In this document: positions 1 through 64,000 of the stretch, piece after piece
Layout of the letters: every line of letters begins with the position of its first letter
Numbering within the stretch: the stretch's first letter is position 1
From: a virus
DNA: 64,000 nt
Virus record (IMG/VR): IMGVR_UViG_2918493637_000007
Reading direction: 5' to 3' (one strand)
The notes under the pieces: generated by a model
Databases searched by the model: none
Told to the model about the DNA's origin: nothing
The model's input: only the letters and a program-made list of their open reading frames with translations
Position numbers and translations under genes: made by a program

Positions 1-812
1 AACGGCCGGGCGACCTTGTTCTTGGCGACCACACCCGAGACCTCGACGCCCAGGACCTCGGCGTCCTCGCCCTTGCCCTTCTGGATCTTGGCCGCGGCGC
101 CGAGCATCAGCTTCTGGCTGTCGTAGAAGTAGGGCGCCTCGCCGCCCGGGGTCTTCCGGGGATCACCATACATGACGCCGATCTTCATGCGGATCTGGTT
201 GGTGAAGATCGCGCAGACACCGAGCTCCTCGATGTAGAGGTTGAACGCCGGGAGGTGAGCCGACGTGGCGCGGGCGAGCGCCGTGTTGTCGTTCATGTTC
301 CGGTCGGTCATGTCCTTGTCCTTGCCGGTCTTCATGTCGATCAGCGCGGACTGGGGGACCATCGAAGCGAGGGAGTCGGCCACGAAGCAGATGGGCGCCT
401 CGGGCGCGATCAGCTTCTTGGCGCGGATCAGCTCGGCCGCCCGCACCATGATCGTGAGGCTGTCCTCGAAGGTGCGCGGCTTCTTGTAGAGGAACCGGCC
501 GGGCGTGGTGTCGAGGCCGATCCGCTGGGCGAGCACGCCCGAGAACGATCGCTCGTGGTCCATGAACCCGGCGAAGCCGCCGGCGCGCTGCGCGGCGATC
601 ATGGCGCGCGTCGCGATGGCCGTCTTGCCCGAGGTCGACGGACCGGCCACCTCGACCTGGCGCCCGACGGGGAAGCCACCGTCCCAGCGCGAGGACAGGG
701 CGTAGTTCAGCGGCGCGTAGCCGGTGTCGAGGAACTGGGTGACGGTCGCCTCGTCGTCGTTGCCGCCGACCAGGCCCTCGAGCGCCTTCGCGATGTCTGC
801 TGCCGATGCCAT
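1..812 (-). CDS. recA: RecA/UvsX-like recombinase, 3' end truncated by window edge
   Basis: Manual translation from ATG at 812: MASAADIAKALEG...GRQVEVAGPSTSGKT (Walker A)...FMDHERS...VADSLASM...IFTNQIRMKIGVMYGDPRKTPGGEA (RecA signature). Confidence 0.92.
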   Translation of the reverse strand, partial: MASAADIAKALEGLVGGNDDEATVTQFLDTGYAPLNYALSSRWDGGFPVGRQVEVAGPSTSGKTAIATRAMIAAQRAGGFAGFMDHERSFSGVLAQRIGLDTTPGRFLYKKPRTFEDSLTIMVRAAELIRAKKLIAPEAPICFVADSLASMVPQSALIDMKTGKDKDMTDRNMNDNTALARATSAHLPAFNLYIEELGVCAIFTNQIRMKIGVMYGDPRKTPGGEAPYFYDSQKLMLGAAAKIQKGKGEDAEVLGVEVSGVVAKNKVARP

Positions 813-817
813 TGTGC

Positions 818-1330
818 TCACTCCTCTTCGGTTTCCGAGGCCTCGTCGTCATCGACGAAGCCGACGTCTTCACTGCCGCCCGAGCCCGACACGATCAGGC
901 CGCGGTCGTTGCCCGGGGTGCGCTTGGCCGCGTCGCGCACGTCGCGGCAGAACCGGCCGCCGAGCTCATCCACGGACGGGCGGCCCGCGGGGCGCGCCGG
1001 CGCCGGGCTCGCGCCGATCGGGGCGCCGGGCACCACGGGCGCGGGCGCCGTGGCGAGCTGCACGCCGCCGATCGCCGGGATCGCCCGGTCGAGGGAGAAG
1101 CTCGTGAGGCTCGCCGCCTGCACCGCGGCCAGCGCCTTCGTCTGCCCGGCGGCATTGGCGACGCCGATGAAGCTGAAGGCCTTCACGACGTCCTCGGCCG
1201 TCAGCTTCTCGCCGCTGCGCTCGATCAGCTTCACCAGGGCGGTGATCGAGCGGGTGACGGCGCCAACGCCGGCCTCCAGGTTCTGCTGCGGGGTATTCGG
1301 CCGCGGCGCCTTCTTCTTCGGTATGCTCAT
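818..1330 (-). CDS. Hypothetical protein
   Basis: 170-aa ORF co-oriented and tightly packed; overlaps the exonuclease stop. Confidence 0.65.
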   Translation of the reverse strand: MSIPKKKAPRPNTPQQNLEAGVGAVTRSITALVKLIERSGEKLTAEDVVKAFSFIGVANAAGQTKALAAVQAASLTSFSLDRAIPAIGGVQLATAPAPVVPGAPIGASPAPARPAGRPSVDELGGRFCRDVRDAAKRTPGNDRGLIVSGSGGSEDVGFVDDDEASETEEE

Positions 1331-2358
1331 GCTGCGGCCCTCAAGTCAGTGCTGACTCCACTCAGCGCGCAGAACGGCTCGAGCCAGCCGTCCAGGTCCG
1401 AGAGGAGGGAGTTGAAGACAAGCGCCTCGCACTGCTCGCGCACCGCGTCCGGGTTGAACTCGGGCTTGGTGAGCTTCGGCCGCACGGGCGCGGGGATGTC
1501 GTTGTGCATCAGGTCCATGATGCGCAGGTTGCGGTAGAAGATCTCCCGCTTCTCCTTCTCGGAGCAGAAGTCGGCGAGCTTCTTGGGCACGTCGACCTTG
1601 TGGATCTCGACCGCCTCGAAGAACCCGCGCACGGTGCCGAACTTGCGCACCAGGTCGAAGGCGCCGATCTCGCCGATGCCGCCCACGCCCGGGATCTCGT
1701 CCGAGACGTCGCCCATCAGGGCCTTCGCCTCGAGATAGGCCTGCGGGCTCGGGCAGCCGCGCCACTCGATGTCCTCGACCAGGACGGAGCCGTCGGCCTG
1801 CTTGGTCCGCTTCTGCTTCATGTAGCCGACCTTCTCCGAGAAGTTGGAGTGGGTCACACGCTTCTGCTGGACGGGCGCGTGCCAGGCGACGCCGGGTTGG
1901 ACGAGCTGGAGCCAGTCCTTGTCGCCGGAGATCATCAGGATCTTGGCGCCGGCCGCGATGTCGGGCGTGTAGCGCTTCACCAGGATGCCGGCGAAGTCGT
2001 CGGCCTCGAGGTTGGCGGCCGAGAGCTGCGGCACGCCGCAGGCCTTCATGATCCGGTTGACCAGGGGCCGCTGCGAACGCCAGGAGGCGCGCACATGGGC
2101 GACCTTCTCGTCGTTCTTGGTCACGGGCTTGGCGTCGCGCGAGCCCTTGTAGCCCTCGATTTCCTTCTTCCGCCAGCTATCGCCGTCCCAGAGCAGAAGC
2201 GGGCGCAGTTGGGGATAGGTCGCGACCATCATCCTGATGGCGCGAATTGTCCCTAGAACCCCCTGCGTCTCCTGCTCCCCAACCTTGAGGACCTTGGTCG
2301 AAGTGGCAGCAAAACCGATGTTATTCACGTCGATGAGCAGATGGCCCCGGTGCTTCAT
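1327..2358 (-). CDS. 5'-3' exonuclease / flap endonuclease (PolA N-terminal, T5 D15-like)
   Basis: LLIDVNN, WRKKEIEGYKGSR, LEADDFAG, ISGDKDWLQLV, ALMGDVSDEIPGVGGIGE (H3TH motif). Confidence 0.92.
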   Translation of the reverse strand: MKHRGHLLIDVNNIGFAATSTKVLKVGEQETQGVLGTIRAIRMMVATYPQLRPLLLWDGDSWRKKEIEGYKGSRDAKPVTKNDEKVAHVRASWRSQRPLVNRIMKACGVPQLSAANLEADDFAGILVKRYTPDIAAGAKILMISGDKDWLQLVQPGVAWHAPVQQKRVTHSNFSEKVGYMKQKRTKQADGSVLVEDIEWRGCPSPQAYLEAKALMGDVSDEIPGVGGIGEIGAFDLVRKFGTVRGFFEAVEIHKVDVPKKLADFCSEKEKREIFYRNLRIMDLMHNDIPAPVRPKLTKPEFNPDAVREQCEALVFNSLLSDLDGWLEPFCALSGVSTDLRAAA

Positions 2359-2873
2359 ACGTGCCTCCAGGTGCGACCCTGCCGGATCGCGTCGACTACC
2401 GCCTTCGTCACCCCAAACTCCTTTGCGACCTTCAGAGATGTCGGATGGCCCGCGAGCCGGACCTTGATCTTGCGGGCGACCTCATCCGTGATGCTCGCGC
2501 CCGGATGCCGTTCGCCGATCGGCAGCGTGCCCATCCGCTTTCGGTCCTGGTTGTTCTCCCAGGGCGTGCCCCAGCGGAGGTTCGGAAGCTCGTTGCAGCC
2601 GCTGCCCCGGTTGCCGTGCAGCCCCTTGTGCCCTTCCGGCTTCGGTCCGACGAACGCGGTCAGCACGAGCGTGTGAACGCTGTGGTGCCGGTGCTCGCCT
2701 TCCTTCGAGAGGCAGACCCGGAGGTAGCCCTTGGGGCTCACCTGCTGGCGTAGGCAATGACCGCCTGCCTTCCGGCCGCGGCTATCGACGCGAGCGGGCT
2801 TGCGCACCCGACCCATGTCCGAGACCTCGTAGAGGTCCTCGTAGCCAACAACAGGAAGCCAATTCTCGGCCAT
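2355..2873 (-). CDS. NUMOD4-HNH homing endonuclease
   Basis: N-terminal ENWLPVVGYEDLYEVSDMGRVR (NUMOD4); HTLVLTAFVGPKP...HGN...NELPNLRWGTPWEN (HNH). Confidence 0.9.
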   Translation of the reverse strand: MAENWLPVVGYEDLYEVSDMGRVRKPARVDSRGRKAGGHCLRQQVSPKGYLRVCLSKEGEHRHHSVHTLVLTAFVGPKPEGHKGLHGNRGSGCNELPNLRWGTPWENNQDRKRMGTLPIGERHPGASITDEVARKIKVRLAGHPTSLKVAKEFGVTKAVVDAIRQGRTWRHV

Positions 2874-2895
2874 CAGAGCCTCGCTGACAGGTTAT

Positions 2896-2951
2896 GGGCG
2901 GCAGCCGGGTGAAGCTGCCGCCCAGGTGGAGGAGAGGGCGCGTGCGCCCTC
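2896..2951. other. Two GC-rich hairpins between SSB and HNH genes
   Basis: GGGCGGCAGC-8nt-GCTGCCGCCC (2896-2923) and GAGGGCG-CGTG-CGCCCTC (2934-2951). Confidence 0.55.
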
Positions 2952-2963
2952 CCGTTGCGAGGC

Positions 2964-3893
2964 TCAGACGCCGTCCAGCTCGTCGAGCAGACCGTCCAGC
3001 TCGGCGTCCGGCACGTCGGACCCGAACTCGGCGCCGGTCGAGACCGCCTTCGGGGCGGGCTTCTCCTCGACCACATCGGCCTCCTCGACCTCCTCGACGG
3101 CCGCGGCCGGGCGGGCAGCGGGCTTCGCGGCAGGGCGGGGCGCCGGGGCGGCGACCTCCTCGGGCTCCTCGGCGACGACCGCGCCGGTCAGCAGGCCGGC
3201 AGCGCGCTTCGGGGGCGCGATGGCGAGCGAGATGCCGGTGGCCTGGCCGATGGCGTTGAGCGCCTTCTGCTCGTCGCCGCGGAAGAACTCCTTCTCGATG
3301 GCCTCGAGGAGGTTGATCTCCTTGGCCTTCGTGATCTGGTCCTTCGTGAGCGGCTGGGACTTGAGCGCCGGCATCGGCTCGTAGCGGGTGTCTAGACCCT
3401 TGCCCGAGCGAGTGATGACGAAGTCCATGCCCTCGGTCGGGGACAGCGGATCCACCTCGGAGCCGTATTCCTCGATCATCGACACGATGGTGCCGAAGGT
3501 CGACGGGGTGAGCTCGAGGATCTGCGGATCGGGGCTCGCGTCGGCGCCATCGTGGATGATCGCCTTCACCAGCACCGACTTGCGGGTGGTCCACTCCTTG
3601 ACGAGCTTGACGGTGTCGTCGTCGGTCGCGGCCTTCATCGCCTTGTCGATCGCGGCGCAGATCGGGCAGGCCTCGTCCTTCACCAGATCGTGGCAGCCGA
3701 CGACAGCGACGGGCTTGCCGTTCTGCTCGGTCTTGATCCAGTGGACGCCGAGGTCCTGCCAGAATTTCTCCTCGGTCGCGATCAGGCGAACGCGGGTCTT
3801 GCCCTCTTTGAGCTTGACGAACTTGGAGGTGTTCCGCGTGTAGCGGTTCTTGGCGCCCTTAACGAGCGCCATCATTGCGGGGCTGAGTGCCAT
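2964..3893 (-). CDS. Phage single-stranded DNA-binding protein (gp32-like)
   Basis: KLKEGKTRVRLI...GVHWI...C-x9-CPIC motif, Pro/Ala-rich linker and acidic C-terminal tail (DAELDGLLDELDGV); lies in the recombination cluster. Confidence 0.75.
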   Translation of the reverse strand: MALSPAMMALVKGAKNRYTRNTSKFVKLKEGKTRVRLIATEEKFWQDLGVHWIKTEQNGKPVAVVGCHDLVKDEACPICAAIDKAMKAATDDDTVKLVKEWTTRKSVLVKAIIHDGADASPDPQILELTPSTFGTIVSMIEEYGSEVDPLSPTEGMDFVITRSGKGLDTRYEPMPALKSQPLTKDQITKAKEINLLEAIEKEFFRGDEQKALNAIGQATGISLAIAPPKRAAGLLTGAVVAEEPEEVAAPAPRPAAKPAARPAAAVEEVEEADVVEEKPAPKAVSTGAEFGSDVPDAELDGLLDELDGV

Positions 3894-3983
3894 TGTTCTG
3901 CTGCTTTCGTCTTTGGCGATTTGCGCGGAGCGCTGCTGCCGGTGCTTGGTTGCTTGCTAAGACTTTCATCTGTCGCTGCTCTG

Positions 3984-4010
3984 TTATAGCGATCACCTGT
4001 TGGGTTTTTC
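3984..4010 (-). promoter_or_regulatory. Phage-specific promoter-like motif upstream of SSB
   Basis: Minus strand GAAAAACCCAAC-AGGTGATCG-CTATAA; same 9-nt spacing as four other copies. Confidence 0.65.
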
Positions 4011-4163
4011 GCTAATTCGCGCATTCTCGAATGGGAGAATACGGGAATGGGTGCCCTCAGAAGGGCCGGTGCCGGGGCGCCGGCAGGGCCGGGCGCGGCT
4101 TCTTGATCCGGGAGCGGATCCAGAACAGGGGTCCGAGGACCAGGAGGGCGACGCCGACGACCA

Positions 4164-4754
4164 TCACTCGGACTCGGCCATCGTGCGGGCGGCCCGGGCG
4201 CCGACGCGCTCAGCGGCCGACTTGGCGTTGTCGGCCAGCTCGCGCTTGGCCGCCATCGACAGCTCGCCCTTCATCTCCTCGCGGGAGGTGGCGCCGGCCT
4301 GCACGAGCATGTCGCGCCGGTGCCGGAAGGCCTCGAGGGTCGTGTTGGCGACCTTCTCGATCTGCTTGGCCTCGTTCAGCGCCCGCTTGAAGGCGACCAC
4401 CTGCGGGTGCCGGGCGATCTTCCGCTCGACGATGCCCTCGGTGATCTTCTCGCCGAGGACGGCCATCGCCTCGCGGATCTCGCGATCCACCTTGGCTTCC
4501 TGGTTCTCGATGAGGATCTTGATGTTGTCGACCTGGCGCGAGGCCTTGGCCGCCAGCACGCCGAAGTGGGCGAACAGGGACGCCTGATCGGCCATCGCGC
4601 TCGACAGGTCGTTGAGCGAGTAGGCGAGCTTCCCCTTGAGGTCCTCCTCGGCCAGGAAGTCCTTCACCTGGACCTTGCGGACCTGGATCTGCTTCGGGGC
4701 AGGGGGCGTCGGCGGCGTTGCCGATGTCTCGTCGGTCTGGGCTTCGTCGCTCAT
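4164..4754 (-). CDS. UvsY-like recombination mediator (helical)
   Basis: DLSSAMADQASLFAHFG...ITEGIVERKIARHP...TLEAFRHRRDML pattern resembles phage UvsY-family proteins; adjacent to SSB and RecA. Confidence 0.55.
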   Translation of the reverse strand: MSDEAQTDETSATPPTPPAPKQIQVRKVQVKDFLAEEDLKGKLAYSLNDLSSAMADQASLFAHFGVLAAKASRQVDNIKILIENQEAKVDREIREAMAVLGEKITEGIVERKIARHPQVVAFKRALNEAKQIEKVANTTLEAFRHRRDMLVQAGATSREEMKGELSMAAKRELADNAKSAAERVGARAARTMAESE

Positions 4755-4757
4755 GGC

Positions 4758-5006
4758 TCAGACCCGCGGCGGGAACGACCAGGTGCCCGGCTGATCCGGG
4801 CCACCCTCGAGCACGCATTCCGGCAGCGGCTCGGGCTTCCGGCCGGGCGCGAACACCGTCAGCGAGCAGATGTCGCCGCCGTCGCCGGCCTCGAACACGC
4901 CGGTGACGATCGCCGCGTAGGGCTGATCCGAGATCGAGACGCGCTCGGCGTCCCTGGGGTGGTAGTGGACGATGCGTCCGACGCTGGGACGCTGGTGTGC
5001 GGGCAT
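4758..5006 (-). CDS. Small conserved-looking phage protein (PSVGRIVHY motif)
   Basis: ATG at 5006 gives an 82-aa MPAHQRPSVGRIVHYHP...PGTWSFPPRV downstream of an operator and promoter. Confidence 0.7.
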   Translation of the reverse strand: MPAHQRPSVGRIVHYHPRDAERVSISDQPYAAIVTGVFEAGDGGDICSLTVFAPGRKPEPLPECVLEGGPDQPGTWSFPPRV

Positions 5007-5044
5007 GGCTGCCTCCGCTGAGTGAGTAAGTGCTGACTGATCTT

Positions 5045-5070
5045 TTATAGCGAGCGCGCGTCGGGTTTTG
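5045..5070 (-). promoter_or_regulatory. Phage-specific promoter-like motif
   Basis: Minus strand CAAAACCCGAC-GCGCGCTCG-CTATAA, followed by the operator at 5024-5039. Confidence 0.7.
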
Positions 5071-5142
5071 CGTGGGTCGCGCTGGCTTCTGGTGTGGGTA
5101 GCTATGGCCATCCACAGCAAGATAAGTCAGCGCTGAATTGGT

Positions 5143-5169
5143 TTGAAAAATCGACGTTTGTGCTATCTT
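5143..5169 (+). promoter_or_regulatory. Sigma70-like promoter for the putative ncRNA
   Basis: TTGAAA (5143-5148) and extended -10 TGcTATCTT (5161-5169); operator at 5124-5139 immediately upstream. Confidence 0.5.
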
Positions 5170-5175
5170 AGGGGG

Positions 5176-5530
5176 TGAGGGACGCAGGTGGCCGCCCGCG
5201 TCCCTCGGTGTTGGTAGCTGGCAGCGCTACTCGTTACATGAGCCCGAGCGTGATGGTCACAGACCACTCACCGCTCGGGTTTCGTGTAACCGTGACCCGC
5301 AGAAGCGGGATCATCAGCACATTGCATCACCTCCTCCCCTGCCTTCTCAAGACGGCGGCGGCACTCGCCGTTAACCCTCGGTCCAAGGGGGTCGCGTAGG
5401 GAGGAGACCCAACGAGGCCAATGTAGCAGGCAACTCCGAGTCTACAAAACCGGCCGAGCGTCTCGTCCCCAACATCCACCGTTTTGCGGGGGTCGGCCGT
5501 CTCTTGTCCCCGGTATCCCCAAGAGCGCCT
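5176..5530 (+). ncRNA. Putative structured non-coding RNA with an anti-Shine-Dalgarno segment
   Basis: No credible ORF; at least six stems; G-U pairs form on the + strand (A-C mismatches on -); ATCACCTCCT at 5326-5335. Confidence 0.6.
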
Positions 5531-5584
5531 ATTGACTGACGCATTCTCGGGGCGCGTCGGCCGGTGTGGGCTTGACAGGCGCGA

Positions 5585-8500
5585 TCAGTCGCTCATGAGG
5601 GCGGCGGCCACCTCGAACACCTCGTTGAGCTTCGCCTGCTTGGAGGCGTCGTGGAAGATCTCGCCCGGGGCGAAGCCGATCACGAGATTGGCGTCGAGGC
5701 CCTTGTGGTAGACGACCTCGCCGGCGACCTCGGACGCCTTGCCCTTGAAGTCGGGGATGAACTGCCGGACCGTGGTCGAGCCGAGCAGCACGATCACCGG
5801 CGGCTTGAGGATCTCGATCTCGCGGGCGAGGTAGGGCCCGTAGGTGGCGATCTCGCTGGCCGAGACCTGCTTGCCGGCCTTGGGCCGCTTGATGAGGGCG
5901 GTCCAGTAGGCGTCGGCCCGCGACAGGTCGTTGGCGTCGAGCGCCTCCTGGACCCACTCGCTGACGCAGTAGGAGCCGCGGTTGTCGTAGCTCATGCGGC
6001 CGGAGGTGTCCTCGCCCTTCGAGGGCGCGTCGAGGATCACCATGAAGCGCATGTTCTTGCCCGTGGTCATCTTCACCGGCATGCCGTCCTCGGCGCAGCC
6101 GTCCGAGTAGTCGGCGAACACCTCCAGGATCTTGATCCGGCTGTCCCGGTCGCGGTGCATCTCGCGGCTGATCGGGACGTGGGCCGTGATGAGCCCCGGG
6201 ATCAGCTCGCGCTGGTCCTTGATCCGGTCCGGGTGGCGTCGAGGTAGCTGGCCTGGCTCGATGTCGGCGAAGGCGCCGACCAGGTCGAGGAGCCCGACGT
6301 GCTTGACGTTGCAGCGCCGCCGCTCGACGCGGGCGGTCAGGTCCTCCTTCGACTTGAACGGGCCGGCCCCGTCGCCCCGCGCCTTCAGGATGGCCTCGGT
6401 GGTCAGCGCCGAAATGCCCTTGATCCGGTTGAACGGCATGCACAGCCGCGTGTCGGTCACGATCTCGAACTGGTTGGTCGAGTGGTTGATGTCGGGCAGA
6501 TCCACCTCGATCCCCATCCGCTCGGCGTCCTTCATCAGGCCCGGCAGCTTGTCCTGGGGCATCAGGGTGAGCGCCGCCGCGAAGAACTCCACCGGGTAGT
6601 GGGTCTTGAGATACATCGCCTGGTAGGAGATCAGCGTGTATTCGACCGAGTGGCTCTTGTTGAAGCCGTAGCCGGCGAAGCCCTCGATCTTGTCGAACAG
6701 CAGACCGGCCCACTCGGGCGTGCAGTCCACGGTCGCGACACAGCCCTCGACGAACTTGCCGCGCTCCTTCTTCATCTCCTCGGGGAGCTTCTTACCCATG
6801 ATCTTGCGGAGCTTGTCGGCCTGCGCGCCTGAGTAGCCGGCGATCACCTGAGAGGCCTTCATGACCTGCTCCTGGTAGACGAACACGCCGTAGGTCGGGC
6901 TGAGCACCGGCTCGAGGAGCGGGTGGTCATAGTCCACGCTCTCGATGCCCTGCTTGCGCTTCCAGTAGCTGTCCATCATGCCCGACTCCATCGGGCCCGG
7001 GCGGTAGAGCGCGGTCGCGGCCGTGATGTCGTCGAAGGTGATGGTGCCGTCCTTGCCCAGCTCCTTGAGCAGGCGCCGCATGCCGCCGCCCTCGAACTGG
7101 AAGATGCCCGTGGAGATCGCGCGGGCGAAGTTGTCGAGCACCTTCGGCTCGTCGAGCGGGATCCGCAGTAGGTCGACCTTCTTGCCGCGCCGCTTGCGGA
7201 TGTAGTCGAGGGTGAGCGCGATCAGGTCCAGGGTGTTGAGGCCCAGGATGTCCATCTTCACCAGGCCCTGGTCCTCGACGATGCGCTTGTCCCAGCACAC
7301 CACCGGCAGATCCGGGACCGGCTCCTCGCCCTCCTTCGGCTTCGAGGGCGCCTTGCGCCGCTCGATGACGGCCCGCTCGACCAGATCGACGCCGCCGACG
7401 ACGACGCCGGCCGCGTGCTGCGAGAGGTTGCGCAGGCAGCCTTCGAGCTTCTTGGCCGTGTCCCAGATCTCGGGGTTGCCGGCCGCGAACGCGCCGATCT
7501 CCGTCACCTCTGCGGCGGCCTCGGCGAGCTTGACCGGCTGGCCGTGCTTCTTCGGCACGAACTTGGAGCAGCGATAGAGCTCCTCGTTGAGGCCGAACAC
7601 GCGGCTCACGTCCCGGATCGCCGAGCTGGCGCCCAGGCGCCCGTAGTTCGAGACGCCGGCCACGCGGGCGGTGCCATACTTGCGGATGAGATACTGGAAC
7701 ACCTCGTGCCGGCGCTCGGACATGAAGTCGAGGTCGGCGTCGGGAAGGTCGATACGCTCGGGGTTGATGAAGCGCTCGAACAGGAGCTCGAAGCGGAGCG
7801 GATCGCAGTCGGTGATCCCCATCAGGTAGGCGACGAGCGAGCCGCCCACGGAGCCGCGGCCGGGGCCGACCAGGATCCCCTGGCTCTTGGCCCACACGAC
7901 CACGTCCTGCACCAGGAGGAAGTAGCCCGAGAAGCTGAGGTTCTTGAGCACGGTCAGCTCGTAGCGCAGCCGCGGCTGGTAGACGTCCTTGAGCTCCTGG
8001 TTCGACGGGCGGTGCCCGAACACCGGGGCGGTGAAGCGCTCGTGCCAGCCCTTGGTGCAGGCCTCGACGACCGCCTTGAACTCGTCGGGCGCCATGATCG
8101 GCAGCGAGGGCGCGGACTTGGCCCAGGCGAAGGTGACCATGTCGACGAGGCGCGCGGTGTTCTTCATGCCCTCGGAGAAGCGCCCCTTGGTCGGCACGCC
8201 CCGGAACTCCTCGAGCCGCTTGGCGGCCGCCTTCACGTCGCGCACCAACTCCTGCAGGGTCTTCGGATGCAGGTCGCGCACCGGGTTGAACCACGCCCAG
8301 GGCTCGGTGAGCTTCACGTTGCGGGTGACGGCGTTCATGATGTCGGCCGCGTCGGCGCTGCCCTCCTCGTAGAGGGCGGGCGCGGCGACCAGCGTCGGCA
8401 GGCCGAGCTCCTCGGCGAGCTGGAGCGCCTTGACGTTCTGGGTGTCCCAGTAGGGCGTGTCGATCGGCACCAGCGTGCAGAACGTATTAGACGCGCTCAG

Positions 8501-8992
8501 AGCGTCGGAAATCTTCGTGAGTATCTGTGACGCTGACTTGTGCGCGACGACGCTGTGCGCGTCGCTCGTCGCGATTGCGACGTCTGCCGCAGTCACGTTC
8601 GCAAGCTCTGCATAGAGATCGTCGAAGGAGAGCTTGGCGTTGTTGTAGAAGCGCTCCTCGGAGTTGGCGAGCGACAGCAGGCGGTAGAGCGCCATCAGCC
8701 CGGCCTGGGAGAGAACATACCAGGTCACGAAGAACTCCGGCGGCGCCTTCTTGTCCTCCTTGGTCTTGCGCCAGGTGACGTCGTCCACGAGCCGGAGCCG
8801 GCAGCCGATGACGGGCTTGATCCCGGCCTTCTGCGCCTTCTGGGTCAGCTCGATCAGACTGGTCGCCGACATGGTGTCCGTCACGCCGACGGCCTTGGCG
8901 CCGGCTCCAACGGCCCGGTCCACGAGGCTCTCGATCGACAAGATGCTCTCGCCGATCGAAAAATTGGTGCGAGCCGCTAGGACCGCGTGCAT
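5585..8992 (-). CDS. dnaE: DNA polymerase III alpha (family C) with degenerate PHP and C-terminal UDG-family-4-like domain
   Basis: ATG at 8992 with GGAG RBS; [49 protein letters not shown]; C-terminal [25 protein letters not shown]. Confidence 0.95.
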
Positions 8993-9471
8993 GGAGATCT
9001 CCGGTTGTTGGCTTGAACTTTTCGGGTGGCCCAGACGCAGTTGCCTGGCTCGTAGGGGCCGTCGTTGTTCTTCCGCTCGATCGTCAGATTGCGCGGGCGC
9101 TCGCCCATGTCGGCGAGGAAATTCTCGAAGGTCTTCCAGTGCTCGCACACGGTGATCCCGCGGGCGCCGTAATCCTTGTAGGACTCGTTGTTCGGGTTCG
9201 TCGTCCGCTGGATCATGTTGGACCAGCAGACGTAGGTGGGTGAGCGCTTGCTGTGCCCGTGCCGGATGGAGCGGGCGCTCGTCGCTTCGTTCTTGGCGCA
9301 GCCGCAGGACGACGTGTGACCGGACTGGAGATCCCGTCCGGCCGCCCTTGCTGAGCCGCCGCAGGTGCAAAGGCACCTCCAAGCGGCGTTGCCACCCATG
9401 ACGCCGTCGCGCGCCTCTACCGTGAGGCGCCCGAAGGTCTGGCCCGTGAGATCGACCAGCCGGCCCATCAT
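8977..9471 (-). CDS. HNH endonuclease (DLTGQxFGRLTV family)
   Basis: [17 protein letters not shown]...WRCLCTCG...TSSCGC...[12 protein letters not shown]...[20 protein letters not shown]. Confidence 0.88.
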
Positions 9472-10004
9472 TCCGTCCTGAGTGTGAGGCGGCCGTTCTG
9501 CTCGATGGCTGCGCCGAGCGCGGTGAGCGCCTGGAAGGCCTGGGTCGCGTGGGCGGCTGCGGTGCCCTCGCTCCATTCGAGTTTGCGCATGAAGGCGGTC
9601 TTGAGCGTCGCCCGGTCGATGCCGGCCTTCATGTGCAGCAGCAGGTGGCAGGTGACGCGCAGGAAGGCTGGGCTCGTCGTGAACGGGTTCTCGCCGCGCG
9701 AGAGGGCGGCCGTCACCGAGATGCCGGCGCGCTCGATGCGCCCGATCAGCTCCTCGACCTTCTTGGGCAGGCCCTCGGTCAAGACGCCGGTCGCGTGCGC
9801 TTCCGTGGGACCCCGCGGGCGGGGAGGGCGCTGCGCGCGCGGCTCCTTGGGCTTGATGCCGAGCTCGGCGCGCCGCCGCGTGAGCTGCTCGGCGCCGACC
9901 TGCGCGCACTCAGCGGCGAACGGGCACGAGATGCACTCGGCCGCTTCCGCGCGATAGGCGAGGGCGAAGCCGAAGCAGCCCGGACGGAGCATCGAAGTCA
10001 GCAC
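9468..10004 (-). CDS. Hypothetical protein with N-terminal Cys cluster
   Basis: PGCFG...[11 protein letters not shown]; co-oriented with overlapping junctions. Confidence 0.65.
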
Positions 10005-10016
10005 TGACTTACTTCC

Positions 10017-10643
10017 TCAGCGAAGGATCTGCCGCGCGAGGCCTTTGACCTCGCCGTAGATGCGGTTGCGTTCGACCCGGTCCGCACCCATCAGGTCGAG
10101 GACGAGCGAGCCGGTGATGTGGCTGGGCACGCCGGTGCGGATCCCGCGGGCGTTGGCGAACTCGGCCCGGGCCTGGATCGCGGTCATCTCCTCGTAGAGC
10201 GCCGGAGGCGGGTTCGCGAGGAGCTCGACGAACTGGCGCGCCTCGGGGGAGAGGAGGGCGATGTTGCGCTCGAACTCCTGGGCGTCGCCGAGCACGTCGT
10301 CCTGGAGCGGGCTGCCGTCGGCGATCACCTCGTGCAGGTCGGAGCCGTCCTCGTCGCCGTGATCCTCGTCGAGGTCGAGGGCGTTGGAGTGGCCGATCTG
10401 CCGGTCGATCCAGGCGTTGATGTGGTTGCGCATGCCGAGCTGGAGGTAGGCCCCGAACGGCACGCCCTTGGTCGGGTCGAACTTGTCCCGGGCGATCACC
10501 CAGGCGAGCGACAGCTCCGAGACCAAGTCGGCCAGGAGCACGGTGCGCGCGCCGGCCGCGTGCGCCCGCTTCAGGTAGCGGTAGGCGGACCGCTCGACGA
10601 CCTTGCTCCAGTCGCCCCATTGGATCGGGTGGGTGTCGCGCAT
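10017..10643 (-). CDS. Phage-encoded sigma70-family factor (region 2 recognisable)
   Basis: DLVSELSLAWVIARDKFDPTKGVPFGAYLQLGMRNHINAWI matches the sigma70 region 2.2-2.4 pattern (DLxQE...AxxKFDPxxGxxFxTYA..WIR..I); LLSPEARQFVELL resembles the start of region 4. Confidence 0.75.
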   Translation of the reverse strand: MRDTHPIQWGDWSKVVERSAYRYLKRAHAAGARTVLLADLVSELSLAWVIARDKFDPTKGVPFGAYLQLGMRNHINAWIDRQIGHSNALDLDEDHGDEDGSDLHEVIADGSPLQDDVLGDAQEFERNIALLSPEARQFVELLANPPPALYEEMTAIQARAEFANARGIRTGVPSHITGSLVLDLMGADRVERNRIYGEVKGLARQILR

Positions 10644-10647
10644 GGCG

Positions 10648-11874
10648 TTACCCGAAGTAGCGCTGCGCGAGCTGGGAGGCGGCCTCGCGGTCGACCCGGC
10701 TCATGCGGTTCATGAAGCCCTGGCGCAGGCCGGCCGAGTAGTCGGCGCCGCGCATCACGCCGAGCCGGCCCGCGGTGATGAGCTCGCGGGGCGAGATCGT
10801 CATGCCGATCCGGCCGCCCTTGAACGCCTCGCGGATGTCGTTGGCGAACTTCACCAGCTTGGCGGCATCGTCCTTCTTCACGCGCGCCTGGCTGACGATG
10901 ACGGCCGTCTCCACGTCGGGCTCCATGTAGGGAACCTCCTCGACGATGTGCATGCGGGAGTAGTTCGCGGCGTTCTGGATCTGGGTGCCCTGGTAGAGAC
11001 CCGTTTCGTCTCCGCCACCGTTGGTGTTGCCGGTCGCCACGAAGCGGAAGTTCTTGTGCGGGCGGATCACCCGCATGTCGGGCGGCGCGTCCTTGATGAA
11101 CAGCGGCTTGCCCTCGAGGATCGGCTGGTAGACCGACAGGACCGAGGGGAGGGCGAAGTCATACTCGTCGGCGCAGTAGACGTAGCCGTTGAGCATGGCG
11201 ATCGTGAGCGGGCCGGGCTGAAACACGGTCTCGGTGGAGAGCACCGCGATGTCCTCGCCGGTCGCCTGGTTCTTCGTGACGCGCTCGACCGCCTGGACGA
11301 CATACTGCCCGACGATGTGCGCCTCTTCGGTGTTGGCGGTGTGCTGGACCCGCATGAACGGCCGCTTGGTGCGGGCGCAGACTTGCTCGAAGGCGGTGGT
11401 CTTGCCGGTGCCGTGAAAGCCCCAGAAGTAGACGTTCATGCCCATCTCGAGGCCCATGAGCGCCGTCTTCACCAGGTCGAGGTTGAACACGTAGTTCGGG
11501 TCGACGTCCGGCACGAGGGCGAGCGCCTCGGCGTCGTGGCCCTTCATCACCGAGATCAGGATCGGCTCGCCGCGCTTGTTCTTGGTCGCGGGCACGTCGC
11601 CGGTCTCGAACACGGCCGCCAGCGGCATTTTGTCCACGAGCTGTGTGACGGTGCCGTCCTCGGCGGCCTTCTTCTGCTCCACGAGGCGCTCCTTCTGACG
11701 CTTCTCGGCGGCCGGCGACAGCAGCGGCGCGTCGGGGTAGGTGGCGCGGTAGCGCTCCACCGTCCATTCGGGGTGGTGCGTCTTCAGGTGCGCCTGGATG
11801 ACATGGACGCGGGCCCCGTCGAGCAGGCACTCGATCTTGCCGTCGGACAGGGCTGCGGGGGCGGGCGTGTTCAT
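10648..11874 (-). CDS. cobS: CobS-like MoxR AAA+ ATPase with N-terminal Ros/MucR-like zinc finger
   Basis: GFHGTGKTT (Walker A), YCADEYD (Walker B), FRFVATGNTNGGGDETGLYQGT, ISPREL; N-terminal IECLLDG...HLKTHH. Confidence 0.88.
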   Translation of the reverse strand: MNTPAPAALSDGKIECLLDGARVHVIQAHLKTHHPEWTVERYRATYPDAPLLSPAAEKRQKERLVEQKKAAEDGTVTQLVDKMPLAAVFETGDVPATKNKRGEPILISVMKGHDAEALALVPDVDPNYVFNLDLVKTALMGLEMGMNVYFWGFHGTGKTTAFEQVCARTKRPFMRVQHTANTEEAHIVGQYVVQAVERVTKNQATGEDIAVLSTETVFQPGPLTIAMLNGYVYCADEYDFALPSVLSVYQPILEGKPLFIKDAPPDMRVIRPHKNFRFVATGNTNGGGDETGLYQGTQIQNAANYSRMHIVEEVPYMEPDVETAVIVSQARVKKDDAAKLVKFANDIREAFKGGRIGMTISPRELITAGRLGVMRGADYSAGLRQGFMNRMSRVDREAASQLAQRYFG

Positions 11875-12000
11875 CGGGTGGAACTCTCCTGGGTTGTGCG
11901 CTGGGTGCGCTCTCTGTGTGCGAGTCAGTTATCGCTGATCTCGTCGAGGGACACAAGTCAGTCCTGACTTACATTTCGGGGTCCCGCGACGATCCGGCTG

Positions 12001-14391
12001 TCAGCTCAGCAGGATCCGCTTGAGCTCGCCCATCACGCACTTCGGCAGGTCGGCCGCGTTGTTCAGGAGCGCGAACTTGGGGAAGTAGTGCCGCGGCGCG
12101 TCGGTCAGGATGCCGATGCCGACGGTCTCGATGCCGCGCGCCTCGACCGCCTTCACCGTCTCCTTGAGGTGCTTGCGCAGCGCGGGCACGTCGCCGTCGG
12201 CGACCGGGTTGCCGTCGGACAGCACCAGGAGGACCTTGCGGGTCTCCTTGCGCCGCAGCAGGCGGTAGGCGGCGTATTCGAGGCTCTCGCCGTCGACGTT
12301 CGAGCCCATGAAGTCCTGGTGCGGGGCGGCCGCGAACCGGCGCTTGATCTCGGAGGTCAGCCGTTCGTCGAAGCCCTTGTAGACGGGCATGTAGATCGGC
12401 TCGTAGCGGGTGTAGGGGATCCCGGCGGCGATCGCGGCCTCGTGCGCCTCCTTGATCTCCTTGCCCCAGGGGTGCCACTTCGTGGTGAAGCCGAGCACCT
12501 CGTGCTGGATCCCGACCCGCTCGAGGGTGGTCGAGAGCGCGTAGCCCGCCTCCATCGCGGTCTGGACCTTGATGCCTTCCATCGACCCGGAGTTGTCGAT
12601 CAGGAGGCCGACGGCGACGTCCTTGCTCACGTTGACGTGGAGCCGGCGGAACACGCGGTCGTCGCCCGCGGCCAGGCGGTGCAGGCCGGCCGTGTGCAGG
12701 CGGCCCGAGCGGAAGCCCGGGACCTTCACGCTCTGAGAGCGCGCGGCCATCATGCGCTGGATCTCCTTCTGCATCACGCCGACCGACTGGCGCGTGCGGT
12801 CGTCGAGCGCCGTCAGCCAGGCGTCCTGGTAGTTCTCCATGTCTGTTGGGAATGGCTCGATGACGTCGAAGTCCTTGGTGTAGATACGGTAGGCGGCGCT
12901 CGCGGTCATGTCGCGGGCCTCCTCGCCGATCTTGGCGGCGATCGCGTCGTCGTAGTCGACAGCGCCACCAACCAGCAGGACCGGGCCGCCGGCGTTCGGG
13001 TCGTCGTTGCCCTCGCCCTCGGCGTCCTCGTCGTGCTGCTCTACCGGACCCTGGTCGCCGGCCGTGTCTTCCTCGCCCGCATCAGCGCCGCCCGCTGCAT
13101 CGCCTTCACCGTCCGCAGCCTCCCCATCAGCCTCGTCCGATCCGTCGCCGCCCTCGCCGTCGGCGTCAGCGGTCTCACTAGGCTCATCGTCGCCGTGATC
13201 GTCCTCATCATCGTGCTCACCGGAAGCGCCAGAGGCTCCGACCTCGCCTTCCTCCTCGCCACGATCTCCTTCCTGATCGTCGCCATCTTCCACGGGCGAA
13301 CCGGCACCATCGTCCTCAGACGCAGGTTCCTCGCCCTTATCGGCATCATCGCCATCATCGGCGGCGCCATCGCTCGGCTCGCCGGTATCGTCCTGGCCCT
13401 CGAGCTCGCCTTCGCCAGCCGCCCCTTCGCCGGGTTCGTCGTCCTCGGTCTCGGGTGCCTCGTCTCCACCAGCCTCATCGCCCGAAGCGTCAGCATCCTC
13501 GTCCTTGTCCTCCTCGCCAGCGTCGTCGCTCTCACCGGGCTTGCCAGCGTCCGACTGCTCGTCCTTCGGCTCCTCGGCCGGACCCTTACCCTCGTCCTCG
13601 GGCGTGTCACCCTCGCCGCCGTTCCCACCCTGCGGCTCGTTCTCGGGCTGCTCCTCGGGCTGCTCCTCATCCTCGCTCGAGGGCGGGGGAGGGGGCGGCG
13701 CGGGCATCTTGGGAGCGGGCGGGGGCGGCGGCGCCTTCAGGGCCTCGCTGATGCGCTTGGCGAGCTCGAAGCACTCCCAGGTGCTCTTGAGCTTGGCGAC
13801 CTCGGCGACGAACGGCGCGAGGCGCTTGAACTTCGGCCCGAGCTCCGGGTGAGCCTCGAAGGCGCCGGCCTCCATGAACTCCTGGAACAGCCGCTGGCCG
13901 GAGTAGGCGCGGAAGGCGGGAACGAACAGCGCCGAGAACGCGGTGTCGACGTCGCCCTTGGCGAGCGCTGCCGTGTAGACCGGCGTGGTAATGTCGGAGA
14001 TGAAGAAGCGGTGGAGCTGCTGGAGGTTAAAGCCCGAGCCCGCGAAGCGCCGGGACATCTGGCGCTCGATGAAGGTGTCCTCAAGGGTGTTCCAGATCGC
14101 GCGCAGGTGGGGGAAGTCCCTCTGCGCCTTGTCAATCGCGGCATGCACCGAGAAGTCGGTCTCGAGGATGTGGGCGACCTCGTGGTCGATGAAGCCTTGG
14201 ATCGCGAGGATCAGCTCCTTGCTCGCGTTGTCCGGCAGGTAGGGGATGTTGACCACCTCGGGCTTGTGGGTGGCCCGGTTGGTGCCGACGAACGCCTTGG
14301 TGCCCCGCTGCGTTACCTTGAGACCCATCCCGGCGAGGAGCTGGGTGACTTTCACCACAACCTCTCGCAGGATCCGCACCTCGTCATTCAT
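12001..14391 (-). CDS. cobT: CobT-like vWA protein with N-terminal HExxH and long acidic linker
   Basis: ATG at 14391 with GGAGAG RBS; DHEVAH; LLIDNSGSM (MIDAS), VLSDGNP; adjacent to the CobS-like ATPase. Confidence 0.85.
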   Translation of the reverse strand: MNDEVRILREVVVKVTQLLAGMGLKVTQRGTKAFVGTNRATHKPEVVNIPYLPDNASKELILAIQGFIDHEVAHILETDFSVHAAIDKAQRDFPHLRAIWNTLEDTFIERQMSRRFAGSGFNLQQLHRFFISDITTPVYTAALAKGDVDTAFSALFVPAFRAYSGQRLFQEFMEAGAFEAHPELGPKFKRLAPFVAEVAKLKSTWECFELAKRISEALKAPPPPPAPKMPAPPPPPPSSEDEEQPEEQPENEPQGGNGGEGDTPEDEGKGPAEEPKDEQSDAGKPGESDDAGEEDKDEDADASGDEAGGDEAPETEDDEPGEGAAGEGELEGQDDTGEPSDGAADDGDDADKGEEPASEDDGAGSPVEDGDDQEGDRGEEEGEVGASGASGEHDDEDDHGDDEPSETADADGEGGDGSDEADGEAADGEGDAAGGADAGEEDTAGDQGPVEQHDEDAEGEGNDDPNAGGPVLLVGGAVDYDDAIAAKIGEEARDMTASAAYRIYTKDFDVIEPFPTDMENYQDAWLTALDDRTRQSVGVMQKEIQRMMAARSQSVKVPGFRSGRLHTAGLHRLAAGDDRVFRRLHVNVSKDVAVGLLIDNSGSMEGIKVQTAMEAGYALSTTLERVGIQHEVLGFTTKWHPWGKEIKEAHEAAIAAGIPYTRYEPIYMPVYKGFDERLTSEIKRRFAAAPHQDFMGSNVDGESLEYAAYRLLRRKETRKVLLVLSDGNPVADGDVPALRKHLKETVKAVEARGIETVGIGILTDAPRHYFPKFALLNNAADLPKCVMGELKRILLS

Positions 14392-14427
14392 AAGTTGTCT
14401 CTCCAAGTCAGTAGTGACTTACTACTG

Positions 14428-14450
14428 TATAGACGACGTAAATTGGTTAC
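14428..14450 (-). promoter_or_regulatory. Degenerate copy of the phage promoter motif upstream of cobT
   Basis: Minus strand GTAACCAAT-TTACGTCGT-CTATA (9-nt spacer), followed by the operator at 14405-14420. Confidence 0.5.
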
Positions 14451-14695
14451 GCGAATGGAATGATAGACGCAGATGCGTCCGAGATCATGATGATACAGCG
14501 GCCGTAGACTGGATGAACACCGCTGTGGAGTTCGGTCTGGCCGACGTTGGTGAAATTCTGTTCCCGCAGGAGTGCAACCTGCTCGAGGGCGTCAATCTGA
14601 TCCACTTTGTGGATCACCGGGTTGAACTCCTCGGCCAGGATCTCGATCGCCGGAGGCGTCGGGATGAGGTTCAGGATCTCGTTGGACGTCTTCAT
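14447..14695 (-). CDS. Hypothetical protein
   Basis: 82-aa ORF downstream of the operator at 14721-14736. Confidence 0.55.
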   Translation of the reverse strand: MKTSNEILNLIPTPPAIEILAEEFNPVIHKVDQIDALEQVALLREQNFTNVGQTELHSGVHPVYGRCIIMISDASASIIPFA

Positions 14696-14826
14696 CGCTT
14701 CCGCCTATTCCCAGGGACATGAGTCATTGCTGACTTGCTATACGCGTCAAAAATTGAGCCACCCTTTTGGGCGGCTGGCTGGCATTCCGATGTCGCGCCC
14801 GGACCGGGCGCGGTTGCGTATATGGT

Positions 14827-15327
14827 TTAGAGCGACTTCGGCACTGGGGAGACGCCCCGGCGGTCTTTAACTCGGAACAGGTCTCCGACGGCCTCGAGCT
14901 GCTCCTCGGTCGGATCAACGTCCGCGCCGCCGGTCGCCTGCCGGATCGCGCTCACGACCTTCATCTCCCCGGCCGAGACCAAGTTAGGGAAAATCTTGTC
15001 GATTTCAGCCGCGCTTATCGGCATATCGGGCTGCTGAGCGGCTAGACGGAAGAAGAAGCTCGGGTCGCAGCGTAGCGCCTTGGCCAGCACGAGGGTCTTA
15101 TTCAGCGGCACCTTCGTTTCGCCGCGCTTAAACATGGAAAGAATGTTCGGCTTGTCGTAGCCGGCGGCGAGTGCGATCTCCCGCTGATTTATGCCAAGAT
15201 CACCGAGGCTGTCGATCTGATTTCGCAGATACACAGCCATCGTCGTGTTTTCATACGGGCGCTGAACTGGCTTCGTCGTCAAATTTTTTGTCTCCTGAAC
15301 TGCTATGGTTGCTCGGTTGATCACCAT
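14827..15327 (-). CDS. XRE-family HTH regulator, candidate prophage repressor
   Basis: INQREIALAAGYDKPNILSMFKRGETKVPLNKTLVLAKALRCDP HTH pattern; true start may be ATG at 15240. Confidence 0.8.
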   Translation of the reverse strand: MVINRATIAVQETKNLTTKPVQRPYENTTMAVYLRNQIDSLGDLGINQREIALAAGYDKPNILSMFKRGETKVPLNKTLVLAKALRCDPSFFFRLAAQQPDMPISAAEIDKIFPNLVSAGEMKVVSAIRQATGGADVDPTEEQLEAVGDLFRVKDRRGVSPVPKSL

Positions 15328-15613
15328 TGTATGATCGCTTCGGTTTCGATTTTCTCGATGCTCTTGCGATCTCGATATAGCAGCTCGAGCTCGGGTTGCG
15401 ATGCAGGTATCGCGCCGGAGTCTACAAGCCTGAATTTCACGGATAAGTCAACACTGACTTAGGTTGTGCCTAATAAAATTTCTGTGTCATGCCATCTGTA
15501 GCCCTAGCCTGACGCTTCGGGTATGCGACTCGTAGCGCCCGGTGGTGTTAAGGTGGCCTAGCGAAGGCCCCGAATCAAATTGCCACCTGGGGTTGTTAGA
15601 ATTTTACTGAAGG

Positions 15614-16000
15614 TTGATCTGCTTGCGGCTGCAAGGTTGTCAGATCCGCATGGCGCGCGCCGCGCTGCGGTTATCGCTTACTGAATTGGCCGAGTGCTCA
15701 GGTGTCAGCGAAAAGACCATACGACGATGTGAAGCAGTAGACGGCCAGCCGCCGGTCGCGGACCATTCCCTCGGACTGATCGGCAAGGCGCTGAACGACC
15801 GCGGGGTGCGGTTCATGGAAGGCCGTGGTCGACAATGGGGACCGGGCTGCATTCTGGACTGGAACCCCGAGATGGGCGACCGCCCCGAGGTTCATGCGCT
15901 AATTGCGCGGGAAGGGGATCCCGATGCCGGTGGGGCGAAACTACCATGGCCGCCGCTGCCCAGACCGAAACCTCCGTCGAAGTTCGGACCGAAACGTTAA
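15614..16000 (+). CDS. XRE-family HTH regulator
   Basis: QIRMARAALRLSLTELAECSGVSEKTIRRCE...ALNDRGVRF, typical alphaproteobacterial XRE; divergent from 14827-15327. Confidence 0.8.
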   Translation: MICLRLQGCQIRMARAALRLSLTELAECSGVSEKTIRRCEAVDGQPPVADHSLGLIGKALNDRGVRFMEGRGRQWGPGCILDWNPEMGDRPEVHALIAREGDPDAGGAKLPWPPLPRPKPPSKFGPKR

Positions 16001-16174
16001 CGCCTTGGCACACAGTCCTAAAAATCGTTCGCTTCGCGTTATGGAACCCGTTTTCCGGGTGAGAGGTTCGATATTCCCTGGCGCTCTCTGTAATCGCAAT
16101 CTCAGTCACACAGTGCGGAAGGGGCGTTAGGTTCCATAATTTAGCTTATGCGAATGGCAGGCCCTGAAACACGA

Positions 16175-16216
16175 AAGGCCGGCTGCGAGTGAGGGGCACC
16201 CATCGCAGCCGGCCTT
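16175..16216. terminator. 14-bp perfect hairpin, probable terminator or RNA element
   Basis: AAGGCCGGCTGCGA-14nt-TCGCAGCCGGCCTT; minus strand is followed by a short T-rich tract. Confidence 0.5.
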
Positions 16217-16471
16217 CCTGAAGCGTTCTGGGCACGGTCGAAGAGCCCGAACGGCCTTAGAGAACCACGATACCGCATAGCTTGTCCAGGCCTGCGGCAT
16301 GGCGTTCACCTGCGCGAACACCCGCTCCGGCCGGGGGTTCCAAAAGGCGCCGGTAGATAAATCACCGCTGACTTCTCTTGCGTCCCCGGTCCATTTTCCG
16401 GTAGCCCTTGCGTCAGCCGAGAGAATCGGTCCACGACTCGTAACGCGCTACGAGTCGCGCCACACAGGAGG

Positions 16472-16681
16472 ATGCTGATGCCCAACATGGCGTCTCAAGC
16501 CCGGGTCAAACGCTTGCGCGAGCAGCGAAAGGCCTCCGGCGAGGTCGAGACGAACGTGTGGGTGCCGGCACACCTGCGATCGGCGATCGACCGCGCCGTC
16601 GAGGCGGGCAAGTTCCCGAACCGGCGTCTGGCGATCGTCCACGCGCTCGAAGCGACGTTCTCGGAGACCAAGCAGATGTAA
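16472..16681 (+). CDS. Ribbon-helix-helix-like small DNA-binding protein upstream of repC
   Basis: VETNVWVPAHLRSAIDRAVEAGKFPNRRLAIVHAL fits the RHH beta-alpha-alpha pattern; AGGAGG RBS. Confidence 0.65.
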   Translation: MLMPNMASQARVKRLREQRKASGEVETNVWVPAHLRSAIDRAVEAGKFPNRRLAIVHALEATFSETKQM

Positions 16682-16685
16682 CCGG

Positions 16686-16770
16686 CAAAGCAAAGGCCCC
16701 GGAGCTGGGGAGCTCCGAGGCCTTGGATCTTCATACCGGTCCGGGGAAGGGCCGCCACAAAGTGATTCGC
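16686..16770 (-). ncRNA. Counter-transcribed RNA (ctRNA) of the RepC replicon
   Basis: Minus-strand promoter TTGACG-17-TACAAA (16804-16776), terminator hairpin 16693-16724 followed by T residues, located directly upstream of repC. Confidence 0.7.
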
Positions 16771-16856
16771 ACCTCTTTGTAGCCCTCCCCCAGATCGCCG
16801 TCAATGACACCCTCTCGGGTGAACGATCCCGCTTTGCCTCCAGGAGGAGGTGGAAG

Positions 16857-17987
16857 GTGGAGACGGTTCATTCCGGTGGCCGGCCGCTCACGCGCGCCGC
16901 GCTCGCCGGTCGGAGACGTGCGCTCGAGGACGGGCGAACGATCTCCCGCAAGGAGCTCGCGGCCGCCGGCCGGGATGCGGCCAAGGCCTTGCGCCTGCGC
17001 CCTGCCCTGCGCGCGATCCTGTCGGCGCTCTGTGCCGTGTGGGGCGAGCAGGAGTGGGAGCGCCTGGTGGTGTGGCCCTCGAACGAGCACCTGTGCGGGA
17101 TGACAGGCCTGTCCGAGCGCGCGCTGCGCTACGGGCTGCGCGACCTGGTCGCCCTGGAGCTCGTCACGCCCCGCGACAGCGCGAACGGGAAGCGCTTCGC
17201 TGTGCGCGCCCCGGGTGGGGCGATCATCGACGCTTTCGGGTTCGACCTGACCCCGATCGTGGCGCGAAAGGGCGAATGGGCGAATGCTCTCATGGAAGCG
17301 ACCGTGAGAGATGACCACCGGCGGCGTTCGTTCGAGATTTTGACCGTCCGACGCCGGGCGGTGGCCGAGGCGCTCCACGGGCTTCTAATGCGATTTCCTC
17401 AGATTGAGGTCTCCGATCTGCTCGCGGCGCGCGAGTCCCTGGAGTTCGACACACCCAGGCGGCGAGCGGCCGGCACCGACCCGGACCTGGTGCTCGAGGC
17501 CTGGGGAGAGCTGCAGGTCATGGCAGAGGAACGCTTCTATCAAGCCGCCTCTGCCGGCAATTCCGGCCGGCACATAGAACAAGACCCCGATGCTCCTACC
17601 GATCCTTGTGCAAACGGCTCTCAAGAGGAGCCTGGGCCGATCCGTCTGCCCGACGCCGAGCTCGTCGCGGCCGCCTGCCCTGTCGCGGCCGAGATGGTTG
17701 CGAATCTCAAGACCGCGGCGGACGTCATCGAGGCCGGGCGCCTGATGCGGGGCGGGATCGGGGCGCACCCGTCGGCCTGGTCGGAGGCGTGCGAATCTCT
17801 CGGCGCGTTCCGCGCCGCCTGCCTGGTGCTGATCGTCGCCCAGCTCCACGACGACGAGACGCGCCGCGGTGAGATTCGCATCAAGAACCCGGGCGGCTAC
17901 TTCCGGCAGCTCGTGCGTTTAGCCGTAAACGGTCGCTACGGGCTCGAGGCCGAGCTCATGGCGATGCGTCGCAGGAAAATGACTTGA
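16857..17987 (+). CDS. repC: Plasmid replication initiator RepC (repABC family)
   Basis: GGRPLT N-terminus, VWPSNEHL, RDSANGKRF, FGFDLTPI, C-terminal IKNPGGYFRQL. Confidence 0.92.
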   Translation: METVHSGGRPLTRAALAGRRRALEDGRTISRKELAAAGRDAAKALRLRPALRAILSALCAVWGEQEWERLVVWPSNEHLCGMTGLSERALRYGLRDLVALELVTPRDSANGKRFAVRAPGGAIIDAFGFDLTPIVARKGEWANALMEATVRDDHRRRSFEILTVRRRAVAEALHGLLMRFPQIEVSDLLAARESLEFDTPRRRAAGTDPDLVLEAWGELQVMAEERFYQAASAGNSGRHIEQDPDAPTDPCANGSQEEPGPIRLPDAELVAAACPVAAEMVANLKTAADVIEAGRLMRGGIGAHPSAWSEACESLGAFRAACLVLIVAQLHDDETRRGEIRIKNPGGYFRQLVRLAVNGRYGLEAELMAMRRRKMT

Positions 17988-17996
17988 GGGCTAGGT

Positions 17997-18182
17997 ATGA
18001 AGGAGCGAAAGAAAGAAGATCTGGCGCTCCAGATCAGCGTCATGGTGCTCGCCACCCATCTGCGTGAGAAGGCGCCAGAGGACTACCACGAGATGATCGA
18101 AGAGGCGTTCAAGAAGCTCAAGCCTCTTGAGGAACACGATGATGTCGGCGCCGACATCATCGCGCGGCCAAGCACTACTTGA
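17997..18182 (+). CDS. Hypothetical protein
   Basis: 61-aa ORF immediately after repC. Confidence 0.55.
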   Translation: MKERKKEDLALQISVMVLATHLREKAPEDYHEMIEEAFKKLKPLEEHDDVGADIIARPSTT

Positions 18183-18225
18183 CCGAGGAGCCCGGCAAGG
18201 AGTCGTAGTCGCGAGCGTTCGACAG

Positions 18226-18251
18226 CAAAAAGGCGGCCCGAGGGCCGCCTT
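18226..18251 (-). terminator. Rho-independent terminator of the methyltransferase operon
   Basis: AAGGCGGCCC-GA-GGGCCGCCTT with a T-run on the minus strand. Confidence 0.75.
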
Positions 18252-18271
18252 GAGATTCGCATCAGTTCGGG

Positions 18272-19171
18272 TCAGCGACCCAGCACTCGGTTGATCCTCT
18301 GGAGGAGACCTTGGCGCCGGCCCGACCATGCCTGCTCGGACTCCGGAAGCGGCACGTCCGGCAGGATCGGCGGATCATCCCGGTGCATGGCCTCGGCGAT
18401 CTCGCCGGGCTTGCGGCCGATCAGGAAGTTGCCGCAGGCGAGCTCGGACTGGGCGGCCGGCGGCAGCGCCTTCACGATGTGAGTCCACTCGGGCCCCTGC
18501 GGATCGAGCGACACGATCTCGTGGATCTTCATCTTGGCGACGCGCTTACGCTCGGTCTCGGGCAGCCGGTAGAGGAGCATCTGGAGGATCCAGCGCACCG
18601 TGAATGCCGCCGTCTGGTGATCTCCGGTGAAGGCATCGACGACCTCGAAGCCCTTGTCCTGAAAGATCGAGGTCAGGCCCTCGCGCGTCGCATTGAAGAA
18701 GTGGCTCGGGTAGCCGTGGACCGGCTGGAGGAACGGCCAGTCGATCATGACCCAGCCGCCCGGCTTGAGCATCCGGTGCATCTCCTGAATCACCTGCCAG
18801 GGCTCGGGGACGTGCTCGAGGACCGCGAAACAACCGATGCCGTAGAGCGACTGGTCCTTGATCGGGTAGAAGCCCGTCGGGTCGACGATCAGGTCGGCCG
18901 AGTTGGACGGGTAGACCTCGAGGTAGAGGCAGTTGTCGTAGGTCTTCTCCCGCAGGCCGCAACCGAGATCCAGGAACAGCTCGTCCGGGTGCTGTTGGAT
19001 CATGTGGTCGAACTGAGCGACGTTCGCGCCAGCGCTCTCGGACTGATACTGACTCAGATCGAAGTGCCGATCGCCGGCGATGATCGGGAAGGCGCCACTC
19101 GGGTGCTCGTCGAGCGGCGCCTGGAAGATGCGCCGGAACCGCTCGTATTTCTCGTGCCCATCCATGCTCAC
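18272..19171 (-). CDS. Class I SAM-dependent methyltransferase
   Basis: FLDLGCG, AVLEHVPEP, EMHRMLKPGG, PFLQPVHGYPSHFFNAT. Confidence 0.9.
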   Translation of the reverse strand: MSMDGHEKYERFRRIFQAPLDEHPSGAFPIIAGDRHFDLSQYQSESAGANVAQFDHMIQQHPDELFLDLGCGLREKTYDNCLYLEVYPSNSADLIVDPTGFYPIKDQSLYGIGCFAVLEHVPEPWQVIQEMHRMLKPGGWVMIDWPFLQPVHGYPSHFFNATREGLTSIFQDKGFEVVDAFTGDHQTAAFTVRWILQMLLYRLPETERKRVAKMKIHEIVSLDPQGPEWTHIVKALPPAAQSELACGNFLIGRKPGEIAEAMHRDDPPILPDVPLPESEQAWSGRRQGLLQRINRVLGR

Positions 19172-20079
19172 CTCCGGCGCAGCCGACTGAGAAGGCTCTG
19201 GGGGCGCGGCGTGGGTGCTGCCGGCTCAGGATCCGCGGCGTAGTTCTGGCGCCAGGGGTCGACGAGCGAGGAGGCATCGAAGGTGCGCGCGGCCTCGGTC
19301 CCGCGCCTGATCGCGATGATCGAGGGCCGGGTCGCGGTCACGGTGCCGGAGGCGTCGTCGTGGTGGTCGGCGTGGGCCAGGGTGTAGTGGACGTCAAAGC
19401 CCAGGTTGTCGAAGATCTTGTTGTAGAGCCCGCGCGAGAGGTGCCACCAGACGTAGTTGATCTGCGGGTTGTCGAGCGGCGTGATCGGCCGCATCGTCAG
19501 GTCGTCCAGCGGTGTGACGTCCGTGAAGGGGATGAGCACCGCCTCCCTGGCGAGCCGGGCCCAGGCGCCGATCGCGTAGACCGGGTCAGACAGGTGCTCG
19601 ACGATGGCGCCGGCCATCACGACGTCGAACATCTGCTCGGGCCACTCGTAGAGCTCGGCCATCGGCGCGTAGACGCAGCGCGCCCGGCTGCCGAACTTGT
19701 GCCAGGCGTGCCACCAGGAGTTCTTGATGGGCACGAGGTTCTCGCGCTCCCACATCGCCCGGTAGCCGCGAATGTCCTTGTAGGAGAGGCTATCGGCGAA
19801 CGGGAAGTGCCGGAACTCGTGGGTCGAGGAGGCGTCGAGGCCTGTGACCGTCGCGCCTGCCAGCTCGGCGTGGAACGCGAGGTAGCCAGAGGCCGTGCCA
19901 ACATCAAGCACTGACTTACTTTTTAGGTCATAGCCGCCGATGTATGTGGCGAAATTATCGATCGTCCAGGAACCTTTGACGCGCTCGAGGCCCGGGAAGA
20001 CCATCGAGTGATACCAGTAGCACCGGGCGGTCGGGTCAAACGGGCGCGGTGTCTCATAGCGCGGCACGTCTCCACTCAT
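19168..20079 (-). CDS. Class I SAM-dependent methyltransferase
   Basis: KSVLDVGTASGYLAFHAELAGATVTGLD, FDVVMAGAIVEHLSDP. Confidence 0.9.
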   Translation of the reverse strand: MSGDVPRYETPRPFDPTARCYWYHSMVFPGLERVKGSWTIDNFATYIGGYDLKSKSVLDVGTASGYLAFHAELAGATVTGLDASSTHEFRHFPFADSLSYKDIRGYRAMWERENLVPIKNSWWHAWHKFGSRARCVYAPMAELYEWPEQMFDVVMAGAIVEHLSDPVYAIGAWARLAREAVLIPFTDVTPLDDLTMRPITPLDNPQINYVWWHLSRGLYNKIFDNLGFDVHYTLAHADHHDDASGTVTATRPSIIAIRRGTEAARTFDASSLVDPWRQNYAADPEPAAPTPRPQSLLSRLRRR

Positions 20080-20124
20080 GGTTTAATCCTCCTGCCTGCG
20101 TTTTGTCTGCAAACAAGTAGATAA

Positions 20125-20153
20125 AACGTAAAAAAATTATTGTCTCGCCTCAA
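20125..20153 (-). promoter_or_regulatory. Sigma70-like promoter of the methyltransferase moron
   Basis: TTGAGG-17nt-TACGTT in an AT-rich tract; GGAGG RBS before ATG at 20079. Confidence 0.55.
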
Positions 20154-20271
20154 CCGATAGGTGTGCTAGGGCATCGCTCGGTATAAAATGAAACACCACA
20201 ACTAAATTTGGCGTATTTCCTGGGATGTTGGAAAATCGATCAAGATTTTGGAATTTTCTCCCGGAAGTTGC

Positions 20272-20302
20272 AAAAAGGGGCGACCCCAGGAGAGGCCGCC
20301 CC
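20272..20302 (-). terminator. Rho-independent terminator after the ligase-HNH operon
   Basis: Minus strand GGGGCGGCC-8nt-GGTCGCCCC-TTTTT (one G-U pair). Confidence 0.7.
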
Positions 20303-20388
20303 GCACACACACAGAAAGGAAACCCGAACACGTCGGTCCCACCCGACGGTTCTACGGGTCTCCTAACGGTAAGTCAACGCTGACTTGC

Positions 20389-20964
20389 CTATTTCTCGAG
20401 GAGGCGGTTGCCCTTCCTCCTGTTCGCGTCGCGGGTCTTCACCTGGAGGTTCCAGGGGACGTGGAGCCCGCAGAGCAGCTCGTGCTGGAGCGGCTCGATG
20501 TGGTCGACTTCGTGCGGGATCCCCGTCACGTCGGTCATGCGCCGGGCCTCGGCGTAGACGGCCTCGATCGCCTTGCGGTCGGCCCAGGGCGGGGTGGCCT
20601 GCTTGATGGCGTCCCAGCGCCAGATGGACTTGGCGGCGTAGTAGCCCGGGTTGTTGCGGTAGGTCTGCTGAGCGTAGCGCTTGCGCCGCTCCGGGTCAGC
20701 CTTCTGCACCGCGATGGCCTGGGCGATCCGCTCCTCGCGGTTCTCCCGGTAGCGCGCCTTGCACCCGGCCTTGTGTGCCTCGGGATCAGCCTGGTGCCGA
20801 GCCTTCGCCTTCGCGATCCTGGCCGCCCTGTTCTTCTGGTAGTTGGTCCGGTTTTTCTCGCGCACACAGGATGCGCACCAGTGCCCGAAGCCGTCCTTGG
20901 TGGACTTGTCCGAGTTGAACTCGGACAATGGCTTCGAGCACTGGCACTTCGAGCAGTGTTTCAT
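20389..20964 (-). CDS. HNH endonuclease
   Basis: N-terminal CSKC...CASC, C-terminal HEVDHIEPL...GLHVPWNLQVKTRDANRRKGN. Confidence 0.88.
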   Translation of the reverse strand: MKHCSKCQCSKPLSEFNSDKSTKDGFGHWCASCVREKNRTNYQKNRAARIAKAKARHQADPEAHKAGCKARYRENREERIAQAIAVQKADPERRKRYAQQTYRNNPGYYAAKSIWRWDAIKQATPPWADRKAIEAVYAEARRMTDVTGIPHEVDHIEPLQHELLCGLHVPWNLQVKTRDANRRKGNRLLEK

Positions 20965-20995
20965 CCTGTCTTCGTAGGTCAGTGCTGACTTACCG

Positions 20996-22354
20996 TCAAG
21001 CGGCGACCTTCAGAGCCGAGTCCTTATCGTCCCGGAACCTTACGAAGCGGGGATGACGAAGCGATCCATCCGGTGTCACCTCGTGATACTCCACCTCGAT
21101 CAGCCGCCCGATGTAGCTGTCCGGGTCCTTGTCGATCGTCTCCAGCAGCTCGTGCGAGAAACCGCCGCCCACGCTGACGCTGACCCCGGCCCGGTCGACC
21201 ACGAAGCCCGCGAACTTCCCTTCCAGGCGGGTGCCGGCCTTCCCGGTGTAGTGGCCGGTGATCCGGAGATCCTCCGTTTCCTGCCCCTTGATCTTCATCC
21301 AGAGGTGGCCCTTCTTCTTCACGTAGTGGCCGTCCCAGGGCTTCACCATCGCACCCTCAAGGCCGTTGGCCCGGTGCTCGGCGTAGATGGCCTGGATCTC
21401 CTCGTGGGAGTTCGCCTCGCGTAGGTCTGTCACCTGGATCGGGGCGCCCTCGGGCGCGCAGCGCACCACGAACTCCAGCACCTTGCGCCGGATCTTGAGC
21501 GGGACCTTCCACTCGATCTGGCCGGTGTCGCGCATGATGGCGTAGGGCACGATGTCGAACACGTTCAGGATCGTATCGGTCGCCTCCTCGTCCTTGCGGC
21601 GCAGATCGCCCGAGGTCGTCTTGTAGGAGCCGGACACCGCCTCGCCGTCGATCGCCGCCGACGGACCAGCGTCGCCGCCCAGGACGTCCCAGATGAAGCG
21701 GCGCACCTTGTCGGTCATCCCCGGGCAGCTCTCGGCGTTCTGGACCTTGGCCCGGGCGTTCTCGACCATCTGGACCAGGTAGGGGCCGGCCCAGTCGAGC
21801 TGCGGGAAGTGGTTGCCCACGCGCGAGAACGCCTTCGAGACCCCGGCCGAGACCAGGCTCATGCCCCGGAAGCCGTCGAGCTTGGGCTCGATCGGGACCG
21901 GGAACGTCTTGATGCGCTTCTCCTCGTAGGCCTTGGACAGCATCAGGTCGAAGGTCGGCACCGTATTCGGCAAGACCAGGTTGATGGTCTTCTCGGAGAT
22001 GCCGCAGCGCAGGTCCTTGGCCAGGATCCGGCGCAGGACCTCGCAGGAGGCCGGCTCCAGGTCGACGAGCATGCGCTCGACCGCGACCTTGGCGGCGTTG
22101 CCGGTCAGCTCGCGCTTGGAAAGCTGGTGCAGCATCACCCAGGGCTGCGGGCTGGTGTGGTCGAAGCTGAGCCGGCCGGCGCCCTTCACCTGGGGCGGCG
22201 TGATGCCGAAGGTGATGAACGGGTCGTAGGCGAGCTGCACGACGCGCTGGACGGTCGGGTCCTCGATCTTGGACCGGAGCAGGTCCTCCTTCGCGTTGCG
22301 CGAGGTGGTGGCGCCGATCTCCTGGAGGAGGCGGTAGACGTCGATCGAGTTCAC
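20996..22354 (-). CDS. ATP-dependent DNA ligase (T4 gp30-like)
   Basis: EPKLDGFR (motif I), IDGEAV, FDIVP, EGAMVK, WMKIK, OB-fold GSGF-like GGGFS, SLRHPRF. Confidence 0.93.
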   Translation of the reverse strand: MNSIDVYRLLQEIGATTSRNAKEDLLRSKIEDPTVQRVVQLAYDPFITFGITPPQVKGAGRLSFDHTSPQPWVMLHQLSKRELTGNAAKVAVERMLVDLEPASCEVLRRILAKDLRCGISEKTINLVLPNTVPTFDLMLSKAYEEKRIKTFPVPIEPKLDGFRGMSLVSAGVSKAFSRVGNHFPQLDWAGPYLVQMVENARAKVQNAESCPGMTDKVRRFIWDVLGGDAGPSAAIDGEAVSGSYKTTSGDLRRKDEEATDTILNVFDIVPYAIMRDTGQIEWKVPLKIRRKVLEFVVRCAPEGAPIQVTDLREANSHEEIQAIYAEHRANGLEGAMVKPWDGHYVKKKGHLWMKIKGQETEDLRITGHYTGKAGTRLEGKFAGFVVDRAGVSVSVGGGFSHELLETIDKDPDSYIGRLIEVEYHEVTPDGSLRHPRFVRFRDDKDSALKVAA

Positions 22355-23055
22355 GCGGCCTGGTCCTTCTGTGCTGCGGCCCGGGCGCGGGCCATCTCGA
22401 GGAGCGACATGCCCTTGCCGGCCGGAGCCGGTGCGGGCTTCGGGGTGGGCTTGGGCTGCGCAGGGGCGGCCGCAGGCGGCTTCGGTGCCGGTGCGACAGC
22501 CTTGGGCGCGGGCGCGGGAGCTGGCGCCTCGCTGGCCCTGGCGACGGCGCGGGTCACGGCAGCCGACAGGTCGCCCGACAGCGCGGCCGCCTTCAGCCCG
22601 TCGTCAGCGGCCGGCGCCGACTCCTCGCGCTTCACCGCGGCGAGCTTCACGCCCGCGGTCTTCTTGGCCGCCCGGGGCTTGCCGGCACTGGCCGCCTCGT
22701 TCGCCGCCCGGATCGCATCGGCTTCGGCGCCCTCGACCGCGTAGCGGTTGACCGCGTCGTCGCGCACCAGGATCGGGCGCACCGCCTCGAGGATCTCACC
22801 CTTGAGCGGGAGCACCTTCGGCTCGGCCGAGAAGTAGGGATCCTCGCCCGTGCGGATGATCGCCCGGTTGATCCAGTAGACCGGGCACTTCGAGGACATC
22901 AGGCAGGCCTGGCAGCCGCGCCGCTCGTCGGGCTTGCGGCCGCGAGCCACCTGCTGCTCGAGCTCCAGGCAGTCGGCGAGCCGCGTCTCGGCCCCGAAGA
23001 TCGGGCAGACGATCAGGGCCTCGTTCTTCGGCGAGTAGGTCTTGATGAGCGTCAT
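22351..23055 (-). CDS. Hypothetical protein (Cys-rich N-terminus, Ala/Pro-rich tail)
   Basis: CPIFG...C...CQAC...KCP; operonic overlap with the ligase. Confidence 0.65.
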   Translation of the reverse strand: MTLIKTYSPKNEALIVCPIFGAETRLADCLELEQQVARGRKPDERRGCQACLMSSKCPVYWINRAIIRTGEDPYFSAEPKVLPLKGEILEAVRPILVRDDAVNRYAVEGAEADAIRAANEAASAGKPRAAKKTAGVKLAAVKREESAPAADDGLKAAALSGDLSAAVTRAVARASEAPAPAPAPKAVAPAPKPPAAAPAQPKPTPKPAPAPAGKGMSLLEMARARAAAQKDQAA

Positions 23056-23577
23056 CTACCAGGTCCCCCAGTTCTCGTTGTGGGCGACCTCGTCGGCGAC
23101 GGACGGCCCGGCCGGCTCCACGAAGTCGGTGAACTTGTGCCGGGGCTGGTAGCCCTTGCGGACGATCTTCCCGTCGCGGTCGAACTCGGGTTGCGGATCG
23201 GGAGTGCGCACGCCGGTCGTGTCGGCGCCGGGCGCGATGTGCTCGAGGTTGTCCGGGCCGAGCTTGGACAGGTAGAGGATGCCGAGCTTCTTGCGGAAAT
23301 CGGCCTCGTCATCGCACTGCACGATGGTGTCCCGGGCCGGGTCGTGCTCGTAGCCGTTCCGCTTCTTGTCGCGGTCCTTGCTCTCAAACTCAGCGACGGC
23401 CGCGTCAGAGTGGTGGAACGCATCCACCCGCATCTGGCCTTCGGCGTTCTTCTTGCCCCAGCGCTGGATGACGATCGCGCGGCCCTCGCCGTTCACGATC
23501 AGCACTTGGTGATATTCCTTGGTGCCCTGTCGATGCAGCATCGACTTCTTGCGCAGGGCGATCGGGTAGACCGGCAT
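23056..23577 (-). CDS. WGR-domain protein
   Basis: KEYHQVLI...IQRWGKKNAEGQ...F...AAVAEFESKDRDKKRNGYE fits the WGR pattern. Confidence 0.7.
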   Translation of the reverse strand: MPVYPIALRKKSMLHRQGTKEYHQVLIVNGEGRAIVIQRWGKKNAEGQMRVDAFHHSDAAVAEFESKDRDKKRNGYEHDPARDTIVQCDDEADFRKKLGILYLSKLGPDNLEHIAPGADTTGVRTPDPQPEFDRDGKIVRKGYQPRHKFTDFVEPAGPSVADEVAHNENWGTW

Positions 23578-23619
23578 GGCTCCTCTCTGCTGTGCGTGTG
23601 TCTGTGTCTCGCTCGCTGA

Positions 23620-23645
23620 CTATAGCGAGCGTGCGTCGGTGTTTC
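23620..23645 (-). promoter_or_regulatory. Phage-specific promoter-like motif upstream of the WGR-ligase operon
   Basis: Minus strand GAAACACCGAC-GCACGCTCG-CTATAG, adjacent to the operator at 23646-23661. Confidence 0.7.
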
Positions 23646-23667
23646 GTGTCACCACTGACTTATTGCG

Positions 23668-24801
23668 TCAGGCAGTGAGCGGCGCCTTCGCCCGGCGCAG
23701 CGCCGTGTAGGGGTTGCGCAGGCGCCATTCGACGGCCAGCCGCGGGCTGTATTCCTGGGCCTGCCAGAGCGCCTTGCGCACGACCTCGGGCTTGGCCTCG
23801 TTCGGGTCCTGGTCGAGCGGCAGCAGGGCGATGCGGGCCTTCAGCCCGATCTTGCGGATCGACTCGGCCGCCTTCACCGCGGCGGCGAGCGCGTCGGGCG
23901 TCCCGTCCCAGCAGATGATGACCTCCTGGAGCCCGTAGCCCTTGAGCACGAGGAGCTGACCGAGCTGGTCGCGGCCCTCGAGATCGCCGGTCGACAGGTG
24001 CTTGCCGAAGGAGCCGACCGGGACGATGTCGCGCAGCTCGCTCTCACCGTCGATCGCCGCCTTGAGCGAGAACACGTCGAAGGCGCCCTCCCCCATCGCG
24101 ATCCGGCGCGCCCGCACGGCGTTGTGGCCGTTGTAGAGGAAGCGACCGGTGCCGGGCAGCGCGGGCGGGAACAGGTATTTCGCGTCCTGGTCGCCGATGA
24201 TGTCCCGGCCCTGGAAGGTCACGAGCTTGCCGTCGAGGTCGTAGACCGGGATCAGCAGCCGCTGCTCCCACTTCTGGCCGCCCCGGCTGCCGTCGTCCTT
24301 CGTCCAGTTCCACCAGCCGCTGTCGCAGTAGCGCAGCCGGAAGTAGGCCGCGAGCTCCACGCCGATCCCGCGGCTCTCGAGGTATTTCAGGTTCTGGCCG
24401 TCAGCCGTCGGCAGCGCGAAGCTGTCGGGGAGCTTGATCTCGTCGGGCACCTCGACGGCGGCCGTGATCGTGCGCTTCGGGCGCCAGCCCTGCTCCACGC
24501 AGGCCGCCTTGACGTGCTTGAGGGTCTCGCCCCACTTCTTCGCGTCCTTGTCGCCGTGCAGGAAGGCGTTGACGAAGGACAGCTTGTTGAAGCGGGTCTC
24601 GCACACGAAGCAGTTGCCGATCCCGGACTCGGCGTTGAGGTAGACCCGGTAGCGCCCGTCCCGGCAGTGGTCCTGCGGGCAGTCCTTCACGTTGATCTGC
24701 ATGCCCGACGAGCCGCGCGTGGGCCCCTTGTAGGCCAGGCCCTCGCGGTCGAACCACTGCTCCAGGTCGAGCTCCTCGGACAGCTCCTGAAAATCGCTCA
24801 C
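23668..24801 (-). CDS. dnaG: DNA primase (Zn-binding + TOPRIM)
   Basis: GTG at 24801 overlapping the upstream TGA; CPQDHC...GNCFVC; LLIPVYDLDGKLVTFQGR; MGEGAFD; CWDGTPDA. Confidence 0.85.
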   Translation of the reverse strand: MSDFQELSEELDLEQWFDREGLAYKGPTRGSSGMQINVKDCPQDHCRDGRYRVYLNAESGIGNCFVCETRFNKLSFVNAFLHGDKDAKKWGETLKHVKAACVEQGWRPKRTITAAVEVPDEIKLPDSFALPTADGQNLKYLESRGIGVELAAYFRLRYCDSGWWNWTKDDGSRGGQKWEQRLLIPVYDLDGKLVTFQGRDIIGDQDAKYLFPPALPGTGRFLYNGHNAVRARRIAMGEGAFDVFSLKAAIDGESELRDIVPVGSFGKHLSTGDLEGRDQLGQLLVLKGYGLQEVIICWDGTPDALAAAVKAAESIRKIGLKARIALLPLDQDPNEAKPEVVRKALWQAQEYSPRLAVEWRLRNPYTALRRAKAPLTA

Positions 24802-25019
24802 GGGCGCCTCCAGCCGAGGGACTCGAGGGTCTCGCGCACGGTCCGGGCCTGCTCGAGGAAGCGCCGGCCCGTGACCTTCGGATCCTCGAGCACGCAGTCC
24901 CACTGGAAGTTGGCGTTGCGCGCCAGCACGCGCGCCGCGCCGATGTCCTCGTCGGTGAACCCGTCGAGCTGCTGCTCCAGCGGGTAGCCCATGCAGTCCT
25001 TGCCCGAGCGGTCGATCAT
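24798..25019 (-). CDS. Hypothetical protein
   Basis: 73-aa ORF with overlapping start/stop junctions. Confidence 0.6.
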   Translation of the reverse strand: MIDRSGKDCMGYPLEQQLDGFTDEDIGAARVLARNANFQWDCVLEDPKVTGRRFLEQARTVRETLESLGWRRP

Positions 25020-25210
25020 GCGGTGCCTCGGATCTCGCCGCGCGTGGCCGCCTGGATCGCGTGCGCGTCGCTGCCGGAGGCCAGGATCCAGGCCCGGATG
25101 AAGGAGCTGGCCCAGATGTCGGCCGGGTAGCGGACCTCGACCTCGAGCACCTGGATCGGCGGCAGCCAGAACCGGCGCCGCTCGACGAACCTGAAACGAC
25201 CCGTCCTCAT
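25016..25210 (-). CDS. Hypothetical protein
   Basis: ATG at 25210 (MRTGRFRFVERRRFW...), GGAGG RBS, ATGA-type overlaps on both sides. Confidence 0.55.
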   Translation of the reverse strand: MRTGRFRFVERRRFWLPPIQVLEVEVRYPADIWASSFIRAWILASGSDAHAIQAATRGEIRGTA

Positions 25211-25521
25211 GCCGCCCTCCTCTCGTCCTCGTCGTTGAGCTCGATCGCCACGCAGCGCGGCTCCATCACCACCTCGACGGCGTAGCGGCCGGCGATCCGG
25301 GCCGGCGCCAGGATCTCGACCACGTAGTCGAAGGCGTCCCAGCTCTCGGGATCGTTCTCGACGTTGGCCTCGATCAGCATCTCGGCGACGTCGGACCCGC
25401 GCACGAACTCGGGCAGATCCACCTCGGCCTGGCTCTCGTAGGGCTCGGGCGGCTGGTAGCGCCGGTCCATCTTGATCTTCTGGCGCGGGCATTCGCGCCA
25501 GAGCACGGTGATCTTGGCCAT
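25207..25521 (-). CDS. Hypothetical protein
   Basis: 104-aa ORF overlapping the dnaB stop. Confidence 0.6.
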   Translation of the reverse strand: MAKITVLWRECPRQKIKMDRRYQPPEPYESQAEVDLPEFVRGSDVAEMLIEANVENDPESWDAFDYVVEILAPARIAGRYAVEVVMEPRCVAIELNDEDERRAA

Positions 25522-26879
25522 CAGCGGCTCACCCCCAGGACCTTCGAGAGGAACTTCATGCGGGCCCGGTCCTGCTGGATGCGGATCACGACGCCCTCTT
25601 CGCCGTTGCGGTGCGCGACGAACTCGATGCGGGCTTCCGAGACCTGCTTCTCCTCGGACGTCGCCGAGATCGCGATCACCACGTCGGCGATGCGGATCTT
25701 GTTGAAGTCCTCGGCCACGTCGGTCGCCTTGACGCTGGTCGCCTTGGCGCCGTCGCGGTTCGTCTGCGTGGCCGTGAGCACCGCGGCGTTCTGCTCGAAG
25801 GCGATCGCGCGCAGATCGACCCAGATCGACTTGCTCTCCTGGATCGGATTGTCGTTGCGGTGCTCCGCGGCCATGATGTCCGCGTAGTCGACGATGATGA
25901 GGTCGAAGATGACCCCGCGCGCCCGGTAGCGCTCGATCAGCCGCCGGAGCTGGCTGCCCTTCATCGTCCCCGTCGGGAACTCGTGGATGTAGAACTGGCC
26001 CGACTTCTTGGCCGCGAGCTCGACGGCCTCCTGCACCTTGAACGGGTTGTCGTTAAGGCCCTTCATCAGGGTGTCCGACACGTTCGCGTCGAGACGATCC
26101 GCGATGATGCGCGAGGCGACCTCGAGGGAGACGTAGAGGACGTTGAAGCCGGCGAAGGCCGCATACTTGCCGAAGTCGGCCAAGCCCATCGACTTGCCGC
26201 CCTTGGCCGGCGCCATCAGCGCCGAGAGCTCCTTGCGGCCCCAGCCCTTGTGGTAGAGGAGGTCGTCGATCTCCTTGATGCCGGTGGTGATGCCGTCGGG
26301 CTTGTAGAGCCCGGCCGCGATCATCTTGCGCCGCTCGGTGCGCTCCTGGATGTGGTCGAAGTAGTTGATGCCGCTGGCGTCGTCGGCCACGCCCACGAGC
26401 TGCGCCGCCGAGATGCGCTGGGCGATCTTGGCGAAGTCGCCCCGGTCGAGGTCCCCGACCGAGGCCAGGATCGCCTCCTCCAGCGCCCGGTGCTTGGCGA
26501 AGCTCGCGACCTCGTCGACCACGAAATCGCGGTCCGAGATGTCGGCGGTGAGGAGTTCCTTCACCTTCTCCTTGACATCGGCGACCATGTCCTTGCGGAT
26601 GGTCTTGTTCGCGATGCCATTGGCGATGAGCCTGACAAGTGTGACCTTGTCGGGCAGCATCTTATACTTGGCGAAGTATTCCCCGGTCAGCTTGACCAGG
26701 ACGGCTTCGGACTCGTTGACGAAGTAGAAGGGCTGGATCAGCCCGTCCGTGCGCTGCGCGAAGACCGGGTCGCGCACCTGGAGCGCGGCGACCTTGCTCT
26801 GAAACTCGGCGTCGAACTGGAAGGCGCCCGGGTTCGCGGGGACCGCGTCGTCTTCCTCGACCGTGACGTACGCGGTCAT
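25521..26879 (-). CDS. dnaB: Replicative DNA helicase (DnaB-like)
   Basis: ITTGIKEIDDL, APAKGGKS (Walker A), LYVSLEV, LIIVDYADI, LTATQTNR, AEDFNKIRIAD. Confidence 0.92.
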   Translation of the reverse strand: MTAYVTVEEDDAVPANPGAFQFDAEFQSKVAALQVRDPVFAQRTDGLIQPFYFVNESEAVLVKLTGEYFAKYKMLPDKVTLVRLIANGIANKTIRKDMVADVKEKVKELLTADISDRDFVVDEVASFAKHRALEEAILASVGDLDRGDFAKIAQRISAAQLVGVADDASGINYFDHIQERTERRKMIAAGLYKPDGITTGIKEIDDLLYHKGWGRKELSALMAPAKGGKSMGLADFGKYAAFAGFNVLYVSLEVASRIIADRLDANVSDTLMKGLNDNPFKVQEAVELAAKKSGQFYIHEFPTGTMKGSQLRRLIERYRARGVIFDLIIVDYADIMAAEHRNDNPIQESKSIWVDLRAIAFEQNAAVLTATQTNRDGAKATSVKATDVAEDFNKIRIADVVIAISATSEEKQVSEARIEFVAHRNGEEGVVIRIQQDRARMKFLSKVLGVSR

Positions 26880-26882
26880 GGA

Positions 26883-27143
26883 TCAGGCCTCGAGGATTTC
26901 GTAGCCCGTCAGGTTGCCCTTAAAGTAAGTCATCGCTGACTGATCTCCGCGGGCGACCTTGATGGTGAACTGGTCGGCGGCGACGAGCCGCCCGGTCCGG
27001 GTGGTCGCGCCGAAATGCACGGTGATCTGCCGGCCGATCGCCGCCTTCAGGTCGTCCTGGTGGTTCCAGGTGCGCGGCTTCATCGGCTGCCGAGGCGCGC
27101 TCGGACCACGACGCTCGATCACGGGGCGGGTCTGGGGCTTCAT
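26883..27143 (-). CDS. Hfq/Sm-fold-like small protein
   Basis: QDDLKAAIGRQITVHF...TGRLVAADQFTIKV...SAMTYFKGNL aligns by eye with the Hfq Sm1 (G.I..FDQF.I) and Sm2 (MVYKHAI) motifs. Confidence 0.6.
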   Translation of the reverse strand: MKPQTRPVIERRGPSAPRQPMKPRTWNHQDDLKAAIGRQITVHFGATTRTGRLVAADQFTIKVARGDQSAMTYFKGNLTGYEILEA

Positions 27144-27182
27144 CTCGCGTTCTCTCGCTCGTGTTGTGTTGCGTCGCGTCGT

Positions 27183-27208
27183 CTATAGCGAGCGCAGGTC
27201 GGGGTTTC
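27183..27208 (-). promoter_or_regulatory. Phage-specific promoter-like motif upstream of the Hfq-like/dnaB/primase operon
   Basis: Minus strand GAAACCCCGAC-CTGCGCTCG-CTATAG. Confidence 0.7.
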
Positions 27209-27931
27209 TCAGCGGACGTCGTCGATCCGCGACATCACCACATCGCCCCAGCGCGCCCGGGCCTTCTCCTCCGGGAGCACCTGCTCGTCGTAGATCAGGC
27301 CCTTGAGGGCGTGGACGATGTTGGAGCGCTTCGACACCTGGGCGAGCAGCCACTCGTGGTGCGCGTCCTGGATCGGCGAGGCCTGGTAGCGCTCGTTCTT
27401 GAAGCGCTCGTCCTTGGCCACGTAGAGGATGCCGCTCTGCCGGTCGGTCCAGGTGTCGGACACGGCCGTGAGCAGGTCGAAGTTGTAGAGGTGCGTCGGC
27501 CGCGGCAGGTATTCCTTGCGGCACTTGCGCAGGGACCAGTGCATGGCGATGCCGATGTAGAGGTCGTAGGGCATGCACAGCCCGTCGGCCATCTGGCGCG
27601 CCTTCCACAGTCCGGCCCGGTCGGTGTTGCGCTTGGCCAGGTCGAACGGATCCTCGGCCTTGATCCCCTTCACGTAGTCGGCCTTGGCCCGGTCGAAGGT
27701 CGAGGCATACATCTGCCGGTAGACCCGGCGGTAGGCGTCCGTGAACAGGTAGGTCGCGTGGACCGGGTGCATGAAGCGGTAGTCGAACCACTTCGAGGCC
27801 ATGAGCCAGCGCTCGGGCTCGACCCACTCGTCGGGCAGCGCGTGCATGATGTCGTGGCAGGCCTCGAGGGGGAGGTCCGTCCCGAAGACGTGTCTCTCCC
27901 CCTCCCCTGCCGTGTCCTGTCCCGGTGTCAT
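27209..27931 (-). CDS. Hypothetical phage replication-region protein
   Basis: 240-aa ORF with GC3-rich coding bias, between phoH and dnaB. Confidence 0.75.
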   Translation of the reverse strand: MTPGQDTAGEGERHVFGTDLPLEACHDIMHALPDEWVEPERWLMASKWFDYRFMHPVHATYLFTDAYRRVYRQMYASTFDRAKADYVKGIKAEDPFDLAKRNTDRAGLWKARQMADGLCMPYDLYIGIAMHWSLRKCRKEYLPRPTHLYNFDLLTAVSDTWTDRQSGILYVAKDERFKNERYQASPIQDAHHEWLLAQVSKRSNIVHALKGLIYDEQVLPEEKARARWGDVVMSRIDDVR

Positions 27932-27985
27932 CGTCGACCTTCGCGTGAGCTGCCCGAGGCCGGGCGCGTTGCTGTGCTGCTCACG

Positions 27986-28011
27986 CTATAGTCGCGCAGC
28001 GTCGGGTCTTC
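27986..28011 (-). promoter_or_regulatory. Phage-specific promoter-like motif
   Basis: Minus strand GAAGACCCGAC-GCTGCGCGA-CTATAG. Confidence 0.65.
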
Positions 28012-28015
28012 TGAC

Positions 28016-28858
28016 CTAGACCTCGGCGCCGATGAAGCGCCGCAGGCCGGCGTGGTCGGGCTCGTCGTCGTTGACCGGCTCGACGGCCACGGGCGTCTCG
28101 TAGGCCTCCAGCACGTCCTGGCAGAAGCCCGAGCGCACGACGTCCTCGCGGCCGAACCGGATGATCCCGACGCTGCGCACGCGCTCCAGGCGCGAGACGG
28201 CGTCCATGAGCCCCGACGGGCCCGGGATGTCCTTCTGGGCCGGGTCGCCGTTGACCACCACGCGGGTGTTCTCGCCGATGCGGGTGAGGAACATCTTCAT
28301 CTGGCCGGGCGTGGTGTTCTGCGCCTCGTCGAGCAGCACGTCGGCGTCCTTGAGCGTGGAGCCGCGCAGCAGCGCCAGCGGGCGCGCCTCGATCCGCCCT
28401 TCCTTGATGAGGTATTCGGTGAAGCCCTTGCCCAGGACGTCCTCGAACGCCTCGCGCACCGGCCGGAAGTAGGGCTCGAACTTCTCGTCCAGCTCGCCGG
28501 GCAGGAAGCCGAGGCTCTCGCCGGCCTCGACCGCGGGCCGGGTGATGACCACCCGCTCGATCTCGCCGTCGCGCAGGCGCTCGGCCATGCGGGCGGCGGC
28601 GAACCAGGTCTTGCCGGTGCCGGCCGAGCCCAGGGCGATCGTGAGCGTGTTGGAGCTCATCGAGACGTCGAAGCGCGCCTGGGCGGCGTTGAGCGGCTTT
28701 ACGGGCGCCTGCCGGGGCTTGGCCGGCGCCTGCGGGCGCCGGTTCTCGGCGACGAGTTGAAGGAGCGGACCGTGCTGAGTGCCCTTCCCCTGACGCTTGG
28801 CGTCGCGGCGCTGCTTACGGCGGATCGCCTTCTCGGCGGTGTTGGTCGCGGTGCTCAT
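28016..28858 (-). CDS. phoH: PhoH-family ATPase
   Basis: ATG at 28858; LGSAGTGKT, ITRPAVEAGESLGFLPG, LRGSTL, DEAQN, GDPAQKD, EDVVRS. Confidence 0.93.
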   Translation of the reverse strand: MSTATNTAEKAIRRKQRRDAKRQGKGTQHGPLLQLVAENRRPQAPAKPRQAPVKPLNAAQARFDVSMSSNTLTIALGSAGTGKTWFAAARMAERLRDGEIERVVITRPAVEAGESLGFLPGELDEKFEPYFRPVREAFEDVLGKGFTEYLIKEGRIEARPLALLRGSTLKDADVLLDEAQNTTPGQMKMFLTRIGENTRVVVNGDPAQKDIPGPSGLMDAVSRLERVRSVGIIRFGREDVVRSGFCQDVLEAYETPVAVEPVNDDEPDHAGLRRFIGAEV

Positions 28859-28933
28859 GTCGACTCCAGGGTCGGTGGGGAAAGAGAGCGAGCGCACATA
28901 AGTAAGCACTGACTTACTTCAGGACGCAAGCGG

Positions 28934-29134
28934 TCATTCGGCCAGGAGCGCGATCTCCTGGGTGGCCGTCAGTGCGAGCGTCTGCCCGGGCAGGACCCGC
29001 AGCTCGGAGTCGAAGCCGTGGATGATGAGCAGGCCGCCGTCGGTGCTCCGGGCGTAGTTGCGGAACACGAGCCAGGCCGGCCACGCCGACGGGGGCTGCC
29101 CCGTGTAGCGGAAGCTGTCGATGATCCGGCGCAT
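28934..29134 (-). CDS. Hypothetical protein
   Basis: 66-aa ORF overlapping the upstream stop. Confidence 0.5.
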   Translation of the reverse strand: MRRIIDSFRYTGQPPSAWPAWLVFRNYARSTDGGLLIIHGFDSELRVLPGQTLALTATQEIALLAE

Positions 29135-29730
29135 CAGACGATCTTCGCCGCGTCGTCGAACAGGACCTGGAGCTGGGTGGCGTCCATCCCGAGCTCCTGG
29201 CCGATCGCCTGCACGTAGGGGTTGGCGATCTCCCAGTCGTTGGCCCGCTGGAAGAAGATCTTCACCGGCGGGTAGGGGTGGTTGAGCGCGATGCTCTCGA
29301 CCAGGGGCAGCAGCCCGCGGTTGAACAGCGCCGTCACCGCCTGGGCGGCCGAGACCTTCGTGACGGGCGGCTTGGGCGGATCGACGAACTCGCCGGTCGC
29401 CAGGTTGCAGACCTTGTTGGCGAACAGGCCGTCCACGTCGACGATGTCGAGGTCGACGCCGCTGATCTCGACCACGCGCCCGTTGCCCGGGAACATCGCG
29501 TGCTCGTCGCGCACCGCGGACAGCACCATGTCGCCGGCCGGCGTCGGCACCAGGATCGCCCGGACCGTGCCCTCGGTCCAGTTCTCGGCCTTCCGCGAGA
29601 AGCTATACCAGTCGAGGCCATCGCTGATGCGGCGGCTGAACAGGGTGCCGGGCGGCACGAACATGCCATCCGGCGGCTCGGTCGGCTGGTAGATCTCGAA
29701 CGCGCCGTGGTCGATGACTGAGTAGGACAT
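29134..29730 (-). CDS. Tail fibre assembly/chaperone-like protein
   Basis: Directly downstream of the tail fibre; DGLDWY and C-terminal LDxLFxxAAxI-type pattern. Confidence 0.65.
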   Translation of the reverse strand: MSYSVIDHGAFEIYQPTEPPDGMFVPPGTLFSRRISDGLDWYSFSRKAENWTEGTVRAILVPTPAGDMVLSAVRDEHAMFPGNGRVVEISGVDLDIVDVDGLFANKVCNLATGEFVDPPKPPVTKVSAAQAVTALFNRGLLPLVESIALNHPYPPVKIFFQRANDWEIANPYVQAIGQELGMDATQLQVLFDDAAKIV

Positions 29731-29744
29731 GCTTCTTCTCGGGA

Positions 29745-32063
29745 TCAGTTGATGTAGGCGACCGTGACCCAGTTCTGGTCCGGGTCCGTGACCTGGACGT
29801 AGCGCCAGCGGGCGTTGCTCAGCAGCTTCCAGGAGTTGTCGGCGGCGAGACCCGTGACCACGGCGCCGGCGAAGGGCTCGTAGATCGTGCCGTTGGCGTT
29901 GCCGGTGGCGTTAAGCAGGTCGACCGCGGTCTTGTCGCCGGCCTTCACGAGACGGACGTTCTTGATCGAGTTGTAGTAGCGGGCCCAGGCGGTCGCCCGG
30001 TCCTCGATGCGGGAGTTCAGGCCACCCGACGCCGGGCCTGTGCCGAACTGCTTCGAGCCGAAGTCGCCGCCCTGCCCGATCCAGAAGATGACCGAGTCGT
30101 CGGCCGCGCTGCGCCAGTAGAGGTAGCCGTCGGCCTCGAGGCGCCAGTAACCCTGGAAGCCGGCCGTGTAGCCGAAGGTGATCCGCGGGTTCACCTTGGC
30201 CAGCGTGATGTCGCCGGTGAGCTGGCCGCCGACCTTGTCGAACTTGCCCGAGATGTCCGGGCCGGCGTTGCGCAGCGCGCTCGCGAAGTCGCCGATCGCC
30301 GACGACCACACCGAGCCGTCCTTGCCCACGCGGAACACGTCGGCACCCATGAAGAGACCGAACACGTTGGCGTTCTGGTAGAGCGTCGCGGCCGTGCCGC
30401 CGGCCCGGTCGTCGAGCTGGAGCGCCGCCGCGGCGCCCGTGGCGCGCAGGAGCGGGCTCAGGACTGTGCCCGGAGCCGTGAACGAGCCGTCGGCGCCGAA
30501 CACCGAGTAGCGGTAGGCGTTGGCCGCGCCCGTGCGCACGACCAGGTTTTCGGTGCCCGCGTCCGTGTAGAGGTAGGTCTGCCGGCCCGAGAACTGGAGC
30601 GAGGCGAAGTTGACGCCCGCGCCGAGGCTCGCCTTGGCGTTCGGGTCGAAGTTCCCGTTGTCCCACGGCGTCAGGTTCGCCCAGCTCGGGCGCGCGGAGA
30701 CGGCGAGCGAGGCGAAGCTCGCCGCGCCACCCAGGGTCGCCTTGGTGCCCGGGTCGAAGTTCCCGGCGTGCCACACAGCCTTCCCGCCCACAGCCACGGA
30801 CGCGAAGCTCGCGTCGCCGCCGAGCGTCGCCTTGCTCGAGGGGTCGAAGTTGCCGCTGTCCCACGGGGTCAGACCGCCCCAGCTCGGGCGGTTCTGGACC
30901 GAGAGCGAGCCGAAAGAGCCGGCGCCGGCCACCGTGACCTTGGGCGCCGTCACCTCGCCGGTGAAGGCCGGGCTCGCCAGGTTCGCCTTGGTCGAGGGGT
31001 CGAAGTTCCCCGCGTGCCAGACCGCGCTGGTGCCGACCTTCAGGGCCGCGAACGTGCCGGTCCCCGAGGCCGACAGGTCGGCGACCGAGGTCGCGCCCGA
31101 GACCGTGAGCGCCGAGAAGCTGACGTTGGAGTTCAGGCTCGCCTTGGTGGACGGATCGAAGTTGCCCGCGTGCCAGACAGCCTTGTTGCCGACCGTGAGC
31201 GCGTCGAAGGCGCCGGACGCCGAGGAGACCGACGGCGCGCTGATCGCGCCTGTGAAGGCGGCCCCGCCCAGCCCGGCCTTCGCGGTCGGGTCGAAGTTGC
31301 CGGCGTCCCAGACGGCCTTTCCGTTGACGGTAGGCCGGGTGCCGAAGTCGGTCGCGCCCGTGACGTTGCCGCCGGCCTTGTCGAACTTGCCGGCCAGCGC
31401 GGTCGCCATGTCCGAGCGGATCGCCGTGTCGGCCGCGGCGAAGTCGGTGCGCACGCTGTCGAGCGCGGCCTGGAGCCCGGACACATCGGCGACCGCGATG
31501 GCGAGCGCCGTCTTCAGGGCCGCGGCCGTGATCGCCCCCTTGAGCCCAGCCACCGAGAGCACGGCGTCGGTCGGCGTCAGCAGCTCCTTCCAGTTGGCGA
31601 GCGTCGTCGCCGGCTCGACCTTCAGGATGAAGCACTTGTTGAGGTCGGAGCGGATCGCGATGTCGCCGCGCTCGGCCGTGAGCGCGAGCATCTCGGCCTC
31701 GGACGCCACCGGGAACGTGTCGGTGATCGCGACAGCCGGGATGATCGAGGCGTCGAGCTTCGAGTTGGCGTCGAGCACCGGCACCTGGCCGGCACCCGTG
31801 CCGGCGGCGAGACGCGCGGCCGTGCCCAGCTCGGCCTCGATGGCAGCCTTGGCCGCAGCCGTGTCGCCGGCAGCGGTGTCGCTGATCGCCTGGAGCTTGC
31901 CGGCCAGGTCGGTGATGTCGGCCGTGACCAGGACCGTGCGCAGGTAGGCCAGGATCTGGCCCACGCTGATCTGCACGTCCCGGCCGCTCTGGACCGCGGC
32001 CCAGAAGTCCGCCGAGCCCAGGGCGGTTGCCTGCGGCTCCTCACTCGCCTTGCGGTTTGCCAC
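29745..32063 (-). CDS. Tail fibre / receptor-binding protein
   Basis: 772 aa, Gly/Ala/Ser-rich; six VW(H/D)xGNFDP repeats; TVASEAEMLAL...GDIAIRSD fibre motif. Confidence 0.85.
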   Translation of the reverse strand: MANRKASEEPQATALGSADFWAAVQSGRDVQISVGQILAYLRTVLVTADITDLAGKLQAISDTAAGDTAAAKAAIEAELGTAARLAAGTGAGQVPVLDANSKLDASIIPAVAITDTFPVASEAEMLALTAERGDIAIRSDLNKCFILKVEPATTLANWKELLTPTDAVLSVAGLKGAITAAALKTALAIAVADVSGLQAALDSVRTDFAAADTAIRSDMATALAGKFDKAGGNVTGATDFGTRPTVNGKAVWDAGNFDPTAKAGLGGAAFTGAISAPSVSSASGAFDALTVGNKAVWHAGNFDPSTKASLNSNVSFSALTVSGATSVADLSASGTGTFAALKVGTSAVWHAGNFDPSTKANLASPAFTGEVTAPKVTVAGAGSFGSLSVQNRPSWGGLTPWDSGNFDPSSKATLGGDASFASVAVGGKAVWHAGNFDPGTKATLGGAASFASLAVSARPSWANLTPWDNGNFDPNAKASLGAGVNFASLQFSGRQTYLYTDAGTENLVVRTGAANAYRYSVFGADGSFTAPGTVLSPLLRATGAAAALQLDDRAGGTAATLYQNANVFGLFMGADVFRVGKDGSVWSSAIGDFASALRNAGPDISGKFDKVGGQLTGDITLAKVNPRITFGYTAGFQGYWRLEADGYLYWRSAADDSVIFWIGQGGDFGSKQFGTGPASGGLNSRIEDRATAWARYYNSIKNVRLVKAGDKTAVDLLNATGNANGTIYEPFAGAVVTGLAADNSWKLLSNARWRYVQVTDPDQNWVTVAYIN
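30630..31330 (-). repeat. Six (V/P)W(H/D)xGNFDPxxKA peptide repeats in the tail fibre
   Basis: Recurrent + strand gggtcgaagtt(g/c)cc units. Confidence 0.85.
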
Positions 32064-32085
32064 CGTTCGATCCTCTGCCTGGAGC

Positions 32086-32967
32086 CTAGTTGCTGTCGTC
32101 GTTCTCGACCTGCTGAAGGTCGCCAGCCTCGGTCAGGCGGATGTCGCCGTCCTCGGTGAGCCTGTAGGTCGCCAGTGCGCCGAGCTGACCGGTGACGGTC
32201 GCCTTGCCGGCGGCCTTGCCCTTCAGCGCCTTCGCGATGATCTCGTGGCCCGTCAGGCGGCCCGCGCCCGCGGGGTGGCCGCCCAGAACCTTCGCCACCC
32301 GCAGCGCGCCAGCGGGGCTCGTAGAGCCGTGCGTCGCGCCCGCGAGGGGCTTGCCCACTGCCAGGGCGCCGGCGGCCGTGCTGGAGCCGCGCAGCGTGCC
32401 CTTGAGCGCCGTATCGGTGCGCAGCTCGCCCGAGGCCGCACCCGTGCCGACGATCGTGCCGGCGAGGAGCTGCTCGACCAGAAGCCGGCCCGTCGCGGAG
32501 CCGGTGCCCTGGGCGGTCTCGCCCGCGAGCAGCCGCCCGATGCTGGGCGCGCCGGCCGCCTGGCTCTTGCCGGCGCTCGTGGCGCTGAGCGGCTTGCCGA
32601 TGTGGAGCGTCCCCTCCCCGCTCGACCGGCTCGAAGCCCAGCCGACCAGGCGCTTGCCGACGACGAGGGAGCCGGCGACGCTCGTGCGCCCCGCGGCCTG
32701 CCCGTGCATGTCGTCGCTGAGCGAGGAGCGCAGCCGGCCGGTGATCGTGCTGCGGCCCGAGGCGGTCCCGTGCAGCGGCGCGATGGTCAAGAGGTTCGCC
32801 CGGATGCTCGTGCGGCCGGCGGCGACGCCCGCGAGGTTGTCGGCCCGGCTGGTGATCGAGAGGCGGCCGGTGAGGCTCGCCCGGCCCAGCGCGGACCCGG
32901 ACAGCGCAAAGCGGTCGCCACCGTAGTAGCGACGGCTTGCGGCAGCCGTGTAGGCGCTGGGGAGCAC
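32086..32967 (-). CDS. Virion-associated Gly/Ala/Ser/Thr repeat protein
   Basis: Repeated L.G...G.....G.L units; C-terminal YRLTEDGDIRLTEAGD. Confidence 0.65.
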   Translation of the reverse strand: MLPSAYTAAASRRYYGGDRFALSGSALGRASLTGRLSITSRADNLAGVAAGRTSIRANLLTIAPLHGTASGRSTITGRLRSSLSDDMHGQAAGRTSVAGSLVVGKRLVGWASSRSSGEGTLHIGKPLSATSAGKSQAAGAPSIGRLLAGETAQGTGSATGRLLVEQLLAGTIVGTGAASGELRTDTALKGTLRGSSTAAGALAVGKPLAGATHGSTSPAGALRVAKVLGGHPAGAGRLTGHEIIAKALKGKAAGKATVTGQLGALATYRLTEDGDIRLTEAGDLQQVENDDSN

Positions 32968-32979
32968 GAGCCGGAGACC

Positions 32980-33375
32980 TTAGTCTTCGGTGATGGCGAG
33001 GGCGCCGACCGGGAAGCTCACCGGGTTGCCGGGGTTGATCGTCTGCTTGCCGCCGGTCAGCGGGGCCGACTCCAGCATGGTGCCGCCGGCCGCGGCCGAG
33101 AACACGGCGAAGTGGGTCACATCGGTGCCGCCCGCGGCGTTGCCGAAGTCCACGATGGCCGAGTTGGAGATGGTCTTGTTGGCCGGCTCGCCGAACGGCG
33201 CGGCGACGCGCCCGTCGGGACGAACCGCGGTCGTGACCTCCTGGCCGCCGGTGCCGGCGTCGGTCGGGTCGCCGTTGAACAGGGCGATGAACAGGCCAGC
33301 GGGCGGGGCCGGGAAGGCGGTGCCGCGCAGCCAGTTGAGGAGGGCGTTCTCGAGGTAGGTGCTCTTGCCGGCCAT
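32980..33375 (-). CDS. Phage tail-fibre-associated structural protein
   Basis: STYLENALLNWL...LFIALFNGDPTDAGTGGQEV, a conserved tail protein pattern. Confidence 0.75.
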   Translation of the reverse strand: MAGKSTYLENALLNWLRGTAFPAPPAGLFIALFNGDPTDAGTGGQEVTTAVRPDGRVAAPFGEPANKTISNSAIVDFGNAAGGTDVTHFAVFSAAAGGTMLESAPLTGGKQTINPGNPVSFPVGALAITED

Positions 33376-33492
33376 TCGGGGCTCCTGTGGCCGGGCAGAG
33401 CCGGCATCGGTAAGTCAGTGGTGACTTATCATAGCCGAGGAGGAGCCGGCGATCCAGAGGCTCGGGAGCGCTTCCTACCCCGGATGCCCAAC

Positions 33493-33558
33493 GCCATCGC
33501 CCTGTATGTAGATAATCAGTAGTAGTCTAATACTAATATCTAAATACAGGCCGATGGC
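33493..33558. repeat. Inverted-repeat element with AT-rich core, copy 1
   Basis: GCCATCGCCCTGTATGTAGATA...TATCTAAATACAGGCCGATGGC (22-bp arms, 2 mismatches). Confidence 0.85.
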
Positions 33559-33573
33559 ACCGGGAAGTCTTGG

Positions 33574-33882
33574 CTACCGGGCATAATCCCGGCGCACGGC
33601 GTTGATCCAGTCCACGGCGCGCTGACCGCAAGCGGTCTTGGCCCGGTCGAGGACCTTCGCCTCCCCGATGATCCGCACCACGTCGGCCTTGGAGAGGGCC
33701 CGGTCCGGGATGTCGGGGAAGGCCCGCGCGAGGCAGCCCTGGACGCCGTCGGGCGCCGCGGGCAGCGTCACGCGGATGCTGGTCCCGGTGAGCGGGGCCG
33801 GCGCGTTAGAGGTTACGCAGGCGCCGAGCGACGTCGCCATCAACGCACTCGCGATCACGGTCCTTGTCCTTGGCCAGAACAT
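33574..33882 (-). CDS. Outer-membrane spanin (Rz1-like lipoprotein)
   Basis: Signal peptide with lipobox SLGAC; Pro-rich; overlaps the i-spanin 3' end. Confidence 0.75.
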   Translation of the reverse strand: MFWPRTRTVIASALMATSLGACVTSNAPAPLTGTSIRVTLPAAPDGVQGCLARAFPDIPDRALSKADVVRIIGEAKVLDRAKTACGQRAVDWINAVRRDYAR

Positions 33883-34246
33883 CGTTCAGCTCCTTCAGCT
33901 TGGCGTTGTCCGCCTTCTCGGCGGCGAGGTCCTTCGCGGCCTGCGCCGCCTGCTGCTTGTTCTGGGCCTCCGCGAGGTCGGCCCGCTTGGTCTCGGCGTC
34001 GAGCGCGCGGCTGGCCTCCTGCTCGAAGGCGAGGTGCGCACCCTTCGCCTGCCCGGCCTGGTAGAGGGCGCCGCCCACGATCAGGCAGATGCCGGCGATG
34101 ATGAGCGGCTGCTTGATGAAGCTCGGCAGGAAGGTCGTGCCGAACACCGCGAGCGCGATGAGCGCGATCCCCGCGATGCCCGAGAGCGTCGCGAGGATCG
34201 AGAAGGCGGTCCAGCCGTTGGCGAGGGTGAGGAGCAGACTGCTCAT
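33806..34246 (-). CDS. Inner-membrane spanin (Rz-like)
   Basis: ATG at 34246; N-terminal TM segments then coiled coil; follows the endolysin. Confidence 0.75.
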   Translation of the reverse strand: MSSLLLTLANGWTAFSILATLSGIAGIALIALAVFGTTFLPSFIKQPLIIAGICLIVGGALYQAGQAKGAHLAFEQEASRALDAETKRADLAEAQNKQQAAQAAKDLAAEKADNAKLKELNDVLAKDKDRDRECVDGDVARRLRNL

Positions 34247-34707
34247 TTCACCCCCTCGAGGCAGAGGTTCTTCTCGCGCGTGCGCCGCCCGATCAGCTCC
34301 TTCTGCTTCGTCCACGCCATCATGGCGTTGCAGGCTTCGACCTTGCGGCCCTGGTTGTAGAGCCGGACGGTGGTCGACTTGCAGAAGCCGGCCTGCCCGA
34401 TGTTGTAGGCGAACGAGACGAAGGCGATCTCCGTCTTGTCCGTCATCGGCTGCTTGACGCAGCTCTCGACCTTGTTGGCGAACTCGTCGATCCGCTTGAG
34501 CAGCAGCGCGTCGCACTGCGCCTTGGTGTAGGTCGCGCCCCACACGGCACCCTTGGTCTCACCGTAGCAGTAGGTGTTGACCCCGACCGTGTCCTTGTAG
34601 GTCCGCAGCCGCAGACCCTCCTCGGTGCCCACCTGGCTGATCGCCGCGACCCCGAGGGCCGTGGCGACCAGACCACCGAGCACGGTGCGCTTCGTCAGGC
34701 GGCTCAC
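34243..34707 (-). CDS. Endolysin, GH24 lysozyme, probable SAR type
   Basis: N-terminal weakly hydrophobic segment, then EEGLRLRTYKDTVGVNT (E-x8-D-x5-T triad), FVSFAYNIG, RRTREKNLC. Confidence 0.92.
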   Translation of the reverse strand: MSRLTKRTVLGGLVATALGVAAISQVGTEEGLRLRTYKDTVGVNTYCYGETKGAVWGATYTKAQCDALLLKRIDEFANKVESCVKQPMTDKTEIAFVSFAYNIGQAGFCKSTTVRLYNQGRKVEACNAMMAWTKQKELIGRRTREKNLCLEGVK

Positions 34708-35009
34708 TGCTCGCCGCCCGAGACCGAGGACGGGGTGATCCCGTCCTGCGTCACGAGGCGCGAGTAGCCGGCGGCCGCGCTGACCAGGATGTAGAGGGCG
34801 ACGAAGACCTTGTTGTCGATCGGCGGGTTCTCGAGGAGCGCCTGCATGCCGAGCTGGACGGCCGCGAGCAGCGACGCGAGCAGCGAGAACCGGACGCTCC
34901 AGGTCTTCTTGATGAGGTTCACCCAGTCGTCGCGGAGCTGGACGGCGAGCGGGACCTTGGCGAACTGGGCCTTGAGCCAGGACCAGACGGCGGACGGGGA
35001 CAGGGACAT
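34704..35009 (-). CDS. Holin (two TM segments)
   Basis: ATG at 35009 with GAGGA RBS; KKTWSVRFSLLASLLAAV...VFVALYILVSAAAGYSRLV; adjacent to the endolysin. Confidence 0.7.
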   Translation of the reverse strand: MSLSPSAVWSWLKAQFAKVPLAVQLRDDWVNLIKKTWSVRFSLLASLLAAVQLGMQALLENPPIDNKVFVALYILVSAAAGYSRLVTQDGITPSSVSGGEQ

Positions 35010-35055
35010 AGCTTCCTCTCTCATGTGATAAGTCAGTGCTGACTGACTATCCGGG

Positions 35056-35403
35056 TCAATGGACCCAGGTCTTGACCATGCCGGTGACGCCCGTGACGGT
35101 GGCGAGCAGCCAGCCGATGAGCCCACCCAGGCCCAGGATCGCGGCAGCGCCGGCGCGGTAATTCGAGATCATCTTCTTGAGAGCCTCGATCTCGACCTTC
35201 GCCGTGGTCAGCTCGGTCTTGGTCGAGGCCAGCTCGTTCTTGGTCTGCTGGAGCTCGAAGGAGGTGGCCTGGAGCTGCTCCTTGACCTTGGTCAGCTCCC
35301 GGCTCGTCTCCTTCAGCTCGTCGCGTGCCTCCGTCACCTTCTCGGTGAGGACTTCTATCTTGGCGATCAGCACGGCTAGCCCGCTGTCAGGGATTTCAGG
35401 CAT
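35056..35403 (-). CDS. Coiled-coil protein with C-terminal TM segment (lysis-associated)
   Basis: Heptad repeats then AGAAAILGLGGLIGWLL. Confidence 0.65.
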   Translation of the reverse strand: MPEIPDSGLAVLIAKIEVLTEKVTEARDELKETSRELTKVKEQLQATSFELQQTKNELASTKTELTTAKVEIEALKKMISNYRAGAAAILGLGGLIGWLLATVTGVTGMVKTWVH

Positions 35404-35482
35404 TGCGAGATCTCCCGAACGGGGTGAGTAAGCAGTGACTTATTATGCCCGAAGCGCCCCGTTCTGAACACCCCTCCCCCGG

Positions 35483-35842
35483 TTATGAGGCGAAGGCCAT
35501 TCCGTGTCGGGCGAGCAGCCGAACGATGGCAGCGTGGCTTTCGCACTGCTCGATCTCGACGTTGAGGGCGATCCGCTGGAGCTCCAGGGCGTCACCGGCA
35601 CCGTTCGCGCGGTCGAGGATGGACTGGGCGAGGGTCGCCGAGTCGATGCGCCGCAGTCGAGCCTCCTGTTCGATCAGTGGCGAGGACCCGCCCTCAACGA
35701 CCAAGCGCGCCTGCTCGGCCTTGCGGACATACATGGCGCGCCGGCCAGCCGGCACGTCCTGATGCGCGAGCCCCTCGTAGTGGGCGGCGACGATGGCCTT
35801 GGCGCGCTCGCGCGCGTCCGGGAGGGCGGGTCCGTGGATCAT
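35483..35842 (-). CDS. Hypothetical tail-associated protein
   Basis: 119-aa ORF in the tail module. Confidence 0.65.
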   Translation of the reverse strand: MIHGPALPDARERAKAIVAAHYEGLAHQDVPAGRRAMYVRKAEQARLVVEGGSSPLIEQEARLRRIDSATLAQSILDRANGAGDALELQRIALNVEIEQCESHAAIVRLLARHGMAFAS

Positions 35843-35845
35843 GGC

Positions 35846-36328
35846 TTACTCCGTGACGTCGACGAAGCGGACGAATGGCAGGATCGGGAAGGTGTCGCTG
35901 ACGATCACCGCATAGCGACCCACGACCCGCGCGGTGAGGACGTAATCGCCGCCTGCGAAGGTGCTGCCGTAGTCGAAATCGGAGTAGTCGGCCGTCCGAT
36001 AGGTGGCGAACCCTGGCGGCACATCACGAAGGGTCGCCGTCTCCCCGCGCTTCAGCGTCTCGGGCTCGAACTGACCGTCGTAGGTCGGGCGATCGACGAG
36101 AACGGGCTCAGGGCCCGACAGGTCGACCATCTGCGAAACCTCGTTGTTGGGGAAGTAGCCCGAAACAGGGATGTGCTTGGGCACTCCGATCCCAACGAGC
36201 ATGCCGCTCGCAACCATCTCATCGTATTGAGAGCGTAGCGTGCTGCCGGTCGCGTGGATCTTGCCGGTGAGATCGTAGGTGTAATAGCTCACATAATCAT
36301 TCGGACTGGTCATTTCAGGATCATCCAC
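35846..36328 (-). CDS. Tail-associated protein, paralogue of 36377-36823
   Basis: VDLSGPEPVLVDRP...GETATLRDVP. Confidence 0.7.
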   Translation of the reverse strand: MDDPEMTSPNDYVSYYTYDLTGKIHATGSTLRSQYDEMVASGMLVGIGVPKHIPVSGYFPNNEVSQMVDLSGPEPVLVDRPTYDGQFEPETLKRGETATLRDVPPGFATYRTADYSDFDYGSTFAGGDYVLTARVVGRYAVIVSDTFPILPFVRFVDVTE

Positions 36329-36376
36329 TTCTCGAATACGGCGCCCACAGCGGGCGACGCCTGGTTGCCGCCGGCT

Positions 36377-36823
36377 CTAGTCCGTGACGGTGAGGGTGAG
36401 GGCGGCCGGCAGCACCGGGAACGCCTCGAACAGGATCGCGTAGGTGCCGGGCACGGTGAACCCGATCTTCAGGTCGCCGCCTTCGTGCTCGTGCGTGCCC
36501 GAGACCGGGCCGGCGAATGTGATGGTGCAGGCCGGAACATCCGGGAGCGTCGCCTCCTCGCCGGCCGGCAGGATCGGGCGGTCGAAGCGGCCCTCGAACT
36601 CCGGGCGGTCCTGGATCACTGGCTTGGCGCCCGAGAGATCCACGTAGCGTCGGGAGGTGAACGTCTGCATGCACCAGCCGCCGTCCCCGAACAGGATGCG
36701 GATGCCACGCTCCTGCTCGTCCTCGGTGAAGCCGACCCCCTGAAAGCGGTAGCCGACGATGCGCCCGGTCTCGTCGTAGGGCACGGCCTCGGCCGGCGTG
36801 ATGTAGTCGCGCTTCTCGGTCAT
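36377..36823 (-). CDS. Tail-associated protein
   Basis: VDLSGAKPVIQDRP...GEEATLPDVP. Confidence 0.7.
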   Translation of the reverse strand: MTEKRDYITPAEAVPYDETGRIVGYRFQGVGFTEDEQERGIRILFGDGGWCMQTFTSRRYVDLSGAKPVIQDRPEFEGRFDRPILPAGEEATLPDVPACTITFAGPVSGTHEHEGGDLKIGFTVPGTYAILFEAFPVLPAALTLTVTD

Positions 36824-39800
36824 CGTGCAAGCTCCGTGACTGAAAGATAGACGTCGCCAACATTCGGCTCGCCGTTACTGTCGGTGACGCGCAGAATGAG
36901 GTTGCCGATCTGCTTGGGCTCCCAGGAAAACACCAGCACAGTCGGCGTCATGAACTGGAAGCTTCCGCCCGCTGAGACGGAGTAGAGGTAGGAAAAGCTG
37001 TTCACGACGCCCCGCAGGACCGTCCAGGTCTGGCCGCCGTCGGCCGAGTAATCGACCGTCAGCGCTCCGGTCGACGCGTTCTGCGGGTGCGGGGTGCCGC
37101 CATCGCCCTTCCGGTAGGCGAGGATCTGGAAGATGCTGGTCAGCTCGCGGGCGGCGATGGGCACCGACGTGACCTTGCCCGGGTCTGCGTTCGCGACGGT
37201 CTGGGAGACCGCCTTGCCGGCGATCTTGACCGTATCGACCTGAAGATCGCCGATCTTGGCGTTGGTGATCGCCGCGTTCCCGATCTGAGCCGACTGGATC
37301 GAGGCGTCCTTGATCGAGGCACCGTCGATGGTCGCCTTACGGATGTAGCTGCCGTCCAGCGAGGTCTCGTCGTCGGTGATCTTCAGGACGGCCTGGCCGT
37401 TCTTGTCCCGGACCTCCATGCCGAAGATCTCGGTCTTGCCGTCGCCCTCGAAGACGCCGACGTTGCCGATGGAGACCTGCTCGACCCCGTTGTTGGCGAC
37501 GATCCGCATGAGCTTGTTGCGGGCGTCGAGCTGGAAGTTGGCCGAGCCGAGGAAGATCAGGTCCGCGGTGATGGTGCCGGCGCCGAGCTTGTCGGCCGTC
37601 ACCTCGCCCGCGGCGATCTTCTCGGCCGTGATCGCCCCAGCCGCGATGTGCGACGCCTGGATGGCACCCGCCTTGATCTGGTCGGCCGTGATCGAGCCCG
37701 TGTTGATGCGCGAGCCGTCGATGATCGTGCCGCCGTAGATCGGGTTGAGGCCGGCGAAGCCGTCATAGGAGCACAGGAGCACAGCATCTGGGTCTGCCAG
37801 GATGGCCGCATAGTTCTCCAGCCCGGCCTGGACCACGCCCTGCTGGGCCCGGCTCCACCAGGCGAAGGCGTGCTTGCCGCCCGTGGCGATGCTGCCCGAG
37901 GCCACGGCCGCGGCGACCGCATGGCCGTCGTCGCCCGTGAACAGGATCGTGCCGGCGCTCCAGGAGAGCGTGGCGTCCTCCTTGTCGGCCGAGAAGTCGA
38001 GCCCGACCGTCTGGAGCCCGCGCGCGCCGATCTTCAGGGTGTTGGCGGCGATCGAGTTGGCCGCGATGTGGCCGCCGTCGATCTGCGTCGCGTCCGGGCC
38101 GCCGAGCCACGAGGCGAGCGAGACCTCGCCGCCGATGCGGATCCGGTCGGCCTGGATCGAGCCGGCCTTGATGTTGTCGCCCGTGATGGTCCCGGCGGCG
38201 ATGCGGTCGCCGGTGATCGTCCCGCCCTTGATCTGGTCCGCGGTGATCGTGCCGGCGACGATGCGGTCGGCCGACAGCGAGTTGGTGGCGATCGAGCCGC
38301 CGTCGATCACGGTCGAGGCGTTGGCGACCCACGGGGCGAACGCGGTCTGGTTCGCCAGCGCCTTGCCCAGGTAGAGGCCCGTCCAAGCGACCTGCGGAGC
38401 GGCCTGTCCGATCCAGATCGCGCGCTGCACCGGCACCACGAAGGCGGCGCCGGCCGGCGCGGTCCCGAACACGCCCACGCGCGCCATCGTCTCCAGCGGA
38501 CCGACACCAGGGGCGGCCGCATGCACGTCGCCCGAGGCGGCGGCGAGCGGCTGGCGCGAGGCGTCGAGGAACAGGAGGATGACCTGCGCCTGCGCGCGGG
38601 TGATCGAGGCGTAGACCGACAGCTCGTAGCGCTGGCCGGGCGCGACCGGGTAGGCTTCGTCCCAGCCGGCCGGGAGCCGGCGCTCCAGCACCAGGTCCGC
38701 GTAGGCGCCGGCAGCCGGCGTGTCGGCGCGCGCGACCAGCGCGGCACCCATCCCGGGCGGGGCGAAGGTGGTCGAGGCGGTGATCGCCGGGGCCACGCCG
38801 TCGGAGGCGCCGTGCAGCGCGAAGCCCGAGACGCCGCCCAGGAAGTCGGCGTTGAACAGCAGGTTGCCCGAGGACAGCCCGACGGCGATCTTGTCGGCCG
38901 TGATCGCGCCCGCGGCCAGGGCCTCGGCCTTGATGGCGCCGGCGGCGATCAGCCCGGCCGTGATCGAGTTCGCGACCAGGCGGTCGGCGTCGATCGAGTT
39001 GGCGGCCATCTTCTCGGTCGAGATGGCGCCGTCCTCGATCTGCGTGCCCTTGATCTGCCCGACGATGCCGCCTGCCGTGGTGTTGCCCACGACCGGCTCC
39101 CATTTGCCGTCCTCGATCTGGTAGAGCTTGCCGTCGGTCTTGAGCAGCAGCACGAGCGGGCCGTCGTAGTCGGCGAGCGCCGGCAGCGTGTCGACCACGC
39201 CGATCGCCGTCAGCCCGTCGGCGAACGAGGTCTGGTCCAGGATCTGGCCGGCGATCTGCTCCTTGGTGATGACCGGCGAGACCGCCTGCACCGGGCCAGC
39301 GAACACCTCGCTCTGGGTGCCGGACGTGTTGACCGTGCGCGCCCAGTAGAAGCGCGTCTGGCCGGCCGGCAGCGTCTTGTCGATGAAGGTCTGCGCGCCC
39401 GCGACGGCGCGCCCCAGCGACGCGCGCTGCGCATTCTGGGCAGCAGCCGCGAACAGCTCGACATACGCAAGATCGGCCTGGGCCGGGTCGACCCAGCTCA
39501 GCACGGCCGTCTCGAAGGCGGCGACGACCGCGAGGCCCGTGACCGGGTCCGGGGCGGTCTCGTTCACCGCGGCGACGATCGCGACCGGGTCCGACCAGGT
39601 GCCGACCGTGTCCGAGCCGTTGTAGGCCCGCACCCGCACCGCGTAGGTCTGCCCGGGCGCCAGGCCGTGCCGCTCCCAGGCCGGGTCGGTGACGCGCTCG
39701 CGCACCCAGGTGCCGCCCTCGACCGCGACCTCGACCTCGTAGCCCGCGAGGTTCTCGGACCCGCTCTTGTCCCAGCTCGCGCGCACCACGGCCGTCAGGG

Positions 39801-42714
39801 TGCCGTCGATCGCGGTCTCGGCCGCGGTCTCGAGCTTCAGCCCCGTCGGCGCGCCCGGCACGTCGGTGTCGATGATCCGGTTCGACACCCACACCTTCTG
39901 CTCGGGGCCGACGTTCAGGCCCTGCTTGCCGAACTGGTCGTAGGCGGCGACCCGGACGAAGTAGAAGGTCTCGGGCGTCACCTTGAACGAGACGAGGGTG
40001 GAGTTGCCGTCGTAGGCCGGCTTGGTCGCCGCGGGGTCGAAGCCCGAGGCCTGCTCGAGCCACACGAGCACGCCCGCGAAGTCCGGGTCGGCCGGCCGGT
40101 CGAAGGACACGAATAGGCTCTCGGTCGTCGTGGTGATCGAGGGCGAGATCACGTCCGGGGCGGCGTTCTCGCACACGAGCGTGGCCGGCGCGCTCTCGCG
40201 GCCGAGCACGTCCCGGGCCCGGACCTGGACCCAGAACTTGCGGCGCGGGCCGCCGTCGGCCGCGTTGGCGTCGAGGCCGTAGGTGAAGGTGGCGCCGGGC
40301 GCGACCCAGTCGGACACGAGCTCCTGCGTGTCGACGTCGAGGATGCGCACCACGAAGTCGATCGCGTAGGGGATCACGGCGTCCGGCCAGGTGACGTCCC
40401 AGTCGAGCACCAGGTCCTTGCCGGCGAAGGCGCCGTCGCCGGCGTCCTGCCCGCGCACGCGCAGGTTCGCGACGGCCGGCCCGGGCTGGCCTTCCCAGCC
40501 CGCGACCGTGAAGGCGAGCGAGGCCGGCGCCGAGCGCTTCCCCTGGCCCTGGCCGGTCACGGAGGCCGTCCAGTCGCCAGCCTTGAGGTCGGGCAGCGTG
40601 ATCGAGGGGTTCGAGGTGACGCCCATGTCGACGTCGCCGTCCGGGCCGGACAGGAGCACGCTGTAGGCGTTGCTCATCCAGTCGGAGGCCGGCGTCCAGG
40701 ACAGGAGCACCTCGATGTGCGGCAGGCCGTCCCGGAACGTCTGGGTCTCGGTCGCCTTCAGGTTCACCGGCGGCAGGATCTTGGTCGACGGCCGCACGTA
40801 GCTCGGCGGCGCGAGGAAGACGTTCTGCTCGATGCGGGCATACTTCGTCGGGTCGTGGAACAGGGCCGCGACCTTGAAGGTGTTCTTCTTCGGCTCCGTG
40901 ACCGAGAGCACGCGATACTGGCGCGGGGCCACATCCGTGCTCGAGATCGCCCACATGGCGCCGGGCGCGATCTCGCCCTCGAGCTCGGCGTCGAGGACGG
41001 CCGTGACGTTGCCCTGCTCCCAGCCGATCACACCCCGGGTCTCGATGACGCCGGCCTTGTTCACCACCGAGATCTTGTAGGTGGCCGTGGCCGTCGGCTC
41101 GAAGGCCTTGTCGAGGTTCAGCCGCGAGGGCGAGTGCGAGATCACTCGGCCGCCGATGCGGGTCTGAGCCTTGCGCGGATCGGCGATGGCCACGATGTGC
41201 CCGGGCCGCAGCGGGTCGGCCGCGAGCGCGTCGAGACCCATCTCGAACTCGACGCTCTCGGTGGCCGTGTAGTCGGTGTCGAGCGTCCAGGCGCCGATCC
41301 GGTGCGCGAGCCCGCGCGAGGTGCAGCCGACCGCCTGGATGTCGGTCTGGCGCCAGCCGAACTTGTCCAGGCCCTCGTCGTGCTGCACGACCTCGATGGC
41401 GTTCCGGTAGAAGTCCTCCGGGTCGTTCCACGAGACCATCGCGACCGTGTTGCGGGTCTTCTTGGCCGTGCGGGAATACTTGAACTGGCCGCCGATCACG
41501 TTGGCCGGGGCGAGCAGCTTCACCGGGTCGGCCGGCTTGTCGGCGACCGCGAACACCTGGCCGACCGACCAGAAGGCCATGCCGCGGAAGGCCGCGGTGA
41601 TCTGCTGGAGGACCTTGTAGGCCTCGTCGCGCGAGTTGATGACGCCGTTGAAGGTGTAGCGCGGCTCCTGCCCACCCTTGCCGTCGGCGACCAGCTCGTC
41701 GCAGTAGCCGGCGATCTCGTAGAGGCCGAACTTGTCGATCTTGGTCTCGTCGATGAACTCGCCGAGGCCGTAGCGGTCGTTGGTCAGCAGGTCGTAGAAG
41801 ATCCACGCCGGGTTGTTGGTCCAGGCGCGCTTGAAGGTGCCGTCCCAGAAGCCCGTGTAGGTCCGGGCCTCGGGGTCGTAGTTCGAGGGCACCTGGATGA
41901 TGAGGCCCTTCACGTCGTAGTAGCGCGAGGGGATCGAGCCGCCGAACTGCTGGGCGTCGAGCTCGAGGGCCACGAGTGCCGTGTGGGGATAGGTGAACTG
42001 CCCCTCGACGATCGTCGTGTAGCTCTCCCAGATCAGGCCGGCCTGCATGTAGTCGACGGTCGGATCCGGGCTCTCCCGGCGCACGCGCAGGCTGTAGGGG
42101 TGGCCGCCCGGCGGCAGGCTGACGACGCTCGCGCGCTCGTAGGGCGAGGTGGTCTTCTGCTGGAGCAGCAGCTCGCGGTGGACCTCGGTCCACTGGCCGC
42201 CGTTCGGGCGGATCTCGATCATGTAGTCGAGGTCGTTCGGCAGCAGGGAGCCGTTCTTCGGGTTCTGCACCACGAGGGTCGGGATCTGGCAGACGACGCG
42301 CACCGAGGTCGCGTTCTCGTCGGCGATCGTCCGGACCGGCGGCTCCTGGGACTTCTTGATCTCGACGCCGACCGAGTAGGTGGTCTCGGACGAGGCCATG
42401 CCGATCAGCGGCGGCTGCTCGGGCTCGCCGTGCCGCTCCTGCCAGGTCACGCCCACGAAGTTGAAGGTGCCGTCGGCGTTCTGGAGCGAGGTCTGGTCGA
42501 AGAAGATCGACTGCGCGCCGTTGACCAGGCCGACGATCTCGCCCTCGCCCAGCACCTCGACGAGGCGCGCCTTGGCGTCCGAGCGCAGCGTGTTCGAGGC
42601 GTCCGACTTGCCCGCGCTCGAGCCGCCGAGCTTCGCCGAGCTGCCGCCGCCCGAGCCGCTCACGTCAGCGCTGACTGACTCCAGCGCGCGCAGGTCCTCG
42701 ATCATCGCGTCCAT
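36820..42714 (-). CDS. Tail tip / host-specificity protein J (with Fn3-like domains and ITADKI repeats)
   Basis: GEGEIVGL, WTNNPAWIFYDLL, RYTFNG, GCTSRGLAHR, lambda J-like; 1964 aa. Confidence 0.93.
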   Translation of the reverse strand: MDAMIEDLRALESVSADVSGSGGGSSAKLGGSSAGKSDASNTLRSDAKARLVEVLGEGEIVGLVNGAQSIFFDQTSLQNADGTFNFVGVTWQERHGEPEQPPLIGMASSETTYSVGVEIKKSQEPPVRTIADENATSVRVVCQIPTLVVQNPKNGSLLPNDLDYMIEIRPNGGQWTEVHRELLLQQKTTSPYERASVVSLPPGGHPYSLRVRRESPDPTVDYMQAGLIWESYTTIVEGQFTYPHTALVALELDAQQFGGSIPSRYYDVKGLIIQVPSNYDPEARTYTGFWDGTFKRAWTNNPAWIFYDLLTNDRYGLGEFIDETKIDKFGLYEIAGYCDELVADGKGGQEPRYTFNGVINSRDEAYKVLQQITAAFRGMAFWSVGQVFAVADKPADPVKLLAPANVIGGQFKYSRTAKKTRNTVAMVSWNDPEDFYRNAIEVVQHDEGLDKFGWRQTDIQAVGCTSRGLAHRIGAWTLDTDYTATESVEFEMGLDALAADPLRPGHIVAIADPRKAQTRIGGRVISHSPSRLNLDKAFEPTATATYKISVVNKAGVIETRGVIGWEQGNVTAVLDAELEGEIAPGAMWAISSTDVAPRQYRVLSVTEPKKNTFKVAALFHDPTKYARIEQNVFLAPPSYVRPSTKILPPVNLKATETQTFRDGLPHIEVLLSWTPASDWMSNAYSVLLSGPDGDVDMGVTSNPSITLPDLKAGDWTASVTGQGQGKRSAPASLAFTVAGWEGQPGPAVANLRVRGQDAGDGAFAGKDLVLDWDVTWPDAVIPYAIDFVVRILDVDTQELVSDWVAPGATFTYGLDANAADGGPRRKFWVQVRARDVLGRESAPATLVCENAAPDVISPSITTTTESLFVSFDRPADPDFAGVLVWLEQASGFDPAATKPAYDGNSTLVSFKVTPETFYFVRVAAYDQFGKQGLNVGPEQKVWVSNRIIDTDVPGAPTGLKLETAAETAIDGTLTAVVRASWDKSGSENLAGYEVEVAVEGGTWVRERVTDPAWERHGLAPGQTYAVRVRAYNGSDTVGTWSDPVAIVAAVNETAPDPVTGLAVVAAFETAVLSWVDPAQADLAYVELFAAAAQNAQRASLGRAVAGAQTFIDKTLPAGQTRFYWARTVNTSGTQSEVFAGPVQAVSPVITKEQIAGQILDQTSFADGLTAIGVVDTLPALADYDGPLVLLLKTDGKLYQIEDGKWEPVVGNTTAGGIVGQIKGTQIEDGAISTEKMAANSIDADRLVANSITAGLIAAGAIKAEALAAGAITADKIAVGLSSGNLLFNADFLGGVSGFALHGASDGVAPAITASTTFAPPGMGAALVARADTPAAGAYADLVLERRLPAGWDEAYPVAPGQRYELSVYASITRAQAQVILLFLDASRQPLAAASGDVHAAAPGVGPLETMARVGVFGTAPAGAAFVVPVQRAIWIGQAAPQVAWTGLYLGKALANQTAFAPWVANASTVIDGGSIATNSLSADRIVAGTITADQIKGGTITGDRIAAGTITGDNIKAGSIQADRIRIGGEVSLASWLGGPDATQIDGGHIAANSIAANTLKIGARGLQTVGLDFSADKEDATLSWSAGTILFTGDDGHAVAAAVASGSIATGGKHAFAWWSRAQQGVVQAGLENYAAILADPDAVLLCSYDGFAGLNPIYGGTIIDGSRINTGSITADQIKAGAIQASHIAAGAITAEKIAAGEVTADKLGAGTITADLIFLGSANFQLDARNKLMRIVANNGVEQVSIGNVGVFEGDGKTEIFGMEVRDKNGQAVLKITDDETSLDGSYIRKATIDGASIKDASIQSAQIGNAAITNAKIGDLQVDTVKIAGKAVSQTVANADPGKVTSVPIAARELTSIFQILAYRKGDGGTPHPQNASTGALTVDYSADGGQTWTVLRGVVNSFSYLYSVSAGGSFQFMTPTVLVFSWEPKQIGNLILRVTDSNGEPNVGDVYLSVTELAR

Positions 42715-43413
42715 TTAGAAGCCGCCCTTCGTGTCGCCCGTCGTCTGCCCGGTCTTGATCGAGGTCGTGACCGAGCCGTCCTCGTTGATCTTGGTCACGG
42801 TGCCGTCCGGGCTCGCGCCCATCGCGATGTCCTCGACGTCCAGCCCGGTCGAGGCCGCGATCGAGCCGCACATCACGCGGCCGTAGATGAGGGGCACGGC
42901 CGTGCCCTGCTCGGTGCCGTTCGTCGGCCCGGAGAAGGCGAAGCTGTCCTCCTTCTTGCCGGTGTCGGAGGACTCCTTCTTCGTCATCATCTGGGCCGCG
43001 CCCGAGACCGCGAGGCCGAGGCCCAGCACCGCGACCGAGCCCCACATGCCGCCCGAGGTCAGGCCGGCGAGCGGGGCGGCCAGCGTGCCGCCTGAGGCGA
43101 AGATCGCCACGCCGACCAGCGCGACGCCCAGGATGGCCTTGAGCGCGCCGCCCTTGGCGCGGCCGGCCGCGACCGGCACCAGGTGCAGGTCCGCCTGGCC
43201 GAGGCGCAGCGTGTTGATGTCCTCCTCGCCGAGCCGCAGCCCGGTCCGGCGCTCGCCGCGGATCACCTCGTAGGAGCCCTGCTTCAGGGCCTCGAGGAAG
43301 CCCTTCACCTGGACGCCGATCCCGCGGATGCACTCGCCGACCGTCGCGGCGTCGAGCCGGAACTCCGGGCCGAACTCGCGCTTCAGGCGGCCGTGCAGGA
43401 TGACCCTACGCAT
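42715..43413 (-). CDS. Tail assembly protein I
   Basis: MRRVILHGRLKREFG, HLVPVAAG, FAFSGPTNGTEQGTAVPLIYG. Confidence 0.88.
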   Translation of the reverse strand: MRRVILHGRLKREFGPEFRLDAATVGECIRGIGVQVKGFLEALKQGSYEVIRGERRTGLRLGEEDINTLRLGQADLHLVPVAAGRAKGGALKAILGVALVGVAIFASGGTLAAPLAGLTSGGMWGSVAVLGLGLAVSGAAQMMTKKESSDTGKKEDSFAFSGPTNGTEQGTAVPLIYGRVMCGSIAASTGLDVEDIAMGASPDGTVTKINEDGSVTTSIKTGQTTGDTKGGF

Positions 43414-44212
43414 GGGCGTTCTCCTTCAGGAGCGCGTCGAGGCGCTCGTGGCGCAGCCACTTCTCGACGGCGCGCAGCCAGATCCCGATGGGCTCGCGAC
43501 GCGACACCCGGGTCGGCAGGTGGTGGAGGATGAGGTTCGAGCCGAGGTAGACGCCGCCGTGGTTGAGCTGGGTCACGCCGGGCCCGAGCTTCACCAGGAA
43601 GCAGTCGCCCGGCATCACCTCGGAGACCGGGATCTCCCGGAAGCCGACGTCCGCGAACGCCGCGTAGAGGTCGCGGTGGTCCGCCTCGTAGGCCGGATCC
43701 CACCAGCCGTCGGCGCGGGCCTGGGCGCGCAAGCTGACCGGCGGCAGCGGCCACTCCTTGGTGACGTCCTGGGCAGCGAGCCCCTCGCGGCCGAGCGCGT
43801 AGGCGTGGCGCACGAGCTCGTAGCAGTCGGTGACGCCGTGCCGGAACGGCCGGCCGATCAGCGGGCCCTGGTCGACGCCCTCGCCCCAGATGATCGGGTC
43901 GGCGCAGTCCTTCCCGTCGGTGGCGAGGATCACCCACGGCAGGTCCGTGTCGATCTGGCCCTGCATGTCCGCCTCGCTGGGGAACAGCGGGCCGTTCGGG
44001 TGGCTATGGATAACGGCCTGGACGTCCTTGCCCTGCTCGCGCAGCCGCGCGAACACCTCGCCCGGGATGACGAAGTCGCGCTCCGGGTCGGCGGCGTAGT
44101 TCGGCACCGGCTTGTAGCGGCCGTTGACCAGGAGACCGCAGGCCTCCTTGGGGAAGTCGCGCAGCGCGTGGGCGCGCGCGGCCTTCAGCGCGGCGTTGGG
44201 CAGCTTGAACAT
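43406..44212 (-). CDS. Tail assembly protein K (JAB/MPN + NlpC/P60)
   Basis: ATG at 44212; FPKEACGL, VIHSHP...PSEAD, RPFRHGVTDCYELVR, NHGGVYLG..ILHH. Confidence 0.9.
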   Translation of the reverse strand: MFKLPNAALKAARAHALRDFPKEACGLLVNGRYKPVPNYAADPERDFVIPGEVFARLREQGKDVQAVIHSHPNGPLFPSEADMQGQIDTDLPWVILATDGKDCADPIIWGEGVDQGPLIGRPFRHGVTDCYELVRHAYALGREGLAAQDVTKEWPLPPVSLRAQARADGWWDPAYEADHRDLYAAFADVGFREIPVSEVMPGDCFLVKLGPGVTQLNHGGVYLGSNLILHHLPTRVSRREPIGIWLRAVEKWLRHERLDALLKENAHA

Positions 44213-44925
44213 CACTGGGTCCGCACGCGGGCCATGCCGGGGAACGACCAGGTCGGCAGCGCCGCGTTGGTGCCGAACCGGGCCTGGCAGTCGACCAGCC
44301 GGCGCCCGCACACGTCCTGGGCCGGGTCGGAGACCGGGTTGGCGTTGCGGTCGAAGCACGCGGAGCCCGTGTAGGGGCAGCTCGCCTTCTCGTAGGAGAA
44401 CGCCCCGTTCTTGAAGCGCCGGTAGCGGGCGGTGCAGGTGTCGCGCAGCATCTGCCGGCCGGGCAGCTTGCGGCCCTGCTGGTCGAACGAGGCCGACAGC
44501 TCGAACTCGATGTAGACGGGGTTCTCGTCGGTGAGCTGCTCGACCTCGAAGGTGTCCGGGCCGTAGAAGGCCGTCGGATCGGCCTGCGCGCCGCCGTCGA
44601 GGAACTGGGCGAAGGTGCGCACGCGCTGCACGGTGCAGCCGATCAGCTCGTCGCCCCAGGTGTTCACAAGGTGCTGGATCACCTCGTTGGAGTTGGCGAA
44701 GCGGATCTTGGGCTGGGGCAGCGAGCCCTGGCCGTTGGTCTCGTAGTCCGAGAAGTCGATGTCCACGGCCGTGTAGACGACGCCGCCGAACGAGACCTGC
44801 CCGTCCGGGTGCGCCGACTGCGTGAAGTAGTAGACCGGGCCGCCGATCGACGTCGTGTCCAGGCGGAACAGGTAGACCTGTTCGCCGGGGCTCAAGCTCT
44901 GAACGGTGGCGTGGATCGACGACAT
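44212..44925 (-). CDS. Minor tail protein L
   Basis: LFRLD, LPGRQMLRDTC...CPYTG...D.CGRRLVDC..RFG; Cys cluster typical of gpL. Confidence 0.88.
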   Translation of the reverse strand: MSSIHATVQSLSPGEQVYLFRLDTTSIGGPVYYFTQSAHPDGQVSFGGVVYTAVDIDFSDYETNGQGSLPQPKIRFANSNEVIQHLVNTWGDELIGCTVQRVRTFAQFLDGGAQADPTAFYGPDTFEVEQLTDENPVYIEFELSASFDQQGRKLPGRQMLRDTCTARYRRFKNGAFSYEKASCPYTGSACFDRNANPVSDPAQDVCGRRLVDCQARFGTNAALPTWSFPGMARVRTQ

Positions 44926-44947
44926 GGCTGCCCTTGGGTGAGCGGCC

Positions 44948-44976
44948 ATCATAAGTCAGCGCTGACTTATCGTCCA
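44948..44976 (-). promoter_or_regulatory. Sigma70-like promoter with the operator in its spacer (gene L)
   Basis: TGGACG-17nt-TATGAT enclosing the operator at 44953-44968. Confidence 0.6.
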
Positions 44977-44980
44977 GGGG

Positions 44981-45325
44981 TCAGACGAGGGTGAAGCACT
45001 GCCGGAAGGTGGCTTCCATCGTGTTGGGCGTGCCGCGCTTCCGGCTCCAGTCCTTGCAGGTCCACAGGATCGGGGCGTCGTCGTCGGACAGCGTGTAGTA
45101 GAACGGCTCGAAGCCGCCGCGCGCGACGAGGAACGCCTCGATCTCCTTGGCCTGGGCCGGGGTGAGGACCTCCCAGGAGAGGTCCACCACCTTGCGGATG
45201 TGGTTCATGCCGTCGCCGGCGACCTGCGTGTAGCCGTCGCCGAACTCGGCCTCGAGCAGCTTCAGCTCCGGCTTGTCGGTGCTCTCGGTCGGCGGATACG
45301 CCGGGGTGAAGGTCGGGACGGCCAT
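44981..45325 (-). CDS. Minor tail protein M (distal tail)
   Basis: ATG at 45325; AEFGDGYTQ...DGMN, FLVARGG.EPF, ATFRQ. Confidence 0.85.
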   Translation of the reverse strand: MAVPTFTPAYPPTESTDKPELKLLEAEFGDGYTQVAGDGMNHIRKVVDLSWEVLTPAQAKEIEAFLVARGGFEPFYYTLSDDDAPILWTCKDWSRKRGTPNTMEATFRQCFTLV

Positions 45326-45333
45326 GACGATCC

Positions 45334-48300
45334 TCAGTTGTTGAGCATGTTGCCCGGGCGCTGCTGCACGGCGAGCTCCTTCTGGATCATCGCGCGCATC
45401 ATCGTCTGGACCTGCGTTGCGGTCTGCTGGGCGAGGTCGGCGTTCTGCTCCTTGGTGCCGCCGGTCGCGTTCATCTGGATCGTGGGCGCGAGCGTCACGA
45501 TGTTGCCGGCCTGGGCGCCGCCCATCGCCGCCATCTGCTCCTTGGTGAACACGCCCTCGCCCTTCTGGGCGATGATCGGCACCTCGTCGGCGCCGATGAT
45601 GCCGCCCGTGTGGAAGCGGGGCGCGCCCGAGAAGATCGACGGCGAGACGTTCCGGGTCATGGAGAAGCCCGCGCCGACGATGCCGCCGGTGTGCATCGCG
45701 CCGAACAGCTTGGCGCCGCCGCCGGCCGAGCCCGCGGCCTTGGCGCTGCCGCCGCCCAGCAGCGACTTCAGGCCACCACCGACCCCGGAGCCGCCGAGCG
45801 CCGAGGACAGGAGATACCGGATCCCCATCTTGGTGATGTCCTTGGCGATCGACTGGAACAGGTCCGCGAAGTTCGCCTTGCCGGTGGTCACGAAGGTGGC
45901 GAGCTGATCGGTGGCGCTGTCGAGCCAGCCGGTCGCGGCCTTCTGCATGTTGTTGCCGAGGTCCGACCACTCCTTCTGCTGCTTGCCGAGCGGCGAGGAG
46001 GCCTCGATCCGCTTGCGCTCCGCGATGATCCGGTCGGCGAGCACCTTCTCGACGGCCGCGCGCTGGTCGGCGTTGCCCGAGACCTGGTTGAGCAGGTCCT
46101 GGAGCCGCTTCACCTCCTCCTGGTAGCTCGCCTCGCGCGCCTCGTCGGCCGTCATCAGCCCGCGGTTGATCTCGCGGGTCTTCTTCTGCTCGGCCTGGAT
46201 CGTCGAGGAGACCTCGTAGTCCTTCATGCGCTGGAACAGGGCGTCGTTCGACGCGGCGAGCGCGTCGTAGCCGGCCTGCGTGAACGACGGGTCGACCTTC
46301 ATCAGCTCCTGGTAGCGCTGCTGGTCGCGGAGCTGCTCGGCCCGGGCGCGCTGGACGCTGGCCGGCAGCTTGTAGGTGCCCTCCTCGTCGAGGCGCGCCT
46401 TGAGCTCGGCCTCCTTCACGTCCAGCTCGTCGCTCTGCTTGGCGCGCCGGTCCTCGGCCTGCTTCAGCCGGTTGCGCTCCTGCTGGGCGCGCGCGGCCGC
46501 GGCCTCGACCTCGTCGAGCTTCTGCGCGGAGGCGATCAGCTCCTTGTAGCGCTCGTTGTCCGGGTCCTTCTGGCCGTCGGCCGAGCCGAACTTGCCGTCG
46601 CGGATCAGGCGCCGGGTCTCGGACACGCGCTTGCCGTAGCCCTCCTCCTTCTCCGAGGCCTTCTCGGTGAGGTTGATGATGTTCTTGAGCGCGTCCTGCA
46701 CCTCGTTGTCGTTCTGCTCGATGGTCGCGAGCTGCTGGGCGGCGCGGGCCATCGACAGCTTCTCGGCGTCGGCCTGCGGGATCGTGGTCGGGATCCGGGC
46801 GCGGCTGTCCGTCGGGTTCACCGGGTAGTAGCCGGAGTCCTGCTCGACCGTGTTCCCGCCCTGCCGGCGCAGCGTGTCGCCATACCAGTCGCGCGCCTTG
46901 CCGGCGCCCGCGCCGGACTGGAGCCCCTCCCAGGTGCTCTTGAGCGCGGCGACCACCTTGTCGGTGAAGCCGTTGTCCTGGAGCTCCTTCAGCAGGTCGC
47001 CGCCGCCGGTGTTGCGGCTGTAGTCCTGCTGCGCGAGCTTCCAGGCGGCCGCGTCCTGGTTCTCAGGCGTGAAGGGCATGCCGCCCATGCCCAGGCTGTC
47101 CCAGGTCGAGGCGACGATCTGGTAGCGGCCGGCCGCCGACGACTGGCGCCCATCCCGGGTCGGCTCGTAGATGCGCGGGTGCTGGTCGTAGCTGTCGAAC
47201 GTGGCGCCGCCGCTCGGCGTGTAGCGCACGTTGTAGCGGCCGGCGCTCTCCGGGCCCGAGATCGCGTTCAGGAAGGCGATGGCCGCGGCCGGCAGGTTCG
47301 TCGAGACCGGGTCGGTCGAGGAGCCGCCCGTGACCTGGCCGTTGCGCGACACGGGCGAGTTGGGCACGCGGATGTTGGCGCCGATGTTGAGCTCGGTGAT
47401 CGCCGAGGCGTCGCCCCGGACCACGCCCATCCAGCGGGCGAGCTCCTTCATCTTCTCCAGCGCCTGGTCCGAGCCGCCGACGCCCTGGCCGCCGAGCAGC
47501 TTGCCCCACACGGTGCTCGCGGCGTCGGTCGCCTCCTTCTGGGCGGCCTGGAGCTGGGTGCGGGCGGCCGCGATGGCGCGCTCCATCGGGGTCTGGTTCG
47601 AGCCCATCCCCTTGTAGAGGTCGTTGTTCAGCCCGACGACGATCTTGTCGACCGCGGAGATGTTGCGGTTGCGCGCCTCGAACAGGTCCTGCTCGGCCTT
47701 CTGCTGGGCGTTGGTGGCGTCGCGGTCGAACTTGTTGCGGCCTTCCATCAGCTCGTCGAGCTTGGACTTCTCGGCCTGGGCCTGGAGGAGCTGGCCGATC
47801 AGCTCCTGCACGCGGCCGGAGTCGATCGGGCCATACTTGCCGGCCGCGAGCTTCGCCTGGAGCTCGGCCACCTCACCGGAAGCGCCGGTCAGGTTCGCGC
47901 GCACGCCCTGGATCGCCGCCGACAGATTGTCGAGCGCCGTCTTGCCCTTCTGGTAGAGCTTGTCCTCGTCGATCGGCTTGGCGAGGAGCGTCACGCCCAT
48001 CGGCTGCTTGGCCAGCGTGTCGCGCGCCTTCTGAGCGGCCTGCTGGCGCTTGACGTAGCCGTCCATCTCCCGCTCGAGGGCCTCCTTGGAGAGCCCGTCG
48101 GCCTTCTGCGCCTTGTCCTTGGCGTCCTCGTAGGCGGCCTGGGAGTTGGCGATCTGGAGATCGTAGATGCCGAGCTCGCGCTCCCGCTCGGCCTTGGCGT
48201 ATTCCGCCTTCAGCGCGTCGGTCGACTTGCCGGCCTTGGCCGCGGCGGCGAGCGCCGCCTCCTGCTTGTCGGCGAGCTCCTTGCCGTAGAGGTCGAACAG

Positions 48301-49947
48301 CCGGAGCTGATCGCGGCCGTTCTGGTCGAACACGCGCAGCTTCTCGTTGGCCACGCGTTCGGCCTGGTTGACCTGGTAGTCGGCGCTCACCTGGGAGGCG
48401 CGCTGCTCGTCGGCCTGGATCTTGGCGCGCTGGTCGGCGATCTGCTTGGTCAGCTCGGCCAGCCGGTCATCGCGCGAGCCGGAGCCCACGTAGATGCCCA
48501 CGTTCTGCACGCGCTTCTTCTCGGCCTCGAGCGCCGTGAGCTGCTCCTTCTCATCCTGGATCTGCTTGACGAACGATTTCAGGCTCTCCTTCGAGGCGCT
48601 GGCGCCGAACTTCTCGACCTCCTCGCGCGCCTCCTTGGCCTTCTTGCCGAACAGGTCGAAGTAGCTCACCGCGAACGTGATGCCGGCGCCGATCGCCACG
48701 AGCACGGGCGCGAGCTCGAGGAGCGCCACCGAGGTGGCGACGATGGCCGTGCGGACGGTGGCGAGCCCGGCCCGGAAGGTCGCGAACGAGGCGCCCGCGG
48801 CCGAGAGCGAGGTCTGCACCTGGTCGAACCGGGTCGGCAGCTCGCGGATCGCGACGCCCAGCGCCGTGATCTGGGCACTCGCCTGGCCGAAGGCGCTGCC
48901 GATGGCCATGAGCGCCTCGAGCACCTTGGTCGCGCCGATGCCGGTCGCGAGCGCGATGCCGACCTGGACGATCTCGGTGCGGAAGTAGGCGATGCGGCCG
49001 ACCGCGGTGTCGACGTAGCGGATCAGCGTCGTGAGCGCCGAGCCGATCGAGTTCGCGAGGTCGACGGCGCCCCGGCTCTGGAGGATCTCGTTGAGCTGGG
49101 CGGCCTTGGCCTTCACCGTGTCGAAGAACGCGCCGCTCTCGCCCACCTTCACGGCGAGGTCCTGGAAGCTCGAGCGGAGCTTCGTGACCATGCCGTTGTA
49201 GGTGTCCATCTGCGCGGCCGCGGCGCCTCCGAAGGTGCGCTCGAACTCGCCCGACATCGCCTGGATGGCGTTCTTGGCCTCGACGGTGCCGGTGGCCAGG
49301 AGCTTCGTCAGCTCGGAGTAGGTGACGCCCATCGACCGGGCCATCAGCTCGGCCGCGCGCGGGACCGCCTCACCGAGCTGCTGGCGCAGCTCCTCCATCT
49401 GCACGACGCCCTTGCCGGCCATCTGCTGGATCGCGAGCGAGGCGCGCTTGAGCTGCTCCTCGGAGCCGCCGAACGACGCGACGGCGTCCACGAGGCCGGT
49501 CATCGAGCCCTTGGTCGGGTCGATGCCGGCGCTCTTGAGCTTGACGAACACGTCCGTCAGCCCGGCCATCGTGTAGGGGGTGTTCTGGACCTGGTTGCGC
49601 AGGTAGGCGAAGTTGTCGCCGACCTCCTTGACCTTGTCGGCCGAGGTGGCGAGGCCCTCGAGGGTCTTGCGGGTGGTCTCGAACCCGGCGTTGACCTGGA
49701 TGATGGACTGCACCCAGTCGGTCGTGACCGACTGCAAGGTGCCGATCGCGCCCCGGACCTGGGAGAGGATGACCGTGACGTCGCGCAGCGAGCCGATCAG
49801 GCCCTGCGAGGCGCCCTGCATCGCGTTGACCTGGCGGATGCCCTGGCCGACGGAGGCGCGAAACTCGTCGACGGACTGGCCGGCGCGCAGCATCCGGGTC
49901 GTGAAGGAGCCGTCGTCCAGCTCAAGCTCTACCCGGATTGCAGTCAT
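45334..49947 (-). CDS. Tape measure protein with embedded lambda-type lysozyme domain
   Basis: 1537 aa helical; SLAIQQMAGKGVVQMEELRQQLGE tape-measure motif; SAAGRYQI...FTPENQD; C-terminal PRFHTGG. Confidence 0.93.
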   Translation of the reverse strand: MTAIRVELELDDGSFTTRMLRAGQSVDEFRASVGQGIRQVNAMQGASQGLIGSLRDVTVILSQVRGAIGTLQSVTTDWVQSIIQVNAGFETTRKTLEGLATSADKVKEVGDNFAYLRNQVQNTPYTMAGLTDVFVKLKSAGIDPTKGSMTGLVDAVASFGGSEEQLKRASLAIQQMAGKGVVQMEELRQQLGEAVPRAAELMARSMGVTYSELTKLLATGTVEAKNAIQAMSGEFERTFGGAAAAQMDTYNGMVTKLRSSFQDLAVKVGESGAFFDTVKAKAAQLNEILQSRGAVDLANSIGSALTTLIRYVDTAVGRIAYFRTEIVQVGIALATGIGATKVLEALMAIGSAFGQASAQITALGVAIRELPTRFDQVQTSLSAAGASFATFRAGLATVRTAIVATSVALLELAPVLVAIGAGITFAVSYFDLFGKKAKEAREEVEKFGASASKESLKSFVKQIQDEKEQLTALEAEKKRVQNVGIYVGSGSRDDRLAELTKQIADQRAKIQADEQRASQVSADYQVNQAERVANEKLRVFDQNGRDQLRLFDLYGKELADKQEAALAAAAKAGKSTDALKAEYAKAERERELGIYDLQIANSQAAYEDAKDKAQKADGLSKEALEREMDGYVKRQQAAQKARDTLAKQPMGVTLLAKPIDEDKLYQKGKTALDNLSAAIQGVRANLTGASGEVAELQAKLAAGKYGPIDSGRVQELIGQLLQAQAEKSKLDELMEGRNKFDRDATNAQQKAEQDLFEARNRNISAVDKIVVGLNNDLYKGMGSNQTPMERAIAAARTQLQAAQKEATDAASTVWGKLLGGQGVGGSDQALEKMKELARWMGVVRGDASAITELNIGANIRVPNSPVSRNGQVTGGSSTDPVSTNLPAAAIAFLNAISGPESAGRYNVRYTPSGGATFDSYDQHPRIYEPTRDGRQSSAAGRYQIVASTWDSLGMGGMPFTPENQDAAAWKLAQQDYSRNTGGGDLLKELQDNGFTDKVVAALKSTWEGLQSGAGAGKARDWYGDTLRRQGGNTVEQDSGYYPVNPTDSRARIPTTIPQADAEKLSMARAAQQLATIEQNDNEVQDALKNIINLTEKASEKEEGYGKRVSETRRLIRDGKFGSADGQKDPDNERYKELIASAQKLDEVEAAAARAQQERNRLKQAEDRRAKQSDELDVKEAELKARLDEEGTYKLPASVQRARAEQLRDQQRYQELMKVDPSFTQAGYDALAASNDALFQRMKDYEVSSTIQAEQKKTREINRGLMTADEAREASYQEEVKRLQDLLNQVSGNADQRAAVEKVLADRIIAERKRIEASSPLGKQQKEWSDLGNNMQKAATGWLDSATDQLATFVTTGKANFADLFQSIAKDITKMGIRYLLSSALGGSGVGGGLKSLLGGGSAKAAGSAGGGAKLFGAMHTGGIVGAGFSMTRNVSPSIFSGAPRFHTGGIIGADEVPIIAQKGEGVFTKEQMAAMGGAQAGNIVTLAPTIQMNATGGTKEQNADLAQQTATQVQTMMRAMIQKELAVQQRPGNMLNN

Positions 49948-49951
49948 CGCC

Positions 49952-50287
49952 TCAGAAACCCCGTGCCATCGCTTTCAGGTCTGCGAGCCCCGCGCGGTCC
50001 AGCTCCTCCTGTGTGGCCTTGCCCTCGTCCTTGACCTTGATGACCACGCCCATCTGCTTGCGAAGGCGCTCCTGCATCTGGCCGTAGGCCTCCGAGGAGG
50101 TCGCGGACGCCACCAACTGCAACTGCCGGAGATCGACTTCCGAGAGGATGCGGTCGATGTTCTTGGAGTAGAGCCAGAACGTCTTGAGCGGCATGCGCAT
50201 GACGTCCTGGAACTTCATCCCGTAGTGATACGAGACGCGGGAGACGAAGAAGCCGAAGTCGATCGCCTCTACGCCGCCGCCGCCGGG
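49952..50287 (-). CDS. Tail assembly chaperone, T portion (read by -1 frameshift from G)
   Basis: Open -1 frame from the slippery site: PGGGGVEAIDFGFFVSRVSYHYGMKFQDVMRMPLKTFW... Confidence 0.75.
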   Translation of the reverse strand, partial: PGGGGVEAIDFGFFVSRVSYHYGMKFQDVMRMPLKTFWLYSKNIDRILSEVDLRQLQLVASATSSEAYGQMQERLRKQMGVVIKVKDEGKATQEELDRAGLADLKAMARGF

Positions 50288-50607
50288 TTTCCCTCGGAGG
50301 CCTCACCCGACACCTTCTTGGTGCCGTCGTTCTCCTGGGCGATGCCCATGAGCTTGTTCAGGTTCACGAGCGGGAGCTTGCGCAGCATCTCGTCGGTCAT
50401 CGACGGGAAGGCCCGCAGGATGATCTGGATCAGGCCCGAGACCTCGGCGTCGATGTCGCCGTCCTTGCCCAGGGTCTGGAGCAGCTTGGTGTTGGCGATG
50501 AAGTCCTCGACCGACACGGGCACCAGCTTGTGGCGCTTGCCGCCGAGCTTGGCGACGATGTCGGGGAACTGGTCCACCGCGTCGAGGTCGATGATCTTCG
50601 TGGACAT
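50269..50607 (-). CDS. Tail assembly chaperone G
   Basis: ATG at 50607, lying between tail tube and tape measure genes; GGGAAAC near the 3' end. Confidence 0.8.
   Translation of the reverse strand: MSTKIIDLDAVDQFPDIVAKLGGKRHKLVPVSVEDFIANTKLLQTLGKDGDIDAEVSGLIQIILRAFPSMTDEMLRKLPLVNLNKLMGIAQENDGTKKVSGEASEGNPAAAA
50287..50293 (-). other. -1 ribosomal frameshift slippery heptamer G GGA AAC
   Basis: XXXYYYZ in the correct phase (GAG GGA AAC); the -1 frame joins the downstream ORF. Confidence 0.8.
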
Positions 50608-50694
50608 GCTGCCCTTCTGCGCTCGTGAAAATGACTTGCCGAGCGGATGCACGGAAAGTCAGTGGTGACTTATCTTGCCCCGAAAGGCAAGGGC

Positions 50695-51225
50695 TTACGC
50701 GCCGGCGACGGCGTCGTCGCCCACGTAGAACAGCGTGCCGTCCTTCGGGTCCGGGTAGCCCTTGAACGTGCAGTTGTAGATCCGCTCGTTCTCCAGCTCG
50801 TAGGCGAACTGGAGGCCACCGGCGGTCGCCGCCAGCGGGATCACGAAGTCGTCCGAGTTGTCGGTGGCCGCGTTGGACTTCGGGTGGAACCGCAGCTCCT
50901 TGGCGATCTTCAGCAGCGAGGTGCCGACGCCGTTGGGGATCACGACCTTCTTCTTGGTCGGGTCGTCCTTGTCGGTCACGATGACCGCGCCGGGCATGAT
51001 CTTGACCATGTTCTCGATGGTCGTCTCGGCCAGCGGGACCTTCGCGGTCACGGTCCGGCCCATGATGACCTCGTCGATCGGCGACTTGCCGAACTGGTCG
51101 ATCTCGACCTCGTGGGTGTCGGTCGTCACCTCGACGGACACGCCGCCCTTGGTGTAGCCGAGGTCTTCCTCTCCGAAGAAGACGGCGCACACGCCCATCT
51201 TCACGTTCTTGGTATCGGACGCCAT
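50695..51225 (-). CDS. Major tail tube protein
   Basis: DLGYTKGGVSVEV..D..EVEIDQFG, FAYELENERIYNCTF. Confidence 0.85.
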   Translation of the reverse strand: MASDTKNVKMGVCAVFFGEEDLGYTKGGVSVEVTTDTHEVEIDQFGKSPIDEVIMGRTVTAKVPLAETTIENMVKIMPGAVIVTDKDDPTKKKVVIPNGVGTSLLKIAKELRFHPKSNAATDNSDDFVIPLAATAGGLQFAYELENERIYNCTFKGYPDPKDGTLFYVGDDAVAGA

Positions 51226-51300
51226 CTCAAATCTCCTTCGCCGAGCCGTCGTCTGCCTTCGCGGATCGTCTCTCGCGAAGATGAATCAGTGGTGACTTAC

Positions 51301-51329
51301 ATTCTATCGCAGCACGTAGCAGGCGTCCA
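51301..51329 (-). promoter_or_regulatory. Sigma70-like promoter for tail tube, operator at the start site
   Basis: TGGACG-17nt-TAGAAT followed by the operator at 51283-51298. Confidence 0.6.
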
Positions 51330-51702
51330 GGTTGATGGACCACTCCTTCCCGTTTCCGTCGGAGCGGGGGTAGATGATCGGCAGCGTGCGCGGGCGCAGG
51401 TAGTTCACGAACATGACCTCGACGCCCTTGTCGTCGGTGAAGCTCCGGTCCGTGAAGGTGAGCGCCTCGGAGACCTTCCGGGCCAGCGCGTCGCCGGTGG
51501 CGACCTTCTGGGCGCGCACGATCGCCTGCACCTGGCCCTTCAGGTAGCCCGGGATCTCCCAGTCGATCGGCACGCCGAGGATCGGCAGCCTCAGCAGCAC
51601 GCCGGCCCGGGCGTCGGCCGGCATCTCGTCCTCGAAGATGGACGTGCCGGGCGTGCCGATCTTGGCGGCCTCGAGCAGGTCGGCGAGCAGGTCGATGCGC
51701 AT
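51304..51702 (-). CDS. Tail terminator / minor tail protein
   Basis: Position between neck and tube; QAIVRA, IIYPRSDGNG.EWSIN. Confidence 0.7.
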   Translation of the reverse strand: MRIDLLADLLEAAKIGTPGTSIFEDEMPADARAGVLLRLPILGVPIDWEIPGYLKGQVQAIVRAQKVATGDALARKVSEALTFTDRSFTDDKGVEVMFVNYLRPRTLPIIYPRSDGNGKEWSINLDACYVLR

Positions 51703-52157
51703 CAGAGGGACTTCCCGCGAATGGCCGCGAGGACGGCCTGGATGAGCGAGGGCTGGACCTTGGGCGCCTCGGCCTGGGCCGCGCGCTCGAGGAACTTGGA
51801 GCCGATGTGCCGACCGGGGTTGGCCTCCATCTTGGCGAGCGTGCCCGGGCCGGCGCGCTTGGCGTCGTAGTTCTCGTGGACCTCGACGGCGTAGAGGTCG
51901 ACGTTCACGCCGTCGACGAAGCCGCCGACGTCGATGTCGATCTGAAGCCGGCCCCGGAAGGTCGAGTAGCTCTTGGTCTGCCGGATCGAGTCCTCCAGCG
52001 CGTGGGTGTCCACGGGCGCGTTGAGCTTGGCCTCCTTGGTGATCCGGTCGGCGGCCGCCTGCATCACCTTGCGGGCGTTGGCCGGCACCAGGAGCCCGGT
52101 CGAGCGGAGCTGCGCCTGGAGCTCGACGTCCCCGGTCATGCGCATGCCGACGTTCAC
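51702..52157 (-). CDS. HK97 gp10-like tail completion/neck protein
   Basis: AKLNAPVDTHALEDSI, YAVEVHE, KFLERA. Confidence 0.78.
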   Translation of the reverse strand: MNVGMRMTGDVELQAQLRSTGLLVPANARKVMQAAADRITKEAKLNAPVDTHALEDSIRQTKSYSTFRGRLQIDIDVGGFVDGVNVDLYAVEVHENYDAKRAGPGTLAKMEANPGRHIGSKFLERAAQAEAPKVQPSLIQAVLAAIRGKSL

Positions 52158-52531
52158 GACACGATCTCCTCGCTGTCTTCGTCGTCGTCCCAGAGCACCA
52201 GGGTCGTGTCCCAGTGGTCGAGCTTGCCGAACACGTCGCGCCGGGGCTCGACGCCCTCGATGCGCAGGACCACGCCGTCGATCTTGAAGCGGTCGCCGCG
52301 CTGCGGGCGCGTCTCGACCCGGAACAGGATCCGCGCGTCGGCCACCTGCTCCTCGGCGTTGCCGTGGGTCGCCGACTGGTCGGTGCGCACGCTGGTCGGC
52401 GCCACCTGGGCGCGGAGCTGGATCAGGTCGCAGCGCACGATCTCGGAGGCGGCCGCGTAGAGAGGCTCGCCGCGGCGCGAGTTGCCGATCTTGCGGGTGA
52501 GCGTGCCCGTCGTGTTGCCGATCAGGTTCAT
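52154..52531 (-). CDS. Head closure / head-tail joining protein
   Basis: ATG at 52531; RGEPLY...PQRGDRF.IDG..LRI; position in the neck cluster. Confidence 0.65.
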   Translation of the reverse strand: MNLIGNTTGTLTRKIGNSRRGEPLYAAASEIVRCDLIQLRAQVAPTSVRTDQSATHGNAEEQVADARILFRVETRPQRGDRFKIDGVVLRIEGVEPRRDVFGKLDHWDTTLVLWDDDEDSEEIVS

Positions 52532-53304
52532 CGCGTGCCTCGCAGCGCCGCCGGCACGCGCAGGCGCGCCTCCGCGTTCGGGTGGAAGATGTCGTTGCGG
52601 ATCTCGCCGTAGGCCGGCAGCGCCGTGCTCGGGCCCAGGGCGACCTGCAGGCCGTGAACGCCGGCCTTGCCGTGGGTGTGCTCGACCTCGGCGACCGCGA
52701 TGCCGGCCTCGGAGAGCACGGCGAGCACCACCTCGTTGTAGGCGGACAGCAGCGCCTGGCGCCACGTCGTGCGCACGAACAGCCGGGACGGCCACTTCGA
52801 GGAGCGCCGGTCCCGGAAGTAGAAGGCCGGCGCCTCGGCGGACGCGAACTGGTGCTCCATCAACGCGCGCCGGACCGTCGAGCCCTTGGCCCGGGCGGTG
52901 AGCTGCGCCTGGAGGAAGGCGTGCCGGATCGCCTGCTGAAGCTGCGCGACGTCGCGCTCGATCTGGATCGTGATCTCGCGCAGCAGATAGTGCTCGGTCG
53001 CGCTCAGCAGCTCGCTGGCAGCTTCCGTGAGCGCGCGCTCAGTCGTGCTGCCCAGATCGTCGGCCGCGTCTGAGAGCGCGTCTGCTGAGACCTGGCGGAT
53101 CGCGCTCGTGATGTGACCCTCCTCGGCCGCGAGGTAGGTCCGGGCGAGCTCGTAGGCGCGGCTCCCCGCGCGCTCGACGGCCGGCACGTAGCCGGCGTCG
53201 CGCTGCCCCAGCGCCTCGGTGTAGAGGGCGCCCCAGGCGTCCACGAGCGCCTGGTAGCGGGCGCCCGCGGCGTCGGCCGCCTGGGTCATGAGGTTGAGCG
53301 TCAT
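52528..53304 (-). CDS. Putative head morphogenesis protein
   Basis: ATG at 53304 overlapping the upstream stop; C-terminal FHPN motif. Confidence 0.6.
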   Translation of the reverse strand: MTLNLMTQAADAAGARYQALVDAWGALYTEALGQRDAGYVPAVERAGSRAYELARTYLAAEEGHITSAIRQVSADALSDAADDLGSTTERALTEAASELLSATEHYLLREITIQIERDVAQLQQAIRHAFLQAQLTARAKGSTVRRALMEHQFASAEAPAFYFRDRRSSKWPSRLFVRTTWRQALLSAYNEVVLAVLSEAGIAVAEVEHTHGKAGVHGLQVALGPSTALPAYGEIRNDIFHPNAEARLRVPAALRGTR

Positions 53305-54119
53305 CACGCGCGGGCGAGCCTCGAGCGGATCTCGATGAAGCCGGTGAGGTGGGCGAGCGTCTCCTTCGAGATCCCGAGCTCCAGCGGCTTGCCCGAGCGG
53401 AACATCGCCGAGCTCTCGCCGGTGGTCTTCGACAGCAGGCCCTGCGAGCGCGCTTCGTCGGCCGTGCCCGAGGTCAGGATGGCGTTGGCCTCCTGGACCT
53501 GGGCGCGCAGCAGCGCGGAGCGGAAGTCGGGGTTCAGCGTCTCGAACCACTCCGGGGTCATCGCCTGCCACTCGCGCGGCACGATGCGGTCGATGACGCC
53601 GCCGATCGTGTTGAAGCTCCGATCGCAGCCGTCGTCGTAGCCCGGCGGCAGCACGCGGTAGCCGAAGCGGGTGAGACGCCGGAACGCCTCGATCAGCGCC
53701 GGCTCCTGGTCAGTCTGCTCGAGGGCGTTGAAGCTCTCGATCCGCGGCATGTCGGCCGCGGCCATGACCAGGCGCTCGTAGGTGCCGAACGAGTTCACGA
53801 GGTAGCGCAGGCGCAGGCCCGCGCGCAGGAGCACGCTCTCGCGCAGCTCGATCACGCCGTCGGCCGTGGTGAGCTCGACCTCGACGACGCGCACGGCCAG
53901 CGGCACGTCCACGGGGAGCGCGTTGACCGAGGCCGGGACCTTGTAGGTGATCGCGTCCTGCTCGAGCACGGACGCATCGGGGATTTCGGGCCCGTGCAGG
54001 ACCCGGCCGTCCTCGTTGAGGACGGTGACGATGATCCCGGTCGGCTGGACCGCGACGCCCTGGGCGTTCTGGAACGGGACCGTGACGGAGAAGGCGCAGC
54101 CGGCCGGGAGGTTCTTCAT
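53304..54119 (-). CDS. Putative head-tail adaptor
   Basis: C-terminal AQVQEA..IL...R.QGL.S.T.GESS motif typical of adaptors. Confidence 0.6.
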   Translation of the reverse strand: MKNLPAGCAFSVTVPFQNAQGVAVQPTGIIVTVLNEDGRVLHGPEIPDASVLEQDAITYKVPASVNALPVDVPLAVRVVEVELTTADGVIELRESVLLRAGLRLRYLVNSFGTYERLVMAAADMPRIESFNALEQTDQEPALIEAFRRLTRFGYRVLPPGYDDGCDRSFNTIGGVIDRIVPREWQAMTPEWFETLNPDFRSALLRAQVQEANAILTSGTADEARSQGLLSKTTGESSAMFRSGKPLELGISKETLAHLTGFIEIRSRLARA

Positions 54120-54124
54120 CGGGA

Positions 54125-54850
54125 TCAGGCCTGCTCGCTGCCGTCGGCGCCCGGGCCGGCGTCGGTGTTCTTGGCGCTGGGCGGGGTCGTGGCCTTCGGC
54201 TTGCCGTCCTCGTCGGTCTCGGCCTCCTCGGAGCTCTCACCGTCCTGCTGGCCGTCCTGCTGGCCGTTCTGCTCGCCGCCCTGCTCGCCGGCCTTATCGT
54301 CCTCGCCCTCGACGACCTCGTTCGGGGTCGAGGCGCCGGCGTTGGCCTGGTCCTCGCGCACCAGGTGCCCGGCGTGCTCCAGCTCGGCCTTGAGCCGCAG
54401 CTCGGCCTTCAGGATCACCTGGATCGCCTTGTTGATCGAGACCGCCTTGATGTTGAGCGGGTCCATGATCGCCCGGAGCCCGGCGAGGCCCTTGGTCTCG
54501 GCGAGCTTCTCCAGCTCGTCCTTGGTGTGGAAGGTGATCGTGGTCGGGTCGACGGCCTTGGCGGCGCGGGGCGCGGCCGGGACGCTCGGCTCGTCGCTGG
54601 CGCGCGCGAGCGGCGTCAGGACCTCGGCCGGGATCGACATCGAGCCGTCGGTGAGCATCCGGTGCTGGAGCGCGGGGTTCTCGCCCTCGTCCCCCTCGTC
54701 GTCCACCTCGATCAGGGAGAGCGACGCGCCGATCTTGACGATCTCGCGCCGGCCGACGTGGTCGACCGAGATGCCGTCCTTGAACAGCGTGATGCCGATC
54801 TCGCCGGTGAAGCCGGCCCAGCCGGGCTGGGTGATCTTGATGCGCGCCAT
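54125..54850 (-). CDS. Hypothetical head-region protein
   Basis: 241 aa with acidic tail. Confidence 0.65.
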   Translation of the reverse strand: MARIKITQPGWAGFTGEIGITLFKDGISVDHVGRREIVKIGASLSLIEVDDEGDEGENPALQHRMLTDGSMSIPAEVLTPLARASDEPSVPAAPRAAKAVDPTTITFHTKDELEKLAETKGLAGLRAIMDPLNIKAVSINKAIQVILKAELRLKAELEHAGHLVREDQANAGASTPNEVVEGEDDKAGEQGGEQNGQQDGQQDGESSEEAETDEDGKPKATTPPSAKNTDAGPGADGSEQA

Positions 54851-54851
54851 C

Positions 54852-55115
54852 TCAGGCCCCCGCGATCATCTGCTGGAGCGAGCCGTCATTGTCGGCCAGC
54901 GCGAGCTGGGTGAAGCCGCCGATCAGCCGCTCGCCGACGAAGATCTGCGGGGCCGTGAAGGTCTCGGAGCCGACGCGGCCGGCGACGTAGGCGCGGGCGC
55001 CCGGGTCGGCCTTCATGTCGGCGTAGCTGTGGTCGTAGGCGCGGTTCTCGCAGAGCGCCTTGGCGCGGGCACACCAGATGCAGTCCGGCTGCCCGTAGAT
55101 GCGGATCGCTGGCAT
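54852..55115 (-). CDS. Glutaredoxin
   Basis: YGQPDCIWCARAK (CxxC), TAPQIFVGERLIGGF. Confidence 0.9.
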   Translation of the reverse strand: MPAIRIYGQPDCIWCARAKALCENRAYDHSYADMKADPGARAYVAGRVGSETFTAPQIFVGERLIGGFTQLALADNDGSLQQMIAGA

Positions 55116-55143
55116 CTGGGTCCTTGCAGGGTTCGAGACGACG

Positions 55144-55171
55144 AAAGGGCGGGGATCGCTCCCCGCCCTTT
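55144..55171 (-). terminator. Terminator hairpin downstream of the major capsid gene
   Basis: AAAGGGCGGGGA-TCGC-TCCCCGCCCTTT. Confidence 0.75.
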
Positions 55172-55205
55172 GATGGTAAGTCAGTGGTGACTTATTGTCG
55201 AGACC

Positions 55206-56108
55206 TTAGATGTTGGTCACGCCCTTGAGACGGGCCACCGAGGTCGTGCGCTTCAGGGCCGTGCCGCAATACCACTTGAGGCGCCAGCGCTGGGCGTCCT
55301 TGCCCTCGAGCTTGCCGATCTCCTCGACCCGCAGACCGGCGGTGGCGCCGCCGTAGAGGCCGTGGATGCCGTCGACCTCGTTGAGGCGCAGGGCGTAGAT
55401 CGAGGTGGAGGCGGTCGACGCGCCCTGGACCTCGTCGGCGGTGATGTAGTCGTTGATGATGACCGGGGTTCCATCGAACGCCGGCAGCGCCTTGCCGAAG
55501 TCCTTGACGATGATCGTGCCGGCGTCGTTGCCGCCCATGGCGCGCAGGAGCGCCTTGATCGAGCGCCAGGTGCCCTTGCGCATCATGAGCACGTCGGCGC
55601 CGCCGATGACCGCGTCACGCAGCTCGTCGAGCATGGTGAAGGAGACGGCCGCGCCGTCGGCGCCGGCGATCAGGGTCTGCTTGGCCGGAACCAGCGCCTT
55701 GACGCCGTCGAACTCCTTGCGGTTCTTCGTGGTGTCGCCGTTCACCAGCGTCCGACGGAACTGCATGCCGAGGGCCTTCGCCTTGGCGGCGAGCTGCACG
55801 GCGAGCTGGTCCTGGGTGTCGGACTGGGTCTCGACCAGGAAGTTGTCCAGGTCGACGTGGCCAGCCAGGATGCGCAGCTTGGCCTGCACTTCCTCGAAGG
55901 TCGCGGCGCCCTCGGTGATGTCCTCGTAGGGGTCGAGGAACGCGCCCTCGGACAGCGTGGCCTCACGAATGTAGTCGTAGGCCTTGCCGTTGACGTGGAC
56001 GAACGGGAACAGGGCGAACAGGTCGTCCTGGACGATGATCTCTTCGATGATGCCGCGCTCGAGCTGATCGACGCTCAGCTTCGCGGCCTCTTCCACAAGC
56101 AGGGGCAT
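55206..56108 (-). CDS. Major capsid protein (HK97 fold)
   Basis: ATG at 56108; 300 aa; FDGVKAL, FDGTPVIIND, RWRLKWYCG; follows the scaffold. Confidence 0.88.
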   Translation of the reverse strand: MPLLVEEAAKLSVDQLERGIIEEIIVQDDLFALFPFVHVNGKAYDYIREATLSEGAFLDPYEDITEGAATFEEVQAKLRILAGHVDLDNFLVETQSDTQDQLAVQLAAKAKALGMQFRRTLVNGDTTKNRKEFDGVKALVPAKQTLIAGADGAAVSFTMLDELRDAVIGGADVLMMRKGTWRSIKALLRAMGGNDAGTIIVKDFGKALPAFDGTPVIINDYITADEVQGASTASTSIYALRLNEVDGIHGLYGGATAGLRVEEIGKLEGKDAQRWRLKWYCGTALKRTTSVARLKGVTNI

Positions 56109-56241
56109 TCCCAATTCTCCTTGGCGACTGCCCGTGCCGGGCATAAGTCATCGGTGACTTACAATAGGATATCCGGCACGGGACTCGTCGCCAAGCAAAA
56201 TCAGTCAGCACTGACTGATTTTTTGCACCACGCAAGGGGTT

Positions 56242-57183
56242 TCAGGCCCCGAGCGCGGCCTTCTTCGCTGCGAGAGCCGCGCGGATGCGGGCGGCGCCCG
56301 TCAGCTCGGTCGTCTCAGCTCCGGCCGTCTTCGCCTGCTTGGTGTTGTCCGTGGTCTTCGACCCGGCACCCGTCGGCATGGTGGAGCGCAGCATGTGGTC
56401 CTTGTCGGGATCCAGCTCGACCAGCTTGGCGATGGCCGCCTCGAAGCCGAGCTTGTTGCCCTGGGCGTCGACGAGGGGCGTGCGATCGGCGGCGCCGCGC
56501 GGCTTGTCGTAGGCCACGACCTTCGTGCCCTCGGTCTCGAAGTGCGAGCCGTAGACGGTCCGGGCCTTAGCCGGGGTCAGCACCAGCTTCTCGCGGATGA
56601 ACGACGAGTTGCCGAAGGCCGAGCCGACGGTGAGCTCGGAGATCGTCGCCTGCGCGGCCGCGAGCTCGGTGTCCTTGGCGGCCACCTGGCTGCGGATCGC
56701 CTCGAGCGCCGTGTTGTGCTGCTCGGTCATCGACTGCTTCACGCGGTCGAACTCGCCCCGGGCCTCGGCCGCGGCCAGCTCGTCGGCCGCCTTCTTCTCG
56801 GCAGCAGTGCGCTTCTCGGCGAGCAGCGAGGCGACCTCCTCGGGCGTCACCTGCCCGAACGCGGCGAGCTTCTCCTGGGCGGTCTGGGCCGCCTTCTTGT
56901 GCTTCATCGTGTCCTTGAGGAGCTTGGCCACCTCGTCGGTGATCTGGTCGCCGGCCTTGGGCAGCGTCGGCTCGGTGCCGGGCTCCGGCGTCGCGGGCGG
57001 GGTCGCGGGCGGCGTGGCCGGGAGAGTGGCCGGGGGCGTCGCGGGCGGGGTCGCCGGGGGCTCTCCACCACCTGCACCGCCCTCGCCCGGGGCGTCGTAG
57101 ACCGGCCGGGAGTGGCCGAAGGGGTGCGTGAAGATCGAGTGCAGCGGGAAGCTGCGGGCCTGGTAGAACTTGGTCACTGTCAT
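56242..57183 (-). CDS. Capsid scaffolding protein
   Basis: PPAT repeats, coiled coil, C-terminal GAARIRAAL; between portal and capsid. Confidence 0.75.
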   Translation of the reverse strand: MTVTKFYQARSFPLHSIFTHPFGHSRPVYDAPGEGGAGGGEPPATPPATPPATLPATPPATPPATPEPGTEPTLPKAGDQITDEVAKLLKDTMKHKKAAQTAQEKLAAFGQVTPEEVASLLAEKRTAAEKKAADELAAAEARGEFDRVKQSMTEQHNTALEAIRSQVAAKDTELAAAQATISELTVGSAFGNSSFIREKLVLTPAKARTVYGSHFETEGTKVVAYDKPRGAADRTPLVDAQGNKLGFEAAIAKLVELDPDKDHMLRSTMPTGAGSKTTDNTKQAKTAGAETTELTGAARIRAALAAKKAALGA

Positions 57184-57235
57184 GCTCCTTGCGCCACAGT
57201 CTCTCGGGCGCGCGGGGTGGTGCCGGGCCTGGGGA

Positions 57236-58867
57236 TCAGGCCGCGGTCTTCTTCTGGGTCTTGTCCGTCACCTGACCCTGCCGACCCTTCGTCGAGGTCT
57301 TCTTGGTGTCGGACTGCCCGGAAGTCTTGGAGGCCGTGGGCGGCGCGTTGCTGCGGCTCGCGGTCAAACTCTCGCCGTCGGCGCCGGCTGCCGGCGTCGT
57401 GGCGTTGAACATCAGCCGGGCCTGCTCGATCGGGTCCTTCGGCCAATCCTTCAGCTCGTCGAGCATCTTGTCCTTGATCGCCTTGGCGATGCCCGGGAAC
57501 AGCTTCTCGATGACCTGCTTCATCTGCTCGGCGCGCACCGTCTGCGGCGCGTCCATGAGCGCGAGGTTCTGGGCGACCGTGAACTCGTCGAACAGCGAGC
57601 GGACGTCGAAGGTCTCGGGGTAGGAGACGAGGTTCTCCTCCGGAGGCGTCTCGCCGGTCCAGAGCGCGACCAGCTCCACGATCTTGTTCTCGACCTGCTG
57701 GAGCGACTGCGCCTTCGAGGTGAGCAGCGAGTTCAGCTTGTCGAAGTCGTAGGCCTTGGCCACGCCCGAGGAGTTGTCGATCCCGACCGCGTTGTCCTGC
57801 TTGGTCCGCTCTCCGCTCGCGCCGGCCGTCTGGTAGATCTCGGCGATGATCTTGTTGATGACGGTGATGATGAGCTGCGCCTGCTTCGGATCCGGCGACA
57901 GGAACTTCGGCTCACCGCCCTCGCTGTCGTATAGGAAGGTCCGCTTGGTGCCGGCCTCGATCAGCGCGTCGTAGCCCTTCTCGCCCGGGAGCACGGACTG
58001 GGCCGGCATCGCGAGCTGGGAGAAGGTCTGGTCCTGGATGATGGCGTCCAAGTTCGACAGGTAGTTCGCGGTGGCGCGATCCAGGTAGGCGATCTCGTCG
58101 ATCAGGCCCGGCGCCCAGTAGAGGTTCTCGCCTATCAGATGGTCGGCGAAGAAGCACGGCACCCGGCCGATCGACACCGCGCCGGTGCCGGTCTGGTCGA
58201 CGCGCGCGTTGCCGCCCCGGGTCGTGTTGACCTCGAAGAGATACCAGTCGGTGCGCGTCCAGAGCCGGTAGCGGACCTTGACCTTGCCGGTGGCCGTGAT
58301 CGGGTCCTTGTCGTCCCGGTAGGTCTCGGCGACCAGGATCCAGAGCAGCTCGCCGTCGTCGTCGTCGAAGCCGTAGTCCAGAATGTTCTGGGGCTTGACG
58401 ATGTAGGCGTAGACGCGCGCGCCGGCCTTCTTCTCGTCGGCCTTGGTCAGCGTCTGGTCGGTCTTGGTGCTGTCGACGAACACCGCGCAGCGCCCGAGCT
58501 GCGACGTGGTCGAGGAAACGAGGCGCACGAACTGGTCGATGTTGAGGTTGGAGCGGGTCGAGGCCTTCCAGAAGGTCTTGATGTAGTCGGGCGCGTCGTC
58601 CTTGCGGATGACGTCGCCCTTGAAGAGATACTTCTGGACGAGCTCCACGATCTCGCGCGTGTGGTTGAAGCGGTAGGCCCGCGCCACACGGTCGTTGAAC
58701 TCCTTGCGCCCCTCCTTGAGATACTTGTGGATGTTCGCCTTGAACCAGTCGCGCGACCCTTCGTAGGTCGCCTCGAGGAAGGTCCAGTGCTTGATCCGGT
58801 TCTCGTATTCGGGGTGGCGCCGCTTCAGGAACTCCTGGAGCTGCTTCTGACTGGCTCCAGAGAGCAT
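57236..58867 (-). CDS. Portal protein
   Basis: 543 aa directly after TerL; RHPEY...YEG...RAYRFN, SGVAKAYDF. Confidence 0.88.
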   Translation of the reverse strand: MLSGASQKQLQEFLKRRHPEYENRIKHWTFLEATYEGSRDWFKANIHKYLKEGRKEFNDRVARAYRFNHTREIVELVQKYLFKGDVIRKDDAPDYIKTFWKASTRSNLNIDQFVRLVSSTTSQLGRCAVFVDSTKTDQTLTKADEKKAGARVYAYIVKPQNILDYGFDDDDGELLWILVAETYRDDKDPITATGKVKVRYRLWTRTDWYLFEVNTTRGGNARVDQTGTGAVSIGRVPCFFADHLIGENLYWAPGLIDEIAYLDRATANYLSNLDAIIQDQTFSQLAMPAQSVLPGEKGYDALIEAGTKRTFLYDSEGGEPKFLSPDPKQAQLIITVINKIIAEIYQTAGASGERTKQDNAVGIDNSSGVAKAYDFDKLNSLLTSKAQSLQQVENKIVELVALWTGETPPEENLVSYPETFDVRSLFDEFTVAQNLALMDAPQTVRAEQMKQVIEKLFPGIAKAIKDKMLDELKDWPKDPIEQARLMFNATTPAAGADGESLTASRSNAPPTASKTSGQSDTKKTSTKGRQGQVTDKTQKKTAA

Positions 58868-58907
58868 GTTCCGCGCGCCTCACCGATTGCAGGGGTCTGA
58901 GGCCACA

Positions 58908-58936
58908 ATAATAAGTCAGCGCTGACTTGTACGCAA
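58908..58936 (-). promoter_or_regulatory. Sigma70-like promoter with the operator filling its spacer (portal)
   Basis: TTGCGT-17nt-TATTAT; the spacer contains the perfect operator at 58913-58928. Confidence 0.65.
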
Positions 58937-58938
58937 CC

Positions 58939-60243
58939 TCAGACCGACACCCCAAGGACGCTGATGCGCCGGACTGGGAACTTGAAGTCGATGCAGTAGC
59001 CGATCGCGTCCATCGGGTGCTCGACGCCCTGCGACTTGTCCACCTCGCGGGTGCCCGGCTTGTAGATGGTCTGCTCGAAGCCCGCGATGACGTGCTTGCA
59101 CCTCCGGTCGACCCGCAGCTTCACCATGCCGTCGGCCGCCTTGAGCATCCGGTTCACCGCGTTGACGCGGTCGGCCACGGGCGGGTGCTTGCGCTTATAC
59201 TGGAGCTTGCGGAAGCCGCCCTGGCGCAGGATGTCGAGATCGCTCTCGCCGCGCCCGTGCCCGCGCTGCGCGCCGGCCGGATCCGGGAAGATGATGACCG
59301 ACTTCTGCTGCTTGAAGTAGCGCCGGTCGAGTTCGAGGCAGACCTCGGCGGTGGACGAGTTGAACAGGATCGCCTCGCCGACCACCCACACCTCGCCGTT
59401 GTCTTGCGGCTGCATGATGACCGAGGACATCGGGTCGATGTTGAAGTCCTGGCCCACCCAGATCGGCAGGTGTGGGTTGAAGGCGAAGTCGCCGACGTGG
59501 ATGTTGCGGTCGAAGGCGTAGTAGACGCGCCCCGACATGGTCTCGAAGCTCGCCTCGAACTCCTGGCGGAACGACTTCTCGTCCATGTTCTGGCGCGCGG
59601 ACGCGATCTCCTCGAGCGGGATGAACGGCGAGGTGATCGTCGGAAACTGCCAGGACTTGTGGTCGTTCTTGCGCAGCCGGCCCTTGCTGTCGCGGTAGGT
59701 CTCGCCGCGCTGGCCCTTCATGTAGACGTCGTAGAGCCAGTTGTAGGCCTTGGGCGTCCCGATGATGATCGCCTCACCCCGCGTCGAGGTGAGCGTCGGG
59801 TAGAGGACCTTGAACCAGGTGTCGGGCTCGATGTCCTGGGCCTCGTCGACGATCACCAGGTTGAGCGCGACGCCGCGCAGGCTGTCCGGCTTGTCCGCGC
59901 CCTTCAGCTCGATGCGCGAGCCGTTGCGCAGCCGCACCGTCATCCGGGTCTCGTTGATCGAGCGGATCCACTTCTTCGGGATGGAGTCCTTCAGCTCGTC
60001 CCAGAGGATCGAGCGGGCCATCCCGTAGGTCGGGGCCACATACCAGATGAGCTGCTTGGTCTTGGCCGCGGCCGCCCGGACCGCGAGGATGCGCGCGAGC
60101 TGCGTCTTGCCCCAGCGCCGGCCGGCCACGACCACGCGCACGCGGCGCGGGTCCTTGAACACCTTCGACTGGCCGCGGTGGAGCGTGAACTCGTGCGCAG
60201 GCGCGCCGCCGAGCCCGGGCAGCAGGGCGGCGGCGCTAGTCAT
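58939..60243 (-). CDS. terL: Terminase large subunit
   Basis: VVAGRRWGKT, YVAPTYGMAR, VIVDEAQD, IGTPKAYN, GQDFNIDP, HPMDAIGY. Confidence 0.95.
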   Translation of the reverse strand: MTSAAALLPGLGGAPAHEFTLHRGQSKVFKDPRRVRVVVAGRRWGKTQLARILAVRAAAAKTKQLIWYVAPTYGMARSILWDELKDSIPKKWIRSINETRMTVRLRNGSRIELKGADKPDSLRGVALNLVIVDEAQDIEPDTWFKVLYPTLTSTRGEAIIIGTPKAYNWLYDVYMKGQRGETYRDSKGRLRKNDHKSWQFPTITSPFIPLEEIASARQNMDEKSFRQEFEASFETMSGRVYYAFDRNIHVGDFAFNPHLPIWVGQDFNIDPMSSVIMQPQDNGEVWVVGEAILFNSSTAEVCLELDRRYFKQQKSVIIFPDPAGAQRGHGRGESDLDILRQGGFRKLQYKRKHPPVADRVNAVNRMLKAADGMVKLRVDRRCKHVIAGFEQTIYKPGTREVDKSQGVEHPMDAIGYCIDFKFPVRRISVLGVSV

Positions 60244-60919
60244 CGTCGCCGTCCTCGATCACCTCTTCCTCGCCGAGGGCGGCGATGGCCGCCTCGTCGG
60301 TCTCGTCGAGGATCTCGGCGTCGTCGGCCTCCTGGGCGTCGCGGCGCGCCTTGATCTCGGCGTCGGTGAGGTCGCGGATCACGAGCTGCGGCAGCTCGCG
60401 GTCATCCACCTCGTCGTGGGCGTCGAGCAGGGTGAAGCGCTCGTCGCGCGCGGCCACGACGATCTTCATGGCGCGCTCCAGCGCCTTCAGGTTCTTGTCC
60501 TCGGTGGAGAACGGCCGGTCCTCCTGCTTGGCCTTGGCGACGAGCGCCATGGCCTGCTGGGCGAGGATCGTCGTCCAGTTGAGGTGCTCGGACCGGGCCT
60601 TCTCGATCTTCTGCTTGCGCTCGGCCGTCAGCTCCTCGGCCGTCTTCTCGGCGGCCTTCACGGTGGCCGCGGTGTTGGCCTTGGCGACCTCGTGGGCGCG
60701 CGAGCCCCGGCGGATCCCGGCGCGCTTGATGCGCTTGGCCAGGGTGTCGGGCTTGATCTTGAACCGGGCGCAGATCTCCGAGGCGTCCGCGGTGCCGAGC
60801 TCCCACAGGTCCTTGATCTGCGCCCACTCAGCGGGCGTCAGGCGGCGGCCGGCGTCGCTCGCATCCTCGTTTTCGAGGGCGGCGTCGTCTCCCGGAACCT
60901 GATCCTCACCAGTCAGCAC
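60236..60919 (-). CDS. terS: Terminase small subunit (N-terminal HTH)
   Basis: Immediately upstream of terL; LTPAEWAQIKDLWELG...SEICARFKIKPDTLAKRI. Confidence 0.75.
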   Translation of the reverse strand: MLTGEDQVPGDDAALENEDASDAGRRLTPAEWAQIKDLWELGTADASEICARFKIKPDTLAKRIKRAGIRRGSRAHEVAKANTAATVKAAEKTAEELTAERKQKIEKARSEHLNWTTILAQQAMALVAKAKQEDRPFSTEDKNLKALERAMKIVVAARDERFTLLDAHDEVDDRELPQLVIRDLTDAEIKARRDAQEADDAEILDETDEAAIAALGEEEVIEDGDDD

Positions 60920-60950
60920 TTACTTACTCCATCGGGCGTGGCTCGGGTAT

Positions 60951-61026
60951 TCCGGCGCCATCGGCCTGTATGTATTATATAGTTGTTTCTTTAGTAGTTA
61001 TATACATTCAGGCCGATGGCGCCGGA
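60951..61026. repeat. Inverted-repeat element with AT-rich core, copy 2
   Basis: TCCGGCGCCATCGGCCTG...CAGGCCGATGGCGCCGGA (18-bp perfect arms) plus TATGTA/TACATT extension. Confidence 0.88.
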
Positions 61027-61307
61027 TCCAAGTCCATCGCGGCACCGGAATTGGACCGCAGCATCTGGTAGGCGAGCAGCGTCGGCGCGATCGTCAGCTT
61101 CCGGCGCTCCCCGTATTTCCGGGCGATCAGGCCGTGCCGGTCGAGATACCGCAGCGAATACTGGAGCGCCTGGTCGGTGATCCCGGCCCCGTAGGACAGG
61201 CACGCCTTCAGCTCGTGAAACCCGATGTCCCGGCTGCCGTCGGCTGCCGCGAACACCAGATTCATGATCTCGTGCTGCTTCTCGGTGCCGGCGAAGGTCT
61301 CAGCCAT
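61008..61307 (-). CDS. Small winged-helix-like protein
   Basis: KQHEIMNLV...ELKACL...QYSLRYLDRHGLIARK wHTH pattern. Confidence 0.6.
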   Translation of the reverse strand: MAETFAGTEKQHEIMNLVFAAADGSRDIGFHELKACLSYGAGITDQALQYSLRYLDRHGLIARKYGERRKLTIAPTLLAYQMLRSNSGAAMDLDPAPSA

Positions 61308-62247
61308 CGACCGGCTCCTTGAGCGGCTCGTTCACGCCCTGCCAGTCGAATGCGGACAGGGGAAGGCGCTCGGGTAGGGCCCGGCCGCGATCGGGGTTGC
61401 GCCACACGCCATACATCGGCGAGGCCAGCGTGATCTGCTGGAGGCTCTTGAAGACCTGGCGCGCCTCCATGGCGTCGACCCGGCCCTGCCCCTTGTCCCG
61501 GTTGTTGCCGGTCTTCTCCAGCGCCGAGTGCCGGTAGTAGAAGTCTCGGGCCGCCCGGAGCAGCCGCTCGCGCTCGGCCGGGGCCTTGGCGTCGAGCTCG
61601 GCCAGGATCGCCTCGTAGTCGGACGGCGACGCCTCGAAGTGGCCCCGGAAGAACTTGAGCCCGGCCTCGAACTTGTTGGCGTTCATCGGCTTCACGAACC
61701 GGAAGCCGGCCTTCTGGCCGAAGTGGTTGAACTTGGACATGGAGCTCTGGATCTCCATGATCGGCGCGCCCTCGAGGCGCGAGGCCAGGTTCATCATCCG
61801 GTAGCCGGCGCCGATGCCGCGATACATCGTGTCCACGACGAAGCGGGAGATCACCCGCATGTTGCGGTTCACCCAGACGTAGCGGTCGGTGTTCGTGAGC
61901 TTGGTCTCGGACCCGCCCGGCTTCAGCTTCGGGAAGGCGATGTGCCGTTCCTTCAGTAGGCCCTTCGGGTTGGCCGTGACCAGGACGCCGATCGTCTCGC
62001 CGGCGAGCGTCAGCTTCCAGAAGCGCGGGCCGATCGGCAGGTTCTCGGCCTTGTAGTGCAGGTCGTGCAGGAGCTCCCAGTCCGCCTTGGTGCCGCGCTC
62101 CACGATCATCTCGTCGATGAGCGAGAAACGGGGCGCAGGAGCGCTCTCGCGCTCGATCAGTGTCTCGGGCGCTTGATACGCGCGGACGCTGTGAGCGAGC
62201 TCCCCAGCGCGACCGGGCGCGTGTTCCTGCACGACGTCGAGCATCAC
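61300..62247 (-). CDS. GNAT-fold acetyltransferase-like protein paired with the ABC ATPase
   Basis: WELLHDLHY, RVISRFVVDTMYRGIGAG (GNAT motif A), SSMSKFN.F...AGF. Confidence 0.75.
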   Translation of the reverse strand: MMLDVVQEHAPGRAGELAHSVRAYQAPETLIERESAPAPRFSLIDEMIVERGTKADWELLHDLHYKAENLPIGPRFWKLTLAGETIGVLVTANPKGLLKERHIAFPKLKPGGSETKLTNTDRYVWVNRNMRVISRFVVDTMYRGIGAGYRMMNLASRLEGAPIMEIQSSMSKFNHFGQKAGFRFVKPMNANKFEAGLKFFRGHFEASPSDYEAILAELDAKAPAERERLLRAARDFYYRHSALEKTGNNRDKGQGRVDAMEARQVFKSLQQITLASPMYGVWRNPDRGRALPERLPLSAFDWQGVNEPLKEPVDG

Positions 62248-62342
62248 TGGTAGCCCAGCGACTGCGCGAGCAGCATCGCGGCGATAATCGAGGCGCCGAG
62301 CGCCAGGCCGAGCACGGCCTCGAGGCGGTCGCGCGGTCTCAC
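62244..62342 (-). CDS. 32-aa single-TM peptide
   Basis: GTG at 62342: MRPRDRLEAVLGLALGASIIAAMLLAQSLGYQ; fills the gap with overlaps at both ends. Confidence 0.45.
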   Translation of the reverse strand: MRPRDRLEAVLGLALGASIIAAMLLAQSLGYQ

Positions 62343-62614
62343 CTGGCGTCCCCGGTCCGTGGGCTCGTCCAGCGGGTGACGATCGGGCAGCTCTGGCCGA
62401 GCGTGGCGCCGACGACGGCCTTGCGGACGTGCTCCGGCATGTCCTCGAGGCGCAGGTCCTCCAGGATCAGGGCGCCGACGGAGAGGGTCAGCAGCACGGA
62501 CCGGGCCGAGGCCTTCACCACGAGCTGCTCGAGGCTGGTCTCGACGAAGTGGGTCCCCTGCGCCTGGACGTTGGTGGCCGGGCCCGTGGGGCGGATCAGG
62601 ACGACGGTGGTCAT
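62339..62614 (-). CDS. Hypothetical protein
   Basis: 91-aa ORF with overlapping junctions. Confidence 0.55.
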   Translation of the reverse strand: MTTVVLIRPTGPATNVQAQGTHFVETSLEQLVVKASARSVLLTLSVGALILEDLRLEDMPEHVRKAVVGATLGQSCPIVTRWTSPRTGDAR

Positions 62615-63252
62615 GGTGCGGCCTTCTCGATGTCGACCCGCTCGCGGAAGCGCTTGGTCAGGGTGAGGGAGGGGGCGAGCTCGGCCGTCAGATCGGTGTG
62701 GGTCGTGGCGACCATCAGCGTCCGGCCCTGCCGGCGCGCGACCTTCTGGATATTGAAGGCGACGACCTTGGCCGTGACCCGGTCGAGCACGGCGCCGAAC
62801 TCGTCGGCGATCCAGACGTCGGCGCCGGACTCCAGCACCTTCGCGAGCTTCAGCCGGTAGCGCTGGCCGTCGGAGAGCTCCGAGGGCTTGCGGATGTAGA
62901 TCCAGGCGTCCGAGATGCCGGCGAGCGCCAGCAGGTGGGTCGCCTCGGTCATCGACGCGCCGACCTGCTCGATCACCGGGCGGTCATCGAGCACGATCTC
63001 GTTCAGGTCGGCGACCTTAAGGCCGCCCGCGCGCATCTGCGCGGCGAGCTCCTTCAGGAGCAGCGACTTGCCCGAGCCCGACTGCCCGGTGATGTAGACG
63101 ACGTCGGCCGGCCGGACCTCGACCTCGAGGCCGTCGTAGATCACGAACTCCTTGTCGGAGAGGCCTAGGCCGAAGCCCTCGGCGACCTCGAGCACGCGCG
63201 GGGTCCGCCCCACCGAGGAGGTGAAGGCCTTCGAGATCCGGTAGACGCTCAC
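62611..63252 (-). CDS. Stand-alone ABC-type ATPase
   Basis: GQSGSGKS, ELSDGQRYR, WIADEF, VATTH; no permease nearby. Confidence 0.9.
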   Translation of the reverse strand: MSVYRISKAFTSSVGRTPRVLEVAEGFGLGLSDKEFVIYDGLEVEVRPADVVYITGQSGSGKSLLLKELAAQMRAGGLKVADLNEIVLDDRPVIEQVGASMTEATHLLALAGISDAWIYIRKPSELSDGQRYRLKLAKVLESGADVWIADEFGAVLDRVTAKVVAFNIQKVARRQGRTLMVATTHTDLTAELAPSLTLTKRFRERVDIEKAAP

Positions 63253-63695
63253 AGCGCGTCCTCCGGGCCGTCCATCAGGACGACCTCGTTGCCGTCGCGC
63301 ATGTTCTCCAGGCCGAACTCGGCGATGTCCTGGAGCGCCTGGTTGAGCATCACGGCGCCGCCCGAGAACAGCAGCGCGGCCTCGTGGTCGCTCTTGCCGG
63401 GCGGGAGGATGACGTGCTGCTCGATGCGACTCTCGTCGATGTTCCAGCCGATCAGGCAGAGCCCGTGCAGCCGGCCAGCGCGGTAGTCCTCGAGCAGCTC
63501 GGTGAGCGCCTCGATCGCCTGCTTGTCGCGCTTCGGCGGTCGGACGCGCTTCGGGGCGGCCCCGGTCTCGGGCGCGGGCTCGTAGGGCTTGCGCGAGAAG
63601 ATGTGGAACACCTTCGGCGTCGTCGGGGCGGCCGCAGCCGCCTCGTCGGCCACCGCCTTCAGGCGCTTGCGGAGTTCGTCGAGGGCATCGCTCAT
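63249..63695 (-). CDS. Hypothetical protein
   Basis: 148-aa co-oriented ORF. Confidence 0.65.
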   Translation of the reverse strand: MSDALDELRKRLKAVADEAAAAAPTTPKVFHIFSRKPYEPAPETGAAPKRVRPPKRDKQAIEALTELLEDYRAGRLHGLCLIGWNIDESRIEQHVILPPGKSDHEAALLFSGGAVMLNQALQDIAEFGLENMRDGNEVVLMDGPEDAL

Positions 63696-63718
63696 GGGCG
63701 TGTCAGTCCTGACTTAAC

Positions 63719-64000
63719 TCAGATGCCAAACTCGGTAAGGAAGCCCATGAAGGCCTCAGCACCCTTCTTGCCGGTCTCGGCCTCGATCCGGGCCATGAAC
63801 GCCTTCACGCGCCGGCCGTCGGCCACCGAGACCTTGGTGAAGCCGAACACCTCGGCGAGCCGGGCCGGCGCCTCGTCGACGGCGGCCGCCTTGGCGTCGT
63901 TCTCGGTCTTCTGCTCCTCGACGGCCTCGCCGATGTCCTCGACGAAGGCGTCCTCGAGCATCTCGCCCGGGTCCTCGACCAGGAAGTCGAGCTCCTTCTC
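63719..64000 (-). CDS. C-terminal part of a gene entering from the right edge (possibly ParB-like)
   Basis: Frame is open to the window end (EKELDFLVEDPGEMLEDAF...); the ParB assignment is inferred only from context. Confidence 0.45.
   Translation of the reverse strand, partial: EKELDFLVEDPGEMLEDAFVEDIGEAVEEQKTENDAKAAAVDEAPARLAEVFGFTKVSVADGRRVKAFMARIEAETGKKGAEAFMGFLTEFGI

Follow-up and report, generated by a model that had tools for sequence, protein, structure and literature searches.

A phage-plasmid sigma-70-family protein with a predicted variant region 4, a conserved four-cysteine partner and a candidate short-spaced promoter class

Introduction

Several bacteriophages encode sigma factors of their own: SPO1 gp28 and gp34, phiEco32 gp36 and T4 gp55 (with gp33) are thought to switch the host core RNA polymerase to phage-specific promoters. 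Phage sigmas such as T4 gp55 and SPO1 gp34 typically serve late genes, and the gp55/gp33 pair is the precedent for sigma functions being split over two proteins. In sigma factors, acidic positions of region 2.2 serve core binding, the Trp-Trp pair of region 2.3 is used for strand opening (ECF sigmas are functional though they lack the pair), and flap-docked sigma-4 normally sets a spacer of ~16-18 bp, even in two-domain ECF sigmas, whose promoter gap is ~16-17 bp.

Alphaproteobacterial phage-plasmids have barely been studied, including their switch between plasmid life and lytic growth. One group of them, pLM21S1/RHEph10, has been described as plasmid-like prophages (PMC4447125), and is also mentioned in PMC7969092. 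The named phages nearest to the element described here are Rhizobium phages RHEph10, RHph_N1_10, B1VFA and V1VFA-S, whose orthologues of the protein discussed below (34-37% identity over 90-97% of the length) are already annotated as RNA polymerase sigma-70 factor, a label that is automatic or homology-based. The sigma factor itself is thus of an already known kind, and our literature search found no paper testing this sigma or its promoters.

Here we analyse a 64,000-nucleotide stretch of viral DNA (IMG/VR record IMGVR_UViG_2918493637_000007; hereafter the window), in which an original prediction, made from the sequence by itself, had placed a minimal phage-encoded sigma factor. The interest of the locus lies in a predicted variant sigma-4 domain, a conserved partner gene and a candidate private promoter class, whose short spacing is unusual, fixed and conserved across a large family.

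Results

The element and its relatives

The window aligns colinearly, with 90-96% identity, to the circular 116,758-bp contig G001:C3 of a complete 6.7-Mb genome. We place the element, a circular RepC phage-plasmid of ~117 kb, in the pLM21S1/RHEph10 group, which combines a RepC-type replication gene, a full set of tailed-phage genes and a cobT-cobS module on a circular replicon of ~115 kb. The siphovirus-type gene set is complete (portal, large terminase, tape measure and tail J), and the RepC gene was seen on the relatives L002 and L010. Close homologues of the sigma lie on contigs 107-119 kb long, some of them from Methylorubrum extorquens and Methylobacterium. The Rhizobium phages share with the element the gene order cobT-cobS-sigma-4Cys-dnaE and a nearby RepC gene; they differ in host clade (the contigs here are from Methylobacterium/Methylorubrum) and in GC content. 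The earlier reading had missed both the sigma annotation of these orthologues and the conserved, sometimes fused four-cysteine gene downstream, which is described below.

A sigma-70-family protein

The 208-residue protein quoted in the original prediction is the exact translation of a minus-strand ORF:

10017..10643, minus strand: sigma factor gene, an ORF of 208 aa; Pfam Sigma70_r2 above its cut-off, and the top 50 Foldseek matches in the PDB all sigma factors

The ORF has a GC3 of 0.96, typical for real genes of the 67% GC window. The proposed sigma70 region 2 was borne out, as Pfam Sigma70_r2 (PF04542) matches residues 17-76 with 29.4 bits (E 6.9e-7) against a curated cut-off of 24 and also matches every one of the 16 aligned family members (best E 1.4e-10). 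The protein further matches PHROG 351 ('RNA polymerase sigma factor') at E 5.7e-8. A profile of 85 family sequences matches solved SigA, RpoD and RpoS chains, down to E 9e-13, over two separate stretches, one being region 2 and the other running from region 3.2 into 4.1. The sigma-2 fold that the original prediction expected from AlphaFold and profile comparisons with sigma70 was recovered in both kinds of search: with the full-length AlphaFold2 model (16 homologues as input, mean pLDDT 79), the top 50 Foldseek matches in the PDB have E values from 7e-4 and a probability of ~1. Full-length curated NCBIfam sigma models all scored far below their cut-offs for the 208-aa protein; the ECF superfamily model TIGR02937, for example, gave 20.2 bits, under its threshold of 42.9. 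We regard the assignment as secure: the protein is a genuine member of the sigma-70 family. With an E threshold of 1e-3, its own family comprises at least 911 cluster representatives, of which 163 reach 1e-30 or better; nearly all are 200-220 aa long and match over their full length.

Domain organization

The protein can be divided as follows:

10386..10619, minus strand: sigma-2 domain, residues 9-86, regions 2.1-2.4 (AF2 helices and profile alignment)
10305..10385, minus strand: acidic disordered linker, residues 87-113, region 3.2-like (low pLDDT and profile)
10023..10304, minus strand: sigma-4-like C-terminal domain, residues 114-207, five helices (model ma965d8672069, pLDDT 88)
10119..10205, minus strand: conserved inserted helix and loop, residues about 147-175, in the interval from the 4.1 helix to the helix-turn-helix

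In the AF2 model the sigma-2 helices span residues 9-29, 37-54 and 63-86, and the profile aligns this domain with residues 92-164 of RpoS and with region 2 of SigA. HMMER alignment places D39 and E43 on the acidic D and E positions of region 2.2 of RpoS/RpoD and Y66 on their conserved region 2.3 Tyr, and has L69-G70 in place of the Trp-Trp pair of primary sigmas. Across the 85 sequences D39 is invariant and E43 nearly so. In the family, H74 and N76 of region 2.4 are invariant and the last helix is variable. The linker has a pLDDT below 50 at residues 86-109, and profile positions 82-142 correspond to SigA 277-339, that is, to the region 3.2 linker leading into the 4.1 helix around LSPxAR. We found no sigma-3: sigma-2 and the C-terminal domain are separated by ~27 disordered residues, and Sigma70_r3 has no match in the 16 family members.

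The original prediction had described the C-terminus as atypical and only weakly region-4-like, and both descriptions hold. Pfam r3, r4 and r4_2 gave no match in the 16 members, even at E 10. When the C-terminal model (residues 108-208, 101 residues folded alone) was compared by VIA-align with 48,161 PDB representatives, the top 27 rows were sigma factor chains, nearly all of them aligned over their C-terminal region 4 (Z 6.3-4.5, rmsd ~3 A, 57-75 residues), and LuxR-type helix-turn-helix proteins ranked below them. A Foldseek search of the PDB with this model returned nothing at E 0.001, and among AlphaFold DB clusters it matched unnamed proteins of ~200 aa (TM 0.77) followed by weak sigma-4 entries. 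We hold the sigma-4 assignment with moderate confidence, the Z scores being 6.3 or less and Foldseek alone not being significant. The C-terminal ~100 residues may be read as a divergent sigma-4 with an extra conserved helix of ~20-30 residues, and on that reading the protein consists of sigma-2, a region 3.2-like linker and a variant sigma-4, without sigma-3, in keeping with the minimal phage-borne sigma that had been proposed. The models place the extra helix, relative to the four-helix sigma-4, at residues 147-165, and P145, P146, A155, R159, R166 and G167 show no or almost no variation among family members. Sequence spacing would put the insertion between the 4.1 helix and the helix-turn-helix.

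Since it has no sigma-3 domain, the protein has an ECF-like layout. With ECF (group 4) sigmas it shares sigma-2 plus sigma-4 without sigma-3, a length of ~200 aa, the absence of the Trp-Trp pair and a small partner gene, putatively co-transcribed, that follows the sigma gene. It differs from them, however, in scoring below the TIGR02937 cut-off, in having no Sigma70_r4_2 match, in the conserved helix inserted in its predicted sigma-4, in the 9-bp gap of its candidate promoter, and in that group 1-2 sigmas (SigA, RpoS) match its sequence best, the region 3.2-like linker included. From group 1-3 sigmas (RpoD/RpoS/FliA-like) it is set apart by the absence of sigma-3 (regions 3.0/3.1). Like SPO1 gp28/gp34, phiEco32 gp36 and T4 gp55 with gp33, it is phage-encoded and smaller than the host primary sigma, but our searches detected no sequence relationship between these phage sigmas and the 208-aa protein; moreover, it keeps a sigma-4-like domain, unlike T4 gp55, and it belongs to a temperate phage-plasmid and not to a virulent phage.

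A conserved operon and its palindromes

The sigma gene is embedded in a block of replication genes, with the following features around it:

10648..11874, minus strand: cobS-like AAA+ ATPase gene, directly upstream of sigma (Pfam AAA_5 and CbbQ_C; PHROG 249)
12001..14391, minus strand: cobT-like vWA gene, the operon's first large gene (orthologues carry CobT and CobT_C domains)
14428..14446, minus strand: degenerate promoter copy CCAAT-N9-CTATA, upstream of cobT (from the sequence)
14405..14420, no strand: palindromic operator-like site AAGTCA-N4-TGACTT, 7 nt downstream of CTATA
9995..10010, no strand: perfect palindrome AAGTCA-N4-TGACTT, in the interval between the sigma stop and the partner gene (from the sequence)
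9468..10004, minus strand: partner gene, 178 aa, PHROG 3616, without a Pfam family, downstream of sigma

The order cobT-cobS-sigma-4Cys protein-dnaE is kept in 14 of 14 informative relatives. The genes are tightly packed (the cobS stop and the sigma ATG are 4 nt apart), except for a variable HNH-like ORF before dnaE and a gap of 126 nt between cobT and cobS, which contains a long hairpin around a palindrome. The likely cobT start is the ATG at 14391, after GGAGAG. Ahead of it, a terminator-like hairpin at 14776-14757 is followed by a small ORF, the CCAAT-N9-CTATA copy, the palindrome and cobT, in that order. The degenerate motif and the operator just upstream of cobT, both of which the original prediction had placed at the front of the operon, are thus present as described, and the palindrome covers the expected transcription start. 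The same arrangement of motif and palindrome is kept in G001:C3, where the copy reads CCGAT-N9-CTATA, and in L002, where it reads CCGAT-N9-ATATA.

At the other end of the sigma gene, the palindrome at 9995-10010 has the GTG start of the partner gene in its centre. Allowing up to two mismatches, the window contains 26 copies of the palindrome, against 0.5 expected, and these occur in both the replication and the structural modules; the palindrome alone therefore does not define a feedback switch of the sigma. The repressor-gated positive feedback that had been suggested for the sigma operon is possible, and we treat it as putative.

The four-cysteine partner

In the partner, a four-cysteine part leads through a basic linker to a C-terminal domain that is conserved and possibly winged-helix-like. 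The cysteines form the pattern C-X13-C-X2-C-X5-C, with PGC(Y/F)G at the front, and are invariant in 17 diverged sequences. A C-Xn-C-X2-C-X5-C spacing is the pattern of actinobacterial WhiB-like [4Fe-4S] proteins and of the endonuclease III Fe-S loop. The model of that loop (Pfam EndIII_4Fe-2S) matched 3 of the 17 partner sequences weakly, structures in the Atlas outside the family matched at TM 0.31-0.41, which is also weak, and no homology was found to WhiB, RsoA, ZAS or known anti-sigma domains. The pairing of a sigma with a genetically linked small Cys-rich protein is shared with SigO-RsoA of B. subtilis, WhiB-like proteins with sigma-A region 4, and zinc-binding ZAS anti-sigmas; the partner differs from WhiB, RsoA and ZAS in its 178-aa length and its separate, possibly winged-helix-like domain.

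Thirteen relatives have sequence beyond the sigma gene: in 12 of them the partner adjoins the sigma, often overlapping or nearly abutting it, and in the thirteenth (L021) the two form a single frame of 390 codons. Three database proteins of 353-395 aa (P0075, P0083 and P0061) are independent sigma-partner fusions, whose C-terminal halves align with the partner with E values from 2e-8 to 3e-38. This adjacency and fusion is newly recognised here. The natural fusions argue that sigma and partner act together, and gene order and fusion suggest that the partner may be a sigma regulator or a second DNA-reading subunit, making up a two-part sigma or a sigma/regulator module. Binding of the partner to the sigma would follow from adjacency and fusion only.

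A short-spaced motif almost private to the element

The motif CCRAC-N9-CTATA, put forward in the original prediction, is real: the window has five exact copies (0.02 expected), every one of them on the minus strand.

5046..5064, minus strand: consensus promoter CCGAC-N9-CTATA, downstream of dnaE (exact motif)
3985-4003, 23621-23639, 27184-27202 and 27987-28005, minus strand: other copies (exact motif)

The consensus promoter is conserved in L002/L012, L011 and L014. With one mismatch allowed, the full element carries 16 copies on the gene strand versus 1 on the other, most of them 30-70 nt before a start codon. All lie in the parts devoted to replication and nucleotide metabolism, and the structural block at 32-90 kb has none. 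Most copies carry their own operator palindrome directly after CTATA. In the whole 6.7-Mb genome, 5 of the 6 exact copies are on the 117-kb element. A looser YGCTATA-with-CC form, counted with a pattern that has one extra N and covers CC(C)-type sites only, has 9 of its 20 copies on the element; the other 11 are spread over 6.58 Mb of host chromosome, at or below chance, against 9 in 0.117 Mb of element. The motif is therefore almost private to the element. Between 3800 and 16000, no canonical sigma-70 promoter was found on the minus strand.

Among relatives the motif recurs where sigma identity is 51% or higher; a PWM scan with the window motif gave few or no matches in relatives with sigma identity of ~47% or less, and in L013 at 57%. 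Rhizobium phage RHph_N1_10, searched for the exact motif, has only two clear sites, which read CCGAC-N10-CTATTC. We then counted from CTATA itself, taking intergenic gene-strand sites of 13 relatives whose sigmas are 34-57% identical. CC lies exactly at -14/-13 from CTATA in 24 of 37 such sites, versus 3 of 79 controls (Fisher p 1.5e-12), and all 24 CC-bearing sites have G at -1 of CTATA, preceded by C or T. The pentamer varies by lineage, being CCGAC, CCGAG or CCGCT in close relatives and CCTTG, CCTCA or CCAGA in distant ones, and the spacing is kept. As the position of CC is fixed while the following three bases vary by lineage, the family-wide promoter is CC-N10-YGCTATA, without a conserved hexamer at the canonical -35 distance.

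The structural block yielded no consistent class of late-promoter motif. Some palindromes lie inside the spacer of sigma-70-like hexamers, for example in TTGCGT-N17-TATTAT before the portal gene. There are also two AT-rich inverted-repeat elements, one upstream of the packaging genes and one upstream of a 33-kb gene group.

Discussion

We consider it plausible, with a probability of about one half, that the sigma binds the host core and directs it to the element's private CC-N10-YGCTATA promoters. The sigma would be co-transcribed with cobT, cobS, the four-cysteine protein and dnaE, from an operon fronted by a weak motif copy that a putative palindromic operator overlaps. The protein would bind host core RNA polymerase through its region 2.2 and direct it to CC-N10-YGCTATA (here CCGAC-N9-CTATA) before replication and nucleotide-metabolism operons. 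GCTATA would be read by the conserved region 2.3/2.4, and CCnnn, one helical turn closer than a normal -35, by a variable C-terminal module, which may include the adjacent, possibly winged-helix-like four-cysteine partner. In favour of this assignment, the motif is almost private to the element, relatives keep its fixed short spacing, and the constant GCTATA parallels the invariant region 2.4, as the variable CCnnn does the variable last helix.

The sigma is the only element-encoded candidate for transcription specificity that we found, G001:C3 carrying one Sigma70_r2 gene and no second sigma having been found on the element. The motif ends in ...CTATA-purine, reminiscent of T7-class promoters, and a single-subunit phage polymerase was considered as the reader and rejected: a search of G001 for T7-type polymerase (PF00940) found none (the control of that search gave no signal either), and the large ORFs of the element are otherwise identified, as tape measure, tail J, tail fibre, ribonucleotide reductase, SbcC, portal and terminase.

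What the proposed recognition has to accommodate is the spacing. To our knowledge a gap of 9 bp fits no known sigma geometry, and we know of no -35 element that lies as close as CCnnn, which is nearer by one helical turn; the gap is unexplained by known geometry because flap-docked sigma-4 dictates ~16-18 bp. The atypical C-terminus could account for the short spacing, as the original prediction had it. YG-C-TATA also resembles the alphaproteobacterial housekeeping -10 (GCTANAWC / CTATAT), and since YGCTATA looks like an extended -10, host RpoD might recognise such sites with no -35 present. It is possible, if somewhat unlikely in our estimate, that the protein is a real sigma for another promoter class, most likely the late one (structural and lysis genes), and that RpoD reads the CC-N10-YGCTATA sites as extended -10 promoters, which a palindrome-binding repressor would keep silent in the plasmid state. 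Before CTATA, TG is found in 13 and G in 29 of the 37 intergenic sites of relatives, and the palindromes directly after many motif copies are as expected if host polymerase, left unchecked, would fire them; having one at most copies would be redundant if all depended on a repressed sigma. The motif copy before the sigma operon itself means that primer transcription by a host sigma is required. The 36-kb structural block, where some other signal is needed because it has no motif copy, the AT-rich inverted repeats ahead of the packaging genes and the 33-kb group, and the late role typical of T4 gp55 and SPO1 gp34 would all suit such a division of labour. However, no shared late-promoter motif is definable here, the host chromosome has YGCTATA-with-CC (in its CC(C)-type sites) no more often than chance predicts, and there is no -35 at canonical spacing; a late role for the sigma would also leave unexplained why the position of CC is fixed and why the sites co-vary with sigma divergence.

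Two further explanations dispense with promoter recognition by the sigma. The protein might be a decoy or modulator of host core, acting in shut-off, or a docking subunit for the four-cysteine protein as the DNA-binding partner; the missing Trp-Trp pair (L69-G70), a sigma-4 region too divergent for sequence detection and the natural fusion with a possibly winged-helix-like protein would be in line with this. We find it quite improbable, given that at least 85 diverged sequences show strong conservation of region 2.4 and Y66, which suggests a role in reading DNA, that ECF sigmas work without the Trp pair, and that a helix-turn-helix fold appears to be retained at the C-terminus. The block of replication genes, conserved in 14 of 14 relatives, and the NCBIfam full-length models that stay far below cut-off could also mean that the sigma similarity is due to chance or vestigial and that the protein has an unrelated replication function. 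Such a reading is very improbable, because the Pfam region 2 match exceeds its threshold in 16 of 16 members, and region 2, regions 3.2-4.1 and the sigma-4 fold are three separate lines leading to sigma.

If the sigma, with or without its partner, does read the short-spaced promoters, it would represent a new promoter geometry for bacterial RNA polymerase, and the two could serve as an orthogonal sigma/promoter pair for Methylobacterium engineering. A more specific version of this reading, which we regard as rather improbable, is a two-part initiation factor in which GCTATA is read by sigma-2, CCnnn is read by the partner, by the inserted sigma-4 helix or by both, and the metal or redox state of a possible Fe-S or Zn site might control the change from plasmid maintenance to lytic replication. 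Such a factor would imply a position of sigma-4 or of the partner on RNA polymerase that has not yet been described.

One metatranscriptome contig from a relative of ~94% identity, which we do not count towards expression because assembled contigs carry no transcript starts and DNA carry-over is possible, extends from dnaE to cobS and ends beside the palindrome between cobT and cobS.

A dispersed palindrome

The window is a portion of a circular RepC phage-plasmid of ~117 kb, and shares 90-96% identity with the complete 116,758-bp replicon found within a 6.7-Mb genome (G001:C3). The two sequences differ over 1.0 kb, at about 105.6-106.7 kb in the coordinates of the replicon, and in several shorter segments. 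Between positions 1343 and 63715 there are 26 sites, against 0.5 expected, with the palindrome AAGTCA-N4-TGACTT, whose extended form is ATAAGTCA...TGACTTAT. The sites are placed in intergenic gaps in all modules of the window, frequently either directly after the CTATA of a motif promoter (CCRAC-N9-CTATA) or within the spacer of sigma-70-like hexamers, a distribution that recalls dispersed operators, or stoperators. The copies and associated repeats discussed here are:

58908-58936, sigma-70-like hexamers (TTGCGT-N17-TATTAT) with a palindrome in their spacer, as an example
9995-10010, perfect palindrome between the sigma stop codon and the partner gene
11875-12000, cobT-cobS gap, with a longer inverted repeat, CGTCGCGGGAC...GTCCCTCGACG, around a palindrome copy

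One candidate for the repressor of these palindromes is an XRE-like helix-turn-helix protein, encoded in a low-GC (58%) region on the strand opposite to the sigma operon (HTH_31, E 1e-4, below the cut-off):

15614-16000, plus strand, XRE-like helix-turn-helix protein gene

The sigma operon

The product of the partner gene directly downstream of sigma (9468-10004, minus strand) carries an invariant C-X13-C-X2-C-X5-C motif, and its C-terminal domain is possibly winged-helix-like. Of 13 informative relatives, 12 have this gene next to sigma, and the two are fused in four independent sequences (L021:764-1936, from a related locus, and the database protein representatives P0075, P0083 and P0061). 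The GTG start codon of the partner gene lies inside the 4-nt centre of the palindrome at 9995-10010, and in two related loci (L002 and L010) the palindrome likewise overlaps the partner start codon. Folded as an RNA hairpin, this copy could gate translation of the partner.

At the cobT-cobS gap, a close relative's metatranscriptome contig stops at 11953, and depth drops upstream of this position, though contig ends are no proof of a transcript end. The adjacent gene (10648-11874, minus strand) encodes an AAA+ cobS-like protein, in which N-terminal residues 7-59 weakly match the ROS/MucR zinc-finger regulators (PF05443, E 5e-4, below the cut-off).

Further downstream in the operon lies another reading frame:

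8990-9466, minus strand, Cys/His-rich ORF between the partner gene and dnaE

This ORF has no Pfam match and is HNH-like by eye; a relative's contig carries 211 unrelated letters in its place (joint 8992-9471). The ORF has the look of a mobile insertion within the sigma operon.

AT-rich inverted-repeat elements

Two further sites each have an AT-rich core of ~40 bp, flanked in both cases by the inverted repeat GCCATCGGCCTG...CAGGCCGATGGC:

60960-61026, AT-rich core with inverted repeat
33490-33560, AT-rich core with inverted repeat

The packaging genes are preceded by one of the two and the 33-kb gene group by the other; each is a candidate for a late promoter or a regulator site.

Follow-up and report, generated by a model that had tools for sequence, protein, structure and literature searches.

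A highly diverged Hfq-like protein gene coupled to dnaB in a Methylobacterium phage(-plasmid)

The window analyzed here, a stretch of 64,000 nucleotides, is phage-type DNA with approximately 68% G+C and almost all of its genes on the minus strand, and the DNA that hosts the gene of interest is a ~115-kb Methylobacterium phage(-plasmid). A small ORF lies there among genes for replication proteins, which follow one another in the order of transcription as a PhoH-like ATPase, a phrog_2500 protein, the Hfq-like protein, a DnaB-like helicase, two small ORFs, a primase and then WGR and an ATP-dependent ligase (Table 1). This ORF is a genuine, conserved gene, and its product has an Hfq-type Sm fold.

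Table 1. The Hfq-like gene, its parts and its neighbors in the window.
Feature	Position	Strand	Basis and remarks
PhoH-like ATPase, second neighbor upstream	28016..28909	-	PF02562 E 3.5e-68; syntenic wherever related loci reach
phrog_2500 protein, 240 aa, upstream neighbor	27209..27931	-	phrog_2500 E 1e-52
Promoter-like motif GAAACCCCGAC-N5-CTCGCTATA	27184..27208	-	immediately past the phrog_2500 stop; 45 nt ahead of the ATG
Hfq-like (Sm-fold) protein gene	26883..27143	-	86 codons + TGA; ORF, translation, relatives, dN/dS; Hfq matched by profile, fold and structure
Basic Pro/Arg/Lys-rich N-terminal arm, residues 1-25	27069..27143	-	pLDDT 61-70, no secondary structure predicted
Sm core, residues 26-86	26886..27068	-	AF2 pLDDT >90, conservation table, Hfq alignments
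Coupling junction: GAGG in codons 85-86, TGA, 3-nt spacer, dnaB ATG	26877..26891	-	sequence
DnaB-like replicative helicase	25521..26879	-	PF03796 E 3.6e-16, phrog_19 E 2e-73
DnaG-type primase, last large gene of the unit	23668..24903	-	PF08275/Toprim, phrog_47; CTCGCTATA motif after its stop

The Hfq-like gene and dnaB are closely joined. The Shine-Dalgarno sequence of dnaB, GAGG, lies within the last codons (85-86) of the Hfq-like gene, and in the related loci compared (14/14) the dnaB start falls between -4 and +6 nt from the Hfq-like stop, with TAATG, TGATG and ATGA overlaps. The order PhoH/phrog_2500/Hfq-like/DnaB/primase is found in 14 of 14 related loci as well as in three distant metagenomic members and in Pseudomonas phage nickie. 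An earlier reading of the DNA from its sequence alone (the sequence-only reading) had placed the gene at the head of a helicase-primase operon, and this placement holds, with a promoter-like motif 45 nt upstream and the dnaB ATG 3 nt past the stop. As judged from its sequence, GAAACCCCGAC-N5-CTCGCTATA is a candidate promoter of the helicase-primase unit; five relatives have its CTCGCTATA part unchanged ahead of the Hfq-like gene. Further copies of the composite motif lie on the coding strand at 23621-23629 (past the primase stop), 5046-5054 and 3985-3993 (one mismatch). In the form GAAA(C/A)CCCGAC-N5-6-(C)TCGCTATA, it precedes several minus-strand transcription units, and it is a candidate phage promoter, possibly for the phage sigma-like protein encoded at 10017-10643 (Sigma70_r2 only).

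The immediate upstream neighbor, the phrog_2500 protein, was examined as a possible initiator or nuclease, either of which would have defined the role of the module, and was modeled by AlphaFold2 (AF2) as all-alpha (pLDDT 89, pTM 0.85). This model had no fold match in the PDB, and its relatives in AFDB were only those of its own uncharacterized family. The phrog_2500 gene always lies between that for PhoH and either the Hfq-like gene or dnaB, also in phages that lack the Hfq-like gene. Elsewhere in the window, a DnaE-type polymerase (5585-9382, minus strand) combines PHP, pol3 alpha, finger and HhH domains with a C-terminal UDG-superfamily domain (PF03167, E 4.6e-8). A freshwater metatranscriptome contains an 11.3-kb contig that is ~90% identical across 23600-29000, although such contigs cannot reveal transcription, ends or levels. 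This contig skips 218 nt at 24792-25011, and thus the small ORF at 24798-25019 seems to be absent from that relative. Other RNA-library runs yielded scattered pieces.

Relatives of the Hfq-like protein, collected by an exhaustive HMMER search, form 171 clusters at 50% identity with lengths of 75-120 aa, and both length and architecture are kept across these clusters. IMG/VR holds 13 loci with the gene, 8 of which are on contigs of 106-118 kb, and the gene is single-copy wherever it is present. The lineage that carries it consists of ~110-120-kb phages or phage-plasmids, comprising Methylobacterium elements, the Pseudomonas Nickievirus and many metagenomic relatives. In the nearest genome, on a related 116.7-kb contig, the gene order around the Hfq-like gene is the same as in the window, and a 'hypothetical protein' of Methylobacterium sp. 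B34 falls in the same 90%-identity protein cluster as the Hfq-like protein. For one NCBI member of this cluster, the annotation gives a length of 66 aa, with the internal ATG at 27083 (Met21) as the start. We favor the 86-aa form because residues 1-20 are conserved at the protein level across the family. Searches of deposited phages with megablast (4 kb) and tblastn (protein) returned no match for the locus. The family is too diverged for single-sequence searches; the orthologue in phage nickie was found only via the helicase, the family profile and the fold. A pattern scan of reference genome contigs gave no confirmed relative.

The likeness of this protein to Hfq exceeds chance. As a single sequence, it had no meaningful match in Pfam, PHROGs or NCBIfam, did not match the Hfq family model at E up to 1, and gave no BLASTP alignment to host-type Hfq. 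When the PDB was searched with a profile of 149 family members (hmmsearch), the best matches were the Hfq proteins of Listeria (E 1.3e-4) and S. aureus (3.3e-4), followed by Aquifex and B. subtilis Hfq and then by M. jannaschii Hfq-like and Lsm proteins. Hfq chains were matched at E values of 1.3e-4 to 3.4e-3, the first ~40 matches were all Hfq/Sm, and the only other folds among the 50 matches listed were a few bL25 chains at E >1. An hhalign comparison of the family with 28 proteobacterial Hfq cores gave a probability of 86% and an E value of 5e-6, spanning both Sm1 and Sm2; the use of this 28-sequence alignment raised the probability from the 46% that single-sequence hhalign versus Hfq had given. 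Feature neighbors of the protein in the ESM Atlas carry Hfq_1, Hfq or LSM. Of the 149 family members, 48 gave sub-threshold matches to Pfam Hfq and 49 to LSM. Indeed, the protein and all of its relatives score below the curated Hfq cut-offs of Pfam and NCBIfam: for PF17209, the best family member reached E 3.2e-5 and the nickie orthologue scored 23.4 bits, where the cut-off is 27, and for TIGR02383 the score was 25.6 bits against a cut-off of 61.7. For this reason, we do not file the protein as an Hfq equivalog and assign it instead to a diverged, lineage-specific Hfq-like subfamily.

The predicted structure leads to the same family. The AF2 model, built from the 149-sequence alignment, has a pLDDT of 87.8, with values above 90 in the core, and shows the Sm fold, namely an N-terminal helix (H28-34) followed by a strongly bent five-stranded antiparallel sheet (E39-43, E48-56, E60-64, E71-74 and E80-83). 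A fold search against Hfq had been proposed as a check on the sequence-only reading. In this search (Foldseek, PDB), the best 24 matches were all Hfq, with a probability of 1.00, TM scores by target of 0.65-0.83 and E values of ~2e-3 to 7e-3. The modest E values are expected for a domain of only ~60 residues. VIA-align, which is independent of Foldseek, superimposed the model on SmAP/Hfq chains with Z values of 9.4-10.3 and rmsd values of 1.5-2.3 Å over 57-65 residues; Halobacterium SmAP scored highest (Z 10.3), next to the Hfq proteins of Caulobacter (10.2), Thermotoga (10.1) and Aquifex (9.9), these four at rmsd 1.6-2.3 Å over 60-65 residues. Together, the profile and fold matches bear out the claim of a phage-encoded Hfq/Sm-like protein. 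Within the Sm superfamily, the protein belongs to the Hfq branch, as a highly diverged member specific to this phage lineage.

The peptide that had been aligned by eye with the Hfq core comprises residues 28-83, and that alignment is in accord with those computed by HMMER (family profile against Hfq of Listeria and S. aureus) and by hhalign. The computed alignments place D57-Q58-F59 on Hfq D40-Q41-F42, and Y73-F74-K75-G76-N77-L78 on Hfq V54-Y55-K56-H57-A58-I59. The Sm core thus reads as the invariant W26, H28-Q29, helix 28-34 and five strands, with Sm1 as G51..L53..D57-Q58-F59 and Sm2 as F74-K75-G76-N77-L78. Sm1 had been called retained, and it is (G51 81%, L53 97%, D57 100%, Q58 74% and F/Y59 99%). 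The variant Sm2, YFKGNL, proved to be specific to this clade; the family consensus, YFK[H/S]A[L/I], is closer to the YKHAI of Hfq.

To locate the constrained positions, column conservation was computed on 149 family sequences, down to ~30% identity. Besides the Sm1 positions, the most strongly kept were W26 (100%), H28 (99%), Q29 (94%), L32 (99%), G37 (96%), T60 (84%), F74 (85%) and K75 (100%). The alignments pair Q29, D57-Q58-F59 and K75 with Hfq Q8, D40-Q41-F42 and K56, respectively. Q29 sits within the motif W-S/N-H-Q-D-D/E-L and lies opposite Hfq Q8 in the structural alignment (model 25.. to chain 7..). These Hfq residues build the proximal-face pocket for uridine and RNA 3' ends, as in Hfq-RNA structures such as 1KQ2 and 3RER, both of which were among the matches. 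By alignment, then, the best-conserved residues of the family correspond to the uridine-binding proximal pocket of Hfq. Position 76, which aligns with the Hfq 3'-end contact His57, is His in 47% of the family, Ser in 42% and Gly in 9%, and it is Gly in this clade. The equivalents of the distal-face residues Tyr25, Gly29, Ile30 and Lys31 (positions 43-50) are near-random, at 0.2-1.7 bits. Because the distal (A-rich) face is not conserved, the protein is not expected to pair sRNAs with mRNAs over two faces in the canonical manner of enterobacterial Hfq. Of the rim arginine patch (Hfq Arg16, Arg17 and Arg19), only K/R38 is kept (84%), and basic charge is concentrated in the N-terminal arm.

This arm is 20-30 residues long in the family and stands in for the C-terminal tail of Hfq. 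Its conserved columns are R6, P7, R11, P20, K22 (87%), P23 and K/R24, and they make up the family motif RPxxxERRG ... RxPxKPK, or as a fuller consensus R-P-F-x-V-E-R-[RK]-G ... R-x-P-x-K-P-K-x-W-S-H-Q. The arm ends in the invariant Trp beside the pocket. The N-terminus of Hfq lies on the proximal face, so that in a ring of the phage protein the basic arms would encircle the conserved pockets like a crown.

Among close relatives, dN/dS of the Hfq-like gene was 0.35-0.82, as compared to 0.19-0.38 for dnaB and 0.08-0.27 for the phrog_2500 gene. Since dN/dS is below 1, the gene is coding and constrained, though it evolves faster than its neighbors. Relative to L001, one of the related loci, the Hfq-like protein is 71% identical, DnaB 94% and the phrog_2500 protein 98%, and dS is 0.22 for the Hfq-like gene and 0.10-0.12 for the neighbors. 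In comparisons with the relatives L001-L004, the Hfq-like gene outpaced its neighbors at synonymous and non-synonymous sites alike. The protein changes cluster at positions 39-52 and 63-68 and at the C-terminus, while the N-terminal arm and the motif residues are fixed. This fast divergence hints at local recombination or at diversifying pressure on the part of the protein that corresponds to the distal face.

The gene is missing from some phages that share the rest of the module. The Rhizobium phages RHEph10, B1VFA and V1VFA-S have an orthologous DnaB (48-51% identical), PhoH, phrog_2500 protein and primase. We found no Hfq-like copy in the whole records of RHEph10 and B1VFA at E up to 0.01, and no Hfq-like gene at the syntenic site of V1VFA-S. 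The Hfq-like gene is therefore accessory. The relation of the gene to a plasmid-type initiator was also considered. A full RepC initiator gene (PF03428 + PF11800) lies at 16857-17984 on the opposite, plus strand, amid the phage replication genes. RepC is found as well in RHEph10, B1VFA and two complete 117-118-kb IMG/VR genomes, and is absent from phage nickie; it looks like a feature of the lineage rather than proof of a plasmid lifestyle. A link between the Hfq-like gene and RepC/ctRNA control was rejected, as RepC occurs in Rhizobium phages that lack the Hfq-like gene and is absent from nickie, which has it, so that the presence of the two is uncorrelated. The proposal in the sequence-only reading that the protein might serve, with an aSD-bearing RNA and a ctRNA, an RNA regulation specific to the element found no support; the Hfq-like gene does not track RepC across relatives. 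Likewise, a link to the acidic N-terminal tail of DnaB was dropped after its comparison with the Hfq-like gene gave no consistent pattern.

The interpretation to which we incline, by a slight preference, is that the protein forms a ring that binds U-rich RNA at 3' ends, that it is produced in a fixed ratio with DnaB, and that it acts as the phage's own post-transcriptional factor for early and replication transcripts. The protein would assemble into a ring like other Sm proteins, and the ring would bind single-stranded U-rich RNA, most likely at RNA 3' ends, on its elaborated proximal face, where the six basic arms could add affinity or annealing activity. Its synthesis would take place early in infection or induction, in a constant ratio to that of DnaB, and it may stabilize, anneal or translationally control the phage's early and replication transcripts. 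Several of the observations above do not favor such a role. The strict coupling to dnaB suggests a role in replication no less than one in RNA regulation, the position equivalent to His57 is occupied by Gly in this clade and by Ser in 42% of the family, and the gene is accessory, scores below the curated cut-offs and has a dN/dS above that of the flanking genes.

It is possible, though we consider it unlikely, that the protein is instead a replication accessory factor, an Sm-type ring that works physically with hexameric DnaB and the primase, either as a loader or organizer or by binding ssDNA, RNA primers or an origin R-loop. The gene heads the helicase-primase unit and, in every locus examined, lies directly upstream of dnaB with its stop overlapping or abutting the dnaB start, an arrangement that is typical of helicase partners, for example SPP1 G39P-G40P. 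No other loader candidate was recognized in the module, in which the phrog_2500 protein and orf104 are uncharacterized. Hfq itself binds DNA; PDB 5uk7 was among the fold matches, and the literature search listed PMC7144919. However, a helicase loader should be present wherever its cognate DnaB is, and the three Rhizobium phages have the orthologous PhoH/phrog_2500/DnaB/primase set without the Hfq-like gene, so that the DnaB of this lineage can work without the Hfq-like protein. Moreover, the residues that are kept are those of the uridine pocket of Hfq, the N-terminal tail of DnaB showed no correlation with the gene, and no helicase loader is known to have an Sm fold. A scheme that joins RNA binding to replication, which we rate as rather improbable, would make the Sm/Hfq-type ring a stoichiometric partner of DnaB that binds an RNA 3' end (a primer, or an origin transcript or R-loop) via the uridine pocket and the arms and hands this RNA to the helicase-primase. 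If true, the Hfq-like ring would represent a primosome or helicase-loading component of a new class, in which the recognition of RNA 3' ends is tied to the initiation of replication.

Two further explanations were considered. According to one, the protein is directed against the host: it would compete with or poison host Hfq, either through mixed rings or by tying up host sRNAs or U-tailed transcripts, and would thereby reprogram post-transcriptional control in the host. Since it shares the fold of Hfq and keeps the proximal pocket, it could rival host Hfq for the U-rich 3' ends to which the latter binds; the nearest genome has a single canonical hfq (a PF17209 search found only the chromosomal hfq), and faster evolution would fit a host-interaction surface. 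Nevertheless, we regard this explanation as very improbable. The lack of a BLASTP alignment to host-type Hfq makes it unlikely that mixed rings form via matching beta4-beta5 edges, phages of Methylobacterium and Pseudomonas as well as others have kept the family, nothing links the gene to host genes, and the coupling to the helicase is left unexplained. In particular, the poisoning of host Hfq through mixed hexamers, raised in the sequence-only reading, is unsupported, given the absence of BLASTP similarity and the retention of the family across hosts with different Hfq proteins. According to the other explanation, which we find barely credible, the ORF is decaying or functionless and is kept only as a translational leader that brings ribosomes to dnaB. 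The dN/dS of up to 0.82, the variable middle part, the dispensability of the gene in some relatives and the position of the dnaB Shine-Dalgarno sequence inside its last codons are what such a leader might show. Against this, the residues that define the fold and the pocket vary little or not at all among 149 sequences with identities down to ~30%, the AF2 model is confident, and the relatives keep their length and architecture throughout the 171 clusters.

Many bacteria rely on Hfq as their central RNA matchmaker, and here a whole phage lineage keeps a stripped-down version of it. If the protein binds RNA, it would be a natural minimal Hfq that separates the function of the proximal face from the rest of the protein, and it would offer a handle on how large phages control early and replication gene expression or priming. 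If it works with DnaB instead, it would be a new kind of replication factor. A cultured relative, phage nickie on Pseudomonas syringae, makes the role directly testable. Because the GenBank record of phage Nican01 (PP179318) labels the syntenic gene 'hfq, RNA-binding protein Hfq', the identification as Hfq-like is not wholly new. The J Gen Virol 2024 paper on Nican01 makes no mention of the gene so labeled, and our literature search found no functional study of any phage-encoded Hfq. New here are the extent of the family, the finding that the proximal face is selectively retained, the description of the N-terminal arm, the universal coupling to the helicase and the accessory status of the gene.

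Compared with bacterial Hfq (PF17209 and TIGR02383; structures from Caulobacter, 6GWK, S. aureus, 1KQ1, Listeria, 4NL2, and E. coli, 1HK9), the phage protein has the same Sm fold with its N-terminal helix, Sm1 (G..L/I..D-Q-F), Sm2 (aromatic-K), proximal uridine-pocket residues and small size, and it matches structurally with Z ~10 and rmsd 1.5-1.7 Å. It differs in its sequence, which is only ~12-20% identical, in having Gly for His57, in its unconserved distal-face and most rim residues, and in the 25-residue basic arm with an invariant Trp in place of a C-terminal tail. Its gene also differs in being phage-encoded, accessory and translationally coupled to dnaB. Archaeal SmAP/Lsm proteins, which form rings and bind U-rich RNA, tied with Hfq at the top of the structural comparison (Z 10.3 for Halobacterium 6TFL and 8.7 for the M. 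jannaschii Hfq-like 2QTX), but the family profile favors Hfq (E 1e-4) over Lsm (0.1 or worse), and their Sm2 signature is another one. With regard to the inferred role alone, the protein may be likened to T4 RegA, a small RNA-binding translational repressor encoded inside the phage replication gene cluster and co-expressed with replication proteins; RegA has a different fold and no homology to it.

Extra genes with an Sm/Hfq fold, mostly predicted, also occur on other plasmids and phages. Bacillus anthracis pXO1 carries an Hfq (PMC5348863), a Thermococcus plasmid carries an Hfq-like protein (PMC3543421), and gp39 of mycobacteriophage Adephagia is 'Hfq-like' by fold (PMC11373665). Their lineages and contexts are unrelated to those of the present gene, and none is reported to be coupled to a replicative helicase. 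Among the VIA-align fold matches was PDB 9lu5 (2026), a C6-symmetric complex of host Hfq with gp13/gp14 of the T4 neck; it illustrates that phage assemblies with six-fold symmetry can serve as docking sites for Sm hexamers. The Nickievirus orthologues (nickie gp117, YP_009620715; Nican01_00034) belong to the same family, occupy the same site between the phrog_2500 gene and dnaB and are similar in length. For nickie gp117, membership rests on an hhalign probability of 96% and a BFVD fold match with 32% identity. These orthologues differ from the Methylobacterium protein in being ~30% identical to it, in having an arm motif of their own, and in lying slightly nearer to canonical Hfq (Pfam Hfq E 4e-5, below the cut-off).

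What the first reader, a model, noticed from the sequence alone, without database searches (positions are those of the whole stretch)
60951..61026. Twin ~70-bp inverted-repeat elements with AT-rich cores (here and 33493-33558)
Seen: two elements 27.5 kb apart share four near-identical half-sites, GCCATCG(G/C)CCTG(T/A)AT(G/T)TA, arranged as inverted arms around a ~30-bp extremely AT-rich core; both cores contain TAGTAGT. One lies just upstream of terS and includes the stop codon of the small wHTH gene (61008). The other lies between the lysis genes and the tail-fibre cluster. They are unrelated to the 16-bp operator. Inference: binding sites flanking a melting or cleavage region, such as packaging initiation (pac/cos), lytic origins, late-activator promoters or recombination sites. 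The adjacent wHTH or TerS is the obvious candidate binder.
Basis: partly seen in the sequence, partly recalled or inferred. Interest (0 to 1): 0.72.

Follow-up and report, generated by a model that had tools for sequence, protein, structure and literature searches.

The report
Boundary palindromes of a phage-plasmid
The two AT-cored palindromes are real, and belong to a small family of co-evolving DNA signals that mark the borders of the big gene blocks in SSU5/RHEph10-type phage-plasmids; they are probably control sites read by a factor the element encodes, not the DNA-packaging site.

Summary
Observation confirmed. Both elements are about 74-bp imperfect palindromes: 17-bp GC-rich arms around a 40-42-bp AT-rich core. 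The 15-mer arm occurs 4 times against 0.00 expected.

They are not a pair. The nearest complete relative, a 116.8-kb circular Methylobacterium oryzae plasmid about 95% identical, has two more copies outside the window. All nine alphaproteobacterial relatives checked have the wHTH|terS copy. The eight read in full have two or three copies at the same places: the wHTH|terS gap, after the lysis genes, and about 14 kb upstream of terS. A Salmonella SSU5-type plasmid has three.

Arms are uniform within a genome and differ between genomes. Some copies keep only one arm. Spacing varies. No RNA-strand bias, sigma70 promoter or U-tract terminator was found.

Published terminal-repeat sizes of two related phages, mapped here, place virion ends away from both window-type sites, so pac/cos is disfavoured.

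Best reading (0.4): factor-recognised operon-boundary control sites that act as a transcription barrier or gate. The binder is unknown; the fast-evolving wHTH or TerS-like protein is the candidate. Rivals: lytic origins, RNA hairpins, TerS sites.

This scan has noted the same three-copy palindrome on other DNA. I found no paper describing it.

The parts
60952..61025 (.). Element A (E1 copy): 74-bp imperfect palindrome with 17-bp GC-rich arms (60952-60968, 61009-61025) and a 40-bp AT-rich core
   Evidence: conserved in G001:C3 with one central change
33488..33563 (.). Element B (E2 copy): 76-bp imperfect palindrome with arms at 33488-33504 and 33547-33563 and a 42-bp AT-rich core that is palindromic almost to its centre
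   Evidence: conserved in G001:C3
61008..61307 (-). 99-aa winged-helix protein (phrog_900). Its last five codons and stop codon are encoded by the arm of element A. Candidate binder
   Evidence: MarR-like fold, a lead only; only 57% identical in pAMS5a where TerL is 80%
60236..60919 (-). TerS-like HTH protein (phrog_867) directly upstream of terL; start lies 33 bp downstream of element A. Candidate binder
   Evidence: 49-52% identical in pAMS5a, 29-35% in rhizobial relatives
58939..60243 (-). Large terminase, first conserved gene of the roughly 27-kb head, tail and lysis block bracketed by A and B
33574..33882 (-). 102-aa lipoprotein (signal peptide plus lipobox; spanin-like). Last gene before element B; its stop lies 10 bp from the arm
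   Evidence: sequence; homologue sits in the same place in pAMS5a
34243..34707 (-). Phage lysozyme, part of the lysis cassette upstream of element B
   Evidence: PF00959, E 7e-31
32980..33375 (-). Gp80-like fibre or head protein, first gene after element B
33412..33427 (.). Copy of the abundant 16-bp palindrome AAGTCAGNNNTGACTT, between element B and the next gene start. A degenerate copy at 60910-60925 holds the same place after element A

Best explanation
The two elements are members of a family of 3-4 genome-specific 'boundary palindromes' that punctuate the large gene blocks of SSU5/RHEph10-type phage-plasmids.

Proposed mechanism:
- The 17-22-bp GC-rich arms are recognition sites for a sequence-specific factor encoded by the element itself. 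The most likely binder is the fast-evolving 99-aa winged-helix protein whose gene ends in the arm of element A. The TerS-like HTH protein is the alternative.
- Factor bound on one or both sides of the easily deformed AT-rich core makes a conditional barrier or gate for RNA polymerase.
- Element A separates the parB-methylase-wHTH operon from the terS-to-lysis late block.
- Element B separates that block from the fibre and replication genes.

Shown here: anatomy, copy number, fixed positions, concerted change of arms, placement directly after stop codons.

Inferred: that a protein binds, which protein it is, and that the effect is on transcription.
For: 1. Real and non-random.

2. Family with fixed positions. 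G001:C3 has copies at 34795, 42898 (one arm), 56608 and 83557. pAMS5a, RHEph10, Pararhizobium p5, pLM21S1, pRlX6 and B1VFA each have three copies, in the wHTH|terS gap, 26-31 kb downstream and about 14 kb upstream. Only two arm matches, at about 21.4 and 35.1 kb, were seen in V1VFA-S. Only two were found in the Shinella plasmid. A Methylocystis MAG and genome G389 carry the terS-gap copy with yet other arms. A Salmonella SSU5-type plasmid has three 55-57-bp copies.

3. Arms are near-identical within a genome but differ between genomes, even between two Methylobacterium plasmids. A host factor is therefore unlikely and a co-evolving element-encoded factor likely.

4. Copies that retain only one arm keep that arm intact. 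The retained arm is upstream in RHEph10 and downstream in pLM21S1, pRlX6 and C3. The half-site is thus the conserved unit, not the hairpin.

5. The E1 and E2 copies start 0-12 bp after the stop codon of the preceding gene in the alphaproteobacterial relatives read (26 bp in the Salmonella plasmid). They end 20-120 bp before the next start. The standard 16-bp palindrome and ribosome-binding site lie in between, as at an operon border.

6. wHTH and TerS-like are 57% and 49-52% identical to their pAMS5a homologues, where TerL is 80% and the p886 protein 79%.
Against: - No binding, transcript start or transcript end has been observed.
- There is no U-tract terminator or sigma70-type promoter, so any barrier must depend on a protein or be unconventional.
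- An RNA-library contig of a relative runs straight through element A. It may be DNA contamination or read-through.
- Arm-to-arm spacing varies within a genome (61, 64 and 66 bp in C3), which is awkward for one rigid protein bridging both arms.
- The upstream (m14) copy lies in a 1.3-kb non-coding locus with 11-bp iterons next to a winged-helix protein gene. That looks more like an origin or a genome-end region than an operon border.
Confidence: 0.4

Rival explanations
1. Lytic replication origins or DNA-unwinding elements. Inverted initiator-binding sites flank an AT-rich tract that melts, with several origins per genome, as in herpesvirus oriS/oriL.
For: - The architecture is symmetric and independent of orientation, with an AT-rich 36-48-bp core.
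- Arms are genome-specific.
- The m14 copy sits among 11-bp iterons beside a conserved gene for a 289-aa protein with a C-terminal winged helix (AF2 pLDDT 87; VIA Z 9.8, rmsd 2.8, 83 residues aligned).
- The element encodes its own DnaE, DnaB-like helicase and primase, but no lytic origin has been assigned.
Against: - No initiator has been identified.
- Copies A and B have no iterons and are squeezed between co-directional genes directly after stop codons.
- The plasmid already has a RepC replicon.
- Three to four origins would be unusual for a 117-kb phage.
Confidence: 0.2
2. RNA-level hairpins. The palindromes are transcribed and act as terminators, 3'-end stabilisers, RNase III processing sites, or nut/put-like antitermination signals at the heads of long operons.
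For: - Strong hairpin potential as RNA: -46 and -44 kcal/mol for A and B.
- Position immediately after stop codons.
- Lambda nut sites set a precedent for signals that are identical within a phage, specific to that phage, and few in number.
Against: - Sense and antisense folds show no consistent strand preference.
- Wobble-compatible mismatches number about 12 on the sense strand against 7 on the antisense, with many transversion mismatches.
- One-arm copies cannot fold.
- There is no U-tract.
- A host RNase would not demand identical arms.
Confidence: 0.15
3. Terminase (TerS) recognition sites: a pac/cos-type packaging signal, with extra copies as secondary sites.
For: - Element A lies directly upstream of terS.
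- The TerS-like protein evolves fast, in step with the arms.
- Binding sites around a central region resemble the P1 and SPP1 pac sites (from established knowledge).
Against: - There are 3-4 copies at conserved places.
- B1VFA has fixed ends with a 3,605-bp direct terminal repeat, and V1VFA-S one of 3,939 bp (PMC12509600).
- Only B1VFA 39631-39808 to 43236-43413 fits both sizes within 3 bp. A second candidate at 65.1-65.5 kb appears at a tolerance of 10 bp. Neither touches the E1 (54.3 kb) or E2 (84.2 kb) copies.
Confidence: 0.08
4. Dispersed partition (centromere) sites, or selfish or recombination-promoting repeats: MITE-like elements, or PeSL-like joints for module exchange.
For: - The host is a low-copy phage-plasmid with parA and parB-like genes.
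- N15 has four dispersed centromeres (from established knowledge).
- The elements sit at module borders.
Against: - Fixed syntenic positions across alpha- and gammaproteobacterial members argue against mobility.
- Identity within one genome is not what exchange between genomes needs.
- There is no link to the parA/parB genes beyond loose proximity.
Confidence: 0.07

Closest known systems
Herpes simplex virus oriS/oriL-type origins (inverted initiator boxes around an AT-rich spacer, three per genome)
   Same: Large imperfect palindrome. Specific sites in inverted orientation flank an AT-rich centre. There are a few copies per genome, all intergenic.
   Different: No initiator or origin activity is known here. 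The host is a bacteriophage-plasmid. Two copies sit between co-directional genes right after stop codons. The resemblance rests on architecture recalled from the literature, not on a test.
Dyad-symmetric regulator sites of temperate-phage late operons (Mu C sites, P2/P4 Ogr/Delta sites, P1 Lpa late operators)
   Same: A handful of identical sites stand at the heads of morphogenesis operons. A small DNA-binding protein gene lies just upstream of the first site.
   Different: Those sites are short dyads at a fixed distance upstream of a recognisable -10. Here the arms lie on both sides of a 40-bp AT-rich core, no -10/-35 was found, and the arm retained in one-arm copies can be on either side.
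PeSL motifs of T4-type phages (promoter plus stem-loop repeats at module borders; Arbiol et al. 2010, named in earlier scan note e1-444421)
   Same: Repeated composite intergenic motifs with a stem-loop at borders of gene modules.
   Different: PeSLs are numerous, lie in hyperplastic regions and carry a recognisable early promoter. The present elements number 3-4, hold fixed positions and show no recognisable promoter.
Lambda nutL/nutR and HK022 putL/putR
   Same: Two or three copies, identical within a phage and specific to it, just after a stop codon at the head of long operons.
   Different: Those act as RNA and are strand-specific. No strand bias was seen here, and one-arm copies exist.
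pac sites of P1 and SPP1, and lambda cosB
   Same: Protein-binding repeats flank a central region next to the terminase genes.
   Different: Those are single-copy and coincide with virion ends. Here there are several copies, and the inferred ends lie elsewhere.

Membership tests
pac/cos packaging site | Coincides with the ends of virion DNA or the first cut | tested here: not met
   Indirect, and in relatives. DTR sizes of B1VFA and V1VFA-S fit only B1VFA 39.6-43.4 kb, or 65.1-69.1 kb at looser tolerance. They do not fit the E1 or E2 copies. No virion reads were laid.
pac/cos packaging site | A single site per genome beside the terminase genes | tested here: not met
   Three to four copies in most complete relatives.
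pac/cos packaging site | Bound by the small terminase | not testable with these tools
   Needs EMSA or ChIP.
Intrinsic (Rho-independent) terminator | GC-rich short-loop hairpin followed by a U-tract | tested here: not met
   The consensus scan finds none at the elements apart from a spurious 5-bp stem. The loop or core is 40 nt and no T-run follows. A strong long hairpin is possible.
Sigma70-type promoter | -35 and -10 hexamers 16-18 bp apart | tested here: not met
   0 sites on either strand around both elements. Promoters for the phage's own sigma factor are not covered by that scan.
Activator-dependent late promoter with upstream dyad | The same oriented site at a fixed distance upstream of each late transcript start | tested here: inconclusive
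   The same site occurs at the heads of blocks. But the elements are symmetric, the one-arm copies keep different sides, and no start sites are known.
Palindromic viral origin (oriS type) | Inverted specific sites around an AT-rich tract | tested here: met
Palindromic viral origin (oriS type) | Initiator binding and origin activity | not testable with these tools
   Needs 2D gels or marker-frequency analysis after induction.
MITE or other mobile palindromic repeat | Variable insertion sites between related genomes; target-site duplications | tested here: not met
   Positions are syntenic in all relatives, from Methylobacterium to Salmonella.
nut/put-type RNA signal | Conservation specific to the transcribed strand (G-U tolerated on the sense strand only) | tested here: inconclusive
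   About 12 sense against 7 antisense wobble-type mismatches. Fold energies show no consistent strand preference.
SSU5/pHCM2-type three-copy boundary palindrome (noted by this scan, not by a paper I could find) | Three or more copies with shared arms at the terS gap and two other block borders of an SSU5-supergroup phage-plasmid | tested here: met

The most novel reading that the evidence does not exclude
A bacteriophage-plasmid uses several herpesvirus-style palindromic origins or fork-control sites. Each is a pair of inverted ~20-bp sites for its own fast-evolving winged-helix protein around a melting core, placed at the borders of the morphogenesis block. The same sites would then couple lytic replication, or fork arrest, to late transcription.
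Probability: 0.15. Interest if true: 0.75.

Novelty: new variant of a known kind. Interest (0 to 1): 0.5.

Why it matters
SSU5/pHCM2/pMT1-type phage-plasmids are very common in enterobacteria: 960 plasmid records matched the terminase region. They also occur in plant-associated alphaproteobacteria. How they keep the lytic genes silent and then switch them on is unknown.

A small set of co-evolving palindromes at the same block borders, from Methylobacterium to Salmonella, is a clear handle on that control. There are only three or four sites to mutate and a short list of candidate binders. The change of specificity between relatives offers a natural swap experiment.

If the sites turn out to be origins or fork barriers rather than transcription gates, that would be a new replication layout for tailed phages.

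Tried and rejected
- RNA evidence. The only runs available were Logan contigs. The four RNA or possibly RNA runs gave scattered short contigs, plus one 3.7-kb contig of a relative bridging element A. No starts or ends can be read from contigs.
- Sequence searches of the wHTH and TerS-like proteins against PDB found nothing usable.
- Foldseek on the 289-aa protein model gave no match at E <= 0.001.
- Similarity between the 289-aa protein and the TerS-like protein was not significant (E 0.44).
- No same-arm multi-copy family was found with my thresholds in Pseudomonas phage nickie or an Aeromonas plasmid. nickie has one smaller palindrome in the terS gap. Aeromonas has TTCCGAGGTG repeats there.
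- A planned co-variation test of arms against candidate binders across many genomes failed for lack of genomes. There were 3 loci in genome contigs and 2 of 401 genomes of the order. Pairs with shared arms (RHEph10/Pararhizobium, pLM21S1/pRlX6) are close kin for all proteins, so they cannot discriminate.
- The GenBank start positions of B1VFA and V1VFA-S are not homologous, so record starts cannot be taken as virion ends.
- No conserved oriented motif was seen by eye in the cores. ACTACT/TAGTAG recurs in Methylobacterium cores in both orientations.
- Literature searches for SSU5 or pHCM2 with 'palindrome' or 'inverted repeat' found nothing on these elements.

Full report
**What is there**

The window is 68% G+C and nearly all its genes lie on the minus strand.

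Element A is a 74-bp imperfect palindrome at 60952-61025. It has perfect 17-bp arms, CCGGCGCCATCGGCCTG and its complement. After one mismatch, six more pairs follow, around an AT-rich centre.

Element B (33488-33563) has the same arms with a few changes. Its 42-bp AT-rich core is palindromic almost to the middle.

- The 15-mer GCCATCGSCCTGWAT occurs four times, only in these arms. Shuffles gave 0.00 expected.
- The two elements hold two of the three most AT-rich 30-mers of the window.
- Hairpin z-scores against shuffles are -11 for A and -6 to -8 for B.

**Context**

The window belongs to a roughly 117-kb circular phage-plasmid of the SSU5/pHCM2/RHEph10 supergroup.

- The nearest complete relative is Methylobacterium oryzae plasmid NZ_CP090351.1 (= G001:C3, 116,758 bp). 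Its aligned blocks are 90-96% identical to the window, and the alignment wraps around the contig end.
- Element A lies between a 99-aa winged-helix gene (phrog_900; MarR-like fold as an Atlas lead) and a TerS-like HTH gene (phrog_867) that precedes terL.
- Element B lies 10 bp after a lipoprotein (spanin-like) gene that follows a phage lysozyme. It precedes a Gp80-like gene and the fibre genes.

**Not a pair but a family**

C3 carries both window elements. It also has a third full copy at 34795-34855 and a one-arm copy at 42898-42915, both outside the window. I fetched and scanned the whole records of the relatives.

| Record | Copies found |
|---|---|
| pAMS5a (Methylobacterium) | three |
| RHEph10 | three |
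| Pararhizobium p5 | three |
| pLM21S1 | three |
| pRlX6 | three |
| B1VFA | three |
| V1VFA-S | two arm matches, at about 21.4 and 35.1 kb |
| Shinella plasmid | two |

The places are always the same:

- the wHTH|terS gap (E1);
- 26-31 kb downstream, after the lysis genes (E2);
- about 14 kb upstream of E1 (m14).

A Methylocystis MAG and genome G389 show the E1 copy with yet other arms.

Following a lead from earlier notes of this scan, I checked a Salmonella SSU5-type plasmid (NZ_CP033346.1). It has three 55-57-bp AT-cored palindromes with arms CCTGCTTCYGTATATA, one of them in the wHTH|terS gap. The family therefore spans alpha- and gammaproteobacterial members.

I did not find it in phage nickie or an Aeromonas plasmid with my thresholds.

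**How the copies evolve**

Within a genome the arms are nearly identical. Between genomes they are replaced.

| Genome | Arm |
|---|---|
| M. oryzae type | CCGGYGCCATCGGCCTG |
| pAMS5a | CCAAGTCCGCGYTCCTG |
| RHEph10 / Pararhizobium | ATCCGGTCCGTCTCCCTTC |
| pLM21S1 / pRlX6 | TTCCCGTCCRTTCACTGTC |

- Two plasmids of the same host genus differ, so a host protein is an unlikely reader.
- Cores differ in sequence between copies but are always AT-rich, 36-48 bp.
- A TATRTAT-like junction next to the arms recurs across the family.
- Some copies keep one arm only. The retained arm is upstream in RHEph10 and downstream in pLM21S1, pRlX6 and C3.
- Arm-to-arm distance varies within a genome: 61, 64 and 66 bp in C3.
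- The two genes flanking E1 evolve about twice as fast as their neighbours. Against pAMS5a, wHTH is 57% and TerS-like 49-52% identical, where TerL is 80% and p886 79%.

**Tests of particular functions**

- *Promoter or terminator.* Consensus scans find no sigma70-type promoter and no hairpin-plus-T-run terminator.
- *RNA level.* Sense and antisense RNA folds show no consistent preference. Wobble-type mismatches number about 12 on the sense strand against 7 on the antisense, with many transversion mismatches. One-arm copies cannot fold.
- *Position.* In the alphaproteobacterial relatives read, E1 and E2 copies start 0-12 bp after the preceding stop codon; the gap is 26 bp in the Salmonella plasmid. 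They end 20-120 bp before the next start. The family's standard 16-bp palindrome and the ribosome-binding site lie in between. That is the layout of an operon border.
- *Packaging.* A 2025 announcement reports that B1VFA, 93-94.5% identical to pRlX6, has fixed ends with a 3,605-bp direct terminal repeat. It reports 3,939 bp for V1VFA-S (PMC12509600).
  - I mapped B1VFA onto V1VFA-S base by base. I then asked where two points 3,605 bp apart in one phage are 3,939 bp apart in the other.
  - Within 3 bp the only solution is B1VFA 39631-39808 to 43236-43413. Both ends of that span fall in non-coding DNA.
  - At a tolerance of 10 bp a second candidate appears at 65.1-65.5 kb.
  - The first solution is the m14 locus plus the small operon after it.
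  - Neither solution touches the E1 (54.3 kb) or E2 (84.2 kb) copies.
  - This is an inference from published sizes, not a read map. It still makes pac/cos an unlikely role for the two window elements.

**The m14 locus**

This locus lies outside the window but bears on the family.

- The m14 copy sits in a 1.3-1.5-kb non-coding region. That region has arrays of 11-bp iterons: TGTCCCC in C3, GATGTCCCATG in pAMS5a, CCTTTACA in B1VFA.
- It also has a motif, GGAAWTTAGGAACGGCCAG, conserved from Methylobacterium to Rhizobium.
- It lies upstream of a conserved 289-aa protein with no Pfam family and 249 or more homologues, many on contigs of 100-118 kb.
- The AlphaFold model of that protein (pLDDT 87) ends in a winged helix: VIA Z 9.8, rmsd 2.8, 83 residues aligned.
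- This looks like an origin, a centromere or a genome-end control region. It keeps the DNA-transaction readings alive.

**Verdict**

The elements are specific recognition sites, not chance palindromes, mobile repeats or the packaging site.

- I favour, at 0.4, conditional transcription barriers or gates at operon borders, read by an element-encoded factor. The candidates are wHTH or TerS-like.
- Lytic origins come next (0.2), then RNA hairpin signals (0.15), TerS sites (0.08), and partition or recombination roles (0.07).
- The remainder allows for something not considered.
- This scan has already noted the three-copy palindrome on other SSU5-type DNA. I found no paper that describes it.

Noticed in passing
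window, about 25 sites, e.g. 9995-10010, 44953-44968, 58913-58928: The 16-bp palindrome AAGTCAGNNNTGACTT gives 49 strand-matches against 0.57 expected. It usually lies just upstream of gene starts. In rhizobial and Salmonella relatives, the equivalent palindrome (GTAAGTAATTACTTAC, TAAGTCACTTA) sits in the centre of the E1 element itself. The two motif classes are therefore not always separate.
   Followed up: partly
L017:2222-2316 (G001:C3:42222-42316): An array of eight 11-bp iterons (C/T)GTCCCC, in two blocks, lies about 650 bp upstream of the m14 palindrome. Analogous arrays occur in pAMS5a (GATGTCCCATG) and B1VFA (CCTTTACA). This is centromere- or origin-like.
   Followed up: partly
L017:3518-4387 (G001:C3:43518-44387): A conserved 289-aa protein family with no Pfam or PHROG hit and 249 or more homologues, many on contigs of 100-118 kb. 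The model has a C-terminal winged helix. It always follows the m14 locus. In rhizobial members its gene is preceded by the palindrome TCGAAAGC-N8-10-CTTTCGA.
   Followed up: partly
L063/L064 (B1VFA 39.6-43.4 kb): Combining published DTR sizes with a B1VFA/V1VFA-S alignment places the direct terminal repeat over the m14 locus and the 289-aa-protein operon. That would make these the first genes to enter the cell. A 332-bp insertion in V1VFA-S at B1VFA 42570 accounts for the size difference.
   Followed up: partly
L017:2700-2725; also pAMS5a about 60725-60745 and pRlX6 about 56165-56185: The motif GGAA(A/T)TTAGGAACGGCCAG is conserved between Methylobacterium and Rhizobium phage-plasmids, about 100-150 bp upstream of the m14 palindrome.
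   Followed up: no
window 37247-39054 and 30592-31326: Coding repeats: a 30-nt periodic repeat in the 1964-aa tail protein gene and roughly 90-nt repeats (six copies) in the 772-aa fibre gene.
   Followed up: no
G001:C3 2.6-3.5, 7.9-9.0, 14.4-15.0, 18.1-19.5, 33.4-33.9 and 105.8-106.6 kb: Several low-GC islands in the relative's plasmid, probably acquired accessory genes. Some differ from the window; the alignment has gaps at window 11971-12008, 17988-18369, 20393-21162 and 35858-36373.
   Followed up: no
window 10017-10643: A 208-aa protein with a Sigma70 region 2 hit (E 6.9e-7). A phage sigma factor could read promoters that the sigma70 consensus scan cannot see.
   Followed up: no
L028:2290-2370 (Aeromonas pKAM376_1, wHTH|terS gap): The Aeromonas relative has a 640-bp gap here instead of the palindrome. 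It holds GGTTCCGAGGTG twice in direct orientation and once inverted, followed by a long AT-rich stretch.
   Followed up: partly
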